A stretch of DNA of 63,982 nt, filler included, from Candidatus Fermentibacterota bacterium (GCA_016928395.1; 6 parts of 6 records of this genome joined end to end with filler, not necessarily neighbours in it), one strand, 5' to 3'. Numbered from the whole stretch's first letter, positions 1 to 63,982 are shown. The notes: generated by a model from the sequence alone, not told the origin. A program made the numbers and translations.

Positions 1-6
1 CGTTCC

Positions 7-1311
7 ATGCCTTCCGTTACCATAGTGGGCGGCGGTCTCGCCGGGTCTGAGGCCGCGCTGCAGCTGGCCGCGCGGGGCGTAGACGTGACGCTTTATGAGA
101 TGCGGCCGGCCGTGATGACGCCGGCGCATCGGTCGGGTAGCCTGGCGGAACTGGTCTGCTCCAACTCGCTGAAGAGCGACGTCCTGCCATCGGGCCAGGC
201 ACTGCTCAAGGCCGAACTCCGGCTTCTGAACTGTGCGTTGCTCCTCATTGCAGAATCGAGCCGTGTGCCGGCGGGCAAAGCCTTGGCCGTTGACCGCGAA
301 CGGTTCGCAGGCGAGGTGACGCGGCGGATCGAGAGCGACCCCAGGATGAGCCTTCGGAGGGAGGAAACAGACTCCCTGGATCTGCCCGGTTTCGTCGTCC
401 TGGCCACCGGTCCACTGACCAGCCCCGGGCTCAGTTCATGGCTGGAAGCGCTTCTCGGTACAGCCGCGCTCCATTTCTACGACGCCATAAGCCCCATCAT
501 CGATGCCTCCTCCATCGACTTCAGCAGGCTTTTCCTGGGAGATCGCTACGGGGCGGGTAGTGGAGATTACTGGAATATCCCGCTGGACCAGGCGGCCTAC
601 CGCGCCTTTGTTCACGCCCTCAGGGATGCCGATGTGCTCCAGGGGAGAGACTGGGAGAACGTGGCCTGTTTCGAGGGGTGCCTGCCTATCGAGGAGCTGG
701 CCCGCCGGGGCGATGATGCCCTGGCCTTCGGGCCATTCCGCCCCGTGGGGTTACAGAGACCGGATCTTCCCCGCAGCGCTGCGGTCATCCAACTGCGGAG
801 TGAGAATCTGGCGGGTGACTGCTTCAACCTGGTCGGATGTCAAACGCGCCTCTCTTTCGGCGAACAGCAAAGAGTCTTCCGCACGCTTCCCGGGCTCTCC
901 GAGGCCCGGTTTCTGAGGTTCGGCCAGCTTCACAGGAATACATATCTTGATTCGCCACGCGTGCTCGAGCCAGACCTATCATTGCGGATGCGCCCGCTCG
1001 TGCGGGTCGCCGGGCAGCTCTGCGGCACCGAGGGCTACATGGAGAGCATCGGCATGGGGCTCGTGGCCGCATTGTTCACTCTGGCGGCGTTGGAGGGCCG
1101 CTCTCTTCCCACTCCTCCGCCGGACACCATGCTGGGCGCCCTCTGCCGCTATGTTGCCGGAGCCGAGGGCTCGTTCCAGCCCATGAACGCCCATTTCGGG
1201 CTCCTGCCTCCGGCGCCGCAGATGATCCGAGGCAAAATCAACCGACGAACGTGGCTCTGCCAGCGCTCGCTGGCCGCCTTGGAGGCCTGGAGGGGCGAGA
1301 ACCGGCTCTGA
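7..1311 (+). CDS. trmFO: FAD/folate-dependent tRNA (uracil-5-)-methyltransferase TrmFO (Gid)
   Basis: GGGLAGSEAA FAD motif, AELVCSNSLKS, ATGPLTS, FYDAISP, FEGCLPIEE, AGQLCGTEGY, FQPMNAHFG. Confidence 0.95.
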   Translation: MPSVTIVGGGLAGSEAALQLAARGVDVTLYEMRPAVMTPAHRSGSLAELVCSNSLKSDVLPSGQALLKAELRLLNCALLLIAESSRVPAGKALAVDRERFAGEVTRRIESDPRMSLRREETDSLDLPGFVVLATGPLTSPGLSSWLEALLGTAALHFYDAISPIIDASSIDFSRLFLGDRYGAGSGDYWNIPLDQAAYRAFVHALRDADVLQGRDWENVACFEGCLPIEELARRGDDALAFGPFRPVGLQRPDLPRSAAVIQLRSENLAGDCFNLVGCQTRLSFGEQQRVFRTLPGLSEARFLRFGQLHRNTYLDSPRVLEPDLSLRMRPLVRVAGQLCGTEGYMESIGMGLVAALFTLAALEGRSLPTPPPDTMLGALCRYVAGAEGSFQPMNAHFGLLPPAPQMIRGKINRRTWLCQRSLAALEAWRGENRL

Positions 1312-1355
1312 GAGATCCATCGAGTGGCCGACGCAGGCCCCGACCGGATTCCTCA

Positions 1356-1383
1356 GGGACTATTCTAATATTAGAATAGTCCC
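1356..1383. repeat. Perfect 28-bp AT-rich palindrome GGGACTATTCTAAT|ATTAGAATAGTCCC
   Basis: Read directly; 14-bp arms with no loop, in the trmFO-xerC intergenic region. Confidence 0.9.
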
Positions 1384-1437
1384 ACGTCACCGCGGTTATG
1401 CTCCAGAGACGCCCGTCATTCTTCTGCGGTGAAAGCT

Positions 1438-1476
1438 GTGGGGCTGATTGTACGTCTGATTGACAATCAGCCCCAC
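1438..1476. repeat. REP-like inverted repeat GTGGGGCTGATTGT-N11-ACAATCAGCCCCAC
   Basis: 14-bp perfect arms; like the 1356 palindrome, its right end reads CCCACGTC. Confidence 0.8.
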
Positions 1477-1664
1477 GTCCCCGGTAGCGGGCCCACGAAG
1501 AGGCTGCCGACCAGACGTTCAGTCGCATGGTACCCGGATTGCCGATCTCTCCTGCGGCACACGGTGCTTCCGGAACTGCGGGCTCGTGTGCCCCATCTTC
1601 GTATTGCGTTTTCCCGGAGGAGCTTGCCATCTTGTGAGCAACACTCTTCCCGCTGGAGTAGGTC

Positions 1665-2597
1665 ATGCCAGACGCCTCAGACCTTTGCGATGAACCGCTG
1701 CTCGACGCCTTCGGGCGGCACCTTGCTCTGGAGCGGCGGCTGAGCCCGCATACCGTGCGGGCCTACCTCTCCGATTTGCGGCAGTTCGCCGAAGTCCTGC
1801 GCAGCATGCGTGCCCGGGGGAGGATCGAAGAGGCGACCCGGGAGCAGGTGCGCGCCTACCTGGCCCATCTTCACGGGACGGGAGTGGGCGGGAGAAGCCT
1901 GGGGAGAAAGCTCTCCAGCCTCCGGGCATTCTTCGCGTGGCTTGGCGGCCGGGACAATCACGACCCCACCGCAGCACTTACCAGGCCCAAGGAGCGCAGG
2001 GCATTGCCCCGGGTGCTCTCTGAGACCCAGGCAGGCGCTCTGGTGGAGTCGCCGGATCCCCAGTGCGCCGACGCAGGGCGGGATCGCGCGATTCTGGAAC
2101 TGCTCTATGGTTCCGGGCTGCGGGCATCCGAGGTTGTGGCGGCGGATGTGGAGGACCTCGACCTCTCGACGCGGCTCTTGCGGGTGCACGGCAAGGGAGG
2201 CAAGGAGCGGATCGTGCCTATGGGCGGGCCGTGCGTCATGGCGCTCAAGGCTCATCTGGAGGCCCGGGCCGCCGCGATCGGCTCGTGGCAGGGGCCGCTC
2301 TTTCCTGGGCGAGGATCGGGCGGGAGGATCAGTTCGAGGACAGTCCAGCGCATCGTAACAGCATGGGCGGGCCGTTCCGGCATGGGCGGCGTGCACCCTC
2401 ATCTCCTGCGCCACACGTTCGCGACGCATCTTCTGGACCGGGGCGCCGAGCTTCGCGCCGTCCAAGAACTCCTGGGCCACGCCAGCCTGGCCACCACGCA
2501 GATCTATACGCATCTTACTCTGGAACGGATGCGCACGGCCTACCAGCAGGCCCATCCCCATGCCGGGGAGGAAACGGGCTCAGACACCGATCCGTAG
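1665..2597 (+). CDS. xerC: Tyrosine recombinase XerC-like
   Basis: SPHTVRAY N-domain, LELLYGSGLRASE, GKGGKER, HPHLLRHTFATHLL, LLGHASLATTQIY; follows trmFO as in the common trmFO-xerC order. Confidence 0.88.
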   Translation: MPDASDLCDEPLLDAFGRHLALERRLSPHTVRAYLSDLRQFAEVLRSMRARGRIEEATREQVRAYLAHLHGTGVGGRSLGRKLSSLRAFFAWLGGRDNHDPTAALTRPKERRALPRVLSETQAGALVESPDPQCADAGRDRAILELLYGSGLRASEVVAADVEDLDLSTRLLRVHGKGGKERIVPMGGPCVMALKAHLEARAAAIGSWQGPLFPGRGSGGRISSRTVQRIVTAWAGRSGMGGVHPHLLRHTFATHLLDRGAELRAVQELLGHASLATTQIYTHLTLERMRTAYQQAHPHAGEETGSDTDP

Positions 2598-2949
2598 TGG
2601 CGGGACTTGGCGCCCGCCCAACGTCTCGCCCGTCGGCTGGCGATCGTGCCATAGCCGTGTCACCCCGCATCCGCTGGTGCGGGGGCACCCTGTGTGAGGC
2701 GCAGTTCCCGGCGTGTGATCGCGGTGGCGATGGGCTGCTCGTCCATCACTCCGGGTCATACGTACGGTCACGAAATGAGGGCGACGGTCGACCAGGCAGA
2801 AGCGATCGATGAGGGCGCATATCCGCTGCGATATCGAACCGATCGAGCACCCCAGAGCGCCGGGATGCAACGGCGATCGAATGCGACCGCATCCGTACAT
2901 TCGAGTATGCAGGTACCCACAATCCCGAAGAACCCGGGAAGTCCTCAGT

Positions 2950-4179
2950 CTACTCCCGGAACTCCAGGGTCAGGCAGTGAGGGCCTGAGGAGCCGAACCC
3001 AAGGATGGCGCCTCCACGCATGTGATGGACCGTGCGGCCTGAAACGCGCCGGTAGACTCGCGTCGCGACACTGTCCAGGGCCGTGATACCGTAGACCGGC
3101 ATGATGATGCCGTCATCCCAGACCAGGCAGTTCGGGTAGGCGATGGTAGGCAGGTGGGGAGTGTGGCGATTCGGGCTGTGTATGGAGCCGGGCCAGAACG
3201 GTACCCGCACCACGGTGAACCCGCGAGTACGCAATGCCTCGGCGATTCGGTCGTCCCATTCGTAGGGGGGCTGCTGCTGTACCGCCGCCGCGAAGGCCTC
3301 GGGCGGGGCGAGTGAGGCCAGGAGCCTCAACTTGTCGCGGATGAACGGCCACAGGATCAGAGCGGGCTTCATATTCCTGCGAAACGAAAGCCTGCCTCCT
3401 CGCACGGCGTAGTCCATATTGCCCGCAGAAGCCGCAAATTCGGCCGACCAGCGCGCCACGATGGCGGTGCATTCCTCGGGAGTCAAGGCCTCAAGCACAG
3501 TCCTGGCCATGCCATCGTCACCGACAACGACGAGACTGTCGGAGAGCGGCATCACCAGGAGATCCAGGTGGAATCGCTCCGGGAGTGGGGGAGAGGGGAG
3601 GGCGACAAGCGTCCCCTCAAGGACCTCCTCCAGCGCAGAGACATCCAGCCGGTCAGGGTGGAGCACCACGCTGCCGCAGGAGAGGAGGTTGGCTCCCGCG
3701 AACTCGAGCGGAAGGTCGTGACGTTCTATGCCGTAGGTCTCATCGAGGGAATCGAAGACCGGGCGGAGCTGATGATGATCTCCTGCGCTGACCCACATCC
3801 GTCCCGCCGCATCAACGACCGCCTGGTCGCGGGGCCAGGGCCCGTATGCCCGGGCATCCTGGACGAAGTAGAGGTTCGGCCGCTTGGCCCCCGTCGCCCC
3901 CTTTCTCCCCTGGGCGAGAGTCGAGGAGAAGATCTCGAATGACGGGCTCGATAAAGCAAACTGGTTGATGATGATTGCCTGCTCATGAGGAAGCGCCTCC
4001 AGGATATCGATCATCGACGCGAGGCCGACCTCGGCCGTCTGCGAGTATACGAGGATGATTCTGGAGACATTGCCTTCCCACGAACTCTGAAGCTGGATAC
4101 TTGAAGGAGCGGGGGGGCCGGGCACGGCGAGGGCCACATGGACAGGAAGAAGGACTGCCAAGAACCGCGCTGCCCGCAT
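2950..4179 (-). CDS. Secreted pentein-fold enzyme (agmatine/peptidyl-arginine deiminase-like)
   Basis: ATG at 4179 with GGAGG RBS and signal peptide MRAARFLAVLLPVHVALA; motifs WPRD, FHLD, YPN and C-terminal GPHCLT. Confidence 0.65.
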   Translation of the reverse strand: MRAARFLAVLLPVHVALAVPGPPAPSSIQLQSSWEGNVSRIILVYSQTAEVGLASMIDILEALPHEQAIIINQFALSSPSFEIFSSTLAQGRKGATGAKRPNLYFVQDARAYGPWPRDQAVVDAAGRMWVSAGDHHQLRPVFDSLDETYGIERHDLPLEFAGANLLSCGSVVLHPDRLDVSALEEVLEGTLVALPSPPLPERFHLDLLVMPLSDSLVVVGDDGMARTVLEALTPEECTAIVARWSAEFAASAGNMDYAVRGGRLSFRRNMKPALILWPFIRDKLRLLASLAPPEAFAAAVQQQPPYEWDDRIAEALRTRGFTVVRVPFWPGSIHSPNRHTPHLPTIAYPNCLVWDDGIIMPVYGITALDSVATRVYRRVSGRTVHHMRGGAILGFGSSGPHCLTLEFRE

Positions 4180-4238
4180 CTGGATGCCTCCATGGGGTCT
4201 CTCGGCGAGATGGCGATGCCAGGGCGCAGTCGGAGACA

Positions 4239-5132
4239 TCATCCTGGCATCTTTCCGCCGCCCAGAGGGGCTGTGCCGATCTCGCTGAGGGCCTGCAATG
4301 GCAAGACGCTTCGTTCGGGCCACGTGAGGACCCCGGTCCTTTCCGCATCGATCCGTGCGAAGCTTCTACGCCGGAGCCAGTCGCCGGGGTTCACCAGCAG
4401 TCCCGGGGCAAGGTCAACGGTCTGGGCGGTATGGGTATGCGCCACCACCACGGTGTCAATCCCTTCTGCGATGCAGCGGCGGGCAAAGGGGATGTAGCGG
4501 TCATTCTTCCACGTGCGTTTGTACTCCGCTGACTGTCGTGAGAGCCGCGACACGCTTCGTGCCAGCCAGAATGCGACTTCAGGGTGAAGGAGCCCGAAGG
4601 CGCGAATGGCCGCGCGGTTGCGTAGCAGGCGTTTGAGCAGGTGATACCCCCGGTCCGATGGGTTGAGCCCGTCACCGTGGGTGAGCATGATGCGTCTGGC
4701 GCCGACATTCCAGATCTCACGCTCCTCGGCGACACGGACGCCGATCTCTCTGGGGAAGAAGTTGCCCAGCCAGAAGTCGTGATTGCCCGGGAACAGGACG
4801 ACGTCCTTGCCTTGGCCGACCAGATCGCGGAGCGCGCACAGGAGCCGGTGGAATCCCCCGGGTACCACGTGGGGATACTCGAACCAGAAATCGAAGATGT
4901 CGCCCAGGAGCACGATGTGGGTCGCGCGCGGCGCTTCGACCGCGAGCATCTCAGCCAACTCATCAACCCGCGCCACTGACTCCTGCGTCGGCAGTTGCGG
5001 AAGATGAAGATCGGAGAAGATGAGGAGTCGGGAGTCGGCAGTCGGCAGTCGGGATATCCCCCCTGCGCGAAAGGGGGAGGCTGAGTCTCGACCTCGACCC
5101 CGGTCATTCGTCGTTGCCGGGCGGGATGTCAT
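4239..5132 (-). CDS. lpxH: UDP-2,3-diacylglucosamine diphosphatase (LpxH-like metallophosphoesterase)
   Basis: SDLHL, LLGDIFDFWF, GNHDFW, THGD, AHTH, NPGDW; N-terminal ~35 aa are repeat-derived and the start is uncertain. Confidence 0.8.
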   Translation of the reverse strand: MTSRPATTNDRGRGRDSASPFRAGGISRLPTADSRLLIFSDLHLPQLPTQESVARVDELAEMLAVEAPRATHIVLLGDIFDFWFEYPHVVPGGFHRLLCALRDLVGQGKDVVLFPGNHDFWLGNFFPREIGVRVAEEREIWNVGARRIMLTHGDGLNPSDRGYHLLKRLLRNRAAIRAFGLLHPEVAFWLARSVSRLSRQSAEYKRTWKNDRYIPFARRCIAEGIDTVVVAHTHTAQTVDLAPGLLVNPGDWLRRRSFARIDAERTGVLTWPERSVLPLQALSEIGTAPLGGGKMPG

Positions 5133-5605
5133 GTTCCACCATCCGGCTGTTCACTCGAACCAAAGCATCCCGAATGCGATCTCGAGGCGCCACAAAGTCC
5201 CCCCTTCCAAGAAGGGGGGTGAGGGGGGATTTCTCCCGCGAGGCGTGCCGCCATCGCACGGTGGATAGTCTCCACGACTGCAACAGTGTCCTTAATCACC
5301 TCGGAGCTGTTGAAGCGCATGACCTGCAGCCCGATTCCGGCCAAATACCTGTCGCGTCGAGCATCTCGATTCGCCTGTGCTGGCTCGCCATGCTGTGAAC
5401 CGTCAATCTCGACAACCAGCCTCGCAGCAGGGGCGTAGAAGTCAACAATGTAATCTCCGATTGGCTTCTGACGGTAGAACTGCATGCCATGCAGCTGTTT
5501 CCTCCGAAGTCTGCTCCAGAGGCGTCGCTCACTATCCGTCAGAGTCGCCCTGAGAACCCTGGCCGGCCTCTTGAGCCGTGGTGCGTACCGTATGATCTTC
5601 GTCAT
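5129..5605 (-). CDS. DUF559 (Vsr-like) endonuclease domain protein
   Basis: T-x-x-ERRLWSRLR, FYRQKPIGDYIVDF, LVVEIDGSQH, DARRDRYL, VMRF. Confidence 0.9.
   Translation of the reverse strand: MTKIIRYAPRLKRPARVLRATLTDSERRLWSRLRRKQLHGMQFYRQKPIGDYIVDFYAPAARLVVEIDGSQHGEPAQANRDARRDRYLAGIGLQVMRFNSSEVIKDTVAVVETIHRAMAARLAGEIPPHPPSWKGGLCGASRSHSGCFGSSEQPDGGT
5197..5232. repeat. Left copy of ~36-bp hairpin-containing inverted repeat flanking the DUF559 core
   Basis: GTCCCCCCTTCCAAGAAGGGGGGTGAGGGGGGATTT; similar to the reverse complement of 5612-5647. Confidence 0.8.
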
Positions 5606-5611
5606 TTCGGG

Positions 5612-5647
5612 AAATCCCCCTTAGTCCCCCTTTGCCAAAGGGGGAGA
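5612..5647. repeat. Right copy of ~36-bp inverted repeat flanking DUF559
   Basis: AAATCCCCCTTAGTCCCCCTTTGCCAAAGGGGGAGA. Confidence 0.8.
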
Positions 5648-5742
5648 TCCTTGCGCACGCAGCTCGTGCCCATCAGGCTCCATAGCTCAGATCCCCTGAA
5701 CTGTCCCCGACACGCTCTGTCACTCATCTCTCAATCCCGGGC

Positions 5743-7140
5743 TCACTCTCTCTTCTGGGTCTTGGATTTCCCGACCCCGTCGGGTGTTCCGGATTTCCCG
5801 ACCCTGTCCGACGTTTCGGATTTCGGATTTCGTGCTTCGGGTTTCTCTCCGAGCTGCAGCTTCCCTTCCCAGCCCACACTTCTCGGCCTGTAGTACCGGC
5901 GGGGCTTCATGCCGTCGGGCCAGTGCTGTTGGGCAGACGCGGCGTGGGGATCGTCGTGGGCGTAGACATAGCCCTTGCCGTAGCCCAGATCATCCATGAG
6001 GCGCGTCGGGGCATTGCGCAGCACCATGGGAACGGGCAGTGAACCCATAGTGCGGGCGTCTCCCCTTGCCGCGGTCAGCGCAGTGTAGACAGCATTGCTT
6101 TTCGGGGCCAATGCCAAGTACACCACTGCTTGAGCCAGAGCGCAGTCCGCCTCGGGCAGACCGAGAAGTTGCACCGTATGCATCGCGGCAACCGCGACGG
6201 GCAGAGCTTGTGGATGCGCGGTGCCGATATCCTCACTGGCGACCCTGATTAGCCGCCGCGCGATGTACAAAGGGTCCTCGCCCGATTCCACCATCCGGGC
6301 AAGCCAATAGAGCGCCGAGTCGACATCGGAATCACGGATGCACTTGTGCAAGGCCGAAATGATGTTATAGTGCTCCTCGCCTCCTTTGTCATAGAGGAGC
6401 GCCTGCTGCCCGGCTACCTCCCGCACCGAGGCCGGGGTGACTGCCTCGCCGGATCGATTCGTCGCCGCCACCGCCTCCAGTAGATTCAGCCCCTTGCGGA
6501 GATCGCCGTCAGCCAGTTCGGCGATGAGAACGAGGGCCGCGTCACTCCAGCCCGTCGCATCGAGCCCCAAGCCGCGCTCTGTATGGACGAGAGCCCTTCG
6601 AATCACCACCAGGACGTCCTCACTCTCAAGCCGCTTCAGGGGGTACACCGTGCAGCGGGAGAGGAGCGGGCCGACGAGCTGGAATGACGGGTTCTCCGTG
6701 GTGGCGCCGATGAGCTGAAGCGTGCCGTCTTCCACATGGGGGAGCAACCCGTCCTGCTGGGTTTTGTTGAAGCGGTGAATCTCATCCACGAAGAGGATGG
6801 TCCGGCGGCCACTTCGCGCCAGAGCGTGCCTCGCTTGGGAGACGACGATTCGCAGCTCGGGAAGTCCCGACGTGACGGCACTGAATGCAAGGAATCGTTT
6901 CGAGGTGTACCGCGCGACGACTGACGCCAGCGACGTCTTGCCGCACCCGGGTGGGCCCCACAAGATAACCGATCCCAGGGTGTCCTCCTCCAATGCACGG
7001 CGGAACGCCGCGCCCGGCAGTAGGAGATGCCCCTGCCCCACGACTTCGTCGAGATTCACCGGCCTCATGCGGTGGGCCAACGGCGCATCCGCCGGTGGTG
7101 TCTCAGCGATATCAAGTTCAAAAAGGTCTAGCTGCTCCAT
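5743..7140 (-). CDS. rarA: Replication-associated recombination protein A (RarA/MgsA AAA+ ATPase)
   Basis: PLAHRMRP, GPPGCGKT, FVDEIHRFNKTQQD, GATTENPSF, HYNIISALHK, LRNAPT, GYGKGYVYAHD; likely start MEQLDLF at 7140. Confidence 0.93.
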   Translation of the reverse strand: MEQLDLFELDIAETPPADAPLAHRMRPVNLDEVVGQGHLLLPGAAFRRALEEDTLGSVILWGPPGCGKTSLASVVARYTSKRFLAFSAVTSGLPELRIVVSQARHALARSGRRTILFVDEIHRFNKTQQDGLLPHVEDGTLQLIGATTENPSFQLVGPLLSRCTVYPLKRLESEDVLVVIRRALVHTERGLGLDATGWSDAALVLIAELADGDLRKGLNLLEAVAATNRSGEAVTPASVREVAGQQALLYDKGGEEHYNIISALHKCIRDSDVDSALYWLARMVESGEDPLYIARRLIRVASEDIGTAHPQALPVAVAAMHTVQLLGLPEADCALAQAVVYLALAPKSNAVYTALTAARGDARTMGSLPVPMVLRNAPTRLMDDLGYGKGYVYAHDDPHAASAQQHWPDGMKPRRYYRPRSVGWEGKLQLGEKPEARNPKSETSDRVGKSGTPDGVGKSKTQKRE

Positions 7141-7395
7141 CACCGTGCTCTTCCTCTTGCGTCGTGGCGGGCCACAATATACTTTGTCTTTGGATTTCCC
7201 AATAGGGGAACATGTTTGCCGCTGCCATCCCCCGTGAGAGCAGGCCGCCTGGTGGCCAGATGCGGGCCATATCGTGGTCTCATCCGGCCCATCGGCGTCC
7301 AACACCTCCGCCGTGCGACCCTACCACGCGGTGCGCATCGACGGAACGTGGCACGTTCACCCCTTCGGGTGGTTTTGCCATCCGAGGAGAATCAC

Positions 7396-7445
7396 TTGAC
7401 AGACTATGTCATCGCCAAGACATTTATCTAGTCTTAATGATTATG
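7396..7445 (+). promoter_or_regulatory. Candidate promoter/operator upstream of the TBDR operon
   Basis: AT-rich patch with TTGACA overlapping the dyad TGACA-gacta-TGTCA, followed by AAGAC-N9-GTCTT; no clean -10 box. Confidence 0.3.
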
Positions 7446-7707
7446 TGCCGTGCGCGAACTCTGACGCGCCCCTACCGCCAGGCCGTCCATGCGATGTGTC
7501 GTGCGGGGCGGCCGTCGGCAGTTCTGCTCAGGGATTCACCGCCATCGCCGCAGGGAGGAGGTGCGAACAAGGACGAAACCATTAGCTGGTCTTCCGGCCG
7601 CACCGAGCGCGCAGCCGAGAGACACCGCTTCGTCGTTCAGTTCGGGTATGCCGGCCTGCGGGCCGCGTTTGGAGGTCGCCCCGCCAGGGGCAAGACAGGA
7701 GGTTAGG

Positions 7708-10700
7708 ATGCGACACGGAGGGCTCCTCACCACCTTGCTGCTATTCTGCGTTATGCCGGCGCTTGTGTTCGCCGGCACAACCGGGAAGGTGGCGGGCATG
7801 GTGTCCGATGCCAGTACCGGCAAGCCGCTTGCCTACGTGAACATCATGATCGAGGGCACGACGCTCGGTCAGGCAACGGATGAGACCGGGGAGTTCAACA
7901 TCATCGGCGTTCCCGCCGGATCGTGGAGTGTGCGTGCCTCCATGATCGGCTACGCCGACCAAGTGGAACAGAGCGTTCCCGTCTCGGTCGATCTCACGAC
8001 CAAAGTCGACTTCGCGCTCTCCCCCAAGGCGCTCGTGGTGGGGGACGAGATCGTCGTTGTGGCGGAGCGTCGGCTGATCAGGCCAGACGAGACGCAGAGT
8101 ATGCGAACGACCTCGCGGGAAGATCTTGCCATCCTTCCCGTGACCACCATGCAGGACGTGCTCACCAAGAGCACCAGCACGGCGGGAACGGGCAACAATC
8201 TCCACGTTCGTGGCGGTCGAGCCGGTGAGGCAACCGTGCTGGTCGACGGAATGACCATCTCGGAGCCACAGTATCGGACAAACAATCTCGAGGTCGGCCG
8301 CGAGGCTCTGGCCGAGATGCAGATGTTGACCGGTGGCTTCAATGCCGAGTACGGAGACGCGCAATCCGGCATCATCATCGTCACGACCCGTGAAGGCACG
8401 CCCGAGTCGTACTCCGGCAAGATCATGTATCAGACCGACGACATCGCAGACAACGGCCTGACGCCAGCCAGCACCAATTACGACTACATGGAGTTCAGCA
8501 TTGGCGGCCCCGAGCCCATCACCAGCAAGCTTCTCCCGCAACTGGGCGTGAAGATCCCGGGGAACCTGACCATGTTTCTCCAGGGCGACGTGACGTTCAC
8601 CGATCGCCAGGCCTTCCACCAGGATGCCTTCGACAGCAGCGCCATTCGCCTCTCGTCGGAGCAGTGGCGGTGGTGGAATGATCACAATTCCTCCGCGCCG
8701 AATCTGGAGCCTGCCATATCCCGCGAGTTGGGGACTTCCGACCAGTTCAGGTCAGCCAATATCCTGGATGATCTTTTCGGCGTCGGCAAGAGGGAGCGGA
8801 ACTGGCAGAACGGCAATATCAAGCTGAGCTACTCCCCAAGCCCGACCTACAACCTGGCCTTCAGCAGCCGATGGAGCAACAAGGACCGCAACTTCTGGCA
8901 TGCCAGCCAGGGCAATGATCTGCGAAAGATGATCCCCATGGCCCAGGCTCTGGGCATTGATGACGGCATCGACAATGACGGTGACGGCCTCATCGACGAG
9001 GAAGTCTTCAACGGTATCGACGATGACGGAGACGGCTACGTCGACGAACTCGACGGTACGCTGATCGATCCGGCCACCTACCTCGGCGGCAGCTTGGGCG
9101 GTATGGACCTCAGTTGGGGCGTTGACCGCGACGGCGACGACCGCATCGACGAAGAGGCCTGGAACGGGATCGATGACGACGGTGATGGCCTGATCGACGA
9201 AGATCTCCAGCCGGACATCTTCCAGGGCCAATACTACAATGGCTGGGATTTCATGTTTACCCAGAAGAACGAGGATAACCAGCAACTGCTGACATGGAAG
9301 CACGTCGTCGGCAGGTCGACCTTCTACGAGGTCAAGCTCTCCCGTCTGCGGAACATGCAAGCCTGGATGCCCAAACGCGGGCAAGACGGAGAATCCGCAT
9401 CGGATATCGACGAGATCCGCGGCTGGCTTGACGACTACGAGGCCTACCGCGTCGCATACGCGGAGTACCTGCGCCTCCTTGATGCCGGCGACACGACGGC
9501 GGTCAGGCCGACCTCGCCAGATCCGTATCTGGGCATGGGCTATGTCCAGGAGCCGTATACTGACACGAACGGCAACTACCGGTATGACCTTGGAGAGCCT
9601 TTCGAGGATCTCGACGGTGACGGCATGTGGGACTTCTTCAATGCCTCGGGCGCGAACCGAACCTTGTGGTTCAGCGGCCAGAATCACCCGTTCAGGGGTC
9701 TCTGCTACTACGGAGTATCAGGGTACACCACCGGTGATGATCCTAGCTTCTACCGTTCGGGCGTGAACTACCGCGAATCCAAAACGTGGACACTGAAGGC
9801 AGATGTCACGAGCCAGATCGCCCGGAATCACATGCTCAAGGCAGGCATCGAGGGAAAGACCTACGACCTCCAGAACTGGAGCCGGCAGCTTCTGGCCGGA
9901 GACAACGGCGAAGGCTTGTTCGGCAATGATTATCACTTCAAGCCTCAGGCCGCAGCGGCCTATGTCCAAGACAAGATGGAGTACCAGAGCGCCATCGTGA
10001 ACATGGGGCTTCGTTTTGACTACTTCAGCCAGGGTGACAATGTGGACCCGTTGCCGCTTGACGCGGGGTCGAGTATCGCCCGTCGCGGCGAGGAAACTCC
10101 CGAGCCATCCTTCAGCCTTCTGCCTCGCTTTGGGATCAGCTTCCCGGTCACCGAACGCGACGTGTTCCACTTCTTCTACGGGCACTTCTTCCAACAGCCC
10201 CTGCTCTTCAATGTGTTCAACAAGGTTAACCAGGCCATCTCGAGTTCGAATGACATCATTGGCAACCCCTATCTCGAGCCTGAGAAGACCATCAGCTACG
10301 AATTCGGGATCAAGCACCAGTTCGGGATCAATTCGTTGGCAACCGTGACGGCCTTCTTCAAGGATGTCGACAATCTCGTACAGATTGACCGGATTTTCGA
10401 GGGTGCGCCGACTAACATGGTCTATCACACGTATGTGAACAGCACATACGGAACGGTTCGCGGATTCGAGGTCACCGCGTCGCAGCGGGATCTCTACAAC
10501 TTCAGCGGAGAGGTGAGCTACACCTACCAGATCGCCACCACGACGCACTCCACCTCGTATGACACGTACACCGGGTACGAGCAGTTCCAACTGCTGCCCG
10601 GCAAAGAGTACCCGGCGGATTGGGATCGGCGGCATAGCGTCACCTTCAACCTGAGCTACGGCCTGGGTTCCGGCGAGGGTCCCTCCATCGGTGGAATCAA

Positions 10701-11097
10701 GCCCTTCTCCGACCTTAGCGTGAGCGTGCTCGGCGAAATCGGAAGCGGGCTGCCCTACACGCCGACCTCCAGCAACGACTCGCCGCTGTACGAACTGACG
10801 AATGAAAACCGCCTGCCCTGGACCCATGAGTGGGATCTTCGCCTCCTGAAGAAGCTCACCCTCGGCAAGGTCAGATGGGGCATCCAGATGGACATGTACA
10901 ACGTGTTCGACAGCATGAACGTCGTGAGCATTGATGATGGCGGCGCCGTCGATCAATACCGCGACAGGATCGGCTACACCAATAGCAGCGGCGCGACCAG
11001 CCTGAGGAACTACGGCGGATTCGAGAACTCGATTGCCCTGCCCACGGCATGGGATTCGGGGCGCAGGATCCGTCTGGGAGTGTCGGTTGAGTTCTGA
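7708..11097 (+). CDS. TonB-dependent receptor with N-terminal carboxypeptidase-regulatory-like domain and acidic DxDGDG repeat insertions
   Basis: AGGAGG RBS, signal peptide, GTTGKVAG, LHVRGGRAGE plug, TGGFNAEYGDAQSG, PRFGISFP, GNPYLEPEKTISYE, C-terminal RLGVSVEF. Confidence 0.92.
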   Translation: MRHGGLLTTLLLFCVMPALVFAGTTGKVAGMVSDASTGKPLAYVNIMIEGTTLGQATDETGEFNIIGVPAGSWSVRASMIGYADQVEQSVPVSVDLTTKVDFALSPKALVVGDEIVVVAERRLIRPDETQSMRTTSREDLAILPVTTMQDVLTKSTSTAGTGNNLHVRGGRAGEATVLVDGMTISEPQYRTNNLEVGREALAEMQMLTGGFNAEYGDAQSGIIIVTTREGTPESYSGKIMYQTDDIADNGLTPASTNYDYMEFSIGGPEPITSKLLPQLGVKIPGNLTMFLQGDVTFTDRQAFHQDAFDSSAIRLSSEQWRWWNDHNSSAPNLEPAISRELGTSDQFRSANILDDLFGVGKRERNWQNGNIKLSYSPSPTYNLAFSSRWSNKDRNFWHASQGNDLRKMIPMAQALGIDDGIDNDGDGLIDEEVFNGIDDDGDGYVDELDGTLIDPATYLGGSLGGMDLSWGVDRDGDDRIDEEAWNGIDDDGDGLIDEDLQPDIFQGQYYNGWDFMFTQKNEDNQQLLTWKHVVGRSTFYEVKLSRLRNMQAWMPKRGQDGESASDIDEIRGWLDDYEAYRVAYAEYLRLLDAGDTTAVRPTSPDPYLGMGYVQEPYTDTNGNYRYDLGEPFEDLDGDGMWDFFNASGANRTLWFSGQNHPFRGLCYYGVSGYTTGDDPSFYRSGVNYRESKTWTLKADVTSQIARNHMLKAGIEGKTYDLQNWSRQLLAGDNGEGLFGNDYHFKPQAAAAYVQDKMEYQSAIVNMGLRFDYFSQGDNVDPLPLDAGSSIARRGEETPEPSFSLLPRFGISFPVTERDVFHFFYGHFFQQPLLFNVFNKVNQAISSSNDIIGNPYLEPEKTISYEFGIKHQFGINSLATVTAFFKDVDNLVQIDRIFEGAPTNMVYHTYVNSTYGTVRGFEVTASQRDLYNFSGEVSYTYQIATTTHSTSYDTYTGYEQFQLLPGKEYPADWDRRHSVTFNLSYGLGSGEGPSIGGIKPFSDLSVSVLGEIGSGLPYTPTSSNDSPLYELTNENRLPWTHEWDLRLLKKLTLGKVRWGIQMDMYNVFDSMNVVSIDDGGAVDQYRDRIGYTNSSGATSLRNYGGFENSIALPTAWDSGRRIRLGVSVEF

Positions 11098-11099
11098 CC

Positions 11100-11119
11100 G
11101 AGGGGGCTTCGGCCCCCTC
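11100..11119 (+). other. Intercistronic GC-rich hairpin with cUUCGg tetraloop
   Basis: GAGGGGGC-TTCG-GCCCCCTC just after the TBDR stop; no U-tract. Confidence 0.65.
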
Positions 11120-11140
11120 TCCGAAGGGAGAGAGGAACGT

Positions 11141-13534
11141 ATGAGAAGGACACACATGCTCGCGGTATGGGCAGCGCTGGCTGCCGTGTGCCTGAGCTTG
11201 GCCGTCCCTCCCCGGGCGATCGCGGCACGGTCTGAGGACGCCGTCATGGAGGCGTTCCAGGCGCCGGCGCTCATCGCCGAGAGGAGGTTCGCCAATCACG
11301 TCAAAGGTCTTCAATGGATGGGCATGTCCAACAAGGGAGAGTGGGGCAACCCTGACGGACTCCCGATCTCGCTGTATGAGCTGGAGTACCCGGGTGGAAG
11401 CGGCACGGTCTTCCTGTTCTCGGGCGGCGTCTGGGTAGGCGCCGTCAAGAACGGGGTGCCGATTGTATCCACCGCCACCGATGGCAACAATGGGACAGGC
11501 GAGTACGGCGGCCTCGACTTCGCAACGCCCGCAGACCAGCAGACCGACACCAGAAGCGTCGGATGGCTGGAAAAGACCAAGGATGCCGTGACCGATGCCG
11601 CGGTACTTGATGCGTTTCGCGCCGGGCGCTATCTGGGCAAGGGCGTCAAGGAGAAGGATGACGACGGAGACTGGAACGTCGAGGATGACGTCAACGGCGA
11701 CGGCAAGCCCAGTGCCGACTTCGATGGCCGACCCGGGATCGACGATGATGGAGACGGCGCCATCGACGAGGAGATCCTGAACGGCATCGATGACGATGGC
11801 GACGGCCTCATTGATGAGGATGTCGGCTCCATCGACGAAGCCTGGGTCATGGCCAATGCCGAGGTGCTTGACTACCTCTGCGATGATGGGACACGGATCA
11901 CCGCCGGCGATGCCAACGGCGACGGCGTCTTTGACTATGATCCCGAGACCCACATCGACGAGGATCCTGCGGGCGATATCTCCAACGACTTCCTGGACAA
12001 CGACCATGACGGCCTGTTCGACATGGACGATCCCGACTATGACGGCGATATGGTTGTCGAGAGTCTGGATGATGATGGCGACGGCCTCTTCGATGAGGAT
12101 GATCTGGCCCGGGCAGGCCAGGAGTTCATCGTCGCCTACGCGGATACCTGTGAACGGTGCGTCGAGGATGCCGACACCGATGGGTTCACTCCCCTGGGCG
12201 TTCGCGTCGTGCAGCATACCTACCAGTGGTCTGAAACCTATGCCGATGACTTCATCCTCATGGACTTTGAGATCACCAACATAGGGAACTCCCTCCTGGA
12301 AGGCGTCTGTGTGGGGACGTTCTTCGACTTCGACATCGGCCATGTGACCCAGGAAGGCGGGGCACGTTCGGAAGACGATGTCACTTCCTACGTGGATTCC
12401 CTGCAGCTTGCCATCGGCGGCGACAACGACGGCGACAATGGCCTGCTCGAGGCGCAGTTCTTCGGCGTCCGGGTCATTCAGACACCGTTGCCAGACGTGG
12501 GGGCGACCTACCGGAATTTCGATCGACTGACCGGTGGCGATCCTCCTGACAATGCAGCCAAGTACGAGCTCATGGCTTCCGGCGCCCGTGACCCGGATAA
12601 TGACACCCCCGGCGACTGGCGCTTCGTGTTGGCGTTTGGCCCCTTGGGCAACCTCCCGCCGGGGCAAACGCTTCCGGTCACCGTAGCCATCGTCAACGGG
12701 TTCGACATGGCGCAGATCGTGGTCAACGCCCGCCAAGCCAAGGCCATGTTCGATGCTGACTTCCGTGGCCCGTCATCCCCTGACTCTCCCGTGTTCACGG
12801 CACAGGCCGTCAATCGGGGCGCCACGATCGTATGGAAGGACAATGCCGAAGCCAGCGTTGACCCCATCTCCCAATACATGGATTTCCAGGGCTACAGTAT
12901 CTGGAGATCGCCGGAAGGGCTGACCTGGACCCGCGTCGCAACCTGGGACTTGCCCGACACCATCGGCCTGAACATAGGATGGCCGCCTCCGGCCTCCACT
13001 GTTGAGGGCTTCCTGTACCAGTATGAGGATGTCGGCTTGGCCAATGGCTTCCCGTACAGGTATGTGGTGACCGCCTTCGATGACGGCGGCAATGGCGACG
13101 GCATCAACAATCCTCAGTGGGACGAGCGGAACAGCGGGGTCGGCGTGTTGGAATCCAGCCGTGGCGTGGATCTCCAGCAGGTCGTGTATCCCGCGGTTGC
13201 GGCGGGCGCGGCGGATGATGTGAGCGGCGTGTTCGTCGTGCCGAATCCCTATATCGGATCGTCGCGCCTCGAGCAAGTGGCCCGGACCGACGAGGCTGGC
13301 GTGCGTCAGTACTACAAGGATATCGAGTTCCGAGGACTCCCCGGCGAGTGTGACATACAGATCTTCACGCTGTCCGGCGACCTCGTGCAAGAGATCCACC
13401 ATGACAGCGGTCTTTCGTGGTACGCCTGGAATCTGCGAACCAACAGGAACCAGGAGATCGCCGCGGGGATCTATGTCTACCGCGTTTCCCGCGGCGGTAA
13501 TGAGACCGTCGGCAAGTTCATCGTCGTGAAGTAG
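11141..13534 (+). CDS. Secreted acidic protein with DxDGDG repeats, FN3-like domain and T9SS/FlgD-Ig-like C-terminal domain
   Basis: Signal peptide; EYPGGSG..LFSGGVWVGA; many DxDGDG motifs; DFQGYSIWRS..YRYVVTAFD; C-terminal VVPNPY..IQIFTLSGDLV..WNL..AGIYVYRV..GKFIVVK. Confidence 0.8.
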   Translation: MRRTHMLAVWAALAAVCLSLAVPPRAIAARSEDAVMEAFQAPALIAERRFANHVKGLQWMGMSNKGEWGNPDGLPISLYELEYPGGSGTVFLFSGGVWVGAVKNGVPIVSTATDGNNGTGEYGGLDFATPADQQTDTRSVGWLEKTKDAVTDAAVLDAFRAGRYLGKGVKEKDDDGDWNVEDDVNGDGKPSADFDGRPGIDDDGDGAIDEEILNGIDDDGDGLIDEDVGSIDEAWVMANAEVLDYLCDDGTRITAGDANGDGVFDYDPETHIDEDPAGDISNDFLDNDHDGLFDMDDPDYDGDMVVESLDDDGDGLFDEDDLARAGQEFIVAYADTCERCVEDADTDGFTPLGVRVVQHTYQWSETYADDFILMDFEITNIGNSLLEGVCVGTFFDFDIGHVTQEGGARSEDDVTSYVDSLQLAIGGDNDGDNGLLEAQFFGVRVIQTPLPDVGATYRNFDRLTGGDPPDNAAKYELMASGARDPDNDTPGDWRFVLAFGPLGNLPPGQTLPVTVAIVNGFDMAQIVVNARQAKAMFDADFRGPSSPDSPVFTAQAVNRGATIVWKDNAEASVDPISQYMDFQGYSIWRSPEGLTWTRVATWDLPDTIGLNIGWPPPASTVEGFLYQYEDVGLANGFPYRYVVTAFDDGGNGDGINNPQWDERNSGVGVLESSRGVDLQQVVYPAVAAGAADDVSGVFVVPNPYIGSSRLEQVARTDEAGVRQYYKDIEFRGLPGECDIQIFTLSGDLVQEIHHDSGLSWYAWNLRTNRNQEIAAGIYVYRVSRGGNETVGKFIVVK

Positions 13535-13565
13535 CGCGGGCATGATAGACCATAAGGAGGGTAGC

Positions 13566-14585
13566 ATGAAGCGAGCAGTCGCGATCCTGGCGCTTGTGGT
13601 TCTGTTACTGCCCGCCACCGGCTTCGCAGTCGAGCGGGTAGGAACCACGGCATACCAGTTCTTGAAACTCAATGTCGGAGTCCGCGGCGTGGGCATGGGC
13701 AATGCCCTCGTCGCGGGCGTCAATGACGCTACAGCGGTGTACTGGAATCCCGGCGGCCTTGGCTGGATGGAGAATCGCGAGGTCGCCCTGACCCACGTGA
13801 ATCTCCCCGCCGATATCAGCTACGAGCTGGCGGCGCTGGCCTGGCCTCTGGGGGAGACGGGGGTCCTCGGCCTGCAGGCCGGGGTACTCCACATGGATGA
13901 CATGGAAGTTCGCACGGCCGAGAGGCCGGAGGGTACCGGCGAGTACTTCACCGCGTCGGACATACAATTTGGTCTGACATTCGCCAAGATGGTGACCGAC
14001 CGTTTCGTGTTCGGGATCACCGGCAAGTACCTCCGCGAAGAACTGGCGGAGTATGTGTCCAGCAATTTCACGGTGGACGTTGGTCTGCAGTATCAGACCG
14101 GGTTCCGCTCTCTGCGGCTGGGCATGGTGATGCAGAGCTATGGCCCCGATGCAACCTTTGACGGTTCGTTTATCGACTACCGCGAGAGCGCCGGCACGAC
14201 GGGTGAGCCGGTGGAGCGGGATTTTCAGCCCGCGACGCAGCCGCTGTCGTTCAAGGCAGGCGTGCTCGCCGACCTTGAGACCATGGCCGGCTTCGACATG
14301 GGCGGCAACATGGGTGGCCTGGTGGCGCTGCAGTTCGAACACCCCTCAGACAACCAGGAACGGGTGAATACCGGGCTGGAGATGACCTATGGGCCTCTGG
14401 CGTTGCGCGCCGGCTACAACTTCAACTACGACACTGACGGCTTCACCTTCGGGTTCGGCGTCACGCAGAACTTCTCCGGCAAAGCCGTTCGGATCGACTA
14501 CGCGTATGCGGACATGGGCGACATGACCGACACCAGCTCGTTCATGAACCAGCCCCACCGGTTCGCCTTCGCGTTCGAGTTCTGA
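13566..14585 (+). CDS. PorV/PorQ (UPF0164)-family outer-membrane beta-barrel
   Basis: AAGGAGG RBS; GTTAYQFLKL, GVRGVGMGNA, DATAVYWNPGGL, LRAGYNF, IDYAY, C-terminal FAFEF. Confidence 0.85.
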   Translation: MKRAVAILALVVLLLPATGFAVERVGTTAYQFLKLNVGVRGVGMGNALVAGVNDATAVYWNPGGLGWMENREVALTHVNLPADISYELAALAWPLGETGVLGLQAGVLHMDDMEVRTAERPEGTGEYFTASDIQFGLTFAKMVTDRFVFGITGKYLREELAEYVSSNFTVDVGLQYQTGFRSLRLGMVMQSYGPDATFDGSFIDYRESAGTTGEPVERDFQPATQPLSFKAGVLADLETMAGFDMGGNMGGLVALQFEHPSDNQERVNTGLEMTYGPLALRAGYNFNYDTDGFTFGFGVTQNFSGKAVRIDYAYADMGDMTDTSSFMNQPHRFAFAFEF

Positions 14586-14613
14586 TGGCCCCGGAGTCAA
14601 GGGAGGACACGAT

Positions 14614-15623
14614 ATGTTCAAACCGACCGTGAAGCACTGGCTAGCCTTGGCGCTGGTGATGGGGCTGGTTTCGGCCTGCGGCCTGATCGAGCCCAAGGAT
14701 AGCGAGCCATACCCGAATCAGGCGCCGGAGACAATCCTGACTGCATTCCCGCCCAATGTCTACGACCATACGGTCACCTTCAACTGGAAGGGCCAAGACA
14801 ATGACGGGATCATCATGCACTATGAGACTTCCGTCGATGGCGGCTCCTGGAACGAGACCACCTCCAGGGATACGACCATCGCCTTCAGCGTGCTAGGCGA
14901 TGCGACCCACACCTTTGCCGTGCGCGCTGTTGACGATGATGGTACTGCTGATCCGACGCCCGCCGAGCGAACCTTCACCGCCACCAGTATTGCGCCGGAG
15001 ACGGTGCTCAAGGCGGCACCAGTCGGCGACGCGCAGGTCGGCCCCGCGCTGACCATCGAGCTGGATGCCGAAGATCCCGACGATGTGATGTTCACCTGGC
15101 GTTACCGTATCGATGAGGGGTCCTGGAGCGACTGGATGGCGGATTCTACATTTGCCTTCGCTCTTCCCACCATCGTGCCCGGCGCGCTGGGGATTCTTGA
15201 TGTCGGGACTCACATCTTCTACGGCCAGGCCCGGGATGCCTCCGGCCTTGAGGGTTCCTTGGCGAGCGTCTCCTTTGAGGTGATCGAGGGAACCGAGCCC
15301 ACGACATCGGTTGTGTTGAGCCAGATCAACGAACGGGCGACCTATGCCGACTATTCGATGTTCACGGCCATCGACAACAAGAACGCAGTGCACTACGAAG
15401 TCGATGCGGACGCATCGGGCTACAGCGGTGTTCTGGCCGGATTTTCCTACATCTGGTGTCGTGATGCGGATCTCGCCACGGCCCAGTTCTCGGAGTGGAC
15501 GATGGAGACCGAGTATGACTTCCCCAATGTCCCAGCGGGAACGTACTGGTTTATCCTCAAGGCCCGCGACACCGCCGGCAGCGAGGACTCCTCGCCCGAG
15601 AGCCTGTTCGTGGATATCGTCGA
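14614..15623 (+). CDS. Lipoprotein with tandem Ig/FN3-like repeats (truncated by gap)
   Basis: Lipobox LVSAC; about three repeats of APET..W..D.DG..Y..DG.W..H.F.VRA.D..G. Confidence 0.75.
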
Positions 15624-15723
15624 NNNNNNNNNNNNNNNNNNNNNNNNNNNNNNNNNNNNNNNNNNNNTTAATTAATTAANNNNNNNNNNNNNNNNNNNNN
15701 NNNNNNNNNNNNNNNNNNNNNNN
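15624..15723. other. Assembly spacer (N44-TTAATTAATTAA-N44)
   Basis: N runs around an all-frame stop linker. Confidence 0.98.
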
Positions 15724-15724
15724 A

Positions 15725-15814
15725 AGCGTCAACGGCTACATCCGGGATGGCCTGGGCTTCTCAGACGAAGCCCGCGGTCGTCTGGCCGACCTGCTGTTGG
15801 AGCCTGCCGGCTGA
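15725..15814 (+). CDS. 3' end of a probable protein-tyrosine phosphatase (Y_phosphatase3-like), partial
   Basis: Manual translation SVNGYIRDGLGFSDEARGRLADLLLEPAG* resembles the family C-terminus; not in the ORF track. Confidence 0.5.
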   Translation, partial: SVNGYIRDGLGFSDEARGRLADLLLEPAG

Positions 15815-15816
15815 GT

Positions 15817-17058
15817 CTACTCGCGGCGCAGCGCCTCCACGGGATGAAGGCGGGCGGCCATGAGCGCGGGATAGAGGCCGGCGATGATGCCGACCGATGC
15901 GGCGAACACCAGCGCCACGGGCACTGACCAGCCGACCACCCGGGCGGGGATGGGGCTGACCGACCCCACCAGAGTCGCCAACCCCGCACCGAACAGAAGG
16001 CCGATGAGGCCCCCTACCGAGGAAAGCCCCGCCGCTTCGGACAGGAACTGCAGCACCAGAAACGCTCGAGTCGCTCCCATGGCTTTGCGCAGGCCTATCT
16101 CCTGGGTTCGCTCCGTCACCGACACCAGCATGATGTTCATAATGCCGACGCCCCCGACCAGCAGGCTGATGGCGGCAACCCCGACCATGACGGCATAGAC
16201 GCCGCCCATGATCTTGTAGTAGCTCGACATGAGTGTCTCCTGGGTGGCAACGAAGAAGTCATTGTCTTCTGAAGCTTTGAGCCGCCGTATTCCCCGTAGG
16301 ATGGTGATGGCGTCATTGAGGGCCTGAGGGACGCGTTCGGTATCTACGGCCTGCACGGAAAGCGTGGCGTCGCCCTTGCCGAAGGCCTTGGTGTAGGAGG
16401 TGTACGGCATCAGCACGACGCTGTCCATATCCTGCCCGAACATCTTGCCGCGTTCTTTCAGCACGCCGACTATCAGGAAGCTATGCCTGCCGACGGTGAG
16501 GTGCTTTCCGACCGGATCCAACCCGGGAAACAGCCGGTCTCCCACTGTCGGGCCTATGACGCAGACGTTGCGGCGGCGCGCGTTCTCCTGTTCGGTGAAG
16601 AGGCGGCCCTGCGCCATCTTCACGTCGGAGATCTCCGCGAAGGACGAAGAAAGCCCTTTCACGAACACGTTGGATGCTTCCAGCTTCCCCGCCCGCACAT
16701 CGTGGACATTGGTCACCGATGCCGACGCCCGTCTTATCCAGGGCGACGCTGCCTCCATGGCCCTGGCATCGGAGTCGGTCAGGTCGGGGTTCCGCTGGAT
16801 CTTCAGGTATTCCTCGAACGACACATTCCTGGTCATGGGATACTTCGAAACCAGAAAGGTGGCTGTTCCCATCTCCCGGATCGCGCTGGCAACGCTGGCA
16901 TTGAGCCCCTGCACCACGGCCAGCATGGCGATCACCGTGGTTGCGCCGATGACCACGCCAAGAACCGTGAGCAGTGACCGCAGCTTGTTGGCCATGATGC
17001 CCGCCGCGGCCTGACGGAGACTCTCGGCTATGATGGCGAGGCGCGCGCCGCTACTCAT
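15817..17058 (-). CDS. MacB/FtsX-type ABC transporter permease
   Basis: [56 protein letters not shown]. Confidence 0.93.
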   Translation of the reverse strand: MSSGARLAIIAESLRQAAAGIMANKLRSLLTVLGVVIGATTVIAMLAVVQGLNASVASAIREMGTATFLVSKYPMTRNVSFEEYLKIQRNPDLTDSDARAMEAASPWIRRASASVTNVHDVRAGKLEASNVFVKGLSSSFAEISDVKMAQGRLFTEQENARRRNVCVIGPTVGDRLFPGLDPVGKHLTVGRHSFLIVGVLKERGKMFGQDMDSVVLMPYTSYTKAFGKGDATLSVQAVDTERVPQALNDAITILRGIRRLKASEDNDFFVATQETLMSSYYKIMGGVYAVMVGVAAISLLVGGVGIMNIMLVSVTERTQEIGLRKAMGATRAFLVLQFLSEAAGLSSVGGLIGLLFGAGLATLVGSVSPIPARVVGWSVPVALVFAASVGIIAGLYPALMAARLHPVEALRRE

Positions 17059-18274
17059 ACCACAACGCATCCACGGGGTTCAACCGGGCGGCGCGCACCG
17101 CGGGCAGCAGCCCGAAGCCGATCCCTACCACGGAGGAAAACGCCAGCCCCAGCACCACCGTGCCCGGCGTCACCGCCGCGTCCAGCGGGCTCACGGATCC
17201 GATGAGGGCGGCCAGACCAAGGCCGAGAGTCACCCCCGCTACGCCCCCTACCAGGCACAACAGCACCGCCTCAGCGAGGAACTGACCCCGGATATCCCGG
17301 CGACGCGCCCCCAATGCCTTGCGGATGCCGATCTCCCGGGTGCGTTCCGTGACGGACACCAGCATGATGTTCATGATGCCGATACCCCCCACCAGCAGCG
17401 AAAGGCCGCCGATACCCACCATGGCGGCGAAGATGGCGCCGGTCAGTTGTTTGAACTGCGTGATGAGCTGATCCGCAGTATTGAGCGCAAAATCGTCCGG
17501 TTCGCCCGGCCGGACTCCGCGGGTTCGCCGCAGCGCGATCCGGATCTCCTCCTTGGCGACCTCCGCCCTGTCGCGGGAGACTGGTTGCGCGGAGATGTTG
17601 ACGCTTCGTTGCTTGCCAAAGTGGTTCTGGAATGTCGTAGCCGGGATTGCCACCAGGTTGTCCTGGCTTTCGCCGAAGATGGCGCCCCTTGTGGCGAGGA
17701 CACCGATCACGTCGTACGTGCGGGATGCAATCTTGATGGTCTTGCCCCTCGGATCCTCCACGCCGAACAGGTCGCGCTGCACATCATGGCCGATCACGGC
17801 GACCCATCGTGCCCGGATTACATCGGCATCCGTAAAAAAACGACCGCTGGCCACTGCGTAGTTCTCGATTCGAGGAAATGGCTCGCCGGTGCCGCAGACC
17901 GTCAGGGGGCCGACTGCTTTCTTCCGGTACCGAAGCTGCTGCCGGTCATAGATGGTCGGGGCTGCCGCTTTCACCGAGGGACAGCGCGCAACCGCCTCGC
18001 AGTCCTCCATTGTCAAGGGTTTCCGCGGTTTGCGCGTTCGGGGGCCGAACTGGATGCCCCAGTCGTAGAGGTTCACGCTTATCATGTCTGCGCCGATCGA
18101 CTTGAACTGGCTCTCGACGGTGCGGTTCAAACCGTTGACCAATGCCTGCAGTGCAATCACCGTCGTGATGCCGATGACGATGCCCAGAATGGTAAGGAGC
18201 GAGCGCATGCGGTGCATGCGCAATGCCACGTATGCCGTGCTGAGCCAGTCACCCCAGCCTGTAGCGAGACTCAC
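17051..18274 (-). CDS. MacB/FtsX-type ABC transporter permease
   Basis: [50 protein letters not shown]. Confidence 0.93.
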
Positions 18275-18963
18275 GCCGCGCGATCCTCTGCAATCTTGCC
18301 GTCCACCAACCGGACGATTCTCCGTGCCTCGGCCGCCACCGTGGCGTCATGGGTCACCACAATCAGGGTATTGCCATCGTCGGAAAGACTGCGGAACAAG
18401 GCCAGGATCTCCACGCCTGTCTTCGTGTCCAGATTGCCTGTGGGCTCATCGGCCAGGATGATGCTGGGGTTAGTGACCAGAGCGCGGGCCACTGCCACGC
18501 GCTGGCGCTGGCCGCCGGACAGCTCAGCAGGCTTGTGATGCATCCGATCCGCCAGCCCCACCTGCTCCAACACCCGTGCGGCCCGCTGGCGTCGGTCTCG
18601 TGCCGAGACGCCGCCATAGACCAGCGGCAGCTCGACATTGGCCTGGGCTGTGGCGCGGGGAAGGAGATTGAAGGTCTGGAACACGAACCCGATCTTGCGG
18701 TTGCGGATGGCGGCCAGTTGATCATCATTGAGGCCCGATACATCCTGCTTTTCAAAGAAGTAGGCGCCCTGACTCGGCACGTCCAGACATCCGATGATGT
18801 TCATGAGCGTCGACTTGCCCGAGCCCGAAGGCCCCATGATGGCCACGTATTCGCGGGGTTCAATGACGACATCCACGCCGCGCAGGGCGTGTACCGGCAC
18901 TTGTCCCACCATATACGTTTTGTGGATACCCTGCAAATCGATCAGCCGGGAGTTGGAGGTCAT
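18271..18963 (-). CDS. ABC transporter ATP-binding protein (MacB/LolD type)
   Basis: [32 protein letters not shown]. Confidence 0.95.
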
Positions 18964-20195
18964 TTCTTCGCCTCTTTGGTGATCTTCACCTTCGTGCCAG
19001 CTCTCAAGTCCCGCAACGTCTCGAAGGGGCCGATGATGACCGTTGCATCAGGATCGAGTCCCCCATGTACCTCGACGTACTGCTCTCCGGAAATGCCCGT
19101 TTCCAGAGGCCGGAATCGGGCCTTGCGATTCACAACTGTGTAGACCCCCTCCTGCTCAGGCGGCTTCCGATCCGGGTTTACCTCAGGTTCCTTCTCTCCC
19201 CGCTCTTTGCGCTCCTCCTTCTCTGGGTCCCGCACGACGAGGCTGGAGATGGGAACCGAGAGCACGCTGTCGCGCCGGGCGGTTTCGATACGCGCGGTGC
19301 CGGTCATTCCGGGACGAACCCCCGCGAATGACTCTGTAAGCAGCACCACCACGGGAAACACGGTTACCTCCTGGGGAGTGCCCCGGTTCTTGATGGTGGC
19401 GCTGGAGCTGACAGAGGTGACCACGGCCTTCAGACTGGTGTCGGGGAATGCATCCAGCTCGACTCTGGCCGCGAGACCCAGGCGCATGTCCACCACCTCG
19501 GTCTCGTCTACTTCGACCTCGGCTTCCATGGTGTCCATGGCGGCGATCTGGATGAGCACCGTGCCTGGATTGTTCATGGTGCCGACCACCGCCATCTCCC
19601 CCTCCTCCACATTCACCTTGCTCACGGTGCCGTCCATAGGGGAGAGGAAGGTGGTTCGCGACAAGATATCCGTCGCACTGGCCAGCACCGCGTCGGCCCT
19701 GGTGACATTGCGGGTGGCTGCGGTTCGCTGGGCGGCCAAGACCTCCACCTGCGTCTTCTGCCGGTCCAGCACTTCCGGCGAGACCAAGTCTTTCTCAAAT
19801 AGACGCTGCAGCCGTTCCAGTTCCTCTCGACCCTGCCGGAGCTGGGCAGCGCTCTGCTCCAGCGCGGCGCGCGCCTGGTCAAGCTCGGCGCGGGAGCGAT
19901 TGACCTGGGCCTCGTATTGCACCGGGTCGAGCTGGAGCAGGAACTGGCCCCGTGTGACCCGCTCGCCCTCCTTGACCGCGATGGCGGTGACCCGGCCCAT
20001 GGCGTCGGCACTCAGCTTGACTTCGGTGGACGGGCGGACCCGGGCAGGCCCCGACACCTCAGACACGAGCGTGCGGCACGCCGCTGTTTCAGTACGCACC
20101 TTGACGGCCTTGCCCTTGCCTTTAACCACCGCCTGGGAAATGCTGCTCACTACAACGAGGCCGACCACGCCGATGACGATCCAGCGCTTCTTCAT
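18960..20195 (-). CDS. MacA-type periplasmic adaptor (membrane fusion protein)
   Basis: N-terminal TM, lipoyl-like [11 protein letters not shown], coiled hairpin, [19 protein letters not shown]. Confidence 0.9.
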
Positions 20196-21481
20196 TGCAC
20201 ATCCCCCAGCCGGCCTCTGGCCTCGGCCAGCCCGACGTCGGCGATGCGCACCGCGAAGGTGGCCTCCACCAGGTTCACCCTGGCCCGCTCCAGCGCCAGC
20301 TTGGAATCACCCAAGTCCACAAAGGAGAGAGAGCCCAAGGTGTACTTCTCCTCGGCAAGGCGGTACTCCTCCTCAGCCAGTTCCAGCGCCATCTGGGCAA
20401 CCTCTCGCTGCGCCAGGGCCTCGGCGAGCCCCTGGTGCTGTACTTGCGCGGCATGGCGCAGGGACAGCCGTGCCTCTTCCAGGGCGATATCCGCATCTTT
20501 TGCACGGGCCTTGGCTGTCTGGAGTTGGCCCTTGGTGCTGAACCCATCGAACAGCCGCATGCTGACGGTGAGCCCGATCTTCCAGTAGTCGAAGTCGCGA
20601 AACTCGTCGTTGCTCTCCGGCAGCTCAACGTCGCTCCAGCCATAGCTGGCAGAACCGGTGAGCCAGGGGTAGCGTGTGGCCCGGGCCGCGGTGACGTTCT
20701 TGTTCGCGCTCAGTGCATTCTCCTGGGCCGCCCGCAACGACGGGTGGGATTCCACGTCAGCCAGGCAGGCATCGAGATCGGGCACCTCGGGAAGGCCAAC
20801 GAGCGGTTCTTGGAGCGTGAACAGGCTGCCCGGCTCCATCCCCACGGCCAGCAGCAACGCATTCTTGCCGGTCGAGACTTCGTTCTGACGGCGCATGCGC
20901 TCCATCCTGTCGGTGTAGAGCTGTACCTTGGCCCGCAGGACCTCCTGTCGCGAGGCCGAGCCTATGGTTTCCCTCGCCTGGGCCCGTTCCAGAAGCCGAG
21001 TGGCCACCGCCTCGGCTTCGGTAGCCACGGCGAGCAGGGCCTCGGCTCTGAGCACGGCAAAGAAGCGGCTTGCGACATCCTGCGCGACGGAGCTAAGGGT
21101 TGCCTGGTAGCTGTGCTGTGCGGCGCTGACACCGGCCGATGCGGCGCCCAGAGTAGCCCACGAGGACCATCCATCGAACAGCGACTGCTGGAGCTGAAGC
21201 CCCGCCGAGTAACGGTTGCGGGATATCTTGAACTGATCCTGGTAGAAACTGACCTGCTCCGACGAATACCGGCTGGCATCGCTGTAGACTGACAGGCTTG
21301 GCAGCACGCCAGAGAGCGCCCGGGTGCGCGTCCCCCGGGCCGATGCGATACCGGTCTTCGCCTTCTGGGCCGTCGGGTTGTGCCGTGCGGCCATGGCAAT
21401 GCAGTCATCCAGGGTCCAGACCGCCGGGTCTTGGGGGGAGCCTCCGACTAAGGCCGTGATCAGCACAAGGCTAATGAGCAC
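20192..21481 (-). CDS. TolC-family outer-membrane efflux protein
   Basis: WTLDDCI..A..HNP, LPSL, QSLFDG, two OEP repeats; upstream of MacA/ABC genes. Confidence 0.9.
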   Translation of the reverse strand: MLISLVLITALVGGSPQDPAVWTLDDCIAMAARHNPTAQKAKTGIASARGTRTRALSGVLPSLSVYSDASRYSSEQVSFYQDQFKISRNRYSAGLQLQQSLFDGWSSWATLGAASAGVSAAQHSYQATLSSVAQDVASRFFAVLRAEALLAVATEAEAVATRLLERAQARETIGSASRQEVLRAKVQLYTDRMERMRRQNEVSTGKNALLLAVGMEPGSLFTLQEPLVGLPEVPDLDACLADVESHPSLRAAQENALSANKNVTAARATRYPWLTGSASYGWSDVELPESNDEFRDFDYWKIGLTVSMRLFDGFSTKGQLQTAKARAKDADIALEEARLSLRHAAQVQHQGLAEALAQREVAQMALELAEEEYRLAEEKYTLGSLSFVDLGDSKLALERARVNLVEATFAVRIADVGLAEARGRLGDVQ

Positions 21482-22334
21482 GACGCCACCTCCTCATTCG
21501 TTCAGCCATATCAGCCTCTCTCCGTTGGGTGCAGCTATGCGGGGTGCGGGATATCAGGGAAATCCCGCCACGATCTAACGTCAAAATCACCGTGCCGTCA
21601 CGGTGTGTATCGATCAGCCGAACCTCGGCCGTCAGACGCGTGACGCGGGAATCGGGGAGTTCCCAGGGGTTAGGACCCACGGGCACCAGCACCCACTCTG
21701 GCTTCACCGCGTCCCAGAATCCCCGCGCGATCACATCCCCATGATGGGGGGCGACGAGGATGCCGGACCTCAGGCGTTGTCCCCACCTCGTTGCCAGGGC
21801 TTCTTGAGTATGAACACCGATGTCGGCGGGAAGAAGCACCCGGTGAGTCCCCAGGGTCAGGCTCACCGCCATGCTTGATTCGTTCAGGTTTTCGGTGAGT
21901 GTGTCGGGATGGAGCACCTGGAGCTGGAGGGAACCGACCGCGAGCGAATCACCCGCACGCGCCTGCCGGTAGGGCACGCCGCCCAAGGACCGCCAGAACA
22001 GCGAATCAAAGCTGGCGTGACCTTGGGGAACATTGCCTATCACGAGCCCGACGGGGAAGCGCTTCTGCAGGAGCACGGCCAGGCCCTCGATATGGTCACC
22101 ATGGCCGTGGGAGGCGACCATGAGGGCGAGACTGTCAATCCCGGCCTGGGCCAAGGCGGTTCTCACCAGAGGGGCCTCCTCCCGGTAGCCACCGTCGAAC
22201 AGAATCGCGGTGCCGTCACTATCCTGCGCCAGGATGGACAGGCCGTATCCCACATCAATGAGAGTAAGCCGATACGATTCTCCCCCGGCCGCCAATGGGA
22301 TCGCGAGGAGGAGGGTAGAGATCAGTTGCGTCAC
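21471..22334 (-). CDS. ComEC/Rec2-like metallo-beta-lactamase-fold hydrolase, probably secreted
   Basis: IDVGYG, LFDGG, SHGHGDHIEG, NESS, LLPADI, APHHG; start uncertain (GTG 22334 chosen). Confidence 0.8.
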   Translation of the reverse strand: MTQLISTLLLAIPLAAGGESYRLTLIDVGYGLSILAQDSDGTAILFDGGYREEAPLVRTALAQAGIDSLALMVASHGHGDHIEGLAVLLQKRFPVGLVIGNVPQGHASFDSLFWRSLGGVPYRQARAGDSLAVGSLQLQVLHPDTLTENLNESSMAVSLTLGTHRVLLPADIGVHTQEALATRWGQRLRSGILVAPHHGDVIARGFWDAVKPEWVLVPVGPNPWELPDSRVTRLTAEVRLIDTHRDGTVILTLDRGGISLISRTPHSCTQRREADMAERMRRWRRAH

Positions 22335-22495
22335 GCGACGCGATAGTGTAGCGTACGGCAAGTGTCGCAAGGGTACTCCTGGGATTCGGCGGAATTGTTG
22401 TGGCACGAGGTCTCGCAAGCATATACCCCGCCGCGTGTCGTGTCATTCATGATAGACCTCTCTCCTTCTGACGCACAAAGGGGCAGGTTGGTTCC

Positions 22496-23218
22496 ATGCG
22501 CTTGAACAAATACCTGGCATCGTCCGGCCTGGGATCACGACGGGCATGCGAACAGCTCATCGCCGACGGCATTGTGACCATCAACGGTGAGCCGGCGCAA
22601 GGGCCCTTCCAGCAGGTTGACCCTGCGCGAGATCGAGTCGCAGTCGCGGGCGAGACGGTACGCCCGCCGAAGCACCCGATCTATGTCATGCTCCACAAGC
22701 CCGCGGGGTACATCACTACCGTCAAAGACCCTGAGTCGCGCCGCACCGTGATGTCGCTCCTTCCCAAGACGGCGGAACGGCTCTTTCCCGTGGGAAGGCT
22801 CGACCGTGACAGCGAAGGGCTGCTGCTCTTCACGTCTGATGGTGAGACGGCGAACCGCCTGGCACATCCCCGGTATGGCATTCAACGGTTCTACAGAGTT
22901 GAAGTCAATCTGCCGTTTCCGGCCTCGAAGCTAAGAGATCTGGAGCGGGGAGTCTTTGTCGAGGGAGAGCTGCTGGCCGTGGCCAAGGCGCGGCTTGATC
23001 CGCCCAGGGACCAGGGGAAGCGGTTGGAGCTGGTGCTTGTCACCGGCAAGAAGCGGGAGATCCGGCGCTTGCTGCAGGCCATGGGGTTTGCGGTGACGCG
23101 GATCCTGCGGTACGGGTTCGGGTCTCTGCGCCTGGGGGATCTGCCCTTGGGAAAGACCCGCCGTCTCTCTCCTGCGGAGATCCGGCAGCTCAAGGAGATC
23201 GTGGGAATCAGAGACTAA
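22496..23218 (+). CDS. RsuA/RluB-family rRNA pseudouridine synthase
   Basis: S4 domain MRLNKYLASSGLGSRR, HKPAG, PVGRLDRDSEGLLL, AHPRY. Confidence 0.92.
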   Translation: MRLNKYLASSGLGSRRACEQLIADGIVTINGEPAQGPFQQVDPARDRVAVAGETVRPPKHPIYVMLHKPAGYITTVKDPESRRTVMSLLPKTAERLFPVGRLDRDSEGLLLFTSDGETANRLAHPRYGIQRFYRVEVNLPFPASKLRDLERGVFVEGELLAVAKARLDPPRDQGKRLELVLVTGKKREIRRLLQAMGFAVTRILRYGFGSLRLGDLPLGKTRRLSPAEIRQLKEIVGIRD

Positions 23219-23222
23219 GGGC

Positions 23223-23941
23223 ATGAGGGCCCGAATCGCACTCCTTCTGATTGGGGTGGCCTCGGTGATGGCCTTCCTGATCAATCCCCGGGGCGAGTTC
23301 CCCCTCAATGACGATTGGCTGTACGCCCGGGTGGTCCAGCAGTTTCTGGATACGGGCCGGCTAATGAGACCGCCTCTGGCCGCTGTCAGTCTCGTGGCGC
23401 AGACGCTCTGGGGCGCCACCTGCAGCGCCGTGTTCGGGTTCTCTCACACCACGCTTCGGCTCTCCAGCGTGCTGCTTTACCTGCTGGCGGCACTGGCCAC
23501 GGCCGGTGCGGTCGCCAGGCGTGCGAAGACCTCCCATGCTGCCTTCGCAGGCCTGCTGATCCTGTTGTCACCTCTGGGCCTGGTTTCAGCGTTCTCGTTC
23601 ATGCCCGAGCCGGCTTTGGCGGCGGCGGTCGCCATCACCGTTTTGGCGTGTGTGCTCTGGGAAGAGCAGCAGACGGCGTCGCGGGGGATCGGCCTCGCCC
23701 TGGCGGCGGCCTGCGCCTATCTCGTACACCCGGTGGCCGTGGTGATGCCGCTGTGGGTGTTGGTGCGGGCGTGGAGACGCCCGCCGGTGGTCGGTTCGGA
23801 TGCAGCCATGGTTAGCGATCGATCCTTCGTCCGCTTCCTTCCCGGGCTTGCCGCCCTGGCGGGGGTAGTTCCGTTCCTGGTTTGGTACCTGCACGGCACC
23901 GAGGGTACCATGAGCGGCATGTGGATCAGCCGAAGTTCTGG
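23223..23941 (+). CDS. Polytopic GT-C-like membrane glycosyltransferase (truncated by gap)
   Basis: EFPLNDDWLY motif after the first TM, multiple TM helices. Confidence 0.6.
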
Positions 23942-24041
23942 NNNNNNNNNNNNNNNNNNNNNNNNNNNNNNNNNNNNNNNNNNNNTTAATTAATTAANNN
24001 NNNNNNNNNNNNNNNNNNNNNNNNNNNNNNNNNNNNNNNNN
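23942..24041. other. Assembly spacer
   Basis: N runs around TTAATTAATTAA. Confidence 0.98.
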
Positions 24042-24049
24042 TGGGCGGG

Positions 24050-24101
24050 CCTGATAGCTGAGGGCCGATAGCTGACAGCCGATAGCCAACTGCTGACTGC
24101 C
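24050..24101. repeat. Degenerate 7-mer tandem repeat (GCTGATA/GCCGATA/GCTGACA)
   Basis: cctgata gctgagg gccgata gctgaca gccgata gccaact gctgact. Confidence 0.7.
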
Positions 24102-24174
24102 GGCCGTACTCTCCACTTCGAAAAACCTGGGTGCTCTCGCGCCCTCAGAGGCCTCGCGGGCTTCTGAATTCCGA

Positions 24175-25479
24175 CTAACGCTCGTCTCTGATCAGATTGA
24201 GCAATACCTCCCATTCCGGGTTCGACAGCTCGCCTCGTACGGTGGAGTGAACAAGGCGGAAGTCTCCGTATCCTCGTTCATCAACGAAGATGAACGTGCC
24301 CTGGCCTTCGATGGCATAGTTCCAGATCTCGTGATCGCGGGTGGCGGGATTGGACACATTCCGGTCAAGATCCTTGGGAGGGCCGTAGACGATGTACACA
24401 CGGCCCCTATCGGTGCGCCATCCGGGATCGTGCGCGGTGAAGTACTGATTCGCGTGATCGTACCTCCTGATCATCTCTTCCAGGTAAGGATTGCCCGGGA
24501 TGGTCGGATCAGGGTCGCGGACCGTCCAGAACCGCGTGATGAAGTTGCTCTTTCCGGCATCGTCCAGGCTTTCGAAGAGCGCTCGCTCCTTGGATGAAAC
24601 CAAATAGGCGAGTAAGTCACGGCTCTTCTGGAGTTCCTCCTCGCTCAAGACGAGTGGTTGCGCGCCACCTTTTGGAGCCACCACGTGAAGATCGCGGCTG
24701 ATCGCCGTGCGCAGTCCGGTGGAGGGATCTTCGACCCGGGCCTCAAGATCGTACCTTCCCGGCGGGATACCGGCGAGACTCAATCCGGAAACTCTGACCA
24801 CCCGGGCACCATCCCCCCGGCAGCCACCGGTACGGAAGGAACGCACCTCACGCCCTGCCCGGTCGGTCACGCGGTAGGTGAGACTGAAGCTGTCCGTGAG
24901 GGCGGATTGAGGTGTGAGATTGTAGATCTCCTGATACACATAGAGTATTGGGCTAGCGGCGCCGAAGGCCCGATCGGGCACGGGGACGATCCTGACCCCC
25001 CCACGAAGAAACTGCCCTTCGTCATCCTCCTGCGGCCTGGTGCCGGATAACAGCATGTCAGATAGCATGAGACCCGGGGCAGCGTAGGCGGGAACCCGAA
25101 CTGGCCGGGTGATCGTATACTGGCGGTCGCTCCCGCGGTCCCGTGCCGTGATCACGAACACATACTCTCCTGGGGGCATCTCCAGGGTCGAGCTATCCAG
25201 GAAGTACACATCGTGACCTGAAGAATCGGGAGGTGCCGCCAGCTGCCGTTCCCAGCGATCCGAGAGCAGCGGCGTGCCTGAGGTATCCTGGACAGTCACA
25301 GAAAACGAGACTGCCGCCCGATCTCCTTCCGCCGTCTGAAGCACGCATAGGCTGTCGGTGGAAAGCTTGAGGGAAACTTCAACTACGGTGCCTTCGGCGG
25401 CCTGGAAGGTGGCCGTATCAACCCAGAGCCCCGCCGACGCGGCACCGGCCCACAGCAGAGCGACAACTACCCGCCGCAT
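24175..25479 (-). CDS. GWxTD domain-containing secreted protein
   Basis: Signal peptide; FW..RDPDP..P.N, PGWRTDRGRVYIVYGPP, EIWNY, FIFVD. Confidence 0.9.
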   Translation of the reverse strand: MRRVVVALLWAGAASAGLWVDTATFQAAEGTVVEVSLKLSTDSLCVLQTAEGDRAAVSFSVTVQDTSGTPLLSDRWERQLAAPPDSSGHDVYFLDSSTLEMPPGEYVFVITARDRGSDRQYTITRPVRVPAYAAPGLMLSDMLLSGTRPQEDDEGQFLRGGVRIVPVPDRAFGAASPILYVYQEIYNLTPQSALTDSFSLTYRVTDRAGREVRSFRTGGCRGDGARVVRVSGLSLAGIPPGRYDLEARVEDPSTGLRTAISRDLHVVAPKGGAQPLVLSEEELQKSRDLLAYLVSSKERALFESLDDAGKSNFITRFWTVRDPDPTIPGNPYLEEMIRRYDHANQYFTAHDPGWRTDRGRVYIVYGPPKDLDRNVSNPATRDHEIWNYAIEGQGTFIFVDERGYGDFRLVHSTVRGELSNPEWEVLLNLIRDER

Positions 25480-26723
25480 CGATCCCGCTCCCGCTGGATC
25501 ATTGCGGCAAACCGGCGCATCCCTTCGGTGATCTCCGGAGGAGATACCATGCTGAAGCTTGCCCGCATGCAGTCTCTCATGGGTCTCACCACCGCGAATG
25601 CGCTGCCGGGCACGAGCAAGACACATAGCTCCTCTGCGTCGCTCTTGATCATCCGGTCGGCGTCGAATCCACGCGGCAGCGAAAACCACACAAACATGCC
25701 GTGCCGGGGCACATTATATGCCACATCGGGGGGAAGATACTCCCTTGCCGCTCCGATCATGGCATCCCTGTTTTCCCGGTAGCACCGGCAGTTAGCCTCG
25801 ATGAGTTCCATGAACCCCTCGGGACCGTGGACCTCGAGAAACGAGACGAGCATCTCCTGAGCCGTCATGCTGGTATGGAGATTGGCGCACTGCTTGAACA
25901 GCACGAACTGCCGCATGATGGCCGCCGGCCCCGACGCGTAGCCCAGGCGAAGCCCCGGCGCAAACACCTTGGAGAACGAATCGAGACGAATCACCCTCTC
26001 GGGTGTCCCTTCCAGGGCCTGGAGCGTGGGGAGACGGGCCTCGCTATCGAGCGCAAGCAGCTGGTAGGGATCGTCCTCGAGGATGTAGAAGTCGTAGCGG
26101 CGGGCAAGGTCCAGGAGATGCCTCCGTCGCTCCAAAGAGAGCGTAACGCCCGCGGGGTTGTGACCCGAGGGGACGTCGTAGACGAACTTCGGCATGGGTT
26201 CGCCCCTCGCCGCAGCCGACTCGAGCACATCGGCGAGCTCATCCGTGCACAGCCCGTCGCCGTCCAATCCCACAGTCCGGATCGTCGGGCAAAACGCTCT
26301 CACGGCAGACAGAGTGCCGGGGTACAGTGGCTCGGCGGCGACGATCCAGTCACGCTCATCCAGGAACAGATAGGCGGCGATGAAGAGCCCCTCTTGGCTG
26401 CCATTGAGCACGACCAGCCCCGTATCGTCAAGATTCACGCCGTCCTTGAAGCGCTGCCACTGGGCAATGGCCTTGGCCAGCGCGGGATGGGCGGCGGTCG
26501 GTCCATATTGGGACGCCCGCGCCATGCGGTCACCAGTCAGTGTGACCGACCGGCCGCTTCGAAACGTGACTTCCACCTTGTCAAAGGCGAAGGTGGAGGG
26601 ATTGGGATACCCGCCACCCAAGGATATCATGCCGGGAAGCGACAGATAGGGCATGAGTTCACGGATGGGCGAGGGCTGAAGCCGACCTGCCCGCGCCGCT
26701 AGCCGTTCGCGTAGGCTCCGCAT
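25467..26723 (-). CDS. PLP-dependent class I aminotransferase (LysN/ARO8-like)
   Basis: SPIREL, ISLGGGYPNP, GSQEGL, HNPAG, ILEDDPY, DSFSKVFAPGLRLG; AAGGAGG RBS. Confidence 0.9.
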   Translation of the reverse strand: MRSLRERLAARAGRLQPSPIRELMPYLSLPGMISLGGGYPNPSTFAFDKVEVTFRSGRSVTLTGDRMARASQYGPTAAHPALAKAIAQWQRFKDGVNLDDTGLVVLNGSQEGLFIAAYLFLDERDWIVAAEPLYPGTLSAVRAFCPTIRTVGLDGDGLCTDELADVLESAAARGEPMPKFVYDVPSGHNPAGVTLSLERRRHLLDLARRYDFYILEDDPYQLLALDSEARLPTLQALEGTPERVIRLDSFSKVFAPGLRLGYASGPAAIMRQFVLFKQCANLHTSMTAQEMLVSFLEVHGPEGFMELIEANCRCYRENRDAMIGAAREYLPPDVAYNVPRHGMFVWFSLPRGFDADRMIKSDAEELCVLLVPGSAFAVVRPMRDCMRASFSMVSPPEITEGMRRFAAMIQRERDRCGG

Positions 26724-26805
26724 AGGGCCTCCTTCATTGATAGTCTCCTGCCGCCCGGATCCGCGGGATAGCCTGGCGCGTGACGCCGCATCGTGCTTCT
26801 CCTCG

Positions 26806-27876
26806 TCAGGCACTGGCTGCGCGCCGGAACCGTTCCCATGCATATGAGATCAAGGAGTCGACGATCTGAGAGAAGGTCATTCCTTCTGCCATGAACAGCC
26901 GGGGGAACATGCTGATCTCGGTGAACCCCGGTATGGTGTTGATCTCATTGACCATCACCTCAGCGCCGCTCATCAGAAAATCCACCCGCGCATAGCCCGC
27001 GCCGTCGGCCACCCGATAGGCGGCCACCGCCATCTCTCGAATGGTACGCACCATGTTGGCGGAGAGATCCCGTGCCGGGACAAAGAGCTGGGAATCAAGA
27101 ACATACTTGGATTCATAATCGTAGAACCGGTTACGGGGGACAATCTCCCCCAGCGTGCCAGCGGCCCGAGGGTCATCATTGCCCATGACCGCGCACTCGA
27201 TCTCCCGAGCACCGTTCACCGCCTTCTCGATAATGACGGTTGGCCCGTAGCGCAGAGCCAGTTCCACCGAGGCGAAGAGGCCGTCCGCATCATCGACGCG
27301 AGTGATCCCGATACTTGATCCCAGGGCAGCCGGTTTGACGAAGACCGGCAGGCCCAACTTCTCAAGTGCGGCGCCAGCCTCGTGCTCGCTGTCCGCGGCC
27401 CAGTCCTTGGCGTGGACCGTTTCGAATGCCGGCGTGGGTATGCCGTGATGCAGGAGGAGGGCCTTCAGGATTGGCTTGTGCATACAGACGCTGTTGAAGA
27501 GCACACCACCTCCCACATAGGGCACCCCCGCCGTCTCCAAGAACCCGTGAACGGTACCGTCTTCACCAAAGGGCCCATGCAGCAGGGGAAAGGCCATGTC
27601 CATCGCCGAGAGGATCTCCCAAAGCCCGCTCAGATCCGAATGGGCATGATAGCGATGGCGGGCGGGATCCATGGCGTTCCCATAGGTGCCGGCCAGATGT
27701 GAGTGATCGTACAGCATTTCGATCCGTTCCCATGCGCCGTCCTGCCGGACATGTACCAGCATGACATCGTACCGACTGCGGTCAATGGCCCGCGCTACGG
27801 CGCTTCCCGAGACCAACGACACTTCTCGCTCGCTGGAACGGCCACCCATGATAACGGCAACAGTCGGCTTCGGCAT
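26806..27876 (-). CDS. ddl: D-alanine--D-alanine ligase
   Basis: GGRSSEREVS, LHGPFGEDG, FVKPA..GSSIG, FYDYESKY, NEINTIPGFT. Confidence 0.95.
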   Translation of the reverse strand: MPKPTVAVIMGGRSSEREVSLVSGSAVARAIDRSRYDVMLVHVRQDGAWERIEMLYDHSHLAGTYGNAMDPARHRYHAHSDLSGLWEILSAMDMAFPLLHGPFGEDGTVHGFLETAGVPYVGGGVLFNSVCMHKPILKALLLHHGIPTPAFETVHAKDWAADSEHEAGAALEKLGLPVFVKPAALGSSIGITRVDDADGLFASVELALRYGPTVIIEKAVNGAREIECAVMGNDDPRAAGTLGEIVPRNRFYDYESKYVLDSQLFVPARDLSANMVRTIREMAVAAYRVADGAGYARVDFLMSGAEVMVNEINTIPGFTEISMFPRLFMAEGMTFSQIVDSLISYAWERFRRAASA

Positions 27877-27978
27877 GATCTCCTCCTCTGGACACGACCG
27901 GTTCACCGGTGCAGATTAGCAGCCTCGCCAGCAAAGAGGCAATGTCGCCGTGTATCGGAGCCGCTGTCGGAGGTAGGC

Positions 27979-28926
27979 ATGACTGAACCTGCACACATGG
28001 AGAACCTCCCGCCCGAGAATATCGCTCCCGAGACGTTTCGTGCAGGCCACGTGGCTCTCGTTGGCCGCCCAAATATCGGAAAGTCCACGTTGCTGAATGC
28101 GCTGGTGGGGCAGCCTCTGGCCGCAGTGAGCCACAAGGCGCAGACCACGCGGCTGGTCGTGCGGGGCATCCTGAGTGGTCCGGGATTTCAGCTCGTGCTG
28201 GAGGACACTCCCGGTCTTCTCGACCCCCGCTCCGCCCTAGATCGTTCCATGCTCCGGCTGGCACATCGGACAGCGGCCTATGCAGATCTCGTGGTTGCCA
28301 TGGCACGGCCATGGACATCGACCGTGGCCGAAGACATGCAGATGATCGAATCCCTTCCCGGCCACTCGCCGGTGGTGGTAGCCGTCAACAAGATCGATCT
28401 GGTGGACAAACCGCTCCTCCTTCCTGTGATGGCCCAGGTGGCCTCCCTAACGCGGGTGAGCGAGGTAGTGCCGGTGTCCGCCACCGGACGGGATGGCCTG
28501 GATGCCCTTGTCTGTGTGATGGCCTGCCACGTGCAAACCTCGCCGCCGTTGTATCCTCCCGACCAGGTGAGCGATCAGCCTGAGCGGTTCTTCGTGGCGG
28601 AGATCCTCCGGGAGCAGATCATGCTTCGCTATCACGAGGAGGTTCCCTACGCCACGGCCGTGGAGATCGAGGAGTTCGTCGAACGCGATCGGGGCAAAGA
28701 CTATGTCCGAGCGGTAATCTGGGTGGAACGAGAGAGTCAGAGGATAATCCTCGTGGGCAAGAGAGGCGCCGCCCTCAAGGCGTTGGGCATCCATGCCCGA
28801 ACCGCCGTAGAACAACTGCTGGACCGGCCGGTGTATCTGGAGCTGTGGGTCAAGGTGCGGCCCAAGTGGCGGGATCGTGAGGTCGACCTGGTCCGCTTAG
28901 GATTGGGCTCGGCACCATCTCAGTAG
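27979..28926 (+). CDS. era: GTPase Era
   Basis: GRPNIGKSTL, QTTR, DTPG, NKID, EEVPY, KH domain with LELWVKV; GGAGG RBS. Confidence 0.95.
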   Translation: MTEPAHMENLPPENIAPETFRAGHVALVGRPNIGKSTLLNALVGQPLAAVSHKAQTTRLVVRGILSGPGFQLVLEDTPGLLDPRSALDRSMLRLAHRTAAYADLVVAMARPWTSTVAEDMQMIESLPGHSPVVVAVNKIDLVDKPLLLPVMAQVASLTRVSEVVPVSATGRDGLDALVCVMACHVQTSPPLYPPDQVSDQPERFFVAEILREQIMLRYHEEVPYATAVEIEEFVERDRGKDYVRAVIWVERESQRIILVGKRGAALKALGIHARTAVEQLLDRPVYLELWVKVRPKWRDREVDLVRLGLGSAPSQ

Positions 28927-29065
28927 TCGGAGTGCGCACCCGGGTCATGCCGGGCCACGATCGGGGGAGCGCCTCGGTGGACATAGACGGGAGCGAGTAT
29001 TCGTCCAGCACGGGATGCGCCGGCGATGGAATGTCGCCCCATTCGTAGTGCCGGACACTGAGTCG

Positions 29066-29093
29066 TTGACAGGGCAAGGGCGTCGGGTATCTT
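29066..29093 (+). promoter_or_regulatory. Sigma70-type promoter for the polysaccharide locus
   Basis: TTGACA-N16-TATCTT about 115 bp upstream of the wza-like start. Confidence 0.55.
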
Positions 29094-29208
29094 GGTTCCC
29101 GGTTTCTCTTCTCAATCTCACCCGTGACCTATCCTGTCACAGAACCCATCATCTTGCGCAGGGTCCAACCACCCGAAAAGCACACACAGGGTTCGGAGGT
29201 TTTCTTTC

Positions 29209-30132
29209 GTGAAGGCTTTGTCCGCTTTCGTGACGGTAGTGCTCGCCGTCGGGCTGGTCGCCCACAGCCGGGCCAGCGAGATGTCCATCGAACCGGGAGA
29301 CGTGCTTTCCATCACCGTGCAGGGCCAAGACGCATATACCAGAGTCGTCACGGTGAACTCCAAGGGAATGATCGAATACCCGTTCATGAGCAATGTGCCG
29401 GTCTCGGGGATGTCGACGGGGCAGCTATCCGAGTTCATTACGTACAAGCTTGCCAGCGTGGTGCCGCGACCCGTGGTGCTGATCTCCATACCTCAAGCCT
29501 ACATGATCCAGGTGAGCGTCCTGGGTCAGGTGAACAACCCCGGAGTTGTGCAGCTCTCGACACAGTCATCGGTACAGGAAGCCATTCAAAAGGCCGGGGG
29601 CGGGACGGGCATGGCCCGGCTGGACGGCATAAAGATCGTCCGGGAAGTCGAGGGAAACATACGCACGCAGATCGTGAACCTGCAGGAGTTCATGGCCACG
29701 GGCGACCCGAATCTGTTGTATCCCCTTCGAGATGGTGACAAGCTCATTGTGCCGGGAACGATCCAGGGCAACCGTGTGAACATCATGGGTGCGGTGGCGA
29801 CCCCCGGCTTCTACTATATCTTCGAGAATGTCAGACTCCTTGACGTGATTACCAGGGCCGGCGGGTTCACCCCCAACGCGAAGAAGAACCAGGTCTGGAT
29901 TGTGTCGACGACTTCGGGGGAATCGATCAGGCGCGCCGTCAACGTCGACAAGTTCTTTAAGAGGGGCGATGCCGAATCCAATCCCGAGGTGTATGCCGGG
30001 GACAGCATCTTCGTCCCCGAGAAGGCCGAGGCTGTATTGAGCTGGGCGGGATTCGTCCAGTATGCCCGCGATATCACCCAGCTCCTCATCATCTACCTCA
30101 CCATAGTGCAGATTGAGCGCTACAGTGACTAG
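29209..30132 (+). CDS. Polysaccharide export protein (Wza/OPX family, SLBB domains)
   Basis: IEPGDVLSITV, G.IEYP, VSVLGQVNNPG, AGG, GD.L.VP repeated; C-terminal helix. Confidence 0.88.
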   Translation: MKALSAFVTVVLAVGLVAHSRASEMSIEPGDVLSITVQGQDAYTRVVTVNSKGMIEYPFMSNVPVSGMSTGQLSEFITYKLASVVPRPVVLISIPQAYMIQVSVLGQVNNPGVVQLSTQSSVQEAIQKAGGGTGMARLDGIKIVREVEGNIRTQIVNLQEFMATGDPNLLYPLRDGDKLIVPGTIQGNRVNIMGAVATPGFYYIFENVRLLDVITRAGGFTPNAKKNQVWIVSTTSGESIRRAVNVDKFFKRGDAESNPEVYAGDSIFVPEKAEAVLSWAGFVQYARDITQLLIIYLTIVQIERYSD

Positions 30133-30199
30133 CGGACGCAACCGTGTGACATCGCCGGTGCTGTGCAGCCGGCGGGGCCGAGAACCGCGAGGGTAAGCA

Positions 30200-32398
30200 G
30201 TGCAGCCACAGGAGACCAAGTATCAAGACTATGTCGACCTCCTCTTCCGGCGGAAAGGTGTGGTCATTACTGCCTTCCTCGTCGTGCTGGGAGTCACCTC
30301 ATATTTCGCGCTCACCAAGGCCGACGTGTACCAAAGTACGACCGAGATCCTGATCGACATTCCCGAGATCCAGGCAAGTCCATGGGAGCTCGCCATCGGC
30401 GGCAAGAAGGTCCGGTCCATTGATTTCTACCGGGCCATCCTTGAGAGTCAGCCATTTCTGAAGAAGGTCGCCCAGAAGGCCTACGAGGATGAGCTTTCCA
30501 GTGAGACATCCAACCTCACCTTGGACGCTGCGCTGTACCGGGTCGTCGGGAGGATCGGCTTCACTCCACAACGGCACGAGGGGTTCTACAGCCTCTCTGC
30601 CATCGCCAACGATCCCGACGAGGCCTTTGCGCTGGCTGACGCCGCCAAGGATATCTTCCAGGAGCAGTGCGATGTACTGGTGCGCCAGGATTCCCAGAAG
30701 CTGGTCGACTATGTGAGCGATCAGATCGAGGCGGTCAGCGAACAGCTGGCCCAGTCCACTCATGATCTCGAGACATTCCAGCGTCAGCTCGGCGAAGTCC
30801 GGCTGGAGGAAAACCAGACCGTGGTCAGCGAGCTGGCCAGCTACCAGCAGCGTCAGAGCGAGGCCGCCAATCAGAAGGCGACCGTGCGGGGTGAACTAGC
30901 CAGCGTACGCGGCCAGTACTTGGCGCTGGATGCACGGATAAGGCCCAGTGGCCCCACCGGCAACACACGCCTGTCCCAGCTGCAAAACCAGCTTGCCCAG
31001 ATCGATACCGATTTGGAGCGACTCCGCCTCACCCGGGAGCCTGATGATCCCGAAGTTCGCCAGTTACGCCGGGACCGCGAGAAGCTATCACGATCCATCG
31101 TGCAGGAGTCAATGTCTGGGGCAAGCAGCGGGTTAAACCCCTCCGCGGTTGCCGCGTGGCAGCAGCTTCAGGAGCGCGTGGGTCAGTTGGAGGCCGAACT
31201 GGACAAGCTAGAGCGGCAGGAACGTTTCTACCGCAACGAGATCGTTCGCTTTCAGCGCGAGCACCCCGATCTTTTCCGTCAAACCATCGAGTTGGCACGG
31301 CTGCGGCGGGTGGTTGACACCCACAACAAGGCCATCAACTTCCTCGTGGAGGAACGCGAGAAGGCTCGCATCAAGGGGGCGACCGAGACGGCGGGCATCA
31401 AGATCATCGACAATCCCCGCAGGCCCGTTGCCCCTCTTCCGTCCCGCACGAAGACCTACATTCTGTTCGGCGCGGTGATCGGTATTCTTCTGGGGGTCGG
31501 TTCAGCGTATGCCTTGGAGTACTTCGACAACTCCATCCGCACCGCCGAAGAGGTCCAGCGGTCCGTGGGCTTGCCGGTTCTGGGAACCATACCCCAGATC
31601 CGAACGGGCAATCGTGCCACGGGAACATATGCGGGCAATGTGTTCGGCATCGGCGAGGGAGCGGGAACCGCCGACGACACGATGAAGATGAGCGAGAAGA
31701 TCATCACCCACTTCGCCCCCAAGGATCCCATCAGCGAGGCGTACCGAACCCTGCGCACCAACATTCAGTTCGCCCGCCTCGACACCCGGATCCGGAGCAT
31801 GCTGGTGTCCAGCGCGGGGCCGAAAGAGGGCAAATCGCTGACTGTCATCAACTTGGCCACCACCTTCGCCCAAATGGGCGAGAAGGTCCTAGTGGTGGAT
31901 GCGGACATGCGGCGTCCGACCCAGCATCACCTGTTTGGTATCGATCGCGATCCAGGGCTGACAACCTTATTGAGCCGACAGGATCTCACGCTTCGCGACA
32001 TCATTCGTACCACCGAGGTGGAGAATCTCTTTGTCATCCCTGGAGGAAGCTCCGCCCCGAATCCCGCCGAGTTGCTGGGATCGGCGCGCATGGAGGCCCT
32101 CATTGCCGAGATGATGGAGGAGTTCGGGATGGTGGTGTTTGACACACCGCCAGTAGTAGCCGTGACTGACGCACCGCTCCTGAGCCGCAAGGTCGACGGC
32201 GTGCTGCTGGTATGCCGGTGGGGCCAGACCGATCGGCAGCTTCTCATGCATGCGGTAGATTTGATGCGCAAGGTGGGCGCCAGCATGGTGGGGGCGGTGA
32301 TGAACAACATCGATGTGTACCACCGGTACGGCTCCTACGGCCACTACTATCACTACTATTACTATAGTAGCGACGCGAAGCCTGGGGTGTCCACGTGA
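30200..32398 (+). CDS. wzc: Wzc-type polysaccharide co-polymerase / BY-kinase
   Basis: Two TMs flanking a coiled coil, SEAYRTLRTNI, Walker A GPKEGKS, VDADMRRP, FDTPP, C-terminal Tyr cluster. Confidence 0.92.
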   Translation: MQPQETKYQDYVDLLFRRKGVVITAFLVVLGVTSYFALTKADVYQSTTEILIDIPEIQASPWELAIGGKKVRSIDFYRAILESQPFLKKVAQKAYEDELSSETSNLTLDAALYRVVGRIGFTPQRHEGFYSLSAIANDPDEAFALADAAKDIFQEQCDVLVRQDSQKLVDYVSDQIEAVSEQLAQSTHDLETFQRQLGEVRLEENQTVVSELASYQQRQSEAANQKATVRGELASVRGQYLALDARIRPSGPTGNTRLSQLQNQLAQIDTDLERLRLTREPDDPEVRQLRRDREKLSRSIVQESMSGASSGLNPSAVAAWQQLQERVGQLEAELDKLERQERFYRNEIVRFQREHPDLFRQTIELARLRRVVDTHNKAINFLVEEREKARIKGATETAGIKIIDNPRRPVAPLPSRTKTYILFGAVIGILLGVGSAYALEYFDNSIRTAEEVQRSVGLPVLGTIPQIRTGNRATGTYAGNVFGIGEGAGTADDTMKMSEKIITHFAPKDPISEAYRTLRTNIQFARLDTRIRSMLVSSAGPKEGKSLTVINLATTFAQMGEKVLVVDADMRRPTQHHLFGIDRDPGLTTLLSRQDLTLRDIIRTTEVENLFVIPGGSSAPNPAELLGSARMEALIAEMMEEFGMVVFDTPPVVAVTDAPLLSRKVDGVLLVCRWGQTDRQLLMHAVDLMRKVGASMVGAVMNNIDVYHRYGSYGHYYHYYYYSSDAKPGVST

Positions 32399-33300
32399 GT
32401 GAAGAGCGTTGGATCCCCGACGGTGTCTCAATACTGATCCCTGCCTTCAATGAGGAAGACGGGATCGGGCCCACCATAGAGAGCGTGCAGCAAGCCCTGA
32501 CACAAATCGACCTCCCCAGCGAGATCATCGTGGTTGACGACGGAAGTACTGATCACACCGTCGAATGCGCCTCCCGGTACGAGGGCGTGCGGATCGTGCG
32601 CCATCGCCGAAACCGTGGCGTAGGGATCTCGCGGAACACCGGCATCCTGGCCGCACGCTTTCAGGCCGTAGGTATGCTGGATGCCGACGGCACCTACGCT
32701 GTGGACTCCCTGCCCGCCTTGGTGGAAGGCCTGGGCGAGCATCACATGACTGTGGGGGCCCGCGTCGGCCGCAATGTCGCCCGCGACTGGGCCCGCATGA
32801 TTCCCAAATGGATTATCCTCAGGCTTGCGTGCTACATCAGCGGCCAGAGAATCCCTGACCTGAACTCCGGCCTCAGGCTCTTCCGCAAGGACTCCGCGCT
32901 GCGCTTCTTCCCCATTCTACCCCGAGGGCACTCCTGGGTATCGACCATTACCCTGGCGATGATGAGTAACGGCATGGACGTGCAGTTCGTTCCGATTGAC
33001 TACTACAAGCGGATTGGCAAGTCCACGTTCCATCCGGTTCGCGATACCTACAACTACATCATGGTAATCGTCAGAACCGTCATGTACTTCGATCCGCTCA
33101 AGGTGTTTTTTCCGGCGGGGCTCGTTCTTCTTCTCGCAGGTATCGCCAAGCTCGTGTTCGATCTTGTGAAGTTCAACGACATCAAGGAGAGCGACGTCAT
33201 CCTCATCGTCGCCGCGCTCTTGGTGCTGTTCCAGGGCCTTCTGGCCGATCTCATCGTGGCGAGGACAAAACTCCGAGTGGGTGAGGGAGGGACTCGCTGA
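32395..33300 (+). CDS. GT2 glycosyltransferase (polyprenol-P glycosyltransferase-like)
   Basis: SILIPAFNEE, VVDDGSTD, DADG, DLNSG; two C-terminal TMs. Confidence 0.9.
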   Translation: MSEERWIPDGVSILIPAFNEEDGIGPTIESVQQALTQIDLPSEIIVVDDGSTDHTVECASRYEGVRIVRHRRNRGVGISRNTGILAARFQAVGMLDADGTYAVDSLPALVEGLGEHHMTVGARVGRNVARDWARMIPKWIILRLACYISGQRIPDLNSGLRLFRKDSALRFFPILPRGHSWVSTITLAMMSNGMDVQFVPIDYYKRIGKSTFHPVRDTYNYIMVIVRTVMYFDPLKVFFPAGLVLLLAGIAKLVFDLVKFNDIKESDVILIVAALLVLFQGLLADLIVARTKLRVGEGGTR

Positions 33301-34424
33301 TGGCAACAGTCTTGGTGACTGGAGGCGCCGGATTCATCGGCTCCCACATCGTCGACGCACTCATTGCCCGGGGCCACCAGGTCCGGGTGTTGGACAGTCT
33401 TGCGCCCCAAGTACACGGCTCGTCCGCCGCGCCTCCCGCCTACCTGAACCCCGCGGCGGTGTTCTACCGGGGCCGTATCGAGGATCATGAGGCCCTGTCG
33501 GCCGCACTGCCGGGAGTTGACGTGGTGTTCCATGAGGCCGCCATCGTCGGAGTTGGGCAATCCATGTACGAAGTCCAGCGATATGTGGATGGCAATACCG
33601 GGGCCACTGCGGCATTCCTGGACTACCTTGTGCATCACCCGGAGGTCCGCCCCAAGAAGTTGGTGGTAGCCTCGTCCATGTCGATCTACGGAGAGGGCGC
33701 GTATGTGGACAGTGCCGGTATGCCGCTCTACCCTCGTCTGAGATCCCGGTCGCAGCTTGAGACCCGGGCATGGGAGGTCGTGGACGAGAGGGGCCTCGAG
33801 GCGACACCCTCCCCAACTTCCGAAGATAAGCCACTGTACCCCACGTCAATTTACGCGATAACGAAACGCGACCACGAGGAGATGTGCTTAGCCGTCGGAT
33901 ACGCCTACCGGATACCCACCGTCGCGCTTCGGTACTTCAATGTCTACGGCCCTCGCCAGGCCCTCTCCAACCCCTACACAGGCGTCGGGGCAATCTTCAG
34001 CGCCCGGCTCCTCAACAATAAGCCGCCCTTGGTTTTTGAGGATGGCCGTCAGACCCGCGATTTCGTCCATGTGTCTGACATCGTCCAGGCCAACCTCCGT
34101 GCCATGGAGACCGACGCTGCCGACTACCTCGCCGTGAATGTAGGCACCGGCACTCCCACCTCGGTGCTCCAGGTGGCATCCCTTCTGGCAGATCATCTGG
34201 GCTATGAAGGCACGCCGGTAGTCCTGGGGAAGTTCCGGGAAGGCGACATCCGGCATTGCTTTGCCGATATCTCACGAGCCCGGCATCTGCTCGGTTACGC
34301 TCCTTTGGTATCCATGAGCGGGGGAATACCCGAGCTGGTCCGATGGGTGAGCTCGCAGGAGGGTGTGATGGACCATACGGATCACGCCGCAGATGAGCTG
34401 AGGAAGTGGGGGTTGACGGAGTAG
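33300..34424 (+). CDS. NAD-dependent nucleotide-sugar epimerase/dehydratase
   Basis: TGGAGFIG, ASSMSIYG, YAITK, LRYFNVYG, RDFVHV. Confidence 0.92.
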   Translation: MATVLVTGGAGFIGSHIVDALIARGHQVRVLDSLAPQVHGSSAAPPAYLNPAAVFYRGRIEDHEALSAALPGVDVVFHEAAIVGVGQSMYEVQRYVDGNTGATAAFLDYLVHHPEVRPKKLVVASSMSIYGEGAYVDSAGMPLYPRLRSRSQLETRAWEVVDERGLEATPSPTSEDKPLYPTSIYAITKRDHEEMCLAVGYAYRIPTVALRYFNVYGPRQALSNPYTGVGAIFSARLLNNKPPLVFEDGRQTRDFVHVSDIVQANLRAMETDAADYLAVNVGTGTPTSVLQVASLLADHLGYEGTPVVLGKFREGDIRHCFADISRARHLLGYAPLVSMSGGIPELVRWVSSQEGVMDHTDHAADELRKWGLTE

Positions 34425-35620
34425 ACGGCGGCCGACCCTTGCGGGTAGTCTTTTTCGGAAGCTACGACACCCACCGGCCCCGTTTTCGTATCCTCCGTAG
34501 GGGTCTGTCGCTTTCGGGCGATTCGATTGCCGAATGTCACGCATCGGTCTGGGGAAGCCTCGAAGACCGCAGCCACATACGAACGCCCATCGGCTACCTT
34601 CTCCCAGCAATCAAGTGGTGCTCGGCGCTTCCCCGTTTGATGCGGGCATACCATGCGCTGCCTCCCCACGATGTCGTCCTCGTGCCGTATTTGGGACCCG
34701 GCGATGCTGTCATCGCCAAGCATGTAGCCCGCCGGAGCCGCGTACCGGTCGTGTACGATCCGTATGTGTCCCTGTATGAAACGGTCATCGGTGACCGGCA
34801 GATGGCCGGACCGCGCAGCGTCACAGGTCGTGCAGTCAGGATGCTGGACGTATGGGCCTTTCGCGCCGCCGACGCCATTCTGGTCGACACTTCCTCTCAT
34901 GGCAATCTCATGGCCGAGCAGCTGGATCTACCGATGCCTCGCCGCTTCGTGGTGCCGGTGGGCGCCGAGTCGGAGGTCTTCACCCGAAGCCCGCTGCCGC
35001 CACGGAGCCACCTTCACCGCGTCCTCTTCTACGGCTCGATGATCCCACTCCACGGCATCGAGACCATCATCCGGGCCATCAGGGAGCTGGGGGACAGCCT
35101 GACCAGATTCACCTTGATCGGAACGGGCCAGGAGTATGCCAAAGCCAGGGCCCTGGCCAAGGAGTTATCCGCCGACCGCTCGATTGACTGGGTGGACCGG
35201 GTGACCTACGGACGGTTGCCTGGGGAAATCGAACAGGCAGATGTCTGTCTTGGCATTTTCGGTGGCTCACGGAAGGCGCACTCTGTGGTGCCCAACAAGG
35301 TGTTCCAGGCCCTGGCCTGCGGACGACCCGTGATCACGGCGGATACCCCCGCCATACGGGAATGGTTCACCGACGGGGAAGACTGTATCTTGGTGCCACC
35401 TGGCGACCATCGTGGGCTGGCCTATGCTATCGGCCGAGTCTTGGCTGACAGCACGCTGCAGGAGCAACTCGCCCAGAAGGGATACGAGCTATTCACGCGC
35501 GCCTTCGCGCCGACGGCCGTCGGCGCTACGGCCCATAGAGCCCTGGAAGCGGTCGTGTCAGGCCACCGGCCTGCCTCCCCGGATTGCCCTGGTGAACAGG
35601 GTGGAACGCAGGAGAGGTGA
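34406..35620 (+). CDS. GT4 glycosyltransferase
   Basis: FYGSMIPLHG, ADVCLGIF, PNKVFQALACGRPVIT; start uncertain. Confidence 0.85.
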   Translation: MGVDGVDGGRPLRVVFFGSYDTHRPRFRILRRGLSLSGDSIAECHASVWGSLEDRSHIRTPIGYLLPAIKWCSALPRLMRAYHALPPHDVVLVPYLGPGDAVIAKHVARRSRVPVVYDPYVSLYETVIGDRQMAGPRSVTGRAVRMLDVWAFRAADAILVDTSSHGNLMAEQLDLPMPRRFVVPVGAESEVFTRSPLPPRSHLHRVLFYGSMIPLHGIETIIRAIRELGDSLTRFTLIGTGQEYAKARALAKELSADRSIDWVDRVTYGRLPGEIEQADVCLGIFGGSRKAHSVVPNKVFQALACGRPVITADTPAIREWFTDGEDCILVPPGDHRGLAYAIGRVLADSTLQEQLAQKGYELFTRAFAPTAVGATAHRALEAVVSGHRPASPDCPGEQGGTQER

Positions 35621-35816
35621 CGCGGTGTACCATGAAGACGGCATGTCGCCATGTGTAGCTTCCAAAGGGCGACCTCAGGAAAGTACTCCCAGGGCCGTGC
35701 CCCCGTTCCTTCAATGGGTACGGCAGGCCCAATTGAAGATAGTGCTTCAGCGCACCCGGTGCCTGCGTCTCGGTGCGGCGTTCCCGAACCGTCCTGATTC
35801 CTCAAGGAGGGACGAT

Positions 35817-36932
35817 ATGAGACCTATGTTTGCTGCGTTGCTCCTCTTGGCCGTCATGACGGCTCCAGCTCATGCGTACGATCACAAGTATGCGGCCGAG
35901 TTCTTGAACATCGGGGTGGGTGCCCGGGCAGGCGCCATGGGAGGCGCTTTCAGCGCGGTGGCCGATGATGCATCAGCCGGCTACTGGAATCCTGCCGGTT
36001 TGCGGCTTCTCCCGCGCACGCAAATAGGTATCATGCACTCCGCCCAGTTCGGCAATGAGATCAAGTATGACTATCTCGTGTTCGGTTCGCCCGGCCAGGG
36101 CGAATCCTTCGGCGTCAGCCTCATTCGCATGGGCATCGACGACATTCCGTATACTGACCACGCCTTCAACGATTGGGGACGTGACAACCTTCCGCCGGGC
36201 TCAGCCGGCGATGATCCCACAGATGAAACCCAGGGCAACGGACAGTGGGACCCGTATGATCCTCTCTATCCGAATCTCCCCGGTGAAGGCATCGACGAGA
36301 GCGCCATAGCATACAAGAGCGATGTGGAGATGGCGCTTCTGGTGAGCTATGCCAAGACCATGGGGGCATTGAGCGTGGGGGCAAATGCCAAGTTGGTGAG
36401 GCAGGGTATCGGTGACGCCAACCTCCTAGGCCTCGGTGGTGATGACAGTATGTTCGGATTCGGCGTGGACGTGGGCGCCCTCTATCAGGTACGTCCTTGG
36501 TGGCGCGCCGCAGGCGTCCTTCGTGACGCTGTGGGGACTCTCCTGGTGTGGAACAATGGAACGCGCAATACCAAGACACCGACTCTCACGCTGGGCAATG
36601 CGTTCCTTGCGTCTGCTGCGAGCCGACAACTGATGCTGATCGCGGCGGTGGATGTCGATCTTCGATTCGAGAACCGTCAGACGGCCAGCCAGTTCTCCAG
36701 CGGCGCCCTGAGCGCCGACCTTCGCGTTGGAGCCGAGGCGATGTATCGAGAGGCCATCGCGTTGCGTGCCGGACTGCAGCCGTCATCAAAGGACAGCGAG
36801 CCCTATGGGAGAGCATGGGATCTCACTTTGGGCGCGGGGCTTGCGTTCCGTGGCCTCATGCTGGATTACGCCTTCACCCAGCACCCCGTGTTCGATCAGA
36901 CCCACAAGGTCTCTCTGGGGCTTCACTTGTAG
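35817..36932 (+). CDS. Second PorV/PorQ-family beta-barrel with an acidic loop insertion
   Basis: AAGGAGG RBS; KYAAEFLNIGVGARAGAMG, DDASAGYWNPAGL, GVDVG, LRAG, LDYAF, HKVSL. Confidence 0.85.
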   Translation: MRPMFAALLLLAVMTAPAHAYDHKYAAEFLNIGVGARAGAMGGAFSAVADDASAGYWNPAGLRLLPRTQIGIMHSAQFGNEIKYDYLVFGSPGQGESFGVSLIRMGIDDIPYTDHAFNDWGRDNLPPGSAGDDPTDETQGNGQWDPYDPLYPNLPGEGIDESAIAYKSDVEMALLVSYAKTMGALSVGANAKLVRQGIGDANLLGLGGDDSMFGFGVDVGALYQVRPWWRAAGVLRDAVGTLLVWNNGTRNTKTPTLTLGNAFLASAASRQLMLIAAVDVDLRFENRQTASQFSSGALSADLRVGAEAMYREAIALRAGLQPSSKDSEPYGRAWDLTLGAGLAFRGLMLDYAFTQHPVFDQTHKVSLGLHL

Positions 36933-36962
36933 ATTCGCCCGGTGGCGGGCAAGGAGTACTGA

Positions 36963-38303
36963 ATGACGATGGCGCGAAGGGCAGGAGGAGGGATCGTCGT
37001 GATCGGCATCGACGGCGTTCCCCGCACACTCGTGCGAAGACTGATTGATGAAGGGGTGATGCCGTGCATGAAGGCCCTGATGGGTGGCCGCGAACCCGCA
37101 GAACTGCACAGCGTTTATCCCACAGTATCATCCGCCGCGTGGACGAGTTTTATGACAGGGCTGCAGCCGCCGCGCCACGGGATCATGGGGTTCGTCAATA
37201 AGACCCAGGGAGGATACGGCATCGTGTTCCCGCGGCGGGAGCATATCCGCGGACCTTTGCTTCAGGAAATCGTGAGCACGGCAGGAGGATCGGTGTTCTC
37301 CATGGGGGTGCCGGTAACCTATCCCCCCATGGAACTTCACGGCGTGGTGATCTCCTGTTTCCTGTCTCCCGGCCTTGACAAGGCCGTGTGGCCCCCCGAG
37401 GAACTCCGCACGCTGCGGGATCTTGGCTATGTGATAGACCCGGATCCTCTCGTGGCCCACCAGGACCGCGCCCGGTTCATGGAACTTGTGCTGCTGGGGC
37501 TCCAGAAGCGTATCGACACCATCAAATACTACTTCCGCCGTCAGAACTGGGATCTTTTCTTGGCCCATGTCATGGAAACCGATCGTCTACATCACTTCTT
37601 CTGGCGTGACTACGCGGATCCTTCTGCTCCATTTCACTCCGATTTCTTCCGGTTCTATCGCGAGCTGGACCGTCTCTTCGGTTGGCTGGGAGATGAACTG
37701 GGAGACTCCAAGAGACTTGTCGTATTGTCCGACCACGGCTTCTGCGGGTTGGACTGGGAAGTCAACGTGGGCAAGTGGATGGTCCAGCAGGGCCTCACTG
37801 AGCTTCGCGCACAGACTCCCGGACCGCCGCTGGCCAATATCGAGTGGAGCAGAACCACACTCTATAGCATGATACCCGGGCGCGTATGGGTGAATCAACA
37901 AGGCCGCGAGCCCGAAGGGATCGTGGCACCGGCCGACGTTGGTGCCGTGCTGGATGGGTTGCGTCAGGAGGCCATGGCGTGGCGTGATCCCCACGGGGTG
38001 CCGGTCTTGGAGAAAGTGCTGATACGAGAGGAGATCCCTGGGTTCACCCCGGGCCTCGATGCACCCGATGCATTGTTGGTCCCGCGGCGGGGGATGGATC
38101 TGAAGGATGGGGTGCTTCGCCCGGACGTGTTCGAGCGCAAGGTGCTGAGCGGCATGCACACCTATGACGACGCCCTGCTGTTTTTCGGGCCAGCCCCGAT
38201 CCGGGCCGATCGTACGCCGTGGATCGGCGACATGGCGCCGACCTTGCTTTCCGTCAGCGGGCTGGACGTCCCGGTAGGCCTCGACGGCGTTTCGCTTGTC
38301 TGA
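36963..38303 (+). CDS. Alkaline phosphatase superfamily (NPP/type I phosphodiesterase-like) protein
   Basis: IGIDG, SVYPTVSSAAWTSFMTG, TDRLHH, LSDHGF, GMH, DMAPT. Confidence 0.85.
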   Translation: MTMARRAGGGIVVIGIDGVPRTLVRRLIDEGVMPCMKALMGGREPAELHSVYPTVSSAAWTSFMTGLQPPRHGIMGFVNKTQGGYGIVFPRREHIRGPLLQEIVSTAGGSVFSMGVPVTYPPMELHGVVISCFLSPGLDKAVWPPEELRTLRDLGYVIDPDPLVAHQDRARFMELVLLGLQKRIDTIKYYFRRQNWDLFLAHVMETDRLHHFFWRDYADPSAPFHSDFFRFYRELDRLFGWLGDELGDSKRLVVLSDHGFCGLDWEVNVGKWMVQQGLTELRAQTPGPPLANIEWSRTTLYSMIPGRVWVNQQGREPEGIVAPADVGAVLDGLRQEAMAWRDPHGVPVLEKVLIREEIPGFTPGLDAPDALLVPRRGMDLKDGVLRPDVFERKVLSGMHTYDDALLFFGPAPIRADRTPWIGDMAPTLLSVSGLDVPVGLDGVSLV

Positions 38304-38331
38304 TCTTCCACCTCGTACAAGGAGCCCCGGC

Positions 38332-39978
38332 ATGGCATCCAAGTGCATCCTTCTGGGCCTCGATGGCGCCACCTACGACCTTCTGGATCCGTGGATGGAG
38401 GAAGGAATCCTTCCTCATCTGAAGTCACTTCTCTCCCGGGGCGCCAAGGGCGTGCTCCGTTCGACCGACCCTCCGACGACCCCCCCAGCATGGACATCGG
38501 TTCTCACGGGCGTCAATCCTGGCAAGCATGGCATCTTCGACTTCCGTGATTCCTATCACCGCGACCCACGTCGGCCTCTGGTGAGTTCCCGCAGTATGAG
38601 AGCGCCGCGGATCTGGCAGATCCTGAACGCCGCGGGGCTTCGCGCGGCCATCATGAACGTGCCCATTACCTTTCCCCCCGAACCGTTGGATGGGTTCATG
38701 ATCTCGGGCATGATGACCCCCAACGATGAGGCCGACTACACCTATCCGGCCGAACTCAAGAGCCGCCTGAACGATATGGTCGGCCACTACGTGGTTGATG
38801 TGGACATACCCCGCTATGACGTGGAAATCTGGAGCGACGCCGTCGTATTCTTCGATGACGTGGAGCGCGCCTTCACGAGACGATCCCAGGCGTTCCTGCG
38901 GCTTCTGGAGGAAGAGCAATGGGATTTTTTTATGGTGGTCTTCGTCGTCCTTGATCGCATCCAACACCTGTTCTGGAAGTACATGGTGCCGGAGTTCGAC
39001 CACTACCATACGGAACTTGGCGCGCGGGTCCGTGAACGGGTGCGGGCAATATACACAAAGGTGGATGAGACCATAGGCGCCGTCATGGATCGGCTGGATA
39101 GTTCTACGACTCTGCTGCTCTGTTCCGATCACGGCTTTGGCGGCACCAAGGCTTGGTTCAATGTAAACCGGTGGCTAGAGCGGGAGGGATTCCTGACTCT
39201 CGTGCCGTCGGTCCGGTGGAAGAAACGCCTCTTCTACACACTGATGTCGTGGAACGACTCGCCCTTAGTGAAGGCTTTGGTGCCCAAGTCACTGCAGAGC
39301 ATGGTCAGGGGCCACATCCGCGCCGGTCGCTCCACCTTCAAGACCGATGTCTTGGCCACGGTAAACTGGGCGCGGACCACCGCCTTCTTCGCCAGTATCC
39401 CCAGCCAAGGCATCTATATCAACCGGGAGCTGGTGCCCGAGGGCAAGCGGGAGGCCCTCCGCACGCGTATCCGCCAGCGTCTTCTGGCACTAGAGGACCC
39501 CTCCACCGGGCGGCCCTTTATCGATCGAGTCATGTTTCCGGAAGAGATCTATCAAGGTCCAGAGACTGCCTACGCCCCGGACATTCTGTTCGTCGCCCAA
39601 GACTATGGCTATTTGGGACGGCAGCTCTTCGGCACGTCGGCCGTCATCGAGACGAGCCTTCATACTCCCAATGGCTTCCACCGGATCAGCGGCATCTTCG
39701 GCGCCTATGGCCCGCACATCGTTGCCGGAACTGCCGTAGACGGCGCGGAGATACATGACATCACCGCCACGGTGCTCTATTCCATGGGAGAGCCGATACC
39801 GCCGTACATGGATGGAAAGGTACTCTCAGACATCTTCACGCCCGAGCACCGTCATGCGCACCCGATACGCAGGGGAAGTAACGCCCAGTACGAAACGGGG
39901 GATCGCGCCCACGAGTACTCGGACAATGAGCAACAGGAGCTGGAGGAGAGGCTCAGGAGTCTGGGCTACCTGGGCTGA
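38332..39978 (+). CDS. Alkaline phosphatase superfamily (NPP-like) protein with LRxLGY tail
   Basis: LGLDGAT, STDPPTTPPAWTS..TG.NPGKHG, DRIQH, SDHGF, NGFH, EERLRSLGYLG. Confidence 0.88.
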   Translation: MASKCILLGLDGATYDLLDPWMEEGILPHLKSLLSRGAKGVLRSTDPPTTPPAWTSVLTGVNPGKHGIFDFRDSYHRDPRRPLVSSRSMRAPRIWQILNAAGLRAAIMNVPITFPPEPLDGFMISGMMTPNDEADYTYPAELKSRLNDMVGHYVVDVDIPRYDVEIWSDAVVFFDDVERAFTRRSQAFLRLLEEEQWDFFMVVFVVLDRIQHLFWKYMVPEFDHYHTELGARVRERVRAIYTKVDETIGAVMDRLDSSTTLLLCSDHGFGGTKAWFNVNRWLEREGFLTLVPSVRWKKRLFYTLMSWNDSPLVKALVPKSLQSMVRGHIRAGRSTFKTDVLATVNWARTTAFFASIPSQGIYINRELVPEGKREALRTRIRQRLLALEDPSTGRPFIDRVMFPEEIYQGPETAYAPDILFVAQDYGYLGRQLFGTSAVIETSLHTPNGFHRISGIFGAYGPHIVAGTAVDGAEIHDITATVLYSMGEPIPPYMDGKVLSDIFTPEHRHAHPIRRGSNAQYETGDRAHEYSDNEQQELEERLRSLGYLG

Positions 39979-40218
39979 TACCTGTGCGGCCCGGCTGGCT
40001 GGCCTGGTGATGGCTTACGATCCTTTGCGGGACGGTAGCCCTCTCGGCTCCCGGAATCCGGCGACCCTTGTGCAAGTCTGCCGAAGTCGTTTCTTGCTTT
40101 GATTCCAATTCCTTCAACCGATACTCGGAGGAATATGGCGCCGAGACGCCGCCCGCAGAATCCCCACCTTGGCGCGTGACACGACATCAGCGCCCACCGG
40201 CTCCGAAAGGCTTAACCG

Positions 40219-43200
40219 ATGACGCAATCTAGACGACGAAGCCCCCTCAGAAGCGCCCTCACCACAGTCGCAAAGATTGTCCTCACGGTGGCGGCCTTCT
40301 ACGTACTCCTCAATCACAAGATCACCGACGAAAGCAACGTAGGGCTGCTGCTTCCTGACGGGTCCACCGAACAGATCGCCGTGGGCGACAGCCTGGCGTT
40401 GGCACAGGGAAATGCCGTGGTTGTCTCGTCCCGCCAACTGGCGGTGGACGGGACGATCATCCATATTCATGCTGGCGACTTCCTGCAGCGTTCCGACGGC
40501 CTCGAGGCCCAAGTGCTTCAGGAGGGCTCCACCACGACGTATCGCGCCATCCGCGCCTACTTGCCTCGCATTCATGCCCGCACATTCTGGCTGTTTCTAC
40601 TCATCGGGGCTGTGGTGAAGGCTGTCGGCATTCTCGCGAGCATGCTGCGATGGCACATTCTCCTGTTGGGGCAACGCATTCGGTTCCCATTTGGTCACCT
40701 GGCGGGCACCTTTCTCATTGGCCGTTTCTTGGGCACCTTCCTTCCCTCCACCGTCGGGCTGGACGGGTACACCCTGTATGATGCTGCTCGCCACAGTCGC
40801 CGGACGGTGGAAGTCGCCGCCGCGAAGTTCATTGAGAAGATCATGGGGATCGTGGGGATCCTCCTTACCTTTCTCGTCACCTTGCCCTTGGGCTACGCGG
40901 TGTTCCAGCACAATCTCGGGCAGAATGCCGCCCGGGTAACCACCATCACGGTCGTCATCTCCTTCGCGGCCATCGGCGCGTTCTTCTTCGTGCTCCTGCG
41001 GCCTCAGATCGTCGACCCATTCATCAGACTCCTCCCCAAGGAGAGCAAACCCCGAAAGCTTCTGCGACACATCCGGGAAGCCGCCGGGGCCTATGACCAT
41101 CGCAAAGGCATTCTGGTTGGCGCCGCATTCCTAAGCTTTCTCGTTCACTTCCTTACCGCCGTTATGTACTACTTCACGGCCCGGGCCATCGGCGCCACCG
41201 GTGCGAATGTCTGGGAAATCAGCTTCGCCAGTTCCATTCAGATTTTCGCCACGGTCATAAGCCCCTTCACCATCGCGGGTGAAGGTGTCCGCGAGATCGT
41301 CACCTATGTGCTGTTGGGCGGTATGATGGGAGGTGAAGCGACCATTCTGTTCAGCGCGCTGGGATTCTGGGCCGCCGAGGCTCTGACGCTGGCAGGTGCG
41401 GTGGTCTGGCTGGCGCGGCGGCGGGGCTATGCACCCCGATACGTCGAAGTCGAAGGGATCCGCCTCGACCCTGCTGCGCCGGTGCCCGTTGTGCCCCGTC
41501 CTGCATCTTCTGCGCCCCGCGTGCCAGCCGGCCGGCGGATCGTGAGCGGGCTCATGGGAGGGCTGTTCGGCGGCGCGTTCCTTGGCTTCCTTGAAGCCCT
41601 GCTGGTGATACGGCTGGCAAATCAGGACGAAATGTGGGTTCTGCCCTACGCCTTCTTGCTCTATGGGCTTTGCGGGGCGGCCATGGGCGCCGTGGCGGGG
41701 GTCCTGATTGAGCCTGTCGCCCATGTTTCCGGACGAAGGGAGGTCCGAGGCACCACCTTCGCCTTGGCCTTCGCCGGTATCTTCGCCTTGATGGGTGCCG
41801 TGGTCACCAGATTCCGGCTGGTGCGGGATCTGTTCCGGGAGCGCCCGCCCCAGGGCATGCTTCTGCCGCTGGCCGTGCTATGCGCCGCCGTGCTGGTGGG
41901 AGTAGTTCTTTTCGTTCTGATGAGGAAACTAGCCCGGCGGGGAGGCCCGCTGGCGCCGCTGCGCGAACCACTCACCGGGCCCTTGGTCTATGCCGGGCTG
42001 CTGGGCGCCCTCCTGCTGGTAGCCTGGTGGGGCGAATCTGAGGCGCCCGCAGGCTCCGTCGACCCTGCGGCCCAGGCCCGAGTGGCGAGCCGGCCCAATG
42101 TGCTCCTCATCGTGGTGGATACCATGCGGGCAGACCGGCTGGGATGCTACGGCTATCCCCACGACACAAGTCCCGCGCTGGACGCCATGGCGGCCGAAGG
42201 AATTGTGTTCAAACACACGGTTGCCCAGGCATCGTGGACGAAGCCTTCCATCGCCACCATCCTGACCGGCCTATATCCGTCGACTCATCAGGCCACTAGT
42301 AAGGTCAGCACACTGCCGGACGCCGTTGTCACTATGGCCGAGGTCTTCCACGCCCAGGGATACTACACGGCGGGATTCGCTGACAATATCAACATCGCCC
42401 CCATGTTCGGATTCGGCCAGGGCTTCTGTGAGTATCGTTACCTCGCCCCGGCCTACTTCTTCGGCGCTTCAGAGTCCGCATCGAAGCTCACTCTCTACGA
42501 CCTGGTGCGGCTTGTGCGGGAGCGGTTTCTGTCCAAGGCGAAGCATGTCGACCACTACTACCGCGACGCCGAGTACGTGACGGATGAAGCCATCGGCTGG
42601 CTCAAGAGGAACAAGGATCGGCCCTTCTTCCTGTTCGTCCATTACATGGATCCCCATGACCCGTATTTCGTGCACCCCTATAATGGCGTGGGGTATGCCC
42701 GCGTGTCCACGCCCAATCCTCCGCTGGAGATGGCGCCGAAGCTCTCTACGGTCTATGACCAGGAAATCGCGTTCTGGGATCGCAGCTTCGCCGACCTGAT
42801 GGCCCATCTCCGATCCGAAGGGATTCTGGATTCCACCATCGTAGTCGTGACTGCAGATCATGGTGAGGAGTTTGCCGAGCACGGTGGATGGTGGCACGGG
42901 ACCACGCTGTACGATGTAGAAATCCTGGTGCCGCTCGTGATCCGGATGCCCCATGCGGTCTCGGCCGGCACGGTGATCACTCCGCAAGTCCGGCTGATGG
43001 ATGTGGCGCCCACCTTGCTGGCGAGCTGCGGGCTTCCCGTGCCCGCGGCCATGCAGGGCCAGCCCTTAAACTGGGAACGTTCCGACTTCAGAGGTATTGA
43101 TACCGTGTTCGCCGAGGAAGATTTCGAGGGCAATCTCCTGACCGCAGTCAGGACCCCCGACTGGAAACTCATCCGGGCCAATCAACACAATCCGCGCGGC

Positions 43201-43407
43201 CTCGATCCGTTGGAACTCTATAATGTTGCCGCTGATCCCAGGGAACGTGTCTCGCGTGTGAAGGATAACCCCGATGCTGTGCGAGCACTCCAGGCAACCA
43301 TCGACGACATTCAGCATGAGGCGATGAAGGTTGCGGTGCAAAGCCAGACCCACGAGTTGGATGCCGACACCAAGAAGCAACTCAGGGCCTTGGGGTACAT
43401 GGAGTAG
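40219..43407 (+). CDS. Fusion of an LPG-synthase/MprF-type TM domain, a membrane linker and a sulfatase-fold domain
   Basis: RW..LL, FLPSTVG.D, SPFTIAGEGVRE in the N-part; PNVLLIVVDTMRAD, WTKPS..ILTG, HYMDPHDPY, TADHGE, LRALGY in the C-part. Confidence 0.85.
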   Translation: MTQSRRRSPLRSALTTVAKIVLTVAAFYVLLNHKITDESNVGLLLPDGSTEQIAVGDSLALAQGNAVVVSSRQLAVDGTIIHIHAGDFLQRSDGLEAQVLQEGSTTTYRAIRAYLPRIHARTFWLFLLIGAVVKAVGILASMLRWHILLLGQRIRFPFGHLAGTFLIGRFLGTFLPSTVGLDGYTLYDAARHSRRTVEVAAAKFIEKIMGIVGILLTFLVTLPLGYAVFQHNLGQNAARVTTITVVISFAAIGAFFFVLLRPQIVDPFIRLLPKESKPRKLLRHIREAAGAYDHRKGILVGAAFLSFLVHFLTAVMYYFTARAIGATGANVWEISFASSIQIFATVISPFTIAGEGVREIVTYVLLGGMMGGEATILFSALGFWAAEALTLAGAVVWLARRRGYAPRYVEVEGIRLDPAAPVPVVPRPASSAPRVPAGRRIVSGLMGGLFGGAFLGFLEALLVIRLANQDEMWVLPYAFLLYGLCGAAMGAVAGVLIEPVAHVSGRREVRGTTFALAFAGIFALMGAVVTRFRLVRDLFRERPPQGMLLPLAVLCAAVLVGVVLFVLMRKLARRGGPLAPLREPLTGPLVYAGLLGALLLVAWWGESEAPAGSVDPAAQARVASRPNVLLIVVDTMRADRLGCYGYPHDTSPALDAMAAEGIVFKHTVAQASWTKPSIATILTGLYPSTHQATSKVSTLPDAVVTMAEVFHAQGYYTAGFADNINIAPMFGFGQGFCEYRYLAPAYFFGASESASKLTLYDLVRLVRERFLSKAKHVDHYYRDAEYVTDEAIGWLKRNKDRPFFLFVHYMDPHDPYFVHPYNGVGYARVSTPNPPLEMAPKLSTVYDQEIAFWDRSFADLMAHLRSEGILDSTIVVVTADHGEEFAEHGGWWHGTTLYDVEILVPLVIRMPHAVSAGTVITPQVRLMDVAPTLLASCGLPVPAAMQGQPLNWERSDFRGIDTVFAEEDFEGNLLTAVRTPDWKLIRANQHNPRGLDPLELYNVAADPRERVSRVKDNPDAVRALQATIDDIQHEAMKVAVQSQTHELDADTKKQLRALGYME

Positions 43408-43537
43408 CGGTGAAGAAGACGGGCCTCTTGGCGCATGGCAGATGAGAGCGAGAATGGCTTTTCGTGGCACGCCAACTCTCTGTCTCATGGCTTCCGTCGC
43501 GTGTTCCGGCGGCGAAGGCCGCATCAAGGAGGGCTTT

Positions 43538-44002
43538 ATGCGCATACTCGTCACCAGCCCCGCATTTATGGAAAGCGCCTCGATTCCCACCACGCACACG
43601 TGCGATGGAGAGAATCTCTCGCCGCCGGTGGCATGGAGCACAATCCCTGAGGGCACACAAAGCATCGCCCTGCTCTGCGATGATCCTGATGCGCCACTCA
43701 AGACGTGGGTCCATTGGGTTGTCTACAATGTGCCGCCTTCGGCCCAGGGCCTTCCCCAGGGCGTGGCCCACGCAGAGGCCCTTCCTGACGGTTCCCGCCA
43801 AGGAATCAATGATTTCGGGCGCGTGGGGTATGGCGGTCCGTGCCCGCCCCAGGGCTCAACCCACCGGTACTTCTTCCGGGTCTATGCGCTGGATTGCACG
43901 CTCTCCGTGGGAAATCGAGCGACGAAGAGGAGTGTAGAGAAGGCCATGGAGGGCCACATCGTGGCCTCAGGGGTTCTGCTGGGGACCTACCGGCGCGCGT
44001 AA
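43538..44002 (+). CDS. YbhB/YbcL family (PEBP/Raf kinase inhibitor-like) protein
   Basis: TCDGENLSP, DDPDAP, WVHWV, YGGPCPP, HRYFF; AAGGAGG RBS. Confidence 0.93.
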   Translation: MRILVTSPAFMESASIPTTHTCDGENLSPPVAWSTIPEGTQSIALLCDDPDAPLKTWVHWVVYNVPPSAQGLPQGVAHAEALPDGSRQGINDFGRVGYGGPCPPQGSTHRYFFRVYALDCTLSVGNRATKRSVEKAMEGHIVASGVLLGTYRRA

Positions 44003-44057
44003 GCACGGATGAAGGGCCACCGGCCTGGCCGAAGGCCCTTTCGAAGAATGTGCGAGT

Positions 44058-44627
44058 CTACCGTTCGCCCTCGAGTGTTTCGCCGGAACCGGACCGCTGG
44101 GCAAGAGGTATGTTGGCTCCGAAGTCGAATTCCCCTGCCGTATTGGATGCCGGAGATGTCTGGGTCGCGTTCCGGGCGATGCCGCGGAAGAAGTAGTTCG
44201 TAGTCTCGTTCCCAACACCTTGCGTGAAATCGAACTGGGTGGTGGGCGAGGCGACGGTCTGCCATGGAGACCCCGAGGGGTTGAAGAACGCCGTGGTGGT
44301 TCGGTACAGATCGTAGAGCGTAGCACCCGTGATAGCCGCCCACGAAAGCCGTGCCGTCGTCGGGGTAAGCTGGACGATGTTCAGCACCATGGGCAGGAGG
44401 CCCCCGCCTCCCGTGGCGGCGTGCCAGAAGCCATGGTGGGTCTGATAGGCGCCCCCGGTGGAAATGCCCACCGGCGAACTCTGCCCGGTCGTACCTGTGA
44501 CAACATAGGCGCCGCCGGTCATCCGGGCCCCGCCTCCGGCGATCACCGATGGACCGACGATGTACTGGGCGTGGGCCGATACTGACAACACGAGGAGCCC
44601 AGCACAGAAGCTGATTAACGGACGCAT
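44058..44627 (-). CDS. Small secreted protein with a Gly-rich N-domain and FN3-like GEFDF C-domain
   Basis: GGAGGT RBS, signal peptide ending AHA-Q, SVIAGGG..GGAY..GTTGQ..GFW; C-domain aligns with the end of the C25 protease. Confidence 0.8.
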   Translation of the reverse strand: MRPLISFCAGLLVLSVSAHAQYIVGPSVIAGGGARMTGGAYVVTGTTGQSSPVGISTGGAYQTHHGFWHAATGGGGLLPMVLNIVQLTPTTARLSWAAITGATLYDLYRTTTAFFNPSGSPWQTVASPTTQFDFTQGVGNETTNYFFRGIARNATQTSPASNTAGEFDFGANIPLAQRSGSGETLEGER

Positions 44628-44741
44628 GGTTCACCTCCGACGAAAATGAACACCGTGGGCATTACGACTGGCTAATGTAACCCATCGAGAGCCGTGCGCA
44701 AGGCTTCCCTTGCGATGGCCCATTCGGGGACCTCCCGGAAG

Positions 44742-45959
44742 CTATCTGCCGTGGGCACCCATGGTACTCCCATAGGCCTCCAGTCCGGCGGCCAGGGAAT
44801 CCATGGCGCGGTCGATGTCGCCGCAGTTCAGGACGTACGCAAGCCGTGCTTCGCTTTGACCAAGCCCGGGCGTGGCATAGAAGCCGTTGGCCGGCGCGAT
44901 CATGACCGTGGTGCCTTCGTGCCGGTGATCCGTGAGCAACCAGGCGGCGAAGTGATCGGCGTCGGCGACCGGTAGCCGCGCCACCATGTAAAACGCACCA
45001 CCCGGCAGCTTGCAGTCGACCCCCATCCCCAACAGACGTTGATGCAGGAGGCGACGGCGACAATCGTATTCCTCTATGACCCGCTCAAAGTACTCGGGCG
45101 GTGTGTCAACTGCGGCGGCGGCGGCAATCTGGTCCACCGTGGGCGGGCACAACCGCGCCTGGCCGAAGCGCAGGATGGAGTTCATGAAGCCGCTATTTCG
45201 GGACACGATGCATCCGATCCGGGCGCCGCAGGCGCTGTAGCGCTTGGATATGCTGTCTACCATAACGGCATGCTCATCCATTCCCGGAAGGTCCAGGATG
45301 CTGACATGCTTCTTGCCGTCGTAGACAAACTCGCGGTACACTTCATCGGCGATAACAAAGACCCCTCGGCGACGGGCGATATCGGCAACCCCGTCCAGTT
45401 CTTCCCTGGTAAAAACCGCGCCGGTCGGATTTCCCGGGCTGCACAGTACGATGGCGCGGGTTCGGGGGCCGACCAAAGCCTCAAGTTGATCCAGCGGCGG
45501 CAGTGCGAAGTTGTCTTCCAGTCGCGTGGTGAGAGGTTTCACTGTCAGACCGGCCATCATGGCGAATCCATTGTAGTTGGTATAGAACGGTTCGGGGATG
45601 ATAATCTCATCCCCGGGATCGGCCACGGCCATTAGGGTCAAAATGATGGCCTCGCTGCCCCCTGTGGTGACGAGGATGTCACGCTCCGACAATGGTATGC
45701 CCCACCGCTCATAGTAGATGATCAGCTTCTTCAGGTAAGCCGGCAGCCCTGCGGATGGACCGTACGGCAGCACCGAATCGGAGAACTCACGGTAGCCTCT
45801 CAATAGCTCGACGGGACTCTCGATATCGGGCTGCCCGATGTTGAGGTGAAAAACGTGTACCCCCTCGTTCTGCGCAGCAACGCAGAGGGAGTGCAGTTTT
45901 CGAATGGGTGAGGCCGGCATCGCCTTGCCTCGAGACGAAACCTCCGGTACCCGTGCCAT
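44742..45959 (-). CDS. PLP-dependent aspartate aminotransferase-like
   Basis: SPIRKL, HLNIGQPD, GGSEA, PGNPTG, ADEVY, DSISKRYSACGARIG; AGGAGG RBS. Confidence 0.92.
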   Translation of the reverse strand: MARVPEVSSRGKAMPASPIRKLHSLCVAAQNEGVHVFHLNIGQPDIESPVELLRGYREFSDSVLPYGPSAGLPAYLKKLIIYYERWGIPLSERDILVTTGGSEAIILTLMAVADPGDEIIIPEPFYTNYNGFAMMAGLTVKPLTTRLEDNFALPPLDQLEALVGPRTRAIVLCSPGNPTGAVFTREELDGVADIARRRGVFVIADEVYREFVYDGKKHVSILDLPGMDEHAVMVDSISKRYSACGARIGCIVSRNSGFMNSILRFGQARLCPPTVDQIAAAAAVDTPPEYFERVIEEYDCRRRLLHQRLLGMGVDCKLPGGAFYMVARLPVADADHFAAWLLTDHRHEGTTVMIAPANGFYATPGLGQSEARLAYVLNCGDIDRAMDSLAAGLEAYGSTMGAHGR

Positions 45960-45969
45960 TTACTCCTCC

Positions 45970-46269
45970 TTATGGGTGTATCGAACGGCCCATGAGCCAT
46001 GGAGCGGCCAATTGCGATGCAAGCTGGTGGGAGGATTGCCCGGAGAGCACGCCATCCACCTCAATGAGAAGGGCTCTGAGCTCGCTGTCGGGTTTGGCAT
46101 CCACAATGGCCGCCAGGGGCCCCAACGCCACCGCCCACCGCTGCAGGAGATCACGGAGCAACCACGGAGAACATGCATTGACCGCCATTCGAAGGTCATG
46201 CAGGTACTCAGCGCGATCCGATTCAGCCCTGGCTTCCATAAGACTGGTGTCACTCCTGAGTGCGCGCAT
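45970..46269 (-). CDS. Hypothetical small protein
   Basis: Fills the gap between co-oriented genes and has a helical-looking sequence; no recognised motif. Confidence 0.35.
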   Translation of the reverse strand: MRALRSDTSLMEARAESDRAEYLHDLRMAVNACSPWLLRDLLQRWAVALGPLAAIVDAKPDSELRALLIEVDGVLSGQSSHQLASQLAAPWLMGRSIHP

Positions 46270-46290
46270 ACAAGCCCATGACCCGACCTG

Positions 46291-47487
46291 TCAGAACACG
46301 AAACGGCAGATCTCGCGGCCGGAACCCTGGCCTCCGCCATGGGCCTCGCTGGCCTCGAAACTGCCGCTGTACATCTGCACCTCCCCCCTGACCGCGACAA
46401 CCACCCGGAAGTCGGCCCCCCCGCCGTCACAGGACATCCAGTAGTTCACGCGAACAACATACTCACCTGAGGGAGGTGTGCCGGTATCGTAGGTAATATT
46501 CTCATTGTTCACATGATCTTGCTGACAGGCGGCATTGGAGTCAAGATCCAGCACTCCGCCGGAGGCGGAGACGGGATTGGCGTAGTAGATCTCCTCGCCC
46601 GTAGGCTCGACGAGATAAAGATCAACATCCTGGCTTGGTCGGAATGACAGGCTCACCTGCACATCGCCACTACCGACCCGGATGAGCGTGGGGTTGAATC
46701 GTGCCACCACACCATACGCGGGGCCGGGTTCTTCAGACATGAACTGAAGCACGAAGCTACCCGCAGCACTCTGCGAGATCAAGATCACCATGCTTACCTC
46801 TCCCGGCAGCCCTGTGGTAGGAAGCCGGAAGTACCCTCGGGCGTTGGGGACACCCACGACAACGGCCGTGGCCGGCACGCTGCAGGTCAGGGTGACCTCC
46901 ATGGAACCGCCGTTTATGATGACGCTGTCGCCTACGACATTGGTGATGGTCACGCCCGCTGTGGGCGTTGGAAGTTCCTCATCCACATAGGTCGCGCCCA
47001 CTACCTCCTTGATGTAGTACCCAACTGATTCACCGGAAAGCACATCGATGCCGTGCTGCGCAGGAGCAAGGACGGAACCATCGACTCCCCTGGCACCACA
47101 CCTGAACGCAAAATCCTCCCGGTTGGCGGTGGAAAGCCGCCCGCGGACCCGCGTCTCCGTGTTCATGCTGTCAGCAGGTATCAAGAAATACCCCACCGCA
47201 TCGACGGCACCGACGATGATCTCCTTCACGCCCCGCGGATGGCTCAACGTGATAGAAAAAGTCGAACCCTGGCCCAGGGCCGAATCCGCGGTCACGACGT
47301 GCAAAGAAGCCGGTACGGTGGACGCGGGCATCTCTGCGCCCGAGACATAGTGGGCATCAAAGACCTCCCCGATGAAACTGAGCACAGAGACCGGGGCAGG
47401 AGGCGGGGCAGTGGACTCCTTGCCGCATGAGACGAGGGCAAGGCAGAGTATCAGCGCAAAGGCGAGGGGGCGGAAGAAAAATGGCAT
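46291..47487 (-). CDS. Lipoprotein with C-terminal YfaP/DUF2135-like domain
   Basis: Lipobox LVSC; DVQVSL, DVDLYLVEPTGEEIYY, LDLDSN, NENI, GEYVVRVNYW. Confidence 0.8.
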   Translation of the reverse strand: MPFFFRPLAFALILCLALVSCGKESTAPPPAPVSVLSFIGEVFDAHYVSGAEMPASTVPASLHVVTADSALGQGSTFSITLSHPRGVKEIIVGAVDAVGYFLIPADSMNTETRVRGRLSTANREDFAFRCGARGVDGSVLAPAQHGIDVLSGESVGYYIKEVVGATYVDEELPTPTAGVTITNVVGDSVIINGGSMEVTLTCSVPATAVVVGVPNARGYFRLPTTGLPGEVSMVILISQSAAGSFVLQFMSEEPGPAYGVVARFNPTLIRVGSGDVQVSLSFRPSQDVDLYLVEPTGEEIYYANPVSASGGVLDLDSNAACQQDHVNNENITYDTGTPPSGEYVVRVNYWMSCDGGGADFRVVVAVRGEVQMYSGSFEASEAHGGGQGSGREICRFVF

Positions 47488-47909
47488 CGTGCTCCTCCAG
47501 GCTGTCGTGAGAGGACTGTCATTCAACACGGAATGATGAGCGGCCCGTCCCGATTGTCAATCCGATCATAGACATGGCTCAAGTGGCACCGCGGATTGAT
47601 CTCGGCACTCAGAGGATTCGACCTAGGAGGATTGATGACCGCATGACTGGCCACCTGGAGGCATAGCTGAGAAACGTGCCGCATCGCGGCGCTCGCGGTT
47701 GACGGTTTCACAGCCTACGGTTCTGTCGAATGCTCTCCCCTGCCGGCTACCGACTGTTTCGGGCGCCTCCCACCGCATTCCCCAATTCGGTGTGCTGTGT
47801 CGTTCCATTCGCTTTCTTTGCGCTCCTCACCGATATCAGTGAGATTGTGTTCTGTTTCGGATTCTGGATCGTGCCCAGAGCAACCGCCGATAGACCAAGG
47901 AGCACAGTC

Positions 47910-50360
47910 ATGAGACTTCTCACCCTTCTGTGCGGTGCCCTCTTGTGCGGAAGCGCATCCGGCACCAGTGGATCATACACTTTTCTTGGTGAAGTCCACC
48001 ACGTCGATGCGAAAGACGCAGGTGTCGCGTTGACCTGCGACCACGGTATCACCCTTCAGATTAGCTTCCTTGACGCCCAGGTGGTGCGTGTCACTTTGAC
48101 CCGTCCGGGCGATGAACGCCCGCTGGGCCATGCCATAGCGGAGATCCCGTGGCCACGGCCTCATGAGATCGAGACGCATGAGGAAAGCCTCCTCATTGAG
48201 ATTCGCTCGCCGGATCTGGCGGTCAACGTGCGCAAGCGCCCGTGCCGGATCAGCATTCGCGATCGGCACACTGGGGCCATCCTTGCCGAGGACGATCCGG
48301 GCATGGGCATCGGGTGGGACGGTGCCGAGGTAAGGAACTGGAAGACAATAGCTCCACACGAGCGGTTCTTCGGGCTGGGCGAGAAGACCGGCCCTCTTGA
48401 TGTGCGTGGCCGGGAGCTCGTGCTGTGGAATACCGATAATCCCCACCATGACAACAACAGCGATCCGCTCTACCAGTCGATCCCTTTCTTCATCGGCCTA
48501 CGGGACGGGCATGCCTTTGGTACCTTCTTCAACAACAGCTATCGGAGCCGGTTCAACTTCGGCGCAGGCAACCTCCGCTACTACTCCTTTGCCGCCGAAG
48601 GCGGGGTCCTCGACTACTTCTTCATCAACGGTCCCCGCGTGTCCGAGGTGGTCCGGCGCTACACCGACCTCACGGGCCGAACGCCCATGCCGCCGATGTG
48701 GGCCTTGGGCTACCAGCAGTGCCGTTGGAGCTACTATCCCGATACCGAGGTTCTGCGCATCGCCCGCACCTTCCGGGAAAAGGGGATCCCCGCCGATGTG
48801 ATCTACTTGGATATTCACTACATGGACGACTATCGGGTCTTCACCTGGCACCCAGAGCACTTCCCGAAGCCCAAGGAACTGCTCAAGACTCTGGGTACCA
48901 TGGGGTTCAAGGTCGCAGTGATCATCGATCCCGGCATCAAGGTCGATACCGAGTACCCGGTCGCGCTGCAAGGTCTGGCCGGCGACCATTTCGTGAAGTA
49001 TCCCGACGGGCAGCTGTACGTCGGCGAAGTGTGGCCTGGGCCCTCGTACTTCCCTGACTTCAGCCGGCCCGCCACGCGGGTGTGGTGGGGTTCGCTGTTC
49101 AAGGGATTGGTGGATCTGGGTGTCCGCGGGTTCTGGAACGACATGAACGAACCCGCGGTGTGGGGCCAAGCCTTTCCCAATGAGGCCGTCTTCGATGATG
49201 AGGGGCGAGGCGCCACGGGCAAGAAAATGCACAACCTCTACGGATTCCTCATGGCCCAGGCGACCTACGATGGAGTCAGAACGCTGCAACCTGCACTGCG
49301 GCCCCTGGTGATCACCCGGGCAGGCTTTGCCGGAGAACAGAGATTCACCTCGGTGTGGACGGGTGACAACCAGGCCACCTGGCAGCACCTTGAGATGGGT
49401 GTGCGCATGCTCCAGGGCATGGGCCTCTCGGGCCTGCCTTTCGTGGGTACCGACGTGGGAGGCTTCAGCGGCACGCCGTCCCCTGAGCTGTTCGCCCGGT
49501 GGGTCCAGTTCGGCGCTGTCTCACCCTTCTTCCGGGCCCACACCCACCATGGCAGCGGCGACCAGGAGCCCTGGTCATTCGGCGAGGAGGTCGAGGAGAT
49601 CGCCAAGGAAACCATCACGCGGCGCTATGCCATGCTTCCCTATTTCTACAGCCTTTTCTGGGAGGCCCACACCACCGGCGCTCCGCTGCTCAGACCGCTG
49701 TTCTGGCATCATCAAGACGATCCATTAGTCTATGACCCGGCCACCCACACCCAGTTTCTTTTGGGCGAGCATCTTCTGGTCGCGCCGGTGGTTCGGGAGG
49801 GGCACGATACGCGGCGGGTCTATCTGCCGGAAGGCATGTGGCTCGATCTAGCCACCGAAATGGTCCATCACGGTCCGGGCACGATCATGGTCGACGCTCC
49901 CCTGGCGCGTGTGCCTGTGTTTCTGGGCGATGGCGGGATTCTCGTGTCGCAGGAGCCTATGCAATTCGTGGGCGAGCTGAAGCCGCGCCTGCTCAAGATC
50001 GACGCCTTCCCCGCGGACGAGCCCTCGGCCTTCATTCTCTATGAGGATGACGGGGAGACGTGGTCCTATGAGCGAGGGGTGTATCGAACCACGACGATCT
50101 CCTGTGAACGCGACGGCGACTCCGTGCAACTGGACTTGCGGCCTTGCCATGAGACCTACGATCCCGGCCCCAAGGCGATCGAGGTGAAGATCCACGCCTG
50201 CCCGAAGCCGGCCCGCGTTCTTGATTCGGAGAGCATCCTAGCCCAGGACGCCGCTTTCCGTGGGTGGCGGTGGGACGAGGCAACACGCATTCTGACTATC
50301 AGCGTCATGGATCACCGGGTTTCGCACTCCCTCACGGCCGAGTTGGCGCCGATCGAGTAG
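47910..50360 (+). CDS. GH31 alpha-glucosidase, secreted
   Basis: GLGEK, LYQSIPF, GYQQCRWSY, LDIHYM, nucleophile GFWNDMNEP, acid/base WTGDN; signal peptide. Confidence 0.93.
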   Translation: MRLLTLLCGALLCGSASGTSGSYTFLGEVHHVDAKDAGVALTCDHGITLQISFLDAQVVRVTLTRPGDERPLGHAIAEIPWPRPHEIETHEESLLIEIRSPDLAVNVRKRPCRISIRDRHTGAILAEDDPGMGIGWDGAEVRNWKTIAPHERFFGLGEKTGPLDVRGRELVLWNTDNPHHDNNSDPLYQSIPFFIGLRDGHAFGTFFNNSYRSRFNFGAGNLRYYSFAAEGGVLDYFFINGPRVSEVVRRYTDLTGRTPMPPMWALGYQQCRWSYYPDTEVLRIARTFREKGIPADVIYLDIHYMDDYRVFTWHPEHFPKPKELLKTLGTMGFKVAVIIDPGIKVDTEYPVALQGLAGDHFVKYPDGQLYVGEVWPGPSYFPDFSRPATRVWWGSLFKGLVDLGVRGFWNDMNEPAVWGQAFPNEAVFDDEGRGATGKKMHNLYGFLMAQATYDGVRTLQPALRPLVITRAGFAGEQRFTSVWTGDNQATWQHLEMGVRMLQGMGLSGLPFVGTDVGGFSGTPSPELFARWVQFGAVSPFFRAHTHHGSGDQEPWSFGEEVEEIAKETITRRYAMLPYFYSLFWEAHTTGAPLLRPLFWHHQDDPLVYDPATHTQFLLGEHLLVAPVVREGHDTRRVYLPEGMWLDLATEMVHHGPGTIMVDAPLARVPVFLGDGGILVSQEPMQFVGELKPRLLKIDAFPADEPSAFILYEDDGETWSYERGVYRTTTISCERDGDSVQLDLRPCHETYDPGPKAIEVKIHACPKPARVLDSESILAQDAAFRGWRWDEATRILTISVMDHRVSHSLTAELAPIE

Positions 50361-50550
50361 CCGATCCGAGACGGCGCTGTGCTCGCTCCGCGAGAGACGG
50401 ATAGTTCTCAGTTGGGCGTGGTGCGAGCCCTCCGCGCCGGGTAGTCAAGACGAATCCCGACCCTCCAGAAGGTAGAAAGCACGGATCGTACACCAGGAGG
50501 AAAGACGCACCCTCGGCGTCATCCGCCGGAGTCCTGCAGAAACCGGCGGT

Positions 50551-51969
50551 TCAGCGACGACCGACCGTGTGCACCTGAAGGGTATTAGTCTCGCCACCGC
50601 CTCCGAAGGGAATCCCGGCGGTAAGGACTATACGCTCACCCCACCCAGCCAGGCCCAGATCCTGTACCCTGGCCAACATGCCTGCAATCAACACGTCGGT
50701 AGTTTCCGGCTCCGGCACCAGAACGGGCGTAACACCCCATACCAGCGCCAGGTGGCGAAGAGTTGTGCGGTTTGGCGTCATGGCGACAATGGGCATGGGG
50801 GGCCGGTGCCGTGCGACCATACGAGCCGTGGTGCCCGACATGGTCGGGGTGACGATGGCCTTGGCGTCCAACCCGCGGGCGATCTGCACGGCCGCGGCAC
50901 TGATGGCCCTCGTGATGGAGGAGGGCCCTTCAGGAGCCGTCTCGATGGGAGCGCCAGGCAGCTCGTGGGACTCCGCGTGAAGGCAGATCCGAGCCATGGT
51001 CTCCACCGCCTCCACCGGGTAATGCCCTACCGCGGTCTCGCCGGAGAGCATGACCGCGTCTGTCCCGTCCAGAATGGCATTAGCCACGTCGGATGCTTCC
51101 GCCCGGGTAGGATAGGGGCTCTCGATCATAGTCTGCAGCATCTGGGTGGCGGTGATGACCGGTTTTCCCACGCGGTTGCACGCGCGAATGATCCGTTTCT
51201 GATGAAAGGGAACCTCTTCCGCCGGTGTCTCCACGCCCAGATCTCCCCTGGCGACCATGACCGCATCCGCCTCCTCCAGGATGGAGTCGAATGCGTCCAA
51301 CGCCTCGGGCTTCTCTATCTTGGCGATGATGGCCATGTCGGCCTTGGCATGCTCGACAAGCTGCCGCAGCTCGCAGATATCGGAGGGCCGCCGCACAAAT
51401 GAGAGCGCGACGAAATCGGCCTTCTGCTGAATGGCAAATGCAAGATCCTCACGATCCTTGGCGGTCACGGCCGACATGGAGAGGGAGCCGCCGGGAACAT
51501 TGATTCCCTTGCGTGCCATGAGCCTTCCACCTGTCACCACCCGGGACTTGACACACCCGTCCCCGACGTCGATCACCTGCACTTCCAGCGCACCGTCATC
51601 AAAGAGCACGCGCTGCCCCTCGCGGAGGTCGCGCAACAAACCAGGGTGCGGCACGGGCACAGTGTCCACAGATGCCGGCTCCCCGGCACAGAGCCGAACC
51701 GTCGCGCCCTGGATCAACTCCATCCCTTCTAAAGGAAGCGCCCCGACCCTCAACTTGGGGCCCTGGAGGTCCGCCAAGATGCCGACGAGACGGCATTCCT
51801 CGTCCGCGATTCGGCGTATGGTGGCGATGGCTTCAGCCTTCGTGGCGTGATCGCCATAGGAGAAGTTGATCCGTGCGAGGTTCATACCGGCGCGAATCAG
51901 CGCCCGGATCATTTCCGGGGAGCTGGATGCGGGGCCAATGGTGCAGATGATCTTTGTCCGGCGCTTCAA
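50551..51969 (-). CDS. pyk: Pyruvate kinase
   Basis: TKIICTIGPAS, DLQGPK, AKIEK, MVARGDLGVE, ATQML, DAVMLSGETA. Confidence 0.96.
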   Translation of the reverse strand: MKRRTKIICTIGPASSSPEMIRALIRAGMNLARINFSYGDHATKAEAIATIRRIADEECRLVGILADLQGPKLRVGALPLEGMELIQGATVRLCAGEPASVDTVPVPHPGLLRDLREGQRVLFDDGALEVQVIDVGDGCVKSRVVTGGRLMARKGINVPGGSLSMSAVTAKDREDLAFAIQQKADFVALSFVRRPSDICELRQLVEHAKADMAIIAKIEKPEALDAFDSILEEADAVMVARGDLGVETPAEEVPFHQKRIIRACNRVGKPVITATQMLQTMIESPYPTRAEASDVANAILDGTDAVMLSGETAVGHYPVEAVETMARICLHAESHELPGAPIETAPEGPSSITRAISAAAVQIARGLDAKAIVTPTMSGTTARMVARHRPPMPIVAMTPNRTTLRHLALVWGVTPVLVPEPETTDVLIAGMLARVQDLGLAGWGERIVLTAGIPFGGGGETNTLQVHTVGRR

Positions 51970-52124
51970 GGTCCACGCTCCGCGACATCAGAGAACATGA
52001 CGGGGATCATGGAAGGGAGGAGACCAGCCATCTCACGGTCAAGTCCTGCAATGGTCCATCCAGCCGTCCTGCGCCAATGGCAGCGAGGCCACCAGGTCCG
52101 GCCGCCAAAGCCATGCGTCAGGGA

Positions 52125-54626
52125 CTACTCCTGAATCTCGAAGTCAAACTCGCCCACCGGCGGGGAAGCGGGGGACTCATTGCCCGCAGCATCCGTGGCC
52201 GTGACGCGATACGTGTAGTTCACAGCCACATCACCCAACCCCTCGGTGATCTGGACGCTGGTGCCCGCCGGCGTGGCCCACGGCGTCATGCCCTGGACAC
52301 TGAAGAAGGCCGACAAGCTGCGGTACACAGAGTAGTAATCGACACCGACATTGTCGGTGGCGGGGCTCCAGCTCAGCGTACCGTCATTGGCCAACATCGG
52401 ATTCGAAGGTGTAGTGGGTGCGAGTATGTCGCCTCCCGCCAGCCAAGACAGCGAGCGGGAGATGACGGTTCCGATATTGTCGGGATTCGACGCAAGAGCT
52501 GGGAATGCCTCCAGCGGCACGCCGAAGAACATCGTCTTGAAGGACGCGGGGCCCTCCCCGGCATACCGGATCACCACAGAGCTATTGCTGCCTTGCATTC
52601 TGAACACGGTGACCGCCCCGATTCCCGGGGTGATCGCATCCGGCATGACATCCAGCCCGGTGGGGTAGGACAGTGTCGCGCTGATCCCATCACCGACGGG
52701 GTCACCGGTCGTGCCATCCACTGCCGAGCCGCTTATGTTCGCCTGAGAGCTGGTGATGCGCAGATAGGAAGTCGTCAAAGGTGCCGAAGGATAGTTCGGC
52801 GCGTAGTTCTCCGCCGAGAGCAGCAGCGAGCCCTCCTGGTTCAGATAGGCAATCAGGTTGGCCTGATTGTCGGGCGTGATGCCGGTCGAGCCCTGGTCGC
52901 CCGCGGTCCAGATCACGGTGTGATGGGCCAGCAGGGTATCCAACGGCACCACGGCCTTGCCTGGATCGAAGGTGTTCCACCGGGTGTGGGCGTACCCCAG
53001 TTCGAGCAGGGCGTCGATGATACGGGTTTCGGTGATCTCCGCATCGGAATCCACCACCAGAAGGTCGGCCTGGCCAATCAGGAGGTTCACGACGCCCGAG
53101 ACACTATGGAATCCAGCATTGGAGCTTATCTGGAGTGAGAGCTGCGCTCCGTAGGGTATCGGGCAGTCACCATCCGCGGTGAGGGTGAACGTGGGGCTGA
53201 TGGTTTGAGCACCTGAAGGGATGTCTCCCAGAGCCTGGGTTGTCGGGCCAATGATCGTCAGGTAGGGATCCGATTCACTAATCGCAAGCTGCGTACCCAA
53301 GGCGGTACCGGATCCGCCATTGACCACGGTGACGGTGAGGCCCACCGTTTCGCCCGGATCAAGCCGGCCATTGCCGTTGCCTTCCGTGTCGTCTATCTGC
53401 CAGCCAGCCTCGGCCAGATCAGGAGCATGAACCGTGAGGGGAAAGTCTGCCTCCCACGAGTCAAGACCAGAGACGATGTCCAGATGGAAGGGCACTACCG
53501 TATTGTCCGCCAGCGATCCCACCTCGAACACGTACGGCTCACCCGGCAGCGCCGTCGCTCCCGGCGCCATGTCGCCGTATCCCTGGCTCGGCGCCGTCAC
53601 CGCGATCTGACCATTCGTCGTGCTTAAGGTGCCCACCACCCCATACGCCGTCTCGATGCCGACATTCTTCAGCTCGATGTTCAGCGACACCGTCTCGCCG
53701 ATATCCGCCTGCCCATCGCCCAGCACCGTGGTGCTCTGGTAGATCACATACGGCCCCGTCGGCGGGATTACCTCGATATCCGCCTGGATCGGCTCCTTGT
53801 TGTACCCCGTGATCGTCAGCTTCACCGTGCCCGGCACATTCAGCGGCTCGTTCAACGTCACGTTCACCGTGCCCGCGCCGTCCGTATATCCCGAACCAAG
53901 CCATTCGCCTTCCGCCGAGACTCCCACCAACGCCCCCTCCACCCCCGCTACCGTCACCGGAATCGAACTCGTCCCCACCAACACCGCCGTCGGATACGTC
54001 GCCGCCATGGCTGCCGGACTGTCCGTCCGCATCTGCACCGAACAGTCCCCGAAAATGATCCACGTGTTGAAATGACTTGTGCCGTCATACCCTCCGTTGT
54101 AGTGCTCCAGCATCGCCATGCCCCCGATGAACAGCGTGCCGCCTACCGTATTGTACCGGTCGCTCACCAGACTGTCCACAAACCCCTGCTGCCCGTATTG
54201 CGGGGGAGTCCAGCCCTGGCTTATGCTGGACATGTAGGCAGCCAAAGCTCCCCGCGGCTGGCCCCCGCTCTGCGCCCGGAGCCACGCCTCGCCGAAACAC
54301 GTCGTCGTGCTGAAGTTCCCATTGTCGCATGCCACCGAGTGTATCACCGGCAGCATCCAGTAGTTCGACAACGCATTCACATTCGTGTTCGAAAACCCGG
54401 TCGTACCCCATGACGTCGACGAGCCATGCCCCATGTACACCACCAGGCTCCGCCCCTCGTTCAACGCCGCCGTCACCATCGCCGCCGTCGCCGAAGGATC
54501 GTAGATCTGATCCATCTCCGTGTACGTGTAGTTCAATAGCTTTGTCCGAAACCCGTTTATCCACTGATAGTCCGGCGGGCTCCCCTGGTTGCTGGCAATC
54601 CCTGTCGCCTTGTGATACCATGCAGA
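52125..54626 (-). CDS. Gingipain-like C25 cysteine peptidase with Ig domains and a GEFDF C-terminal domain (5' truncated by gap)
   Basis: Frame is open to the gap (WYHKATGIASNQG); catalytic YMGHGS and SVACDNG; FGEAW, WIIFGD; NGRLDPGETV Ig repeats. Confidence 0.88.
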   Translation of the reverse strand, partial: SAWYHKATGIASNQGSPPDYQWINGFRTKLLNYTYTEMDQIYDPSATAAMVTAALNEGRSLVVYMGHGSSTSWGTTGFSNTNVNALSNYWMLPVIHSVACDNGNFSTTTCFGEAWLRAQSGGQPRGALAAYMSSISQGWTPPQYGQQGFVDSLVSDRYNTVGGTLFIGGMAMLEHYNGGYDGTSHFNTWIIFGDCSVQMRTDSPAAMAATYPTAVLVGTSSIPVTVAGVEGALVGVSAEGEWLGSGYTDGAGTVNVTLNEPLNVPGTVKLTITGYNKEPIQADIEVIPPTGPYVIYQSTTVLGDGQADIGETVSLNIELKNVGIETAYGVVGTLSTTNGQIAVTAPSQGYGDMAPGATALPGEPYVFEVGSLADNTVVPFHLDIVSGLDSWEADFPLTVHAPDLAEAGWQIDDTEGNGNGRLDPGETVGLTVTVVNGGSGTALGTQLAISESDPYLTIIGPTTQALGDIPSGAQTISPTFTLTADGDCPIPYGAQLSLQISSNAGFHSVSGVVNLLIGQADLLVVDSDAEITETRIIDALLELGYAHTRWNTFDPGKAVVPLDTLLAHHTVIWTAGDQGSTGITPDNQANLIAYLNQEGSLLLSAENYAPNYPSAPLTTSYLRITSSQANISGSAVDGTTGDPVGDGISATLSYPTGLDVMPDAITPGIGAVTVFRMQGSNSSVVIRYAGEGPASFKTMFFGVPLEAFPALASNPDNIGTVISRSLSWLAGGDILAPTTPSNPMLANDGTLSWSPATDNVGVDYYSVYRSLSAFFSVQGMTPWATPAGTSVQITEGLGDVAVNYTYRVTATDAAGNESPASPPVGEFDFEIQE

Positions 54627-54627
54627 A

Positions 54628-54727
54628 NNNNNNNNNNNNNNNNNNNNNNNNNNNNNNNNNNNNNNNNNNNNTTAATTAATTAANNNNNNNNNNNNNNNNN
54701 NNNNNNNNNNNNNNNNNNNNNNNNNNN
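54628..54727. other. Assembly spacer
   Basis: N runs around TTAATTAATTAA. Confidence 0.98.
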
Positions 54728-54729
54728 AC

Positions 54730-55866
54730 GTGCAGGCATGGGTGGAGGGGGCGCTGGGGGCGAAGATCAGCCTTGGGATCGAGGAACCCGCCCAAACCGT
54801 GACGGTGACGGAGGTGGCGGAGGTGGAACTGCCCTATGGCAGGGACGAGAGCGGGATCCAGATGCACAATGGCCATGTGCTTCTCAGAGTCCGAGACGGT
54901 GAAGAACTCCTTGAGATAGATGAGACGGGCAGCATGATCCAGCGCCTGGCGAACAATGACCGCAGGATGGGCCAGGAAGTGATCGAGACGACCTCTCCTC
55001 GGCTTGGGTATGTCCTGACAGTCGCCCGCGAGCAAGGCGAGAGGGTGTTCCGGCTCTATGATCGGAACTGGTCTCTCGTGTCCACCACCGCCGGCCAAGA
55101 CCTGTGGATCACCGCCATCTCGGAGGCCGGCGGGTACCTGCTGGGCTGGGATCGCGCCACGTATCACCTTCCTGCCTGTCAGGGTTGCATGGCGGCGATC
55201 TACGACCCAAGCCTCACGGTACGAGCCACGATCCCTGTGGGCATGATGCCCATCGATGCCGATCGCGAGAATCAGTTCTCCCCGGACGAACAGACAACAT
55301 ACACCCACTGCGACGACAAGCTTCAGGTCTACCGCACCGACGGGACCTTCCTATGGGAGGCCCCGTGGCGGCAATCGCGCCATCTGGGCAACGGAGGTAT
55401 CGCGGTCCAGGCGACGGCCGACTCGCTCCTGCTGCATGACGCGACAGGCGCACTCGTTTGCCGTGTGGTGAACCCGCGGCCACCGGAGCAGTCTGGAGAA
55501 GCCCGGGCGCGCACCACGCCCGGGGGGGAATGCGCAATTCACTCCGGAGACGCGGTCTTGGTCGCGAAACGAGAAGGCCCGCAGAGTTGTTGGCTGTTCG
55601 ATCCTGGGCCTGAAGGCTACATCTGCTGGCAGTCGATGTCGGATGACGGCAGGTGGATCGTCGCCATTGACGCCGGAGGAAAGCCGCGAGAGGTCTCTCT
55701 TGTGGGCGCAGGGGGGCACGTGGTGTGGGAGCTGGATGACCAGTGGTTCTGCGGCCCTCTTCAACGCATGCTCGCACCCAACGGCGGGTACTTCTACCTC
55801 TTCACCCGGGACAGCCAGTCAGGACCGTGCAAGTACTGCCACGTCTACCGGATCGATGTAGAATAG
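54730..55866 (+). CDS. Hypothetical protein, possibly a beta-propeller (5' truncated)
   Basis: Long ORF with WD/PQQ-like beta motifs (FSPD, DGTFLWE, SDDGRW, APNG). Confidence 0.55.
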   Translation: MQAWVEGALGAKISLGIEEPAQTVTVTEVAEVELPYGRDESGIQMHNGHVLLRVRDGEELLEIDETGSMIQRLANNDRRMGQEVIETTSPRLGYVLTVAREQGERVFRLYDRNWSLVSTTAGQDLWITAISEAGGYLLGWDRATYHLPACQGCMAAIYDPSLTVRATIPVGMMPIDADRENQFSPDEQTTYTHCDDKLQVYRTDGTFLWEAPWRQSRHLGNGGIAVQATADSLLLHDATGALVCRVVNPRPPEQSGEARARTTPGGECAIHSGDAVLVAKREGPQSCWLFDPGPEGYICWQSMSDDGRWIVAIDAGGKPREVSLVGAGGHVVWELDDQWFCGPLQRMLAPNGGYFYLFTRDSQSGPCKYCHVYRIDVE

Positions 55867-55876
55867 GGGTGCGGCG

Positions 55877-57389
55877 ATGACTCCTTCACCACACCATCTC
55901 CGCACCTTCCACGCCAACGTAGTTCTCGTCACCGTGGGCGCCATGCTCGCGTCTCCATGCCAGGCGACACGATGGCCTATTGACCCCAATGACGCAGCCC
56001 AGCGGATCATGACGACGTATGGCGAGTACCAGCACTACCCCAATTCCAATACGAATCCTGAGCCATACCTGCATGATGGCGTTGACATCGTGGTGCCTGC
56101 CGGGACCGCGATGTACTCGGTGCAGGATGGGATTGTCCGCTATGCCCGCTTCAGGGAGTTCTGCTGGCGGCGCGCGGATCAACTGGAGCCGGAGTGGGCA
56201 GGAGACTACATGACCAAGGCCTACCAGTTCGTGATCGTGGAGGACCTCAACGGTGGGATGCCGGCGGAGGTCGGATGGGCCTACGGTCACGTAAAGGCTG
56301 ATGACTTCGGAGAACCACTCGGCAAGAGGAACCCTGTCGGCATCAGCGTCGACGAGGGCAATTGGCTGACGATCGTGCAGCGCTTCACTGGGGAGGCGTT
56401 TTCCCATCTTCACCTGTCGAAGTATGTCAAGAAGGAGGGAAGCCCCAACCCGTGGACCGAGTAGTGCGACCTCGCGGGGAACCCGCTCGACCTGTTTCGG
56501 GTGGCCGGGGTGCTCTCCGCTGATCTCTTCCCGGCGCTGATCGACGGAAATCGTATTGAGATGGACCCTGACGAGTCTCATCCCTGGTTCCTGACGGGAT
56601 GCCCATTCGAGCGCATCTCTTCGCAGAGCATCCCCGGGGCGCCGGAGGGCGGGGTGTACGTGGTGTTCGGCAAAGCCGATGTCATTGCGGCCCCCATGGA
56701 CTACTTCGGCAATCCGCCATACTCCTCAATGGCAGAACTGGGAGTGTATGGGATCGGCTACTCCATCCATGACGGGATGTCGGAAGGCGCGGACTTGGTA
56801 GCGGGAGGGCTCGATCACGAGAGGTGCTTCGATTCGAGCCTGAGCTCAGACCAAGCCGAAGACAGCGACCTTACGCAGACGATCTTCCGAAACACCCAGA
56901 TCTTCAATAGCGAGAACGATACGAGCCTGTACTATGCAGTCACCAACTACCACCCAGGCCTTCAGAACTGGAACGTGCAGGCCTCCCTGGGCTGCTGGAA
57001 TACCATTCTGTCGAGTCAGGGTGATCCGAATGTCCCTTGGGAAGGGCCCAGCGCAACAACACCGGACAATGCACGATTCAAGGACGGGGTCTACCGCGTT
57101 GAGGTGCGGGCGAGGGATGTCCAGCAGGAGGTACCGACCGATGCGAGCATTCCCGTCATCGTCGACAACTTCGCGCCGTTCCTGAGGAAGACGATGGTAT
57201 GTCGACCGAGAAGCAGGCGCGAGGGTCGAGTGGCGGAAGAGACGCCGCACGCGCGGAAGGACAGCCGGGCAGGGACGCCGGAGGAGCGGGATTGGAACGC
57301 GATGTACCAGGCGGAGTGGGAGCTCGGCGAAGGGACCGAGTTGGAACTGCAGGTCATCCATCGGGAGCCTGCGGCGGTGGACGAGGAGC
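55877..57389 (+). pseudogene. Secreted M23-like metallopeptidase interrupted by an in-frame TAG at 56462 (3' truncated by gap)
   Basis: HDGVD, YGHV, HLHLS; the same frame continues past TAG as CDLAGNPLDLF and stays open to the gap. Confidence 0.65.
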
Positions 57390-57489
57390 NNNNNNNNNNN
57401 NNNNNNNNNNNNNNNNNNNNNNNNNNNNNNNNNTTAATTAATTAANNNNNNNNNNNNNNNNNNNNNNNNNNNNNNNNNNNNNNNNNNNN
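57390..57489. other. Assembly spacer
   Basis: N runs around TTAATTAATTAA. Confidence 0.98.
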
Positions 57490-57669
57490 CTCCGCCACCT
57501 GTACCTTGTACCCCACCCATTCCTTCTGCCGCACCGTGTCCTTCGTGCTCCACTGCGCCTCCGGGTCATGCGGATTACGCACCGCCTTCGACGGCTGCGC
57601 ACGCCGCTGGGCCACCTCCCCCTCAACCACTCCACCCCCAAAACACCCGTAGGCTTATTCAGCAGAATC
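57490..57669 (-). mobile_element. IS1182/IS5-like transposase fragment with a probable terminal repeat
   Basis: RNPHDPEAQWSTK..WVGYKVQVAE DDE-region motif; GATTCTGCTGAATAAGCC at 57669-57652 resembles an IS end. Confidence 0.65.
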
Positions 57670-58429
57670 GCTTCTTGATGTTTAAGCGACGGAGCATGAG
57701 TGGCGCGCGGCACGCTGGAGAGACCGCAACTTCATGAGCAAATCAGGGAACAGGAAACAGGTCACAGAATGAGCAGAAGCCTAGATCTCTTCGGGCCCTG
57801 AAGGACGATAGATGCACCCCGTCTTCCTTGCCGACACCGACCGATTCATAGAGGACTCGATCTAGGTTCGACATTTCCTGGGCGCCTTCTGCATGAGTGC
57901 CGTGGGCACTCATCGCGCTCAACTCCTTTGCGTCGCTTGACGGCTGTGGGGGGCAGAACAATGGGAAACGCGAAGTAGTGCATGCTAAACGGGCTAGAAC
58001 CCAAGACTCCCACGTCAGGCGGCACGACTGGCAGCACGGCGAGAAGCTGGTGCGCTTCGATGGCTTCAGGCTGAGCACGGCATACAACGATGCTCGCAGC
58101 GCTCGCCTGCCGTGCCTGAGCCGGTTCTTGCCTTGAGCCCTGCGGCTGGGATACGAGAATCCAACCTTTCGGGCTCGGCAACCGTCCTACCAAATGAGTT
58201 GAGTGGTGCAGCAGTGGCTATGCATGATCGTGGCTTCATGATAGGAACCGTCACCCTCCCGGTGGGGCGTGGTTCGGCGGGGGATTCGGGCATGTAGGTA
58301 CCGAAGTCCCTCGGCGCAGCGTCATGGCACAGTCATCCAGAGCTGCACGGACGGCGGTCCGGCGGCCGGCGCGGCTTGCCCGGCCCACAGTTCACGTGGG
58401 GAGGTCCTCCCCGATCGGAGGTGAGAACA

Positions 58430-59488
58430 GTGAGGACACATGTGCGTGTGACGGCGTTCCTGATGGGCGCGCTTCTGGCCATTCCGCAACTCGCTCGGCC
58501 GTGCTCCTCGTTGGCCTTCCCGAACGAGGACTTCCTCGTTTTCGGCGCGAACTACGACAACCTTCTCATTCCCGGTCAGTTGTTCATCAACAGGCGAGGC
58601 GTCCACAAGACCGGATGGGAGGCGGGCACGACGGGGAAGGTCGCCTCGTGGGTCTCGCGCTACGGCAGCGTCACCATTTCCTCCACCGGCTACCAGCTGC
58701 CCTGGGGCGGCATGAACCAGGCGGGCCTTGTGTTCAGTACGATGTACGTGCCTGGAACGGCACCGCCCGCTCCTGACGAACGACCGCCCCTGATGGGTGT
58801 GATCTGGTGGCAGTACATGCTCGACATGTGCGCCACGATCGAGGAGGTGAGGGCCGCGTCGGCGGATATCCGGCTAGGGGACACGGTGGATCACTACCTC
58901 CTCTGTGACCGTACTGGGGCTGCGGGGGTGGTCGAGTGCATAGACGGGCACCTGGTCATCCGAATGGGTCGCGACCTGCCAGTCCGGGCCCTGGTCAACG
59001 CACCCTACCAGGAGCTTATGGTCCGTTGGACGGAAAGGGCACCGGGACCTGCCGACCCTTACAGTTCTGGCAATCGGTTCTCACGGCTCGCCGACGGGAT
59101 GGCCACCTTCAGGGGGGGAAGCACGGAGGAGGCCGTCGGATACGCCTTCGAGCTTTTGGCCGGTGTCGCTAACGCGTACACGCGGTGGAGCTTCGTGTGC
59201 GACACACGTGACCTGGTGTTCTATCTGAAGTCGTTCCAGAATCCCAGCCTCAGGTTCGTGGACCTGAAGGAAATCGACTTCGGATGCGGCAGGCCGACGG
59301 CAATGCTCGACGCGCATGCCGACCTCGAAGGGGATATCACCGCCGCCTTCCACGATTACTCGCATGAAGAAGCAGCTGCCCATATGGTCACCGCTGTAGC
59401 CGAAGCCCGGCCGGATGTCCCCGAAGAGATGATTCGCCAGATCCTCGCCCTTCTCGAGAGCTTCACCTGCGAGCAACCCGGGGAATAG
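58430..59488 (+). CDS. Secreted Ntn hydrolase (choloylglycine hydrolase / penicillin V acylase family)
   Basis: Signal peptide then catalytic N-terminal Cys (CSS), FGANYD, GGMNQAGL, HYLLCD..G...VE, S..RF, TRWS. Confidence 0.85.
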   Translation: MRTHVRVTAFLMGALLAIPQLARPCSSLAFPNEDFLVFGANYDNLLIPGQLFINRRGVHKTGWEAGTTGKVASWVSRYGSVTISSTGYQLPWGGMNQAGLVFSTMYVPGTAPPAPDERPPLMGVIWWQYMLDMCATIEEVRAASADIRLGDTVDHYLLCDRTGAAGVVECIDGHLVIRMGRDLPVRALVNAPYQELMVRWTERAPGPADPYSSGNRFSRLADGMATFRGGSTEEAVGYAFELLAGVANAYTRWSFVCDTRDLVFYLKSFQNPSLRFVDLKEIDFGCGRPTAMLDAHADLEGDITAAFHDYSHEEAAAHMVTAVAEARPDVPEEMIRQILALLESFTCEQPGE

Positions 59489-59719
59489 CGGAGTCGAGGG
59501 TCGTCAAATCCCCCGTCGCCGCGGGCATGGCGTGCGCCCCCGGCCGTCTTGACGGCCCGGCGGTGGCCGCGTATTCGATCTCGAATACGCTTCATCAGTG
59601 GCCGGCTTGAATCCCTCGCAAGTCCACCCCAGGGGAGTCCCACCGTTCGAGCGATTCAGGAGTACACTGCAGACGGCGGGTCGCTGGGGCGGCCCGCCGC
59701 GTTGCGAAAGACGCGGTAA

Positions 59720-60046
59720 CTACTTGAGAATCACTGCAGAGGTGACCCATCCTGTGGCAGTATGAGCCCGAGCGAAGTAGGTGCCCGAAGCCAAGTCGCC
59801 ACGAACCCATGAAAGGCTGTGCGCACCCGAGGTCAACTCGCCTTCGAACATTGTCATGGCGAGCCGTCCCGTCAGGTCGTAGAGCCCGACTGAGACGCGC
59901 TGGTCCTGAGGCACCCTGAGCAGTAAGGTGCCTCCATCCATGGCCGGCACCGGCGCTGCGACCAGGCTCAGGTTCGTCAGCATGGTGCCGGCTACCGAAA
60001 CCGTCACCGGCCCGAAAACCTCGGTCGTTCCCGCGAAATCTACCTG
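59720..60046 (-). CDS. 3' remnant of a T9SS type A CTD-bearing protein
   Basis: QVDFAGTTEVFGPV, P.P, LYDLTGRL, G.H...W, LASGTYF, C-terminal ILK; no plausible N-terminus. Confidence 0.65.
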   Translation of the reverse strand, partial: QVDFAGTTEVFGPVTVSVAGTMLTNLSLVAAPVPAMDGGTLLLRVPQDQRVSVGLYDLTGRLAMTMFEGELTSGAHSLSWVRGDLASGTYFARAHTATGWVTSAVILK

Positions 60047-60119
60047 AGCTGGGGGACGTTGATTCTGAAAGTGCGTAGCGGACAGGGGAGCGGTTCGCTG
60101 AAGCGGCTGTGACCCCGCG

Positions 60120-60219
60120 NNNNNNNNNNNNNNNNNNNNNNNNNNNNNNNNNNNNNNNNNNNNTTAATTAATTAANNNNNNNNNNNNNNNNNNNNNNNNN
60201 NNNNNNNNNNNNNNNNNNN
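60120..60219. other. Assembly spacer
   Basis: N runs around TTAATTAATTAA. Confidence 0.98.
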
Positions 60220-60227
60220 AGAGGGAG

Positions 60228-61349
60228 GTGTCGGTGCGACGGTGCCTGCTGTGGGTTGCCGCAATGATCATGTGGTATCCGCGAGGGGGGATGGCGTCCG
60301 TTCTGGAGGCCATCGATACCCCAAACGATCATGGCAACACGGTGAGACTCTCCTGGGTTCTGTGGCCCGAACGGGAAGCAGATCGATACCTGATCCTCCG
60401 CTCTTCATCGGAAAGCGGCCCGTTTGATACACTGGCCGTACTCCCGGCATCGGCGCGTGGATTCGAGGATTCCGCCGACCTGATCAATGGCCACACCTAT
60501 TACTACCGGCTGATCGCCCAGGCTGGGGACGATACCTGGGAGTATAGCCCTGCCTCCGCTATCCCCTCGGCCCAGTGGTTCCATCGTGGCAAGGCCGTCG
60601 TCCTGGTTTTCAGCGTCTTCTTTGCAGCCATCGTTCTCCTCATGATTCACAATGCCAGGCGAGGCATAAAGCTCTACGTGCGCCCCATCGCAGGCATCGG
60701 CGCTGTGGATGAAGCCATCGGCCGGGCCACGGAAATGGGCAAACCCATCCTGTTTGTCCCTGGCATCGGCGAGGCCTCGGAGGTTGCCACCATTGCCGCC
60801 TTCACCGTGCTGGGACGCGTGGCGAAACGTACGGCTGAGTACGGCACCAGGCTTGTCGTGCCCAATACCTATGCGACGGTGATGATCATCGCCCAGGAGG
60901 TTGTCAAAGCGGCATGCATTAATGCAGGGAGGCCAGAGGCGTATCAAGAGCGCGACGTATTCTACGTCACCTCGGAGCAATTCCCCTTCACCGCAGCCGT
61001 GAACGGGCTCATGCTTCGCGAGAAGCCGGCAACGAATTTCTACTTGGGCAAGTTTTACGCTGAATCTCTTATTCTGGCGGAGACGGGCTTCCAGGCCGGG
61101 TCCATCCAGATCGCCGGGACCGACGAGTTGACACAGATTCCCTTCTTCGTGGCGGCATGCGATTACACCCTCATGGGCGAGGAACTCTACGCCGCCAGTG
61201 CCTACCTCTCCAATGATCCTCTGCAATTGGGCACCCTCAAGGCCCAGGACATTGCAAAACTGGTCGTGGTGGCTCTCATCGTCGCCGGCACCCTTGCTAC
61301 CACATTCGGCACCGATTTCGTGGTACGACTTCTGGACATCGTGCAGTGA
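60228..61349 (+). CDS. FN3 domain + DUF6754-like membrane protein
   Basis: DTPNDHG..LSW..YYYR FN3; TM; RPIAG..A..EAIGRATEMG.P, AESLILAE, QIAGT, PFF..CDY..GEELYAASAY. Confidence 0.75.
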   Translation: MSVRRCLLWVAAMIMWYPRGGMASVLEAIDTPNDHGNTVRLSWVLWPEREADRYLILRSSSESGPFDTLAVLPASARGFEDSADLINGHTYYYRLIAQAGDDTWEYSPASAIPSAQWFHRGKAVVLVFSVFFAAIVLLMIHNARRGIKLYVRPIAGIGAVDEAIGRATEMGKPILFVPGIGEASEVATIAAFTVLGRVAKRTAEYGTRLVVPNTYATVMIIAQEVVKAACINAGRPEAYQERDVFYVTSEQFPFTAAVNGLMLREKPATNFYLGKFYAESLILAETGFQAGSIQIAGTDELTQIPFFVAACDYTLMGEELYAASAYLSNDPLQLGTLKAQDIAKLVVVALIVAGTLATTFGTDFVVRLLDIVQ

Positions 61350-61975
61350 AGCGCCAACTCCCGGTTTTCCTCACCTTCATCTGCGCATTTGTCCTCACGG
61401 TGCAGTTCTTCGTCCCCCACCGCACCTTCGAGCAGGCATACGAGGTCTCGAACATCTGGCTGCAGATCCTGGGGGTATTCACGATCCTGATCGGCATCCT
61501 GAGCCTCGTTGAGTCGCATCTTCAGAAGATCCGGCGCCGTCAAGCCCAATGGCAGTACAGCATTATCACCATCGTCGGGCTCTTGGTGACCGTCGCGGGA
61601 GGGCTGTTCGGCTCGGTGGAGGCTGGGAGCCGCGGGGTCTTCATGTGGATGTACAATAGCGTACTGAATCCCATCTCCGCGACGATGTTCAGTCTCTTGG
61701 CCTTTTTCATCGCCTCGGCGGCGTTTCGTGCATTCAGGGTCAGGAGCGCCCTTTCCACTATCCTGCTTCTTGCGGCCGCATTCGTGATGCTCGGGCGGGT
61801 TCCGTTGGGTGACCGGATGAGCGCAGGGCTGTTTCCCGCCATTGCCGATTGGCTCCTGAACGTGCCCAATGTGGCGGCGAAGCGGGCCATCCTCATCGGG
61901 ATCGGCCTGGGCGAGGCATCCATGGCGTTGCGGGTCATGCTGGGCATCGAGCGCAGCTACATGGCGGGGGATTGA
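61346..61975 (+). CDS. Conserved polytopic membrane protein
   Basis: About 6 TMs; TMFSLLAFFIASAAFRAFR, RAILIG..LG, LRVMLGIER; GTGA overlap with the upstream gene. Confidence 0.8.
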   Translation: MKRQLPVFLTFICAFVLTVQFFVPHRTFEQAYEVSNIWLQILGVFTILIGILSLVESHLQKIRRRQAQWQYSIITIVGLLVTVAGGLFGSVEAGSRGVFMWMYNSVLNPISATMFSLLAFFIASAAFRAFRVRSALSTILLLAAAFVMLGRVPLGDRMSAGLFPAIADWLLNVPNVAAKRAILIGIGLGEASMALRVMLGIERSYMAGD

Positions 61976-61976
61976 T

Positions 61977-62801
61977 GTGCGCGCGCTGATGGTCAAGATC
62001 GCCACCATGGATCGTCGTATCATCTTCCTGCTCTTGGCCCTGGCTTTGGTGCTGCCGCTGCTCTTCCCTGTGAAGCTGCCCGTGCGCGTCACGCCCGAGG
62101 TTCAGACGGTCTATGACATGGTCGACGGGCTACAGCCCGGCGATGTCATCCTCCTCGACATGGACTATGGCCCCGATACCATGGCCGAGCTGGAGCCCAT
62201 GGCCTACTCTATCATGCGGCATGTGTTCGATCGGGGGGCGCGATTCGTGTCAACCTGCCTGTCGGCGACCGGGGTCAGTCTCATTGAAACCGAAATCCGC
62301 CACATCGCCACGGAAAAAGGGAAAGTCTACGGGGAAGACTATGTGTTCCTGGGCTACCGGCCCTACCCAGGGGCGGTCATCCTTTCCATGGGGCAGAACA
62401 TGCGCCAGTCATTCCCGATAGATTTCTACAATACCCCGCTGGACAGCCTGCCCCTCATGAAGGGAATCCGCAACTACGCCGACCTGCGCTTCGTCATTTC
62501 GGTCAGCGCCACCAGCGGCGTCGACTACTGGATCATGTACGGGCATGAACGCTACAACTTTCCCTTGGCACTGGGTGTTACCGCGGTCATGGCGGCAGAC
62601 TACTACAACTACCTTCAATCGGGGCAGATCGAGGGGATCCTGGGAGGTCTCAAAGGCGCCGCGGAGTACGAAACGCTCCTAAACCAGGGCGATCGCGCCA
62701 TCATCTGGATGAACATCCAATCAATCTGTCACCTGGTCATCGTGGCGTTCATCATTATAGGCAATGTAGCCTACTTAGCGACAAGAAAGCAGCACGTGTG
62801 A
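61977..62801 (+). CDS. Conserved membrane-anchored alpha/beta protein
   Basis: DRRIIF TM, DYGP..AEL.P, YGEDYVFLGY, SGQ..G.LGGLKGAAEYE, C-terminal TM. Confidence 0.8.
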   Translation: MRALMVKIATMDRRIIFLLLALALVLPLLFPVKLPVRVTPEVQTVYDMVDGLQPGDVILLDMDYGPDTMAELEPMAYSIMRHVFDRGARFVSTCLSATGVSLIETEIRHIATEKGKVYGEDYVFLGYRPYPGAVILSMGQNMRQSFPIDFYNTPLDSLPLMKGIRNYADLRFVISVSATSGVDYWIMYGHERYNFPLALGVTAVMAADYYNYLQSGQIEGILGGLKGAAEYETLLNQGDRAIIWMNIQSICHLVIVAFIIIGNVAYLATRKQHV

Positions 62802-63457
62802 TGCATCTGTCCACCGATCCCGGCGTCTGGGTCGCCTCGTTTCTGACCCTGTGCATCTTCTCCTTCCTCTATCGTGACAACATCTTCTATCGCGTTGCCG
62901 AATACCTCGTCGTCGGTGTGTCGGCAGGATACTGGCTCGTGATCCTCCTTCGGCAGACATTCGTTCCCTATTTCATTCATCCGGTGTTTCGCGACCACAA
63001 CTGGAACGTGGTGCCCGGCCCCGTAGGCATCTTCCTCCTGCTCGTTGCGGCCTTGCTTGGCCTTCTGATCTTCACCCGCTACAGCCGGCGCTATTCCTGG
63101 CTTGCCCGGATCCCCATCGCCATCATCTGGGGCATCGGCGCGGGTTTCGTGGTGCCGCTCTCCCTGCAGACCAAGGTAATCCGTCAAGTCCAGGCCAGCA
63201 TGATCGACCTGCGAACCCTCAACACCTGGGCCGGCATCAACAGCCTGCTGGTAGTCATTGGGGTCATCAGCGGCATCACCTACTTCTTCTTTTCCAAGCC
63301 TCACCGCGGCGCGGTAGGCGCCGTGGCCCGCGTCGGCGTGTGGACCCTCATGATCGGCTTCGGCGCCACCTTCGGTTTTACCGTCATGGCCCGCATATCC
63401 CTTCTGATCGGCCGGGCCGACTTCCTGTTTCGAACCTGGTTGGGCATAATCCAATAG
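62801..63457 (+). CDS. Conserved polytopic membrane protein
   Basis: LTL.IFSFLYRDN..YR.AE...VG..AGY, YFFF, GATFG..VM.R.SLL..R; about 6-7 TMs. Confidence 0.8.
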   Translation: MHLSTDPGVWVASFLTLCIFSFLYRDNIFYRVAEYLVVGVSAGYWLVILLRQTFVPYFIHPVFRDHNWNVVPGPVGIFLLLVAALLGLLIFTRYSRRYSWLARIPIAIIWGIGAGFVVPLSLQTKVIRQVQASMIDLRTLNTWAGINSLLVVIGVISGITYFFFSKPHRGAVGAVARVGVWTLMIGFGATFGFTVMARISLLIGRADFLFRTWLGIIQ

Positions 63458-63501
63458 CGCGCTGAGCCCGCGGCGCTCGCAGTTGTCGGCCCTCAGCCGT
63501 C

Positions 63502-63527
63502 GTAGGGGCGATCGTCTCTGGTCGCCC
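63502..63527 (+). repeat. REP-like element GTAGGGGCGA..TCGCCC
   Basis: GTAG tetranucleotide followed by the GGGCGA/TCGCCC hairpin. Confidence 0.6.
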
Positions 63528-63539
63528 ACCGGGGCGGGG

Positions 63540-63615
63540 TCGCTATCGCTATCGCTATCGCTATCGGTATCGTAGTCGGCATCGCTATCGGTATCGCTGT
63601 CGTAATCGTAATCGA
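63540..63615. repeat. Degenerate hexamer tandem repeat (ATCGCT/ATCGGT/ATCGTA)
   Basis: Read directly; about 12 units. Confidence 0.85.
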
Positions 63616-63760
63616 CGGGTCGGGGATCCGGGCACCACGCGAGTTCTGCCTGCTCTCTCACACACGTGGGGGCCCCGGGCCAGCCCGGACGATACGTGCT
63701 GCAACTTCCGGTGCCGCGGCGGGACGCTACCGCCTAGGGTTGGGGTTCAAACCCCTCACC

Positions 63761-63865
63761 CCTCACTCCTCACTCCTCACTCCTCACTCCTCACTCCTCA
63801 CTCCTCACTCCTATCTCCTCACTCCTATCTCCTCACTCCTCACTCCTCACTCCTATCTCCTTACT
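63761..63865. repeat. Heptamer tandem repeat (CCTCACT)n with CCTATCT variants
   Basis: 15 consecutive 7-bp units. Confidence 0.95.
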
Positions 63866-63982
63866 CATTCTGTGCCTTTGAGGTGAATTGCCTTCCTCTG
63901 TGGTCTCTGTGCCTCTGTGGTGAGGTCTCCCTTTGCGCGCTTGGCGGCTTGGCGTGAGACTCACGTCTTCGTGCCCTTCATG

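What the first reader, a model, noticed from the sequence alone, without database searches (positions are those of the whole stretch)
7708..15623. SusD-less TBDR + CTD partner + PorV barrel + lipoprotein operon: candidate alternative to SusCD uptake systems
Seen: four tightly spaced co-oriented genes encode a TonB-dependent receptor, a ~800-aa secreted protein ending in a T9SS/FlgD-Ig-like CTD, a PorV/PorQ-family barrel and an Ig-repeat lipoprotein. No SusD-like gene is visible before the gap. Known: Bacteroidota PorV binds T9SS CTDs, and SusC receptors pair with SusD lids. Inference: a locus-specific PorV tethers the CTD partner at the surface next to its receptor, forming a separate uptake or surface-sensing machine.
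Basis: partly seen in the sequence, partly recalled or inferred. Interest (0 to 1): 0.85.

Follow-up and report, generated by a model that had tools for sequence, protein, structure and literature searches.

The report
TonB receptor with PorV-anchored surface partner
Four neighbouring outer-membrane genes (a TonB-powered importer, a sugar-binding-type secreted protein, that protein's own PorV-like barrel and a lipoprotein) form a unit that recurs across many relatives of the Bacteroidota and probably captures and imports nutrients without the well-known SusD lid.

Summary
Window 7708-15623 holds four tightly spaced, co-oriented genes. They encode a TonB-dependent receptor, a 797-aa secreted protein (P2) with a type IX secretion tail, a PorV/PorQ-family barrel and a lipoprotein. 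The lipoprotein is cut by a contig end, which is what the "gap" is.

No SusD was found anywhere in this 94%-complete genome, nor in the one orthologous locus whose downstream genes I scanned.

The unit is one of six paralogous cassettes in this genome; one of the others is followed by a GH31 gene and one by a CBM20 gene. The same gene set recurs in Cloacimonadota, Krumholzibacteriia, Eisenbacteria, Calditrichota and GTDB Bacteroidota, in several gene orders.

P2 folds as a carbohydrate-enzyme-type supersandwich, then an FN3 domain, then a PorZ-like tail. The barrel is predicted to hold that tail (score 0.91, best control 0.00), though a similar PorV-tail complex has been solved.

My reading is a SusD-free capture-and-import unit that depends on type IX secretion. 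Contact between receptor and partner, permanent tethering and the substrate are all untested.

Against simple replacement of SusD, 24 of 43 carrier genomes in one sample also have SusD.

This scan flagged the same cassette earlier in at least 12 other genomes. Six literature searches found no description of it.

The parts
7306..7707 (.). Intergenic region between the divergent MgsA/RarA-like gene and the receptor gene; presumed promoter region of the operon.
   Evidence: ORF map. No Rfam family reached its gathering score. No sigma-70-like site was found here. RNA-library contigs from runs X5 and X8 cover 7466-7730.
7708..11097 (+). TonB-dependent receptor, 1129 aa: signal peptide, CarboxypepD_reg-like N-terminal domain, plug, barrel.
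   Evidence: Pfam and NCBIfam hits. Five paralogues in cassettes elsewhere in the genome. No solved relative by sequence.
8971..9207 (+). Asp-rich insert in the receptor (residues about 422-500) with three copies of a DDDGDGxxDE-type motif. Placing it in an extracellular loop is inference, made because periplasmic turns of such barrels are short.
   Evidence: Motif scan. In this genome the motif occurs only in this receptor; among the 24 other receptors scanned it occurs only in those of L003, L004, L053, L059 and L071.
11141..13534 (+). P2, 797 aa, a secreted type IX secretion cargo protein of a family without a Pfam model.
   Evidence: The model has mean pLDDT 80.2 and pTM 0.73.
11276..12769 (+). 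Supersandwich (galactose-mutarotase-like) domain of P2, residues 46-543. An Asp-rich, low-confidence insert (about residues 150-320, nt 11588-12100) loops out of it.
   Evidence: VIA-align Z 20.0 to the glucodextranase N-domain 1ulv_A (rmsd 3.1, 236 aligned), and Z 17-20 to the N-domains of GH15, GH116, GH94 and GH65 enzymes. Motif positions.
12794..13090 (+). FN3-like domain of P2, residues 552-650.
   Evidence: Secondary structure of the model. Foldseek hits are dominated by tandem FN3 proteins.
13229..13531 (+). C-terminal sorting domain (CTD) of P2, residues 697-797, type-A and PorZ-like.
   Evidence: NF052228 tail match and TIGR04183. Z 12.6, rmsd 2.3, 92 aligned, 25% identity to the PorZ CTD 5m11_A. 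It forms the predicted interface with the barrel.
13566..14585 (+). Cassette-specific PorV/PorQ-family barrel, 339 aa (alternative start 13542).
   Evidence: NF033709 scores 177.4 bits against a cut-off of 90. PorQ 90.3, PorVQ2 74.6 and PorV 51.6 bits are all below their equivalog cut-offs. The family profile finds F. johnsoniae PorV 6h3i_F at E 1.6e-30.
14614..15623 (+). Lipoprotein, first 336 aa only (three Ig-like domains); cut by the contig end. Full-length orthologues add a GATase1/ThuA-like alpha/beta domain.
   Evidence: Lipobox read from the sequence. Orthologues in L003, L004, L071, L059 and L053. Model of the L003 orthologue has pLDDT 78.2. Z 15.9 to the GH42 non-catalytic domain 5xb7_A and Z 10-11 for the Ig-like domains.

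Best explanation
This is one copy of a conserved outer-membrane capture-and-import cassette that depends on type IX secretion.

Shown here:
- The four genes form a tight operon-like unit.
- The unit is repeated six times in this genome.
- The same four protein families stay together, in different gene orders, across several FCB-group phyla.
- One of the paralogous cassettes is followed by a GH31 gene and one by a CBM20 gene.
- In Cloacimonadota the Ton energising genes lie inside the unit.

Inferred mechanism:
1. P2 crosses the inner membrane by Sec and the outer membrane through the SprA translocon, using its C-terminal domain.
2. The general PorV does not hand it to the sortase. Instead the cassette's own PorQ-like barrel takes the C-terminal domain in its extracellular loops and keeps P2 on the cell surface without a covalent bond, as PorQ keeps PorZ.
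3. P2's supersandwich domain, helped by the Ig-repeat lipoprotein, binds an extracellular polymer, most likely a glycan.
4. P2 passes the polymer to the neighbouring TonB-dependent receptor, which imports it using TonB-ExbBD.

In function this is what SusD and the surface glycan-binding lipoproteins do for SusC, built from different parts.
For: Anatomy and family assignments.

Paralogy. A tblastn search of the genome finds receptor, P2 and barrel together on C240, C135, C55, C151 and C293 as well as on C159. Six of 8 P2 paralogues and 6 of about 13 plug-type receptors lie in cassettes.

Context. GH31 follows the C135 cassette. A CBM20 protein with a CTD follows the C151 cassette.

Conservation:
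- Of 28 P2 genes with at least 6 kb upstream and 2.5 kb downstream in motif-selected loci, 16 have the receptor upstream and the barrel downstream; this is 17 counting L030.
- In a motif-free sample of the 20 best hits from another phylum, 18 of 20 loci have P2, receptor and barrel on one strand, and 17 also have the lipoprotein. The other 2 are cut by contig ends.
- The P2 family was found in 3 of 3 genomes of this organism's own phylum, 54 of 61 genomes of the phylum of G003 and 43 of 101 of the phylum of G007.

Ton link. In L008 the genes between receptor and P2 are ExbB, ExbD, ExbD and TonB. In L003, ExbB and TonB lie just upstream of the receptor.

Secretion link.
- This genome has SprA (463 bits), a PorU-like protein (289 bits, below the 420 cut-off) and 91 CTD matches.
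- All 43 P2-positive genomes in the G007 sample have SprA_N, and none of the 21 genomes without SprA_N has P2.
- In the G003 sample the counts are 49 with both, 5 with P2 only, 2 with SprA only and 5 with neither.

Fold. P2 is a supersandwich with Z 20.0 to carbohydrate-enzyme N-domains, and its CTD scores Z 12.6 to the PorZ CTD.

Docking.
- The barrel plus P2 residues 690-797 scored 0.91, 0.90 and 0.91 in three runs, with a best control of 0.00.
- The runs share at least 97% of their contacts, and the partner's pLDDT is at least 82.
- This mark was reached by 116 of 157 solved complexes and by 2 of 215 mismatched pairs.
- The interface includes the family-invariant residues P701, N702, P703 and G746 and the nearly invariant K792. 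A conserved lysine of type-A CTDs contacts PorV in the solved complexes (PMC10994853, passages read).

A separate general carrier exists. The C97 protein is the most PorV-like in the genome (165 bits on the PorV model), while four of the six cassette barrels score higher on PorQ than on PorV.

RNA. Contigs from four metatranscriptome libraries match all four genes at 95% or better.
Against: - Nothing here shows physical contact between the receptor and P2.
- The barrel-tail pass may come from likeness to solved SprA-PorV-CTD structures (8GL6 and others). It does not show that this barrel is preferred over the general PorV, nor that the tail stays uncleaved.
- P2 does not always need the unit. 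Eleven of 28 flank-complete P2 genes had neither a receptor nor a barrel within 10 kb, and two of the 8 paralogues in this genome are orphans.
- This copy has no carbohydrate-active enzyme beside it. Upstream are housekeeping genes, and downstream the contig ends.
- The supersandwich fold also occurs in enzymes such as mutarotases, lyases and GH174, so binding rather than catalysis is an assumption.
- SusD co-occurs with P2 in 24 of 43 carrier genomes, so the unit is not simply what bacteria without SusD use.
- The RNA evidence comes from short contigs in RNA libraries. No silent-stretch control was laid, so DNA carry-over is not excluded.
- GldL and GldM were not found, so how secretion is powered here is open.
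- The co-occurrence counts are across related genomes, which are not independent.
Confidence: 0.55

Rival explanations
1. Dedicated shuttle, not an anchor. The cassette barrel only carries P2 away from the SprA translocon, as PorV does for type-A cargo. A PorU-like sortase then removes the tail, and P2 is released or linked covalently to the surface. The unit would still serve uptake, but without a stable barrel-P2 complex.
For: A PorU-like protein is present: C87, 289 bits on NF033707, below the 420 cut-off. Orphan P2 genes without a barrel exist: 11 of 28 flank-complete loci and 2 of 8 paralogues in this genome. The authors of the solved complexes expect affinity for PorV to fall once the CTD has left SprA (PMC10994853, passage read).
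Against: A private barrel in each cassette is hard to explain if the general PorV-like carrier on C97 can do the job. Among the tail matches in NCBIfam, P2's tail matches best that of PorZ, a protein that keeps its CTD (PMC10202324, passage read). The predicted interface is large, with 165-170 contact pairs.
Confidence: 0.2
2. Not a nutrient importer. The receptor-like barrel exports or assembles something, as the Oar transporter of Myxococcus does for the protease PopC. Alternatively the unit is an accessory or energising module of type IX secretion in lineages that lack the PorL/PorM motor.
For: - Oar is a TonB-dependent transporter needed for protein secretion (PMC6434023, abstract seen).
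- ExbB-ExbD-ExbD-TonB lie inside the Cloacimonadota unit.
- SprA lies just upstream of the L003 unit.
- The unit is nearly universal and mostly single-copy in the phylum of G003 (54 of 61 genomes).
- No P2-positive genome in the G007 sample has GldM_1st: 0 of 43, against 24 of 58 P2-negative genomes. This genome also lacks detectable GldL and GldM.
Against: Six copies per genome with diverged partners, and GH31 or CBM20 neighbours, fit substrate-specific uptake better than a single machine part. P2 has its own secretion tail and SprA is present, so it needs no other exporter. The mutual exclusion with GldM follows lineage and may be phylogeny alone.
Confidence: 0.1
3. P2 is an enzyme rather than a binding protein. 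It would be a surface glycanase, lyase or epimerase whose supersandwich is the catalytic domain, making oligomers for the receptor.
For: The same fold is found in mutarotases, a PL26 lyase and GH174 endo-fucanases, at Z 12-15. Several acidic residues are conserved in the family: D396 and D492 are invariant, and D398, D412, D413 and D428 nearly so.
Against: The best matches (Z 17-20) are non-catalytic N-domains of larger enzymes, and P2 has no (alpha/alpha)6 or TIM catalytic domain. The conserved aspartates may bind calcium.
Confidence: 0.1
4. The genes are co-regulated outer-membrane genes with no physical complex: a receptor, a secreted protein, a FadL-type channel for small hydrophobic molecules and a lipoprotein that merely share an operon.
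For: Three paralogous barrels give weak Toluene_X (FadL) Pfam hits, E 4e-7 to 6e-6, below the cut-off.
Against: The four families stay linked through at least three different gene orders and across phyla. The barrel is a clear PorV/PorQ family member. The barrel-tail prediction passes its controls.
Confidence: 0.05

Closest known systems
SusC/SusD (RagA/RagB) core of Bacteroidota polysaccharide utilisation loci
   Same: A TonB-dependent transporter with a CarboxypepD_reg-like N-terminal domain is encoded next to a surface partner. There are many diverged copies per genome, some beside glycoside hydrolase or CBM genes, and a multi-domain lipoprotein often accompanies them.
   Different: No SusD-type lipoprotein was found in the genome. 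The receptor scores 55.4 bits on the SusC/RagA model against a cut-off of 368. The partner is a type IX secretion cargo protein with a supersandwich fold, and a PorV/PorQ-family barrel belongs to the unit.
PorQ-PorZ and PorV-PorU pairs of the Porphyromonas gingivalis attachment complex
   Same: A protein keeps its C-terminal domain and is held at the surface by a PorV/PorQ-family barrel (PMC10202324, passage read; PMC5562754, listing only). P2's tail is closest to the PorZ tail. Four of the six cassette barrels in this genome score higher on the PorQ model than on the PorV model.
   Different: Those pairs are single-copy parts of the secretion machine itself. Here the pair is multi-copy, linked to a TonB-dependent receptor, and the held protein looks like a glycan binder. 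No cassette barrel reaches the PorQ or PorV equivalog cut-off.
PorP/SprF-like barrels with type-B CTD cargo (Flavobacterium johnsoniae, P. gingivalis)
   Same: A cognate barrel is encoded next to its cargo and is needed for the cargo's secretion and surface placement (PMC12618676, abstract read; PMC9143113, abstract seen).
   Different: That system uses a different barrel family (PorP/SprF) and a different tail class (type B), and it has no receptor in the unit.
BamG-BamH in the Bacteroidota BAM complex
   Same: A 14-stranded FadL-like barrel holds an extracellular protein through its extracellular loops (PMC12578637, passage read).
   Different: That barrel is part of the barrel-assembly machine, with no secretion tail and no receptor involved.
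Oar-PopC of Myxococcus xanthus
   Same: A TonB-dependent transporter is functionally coupled to a secreted protein (PMC6434023, abstract seen). That Oar carries a CarboxypepD_reg-like N-terminal domain is my recollection, not a result of any call.
   Different: In that system the transporter exports the protein. Here the partner has its own secretion signal and translocon.

Membership tests
TonB-dependent receptor (generic) | A plug domain followed by a TonB-dependent barrel. | tested here: met
   Plug scores 28.7 bits (cut-off 23.9) and OMP_b-brl_3 62.5 bits (cut-off 27). The paralogues match TonB_dep_Rec_b-barrel at 82-112 bits.
SusC/RagA subfamily (TIGR04056) | A whole-protein score over the curated cut-off of 368.25 bits. 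| tested here: not met
   The score is 55.4 bits, and only residues 27-234 match (the N-terminal domain and plug).
SusC/SusD polysaccharide utilisation locus | A SusD-family gene next to the receptor. | tested here: not met
   PF07980 and PF14322 were not found in the 94.18%-complete genome, and both models found B. thetaiotaomicron in the control set. The orthologous locus L003 has none. The window's copy is cut 1 kb into gene 4.
PorV/PorQ family (NF033709) | A score over the 90-bit cut-off. | tested here: met
   177.4 bits. The five paralogous cassette barrels score 166-224 bits.
PorV proper (NF033710) or PorQ proper (NF033711) | The equivalog cut-off: 250 bits for PorV, 220 bits for PorQ. 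| tested here: not met
   PorV scores 51.6 bits and PorQ 90.3 bits.
Type-A T9SS C-terminal sorting domain (TIGR04183) | A score over the 23-bit cut-off and the CTD fold at the extreme C-terminus. | tested here: inconclusive
   The score is 20.2 bits in hmmscan and 24.5 bits in the genome search. The fold matches the PorZ CTD with Z 12.6, rmsd 2.3 and 92 residues aligned.
Type IX secretion system in the host genome | The SprA/Sov translocon. | tested here: met
   TIGR04189 scores 463.3 bits summed over one 1892-aa frame on C299, against a cut-off of 200.
Type IX secretion system in the host genome | The PorL/PorM (GldL/GldM) motor and the PorK/PorN ring. | tested here: inconclusive
   No match for TIGR03517, TIGR03513 or PF12081. 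GldK gives only FGE-domain matches of at most 87 bits against a cut-off of 350. PF12081 did find 24 of 101 genomes in another sample, so that model works. Diverged forms cannot be excluded. PorN was not searched.
Type IX secretion system in the host genome | The PorU sortase. | tested here: inconclusive
   The best candidate is on C87, 1376 aa, scoring 289.1 bits against a cut-off of 420.
Galactose-mutarotase-like supersandwich (fold) | A structural match covering the domain. | tested here: met
   Z 20.0, rmsd 3.1 and 236 aligned to 1ulv_A; more than 15 further rows at Z 15 or above. This rests on a predicted model of pLDDT 80.2.

The most novel reading that the evidence does not exclude
Many FCB-group lineages outside the classical Bacteroidia use a four-protein surface machine that depends on type IX secretion: a TonB-dependent transporter, a supersandwich capture protein held by its uncleaved secretion tail in a private PorQ-like barrel, and an Ig-repeat lipoprotein. 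It would be their main way to seize and import polymers. It would be a second, independent solution to the problem that SusC/SusD solves. It would also be a new use of the secretion tail, as a permanent non-covalent membrane anchor that places a partner beside a transporter.
Probability: 0.45. Interest if true: 0.85.

Novelty: new variant of a known kind. Interest (0 to 1): 0.72.

Why it matters
SusC/SusD pairs are the textbook explanation of how Bacteroidota take up polymers. How their many uncultured relatives do so is largely unknown; these include Cloacimonadota, Calditrichota, Krumholzibacteriia, Eisenbacteria and KSB1-like groups.

A conserved unit that is often multi-copy, and that couples a TonB-dependent transporter to a secreted binder and a private PorV-like barrel, would do three things:
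- give those lineages a recognisable marker for substrate-uptake loci;
- extend the role of PorV/PorQ-type barrels from secretion to building surface machines;
- assign a role to a large protein family that has no Pfam model.

The finding is directly testable in any cultured carrier.

Tried and rejected
Searches that found nothing or gave nothing usable:
- Earlier notes by place and by sequence gave nothing.
- phmmer of the receptor against solved structures found no match at E 0.001.
- Foldseek of the whole P2 model was dominated by tandem FN3 proteins and was uninformative for the main domain. The wide VIA-align search resolved it.
- The Rfam scan of the whole contig found no family at gathering score, so there is no riboswitch hint of a vitamin or metal receptor.
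- The promoter and terminator scan found fewer sites than the shuffles, and none between the genes.

False lead:
- G001:C271 carries a P2 gene at nearly the same coordinates as the window. I fetched it hoping to see past the contig end. It is an orphan paralogue with no DNA similarity to C159.

Bias in the genome-contig scan:
- The scan used only the Asp-rich motif as its pattern. Its loci are therefore biased towards motif-bearing P2 genes, and it also brought in unrelated archaeal and proteobacterial proteins that share only the motif.
- I therefore repeated the synteny test on a motif-free sample. That sample is the 20 best-scoring hits, so it is weighted towards one subfamily.

Weak leads not relied on:
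- The protein atlas placed the lipoprotein near DUF4960 clusters at 0.87-0.89, below the 0.9 bar. That DUF4960 proteins are surface glycan binders is my recollection only.
- RNA libraries: stretches of the operon without cover in the four runs are not evidence of anything.

Motor and ring components:
- GldL, GldM and GldK were not found or scored below cut-off.

Literature:
- Six searches found no description of a receptor / CTD protein / PorV-like barrel cassette. Subscription journals are not covered.
- The Caldithrix abyssi genome paper mentions only vitamin-type TonB receptors (passages read).

Analysis considered and dropped:
- I considered clustering all CTDs of the genome to ask whether P2 tails form their own class. 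P2 paralogues share descent along their whole length, so clustering would not be independent evidence.

Full report
**What is there.**
The window is six contigs of one metagenome-assembled genome, joined by runs of N. Positions 1-15623 are the whole of contig C159. The genome has 4.79 Mb in 343 contigs and is 94.18% complete.

On the + strand lie four genes, 43, 31 (or 7) and 28 nt apart:

- **Receptor, 7708-11097.** A 1129-aa TonB-dependent receptor. It has a signal peptide, a CarboxypepD_reg-like N-terminal domain, a plug and a barrel.
- **P2, 11141-13534.** A 797-aa protein with a signal peptide and no Pfam family. Its last ~80 residues match the tail of the PorZ model. They sit at the border of the type-A sorting-domain model: 20.2 bits and 24.5 bits, against a cut-off of 23.
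- **Barrel, 13566-14585.** A clear member of the PorV/PorQ family, at 177.4 bits against a cut-off of 90. It reaches none of the PorV, PorQ or PorVQ2 equivalog cut-offs.
- **Lipoprotein, from 14614.** It has a lipobox and runs into the contig end after 336 residues.

The only correction is that the "gap" is a contig end.

**No SusD.**
The SusD_RagB and SusD-like_3 models find nothing in the genome, while both find Bacteroides thetaiotaomicron among the controls. In the closest complete orthologous locus, L003 (P2 49% identical), the unit has the same order. It is followed by the full 585-aa lipoprotein, two further CTD proteins and a TPR/GDSL protein, with no SusD.

**It is a repeated unit.**
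A tblastn search of the genome finds receptor, P2 and barrel together on five more contigs:

- C240, C135, C55 and C151 have the order receptor-P2-barrel.
- C293 has the order P2 - CTD protein - lipoprotein - receptor - barrel.
- Two further P2 paralogues (C172, C22; about 53% identical) stand alone.

The genome has 12 plug matches. Five are in cassettes, and the C55 receptor has lost its plug end to a contig break.

The neighbours differ between copies. A GH31 glycosidase follows the C135 unit. A CBM20 starch-binding protein with a secretion tail follows the C151 unit. The window's own copy sits after housekeeping genes: TrmFO/GidA-like, a XerC/D-type recombinase and MgsA.

**It is conserved elsewhere.**
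P2 has 206 relatives at E 0.001 or better among the candidates scored. The full-length ones have no Pfam domain. The sources name candidate division KSB1, Calditrichota, Krumholzibacteria, Chitinivibrionia and Cloacimonadota.

*Motif-selected loci.* A scan of species-representative genomes brought in 77 loci. It was seeded only on P2's Asp-rich motif, so it is biased towards motif-bearing members. I scanned the loci with profiles I built from this genome's paralogues.

- 54 P2 genes were found, and 28 had enough flank.
- Of those 28, 16 had the receptor upstream and the barrel downstream on the same strand. This is 17 counting L030, where my distance filter failed.
- The other 11 had neither within 10 kb.

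*Motif-free sample.* To remove the motif bias I searched the P2 profile in whole genomes:

| Group searched | Genomes with P2 |
|---|---|
| This organism's own phylum | 3 of 3 |
| Phylum of G003 (a Cloacimonadota record) | 54 of 61 |
| Phylum of G007 (a Bacteroidota record) | 43 of 101 |

I then fetched the flanks of the 20 best hits of the last search:

- 16 have the order P2 - X - lipoprotein - receptor - barrel.
- One has lipoprotein - receptor - P2 - barrel.
- One has receptor - P2 - barrel.
- Two are cut by contig ends.

X carries a Por_Secre_tail in 3 of 3 cases scanned. The four families thus stay together through at least three gene orders, which argues for a functional unit rather than inherited gene order.

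**Link to TonB and to secretion.**
In the Cloacimonadota locus L008 the 2.3 kb between receptor and P2 encode ExbB, ExbD, ExbD and TonB. The same spacing is seen in ten such loci. In L003, SprA, an M28 peptidase, ExbB and TonB lie directly upstream.

This genome has the following:

- SprA, at 463 bits.
- A PorU-like protein, at 289 bits, below the cut-off of 420.
- A separate, more PorV-like barrel on C97, at 165 bits on the PorV model.
- 91 sorting-domain matches.

P2 and SprA_N co-occur:

| Sample | P2 and SprA | P2 only | SprA only | Neither |
|---|---|---|---|---|
| G007 phylum (101 genomes) | 43 | 0 | 37 | 21 |
| G003 phylum (61 genomes) | 49 | 5 | 2 | 5 |

The SprA threshold in the G003 search was strict, so some of the five "P2 only" genomes may be misses. 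These genomes are related, so the counts are descriptive only.

**What the proteins look like.**

*P2.* The model has mean pLDDT 80.2 and pTM 0.73. Its parts are:

- A supersandwich, residues 46-543. It matches the non-catalytic N-domains of glucodextranase, glucoamylase, GH116, GH94 and GH65 enzymes at Z 17-20. The best match is 1ulv_A, with rmsd 3.1 and 236 residues aligned.
- A low-confidence Asp-rich insert that loops out of the supersandwich.
- An FN3 domain.
- A C-terminal domain that matches the PorZ tail: Z 12.6, rmsd 2.3, 92 aligned, 25% identity.

No catalytic domain is present.

*Lipoprotein.* I modelled it from the L003 orthologue (pLDDT 78.2). It has three Ig-like domains, which are the part present in the window. 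After them comes a GATase1/ThuA-like alpha/beta domain, with Z 15.9 to the non-catalytic domain of a GH42 enzyme.

*Barrel.* The family profile finds Flavobacterium PorV at E 1.6e-30.

**Docking.**
I folded the barrel together with P2 residues 690-797, using my own alignments.

- The three runs scored 0.91, 0.90 and 0.91. The best of three controls scored 0.00.
- The runs share at least 97% of their contacts, and the partner's pLDDT is at least 82.
- This mark was reached by 116 of 157 solved complexes and by 2 of 215 mismatched pairs.

The interface includes the invariant P701, N702, P703 and G746 and the nearly invariant K792.

SprA-PorV-CTD complexes have been solved. In them a conserved CTD lysine contacts PorV (PMC10994853, passages read; the same entries appear). 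The pass may therefore reflect that likeness. It shows that the pair looks like a PorV-CTD pair. It does not show that this barrel is preferred, or that the tail stays attached.

**Expression.**
Contigs from four metatranscriptome libraries match all four genes at 95% or better. One library comes from the same study as the probable source and has pieces without any difference from the window. One contig crosses the junction between the barrel gene and the lipoprotein gene. DNA carry-over was not controlled, so this is weak support.

**Reading.**
The best-supported explanation is a capture-and-import unit. P2 would be exported through SprA, held at the surface by its own PorQ-like barrel and helped by the lipoprotein. 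It would feed a polymer, probably a glycan, to the TonB-dependent receptor.

- Precedents for the anchoring step are PorQ-PorZ and PorV-PorU. A published suggestion holds that cognate PorV-like barrels protect a tail from cleavage (PMC10202324, passage read).
- The PorP/SprF shuttles of type-B cargo are a further precedent (PMC12618676, abstract).
- BamG holding BamH is another (PMC12578637, passage).
- The functional analogue is SusC/SusD. It is not a member of that family: the receptor fails the SusC model and there is no SusD.

**Evidence against, and limits.**
- Contact between receptor and P2 is untested.
- Tethering versus shuttling is untested.
- The substrate of this copy is unknown.
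- Orphan P2 genes are common.
- P2 could be an enzyme.
- In the G007 sample 24 of 43 P2-positive genomes also have SusD, so the two systems coexist. The genomes with 16 or more SusD matches (10 genomes) all have GldM and none has P2.

**Novelty.**
Six full-text searches found no description of this cassette. Subscription journals are not covered.

The scan's own notebook shows that the same cassette was flagged and followed up in at least 12 other genomes, with the same reading. Those are unchecked AI notes. I reached my reading before seeing them and re-tested its main points here.

What this window adds:
- the lipoprotein as a frequent fourth member;
- the Ton genes inside the Cloacimonadota unit;
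- the SprA, GldM and SusD co-occurrence counts;
- an Asp-rich motif shared by the receptor and P2 of this subfamily.

I class it as a new variant of known kinds: a transporter with a surface partner, and a secretion cargo with a cognate barrel.

Noticed in passing
G000 genome-wide; samples: SprA without a detectable PorL/PorM motor. This genome has SprA, a PorU-like protein and 91 sorting-domain matches, but no GldL or GldM match. In the G007-phylum sample, 56 of 80 genomes with SprA_N lack GldM_1st, including all 43 that carry P2. How secretion is powered in these lineages is unexplained; a diverged motor is not excluded.
   Followed up: partly
window 8971-9207 and 11588-12100: The same Asp-rich, calcium-loop-like motif (DDDGDGxxDE type) occurs three times in the receptor and three times in P2. 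In this genome it is found in no other cassette receptor. It recurs in the receptors of the orthologous loci L003, L004, L053, L059 and L071. It might mediate calcium-dependent contact or ligand binding.
   Followed up: partly
window 35622-36929 (+), contig C162: Another PorV/PorQ-family barrel. It is closest to NCBIfam's 'putative type IX sorting system protein PorV2' (174.7 bits, cut-off 325) and is not in a receptor cassette.
   Followed up: partly
L008 7598-9905, and the same spacing in L011, L014, L018, L019, L021, L031, L037, L038, L040: In Cloacimonadota the unit reads receptor - ExbB - ExbD - ExbD - TonB - P2 - barrel. P2 is present in 54 of 61 sampled genomes, mostly as one copy. Only L008 was scanned with Pfam.
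   Followed up: partly
L032 4613-9474 and 9620-14349; L035 7955-12726; L036 7426-12676: P2 and the lipoprotein occur as a pair with no receptor or barrel within 10 kb. These two may therefore also work together on their own.
   Followed up: no
G000 C22 9280-16584 (L086): An orphan P2 paralogue lies downstream of a 1199-aa sensor kinase with Reg_prop, HisKA and HATPase domains. From memory, this architecture is typical of the hybrid two-component regulators of Bacteroidota polysaccharide loci.
   Followed up: no
G000 C97 809-4968 (L087): The most PorV-like barrel of the genome lies next to a 1038-aa protein that matches 'T9SS-dependent M6-like inactivated metalloprotease' (236.7 bits, cut-off 600).
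   Followed up: no
L071 12256-13176; L053 12478-13365: Calditrichota units carry an extra gene of about 300 aa between P2 and the barrel, with no Pfam match.
   Followed up: no
window 15624-15723 and four further places: The N runs are pairs of 44 N around TTAATTAATTAA. They are joins between separate contigs (C159, C161, C162, C166, C172, C187), so features must not be read across them.
   Followed up: yes
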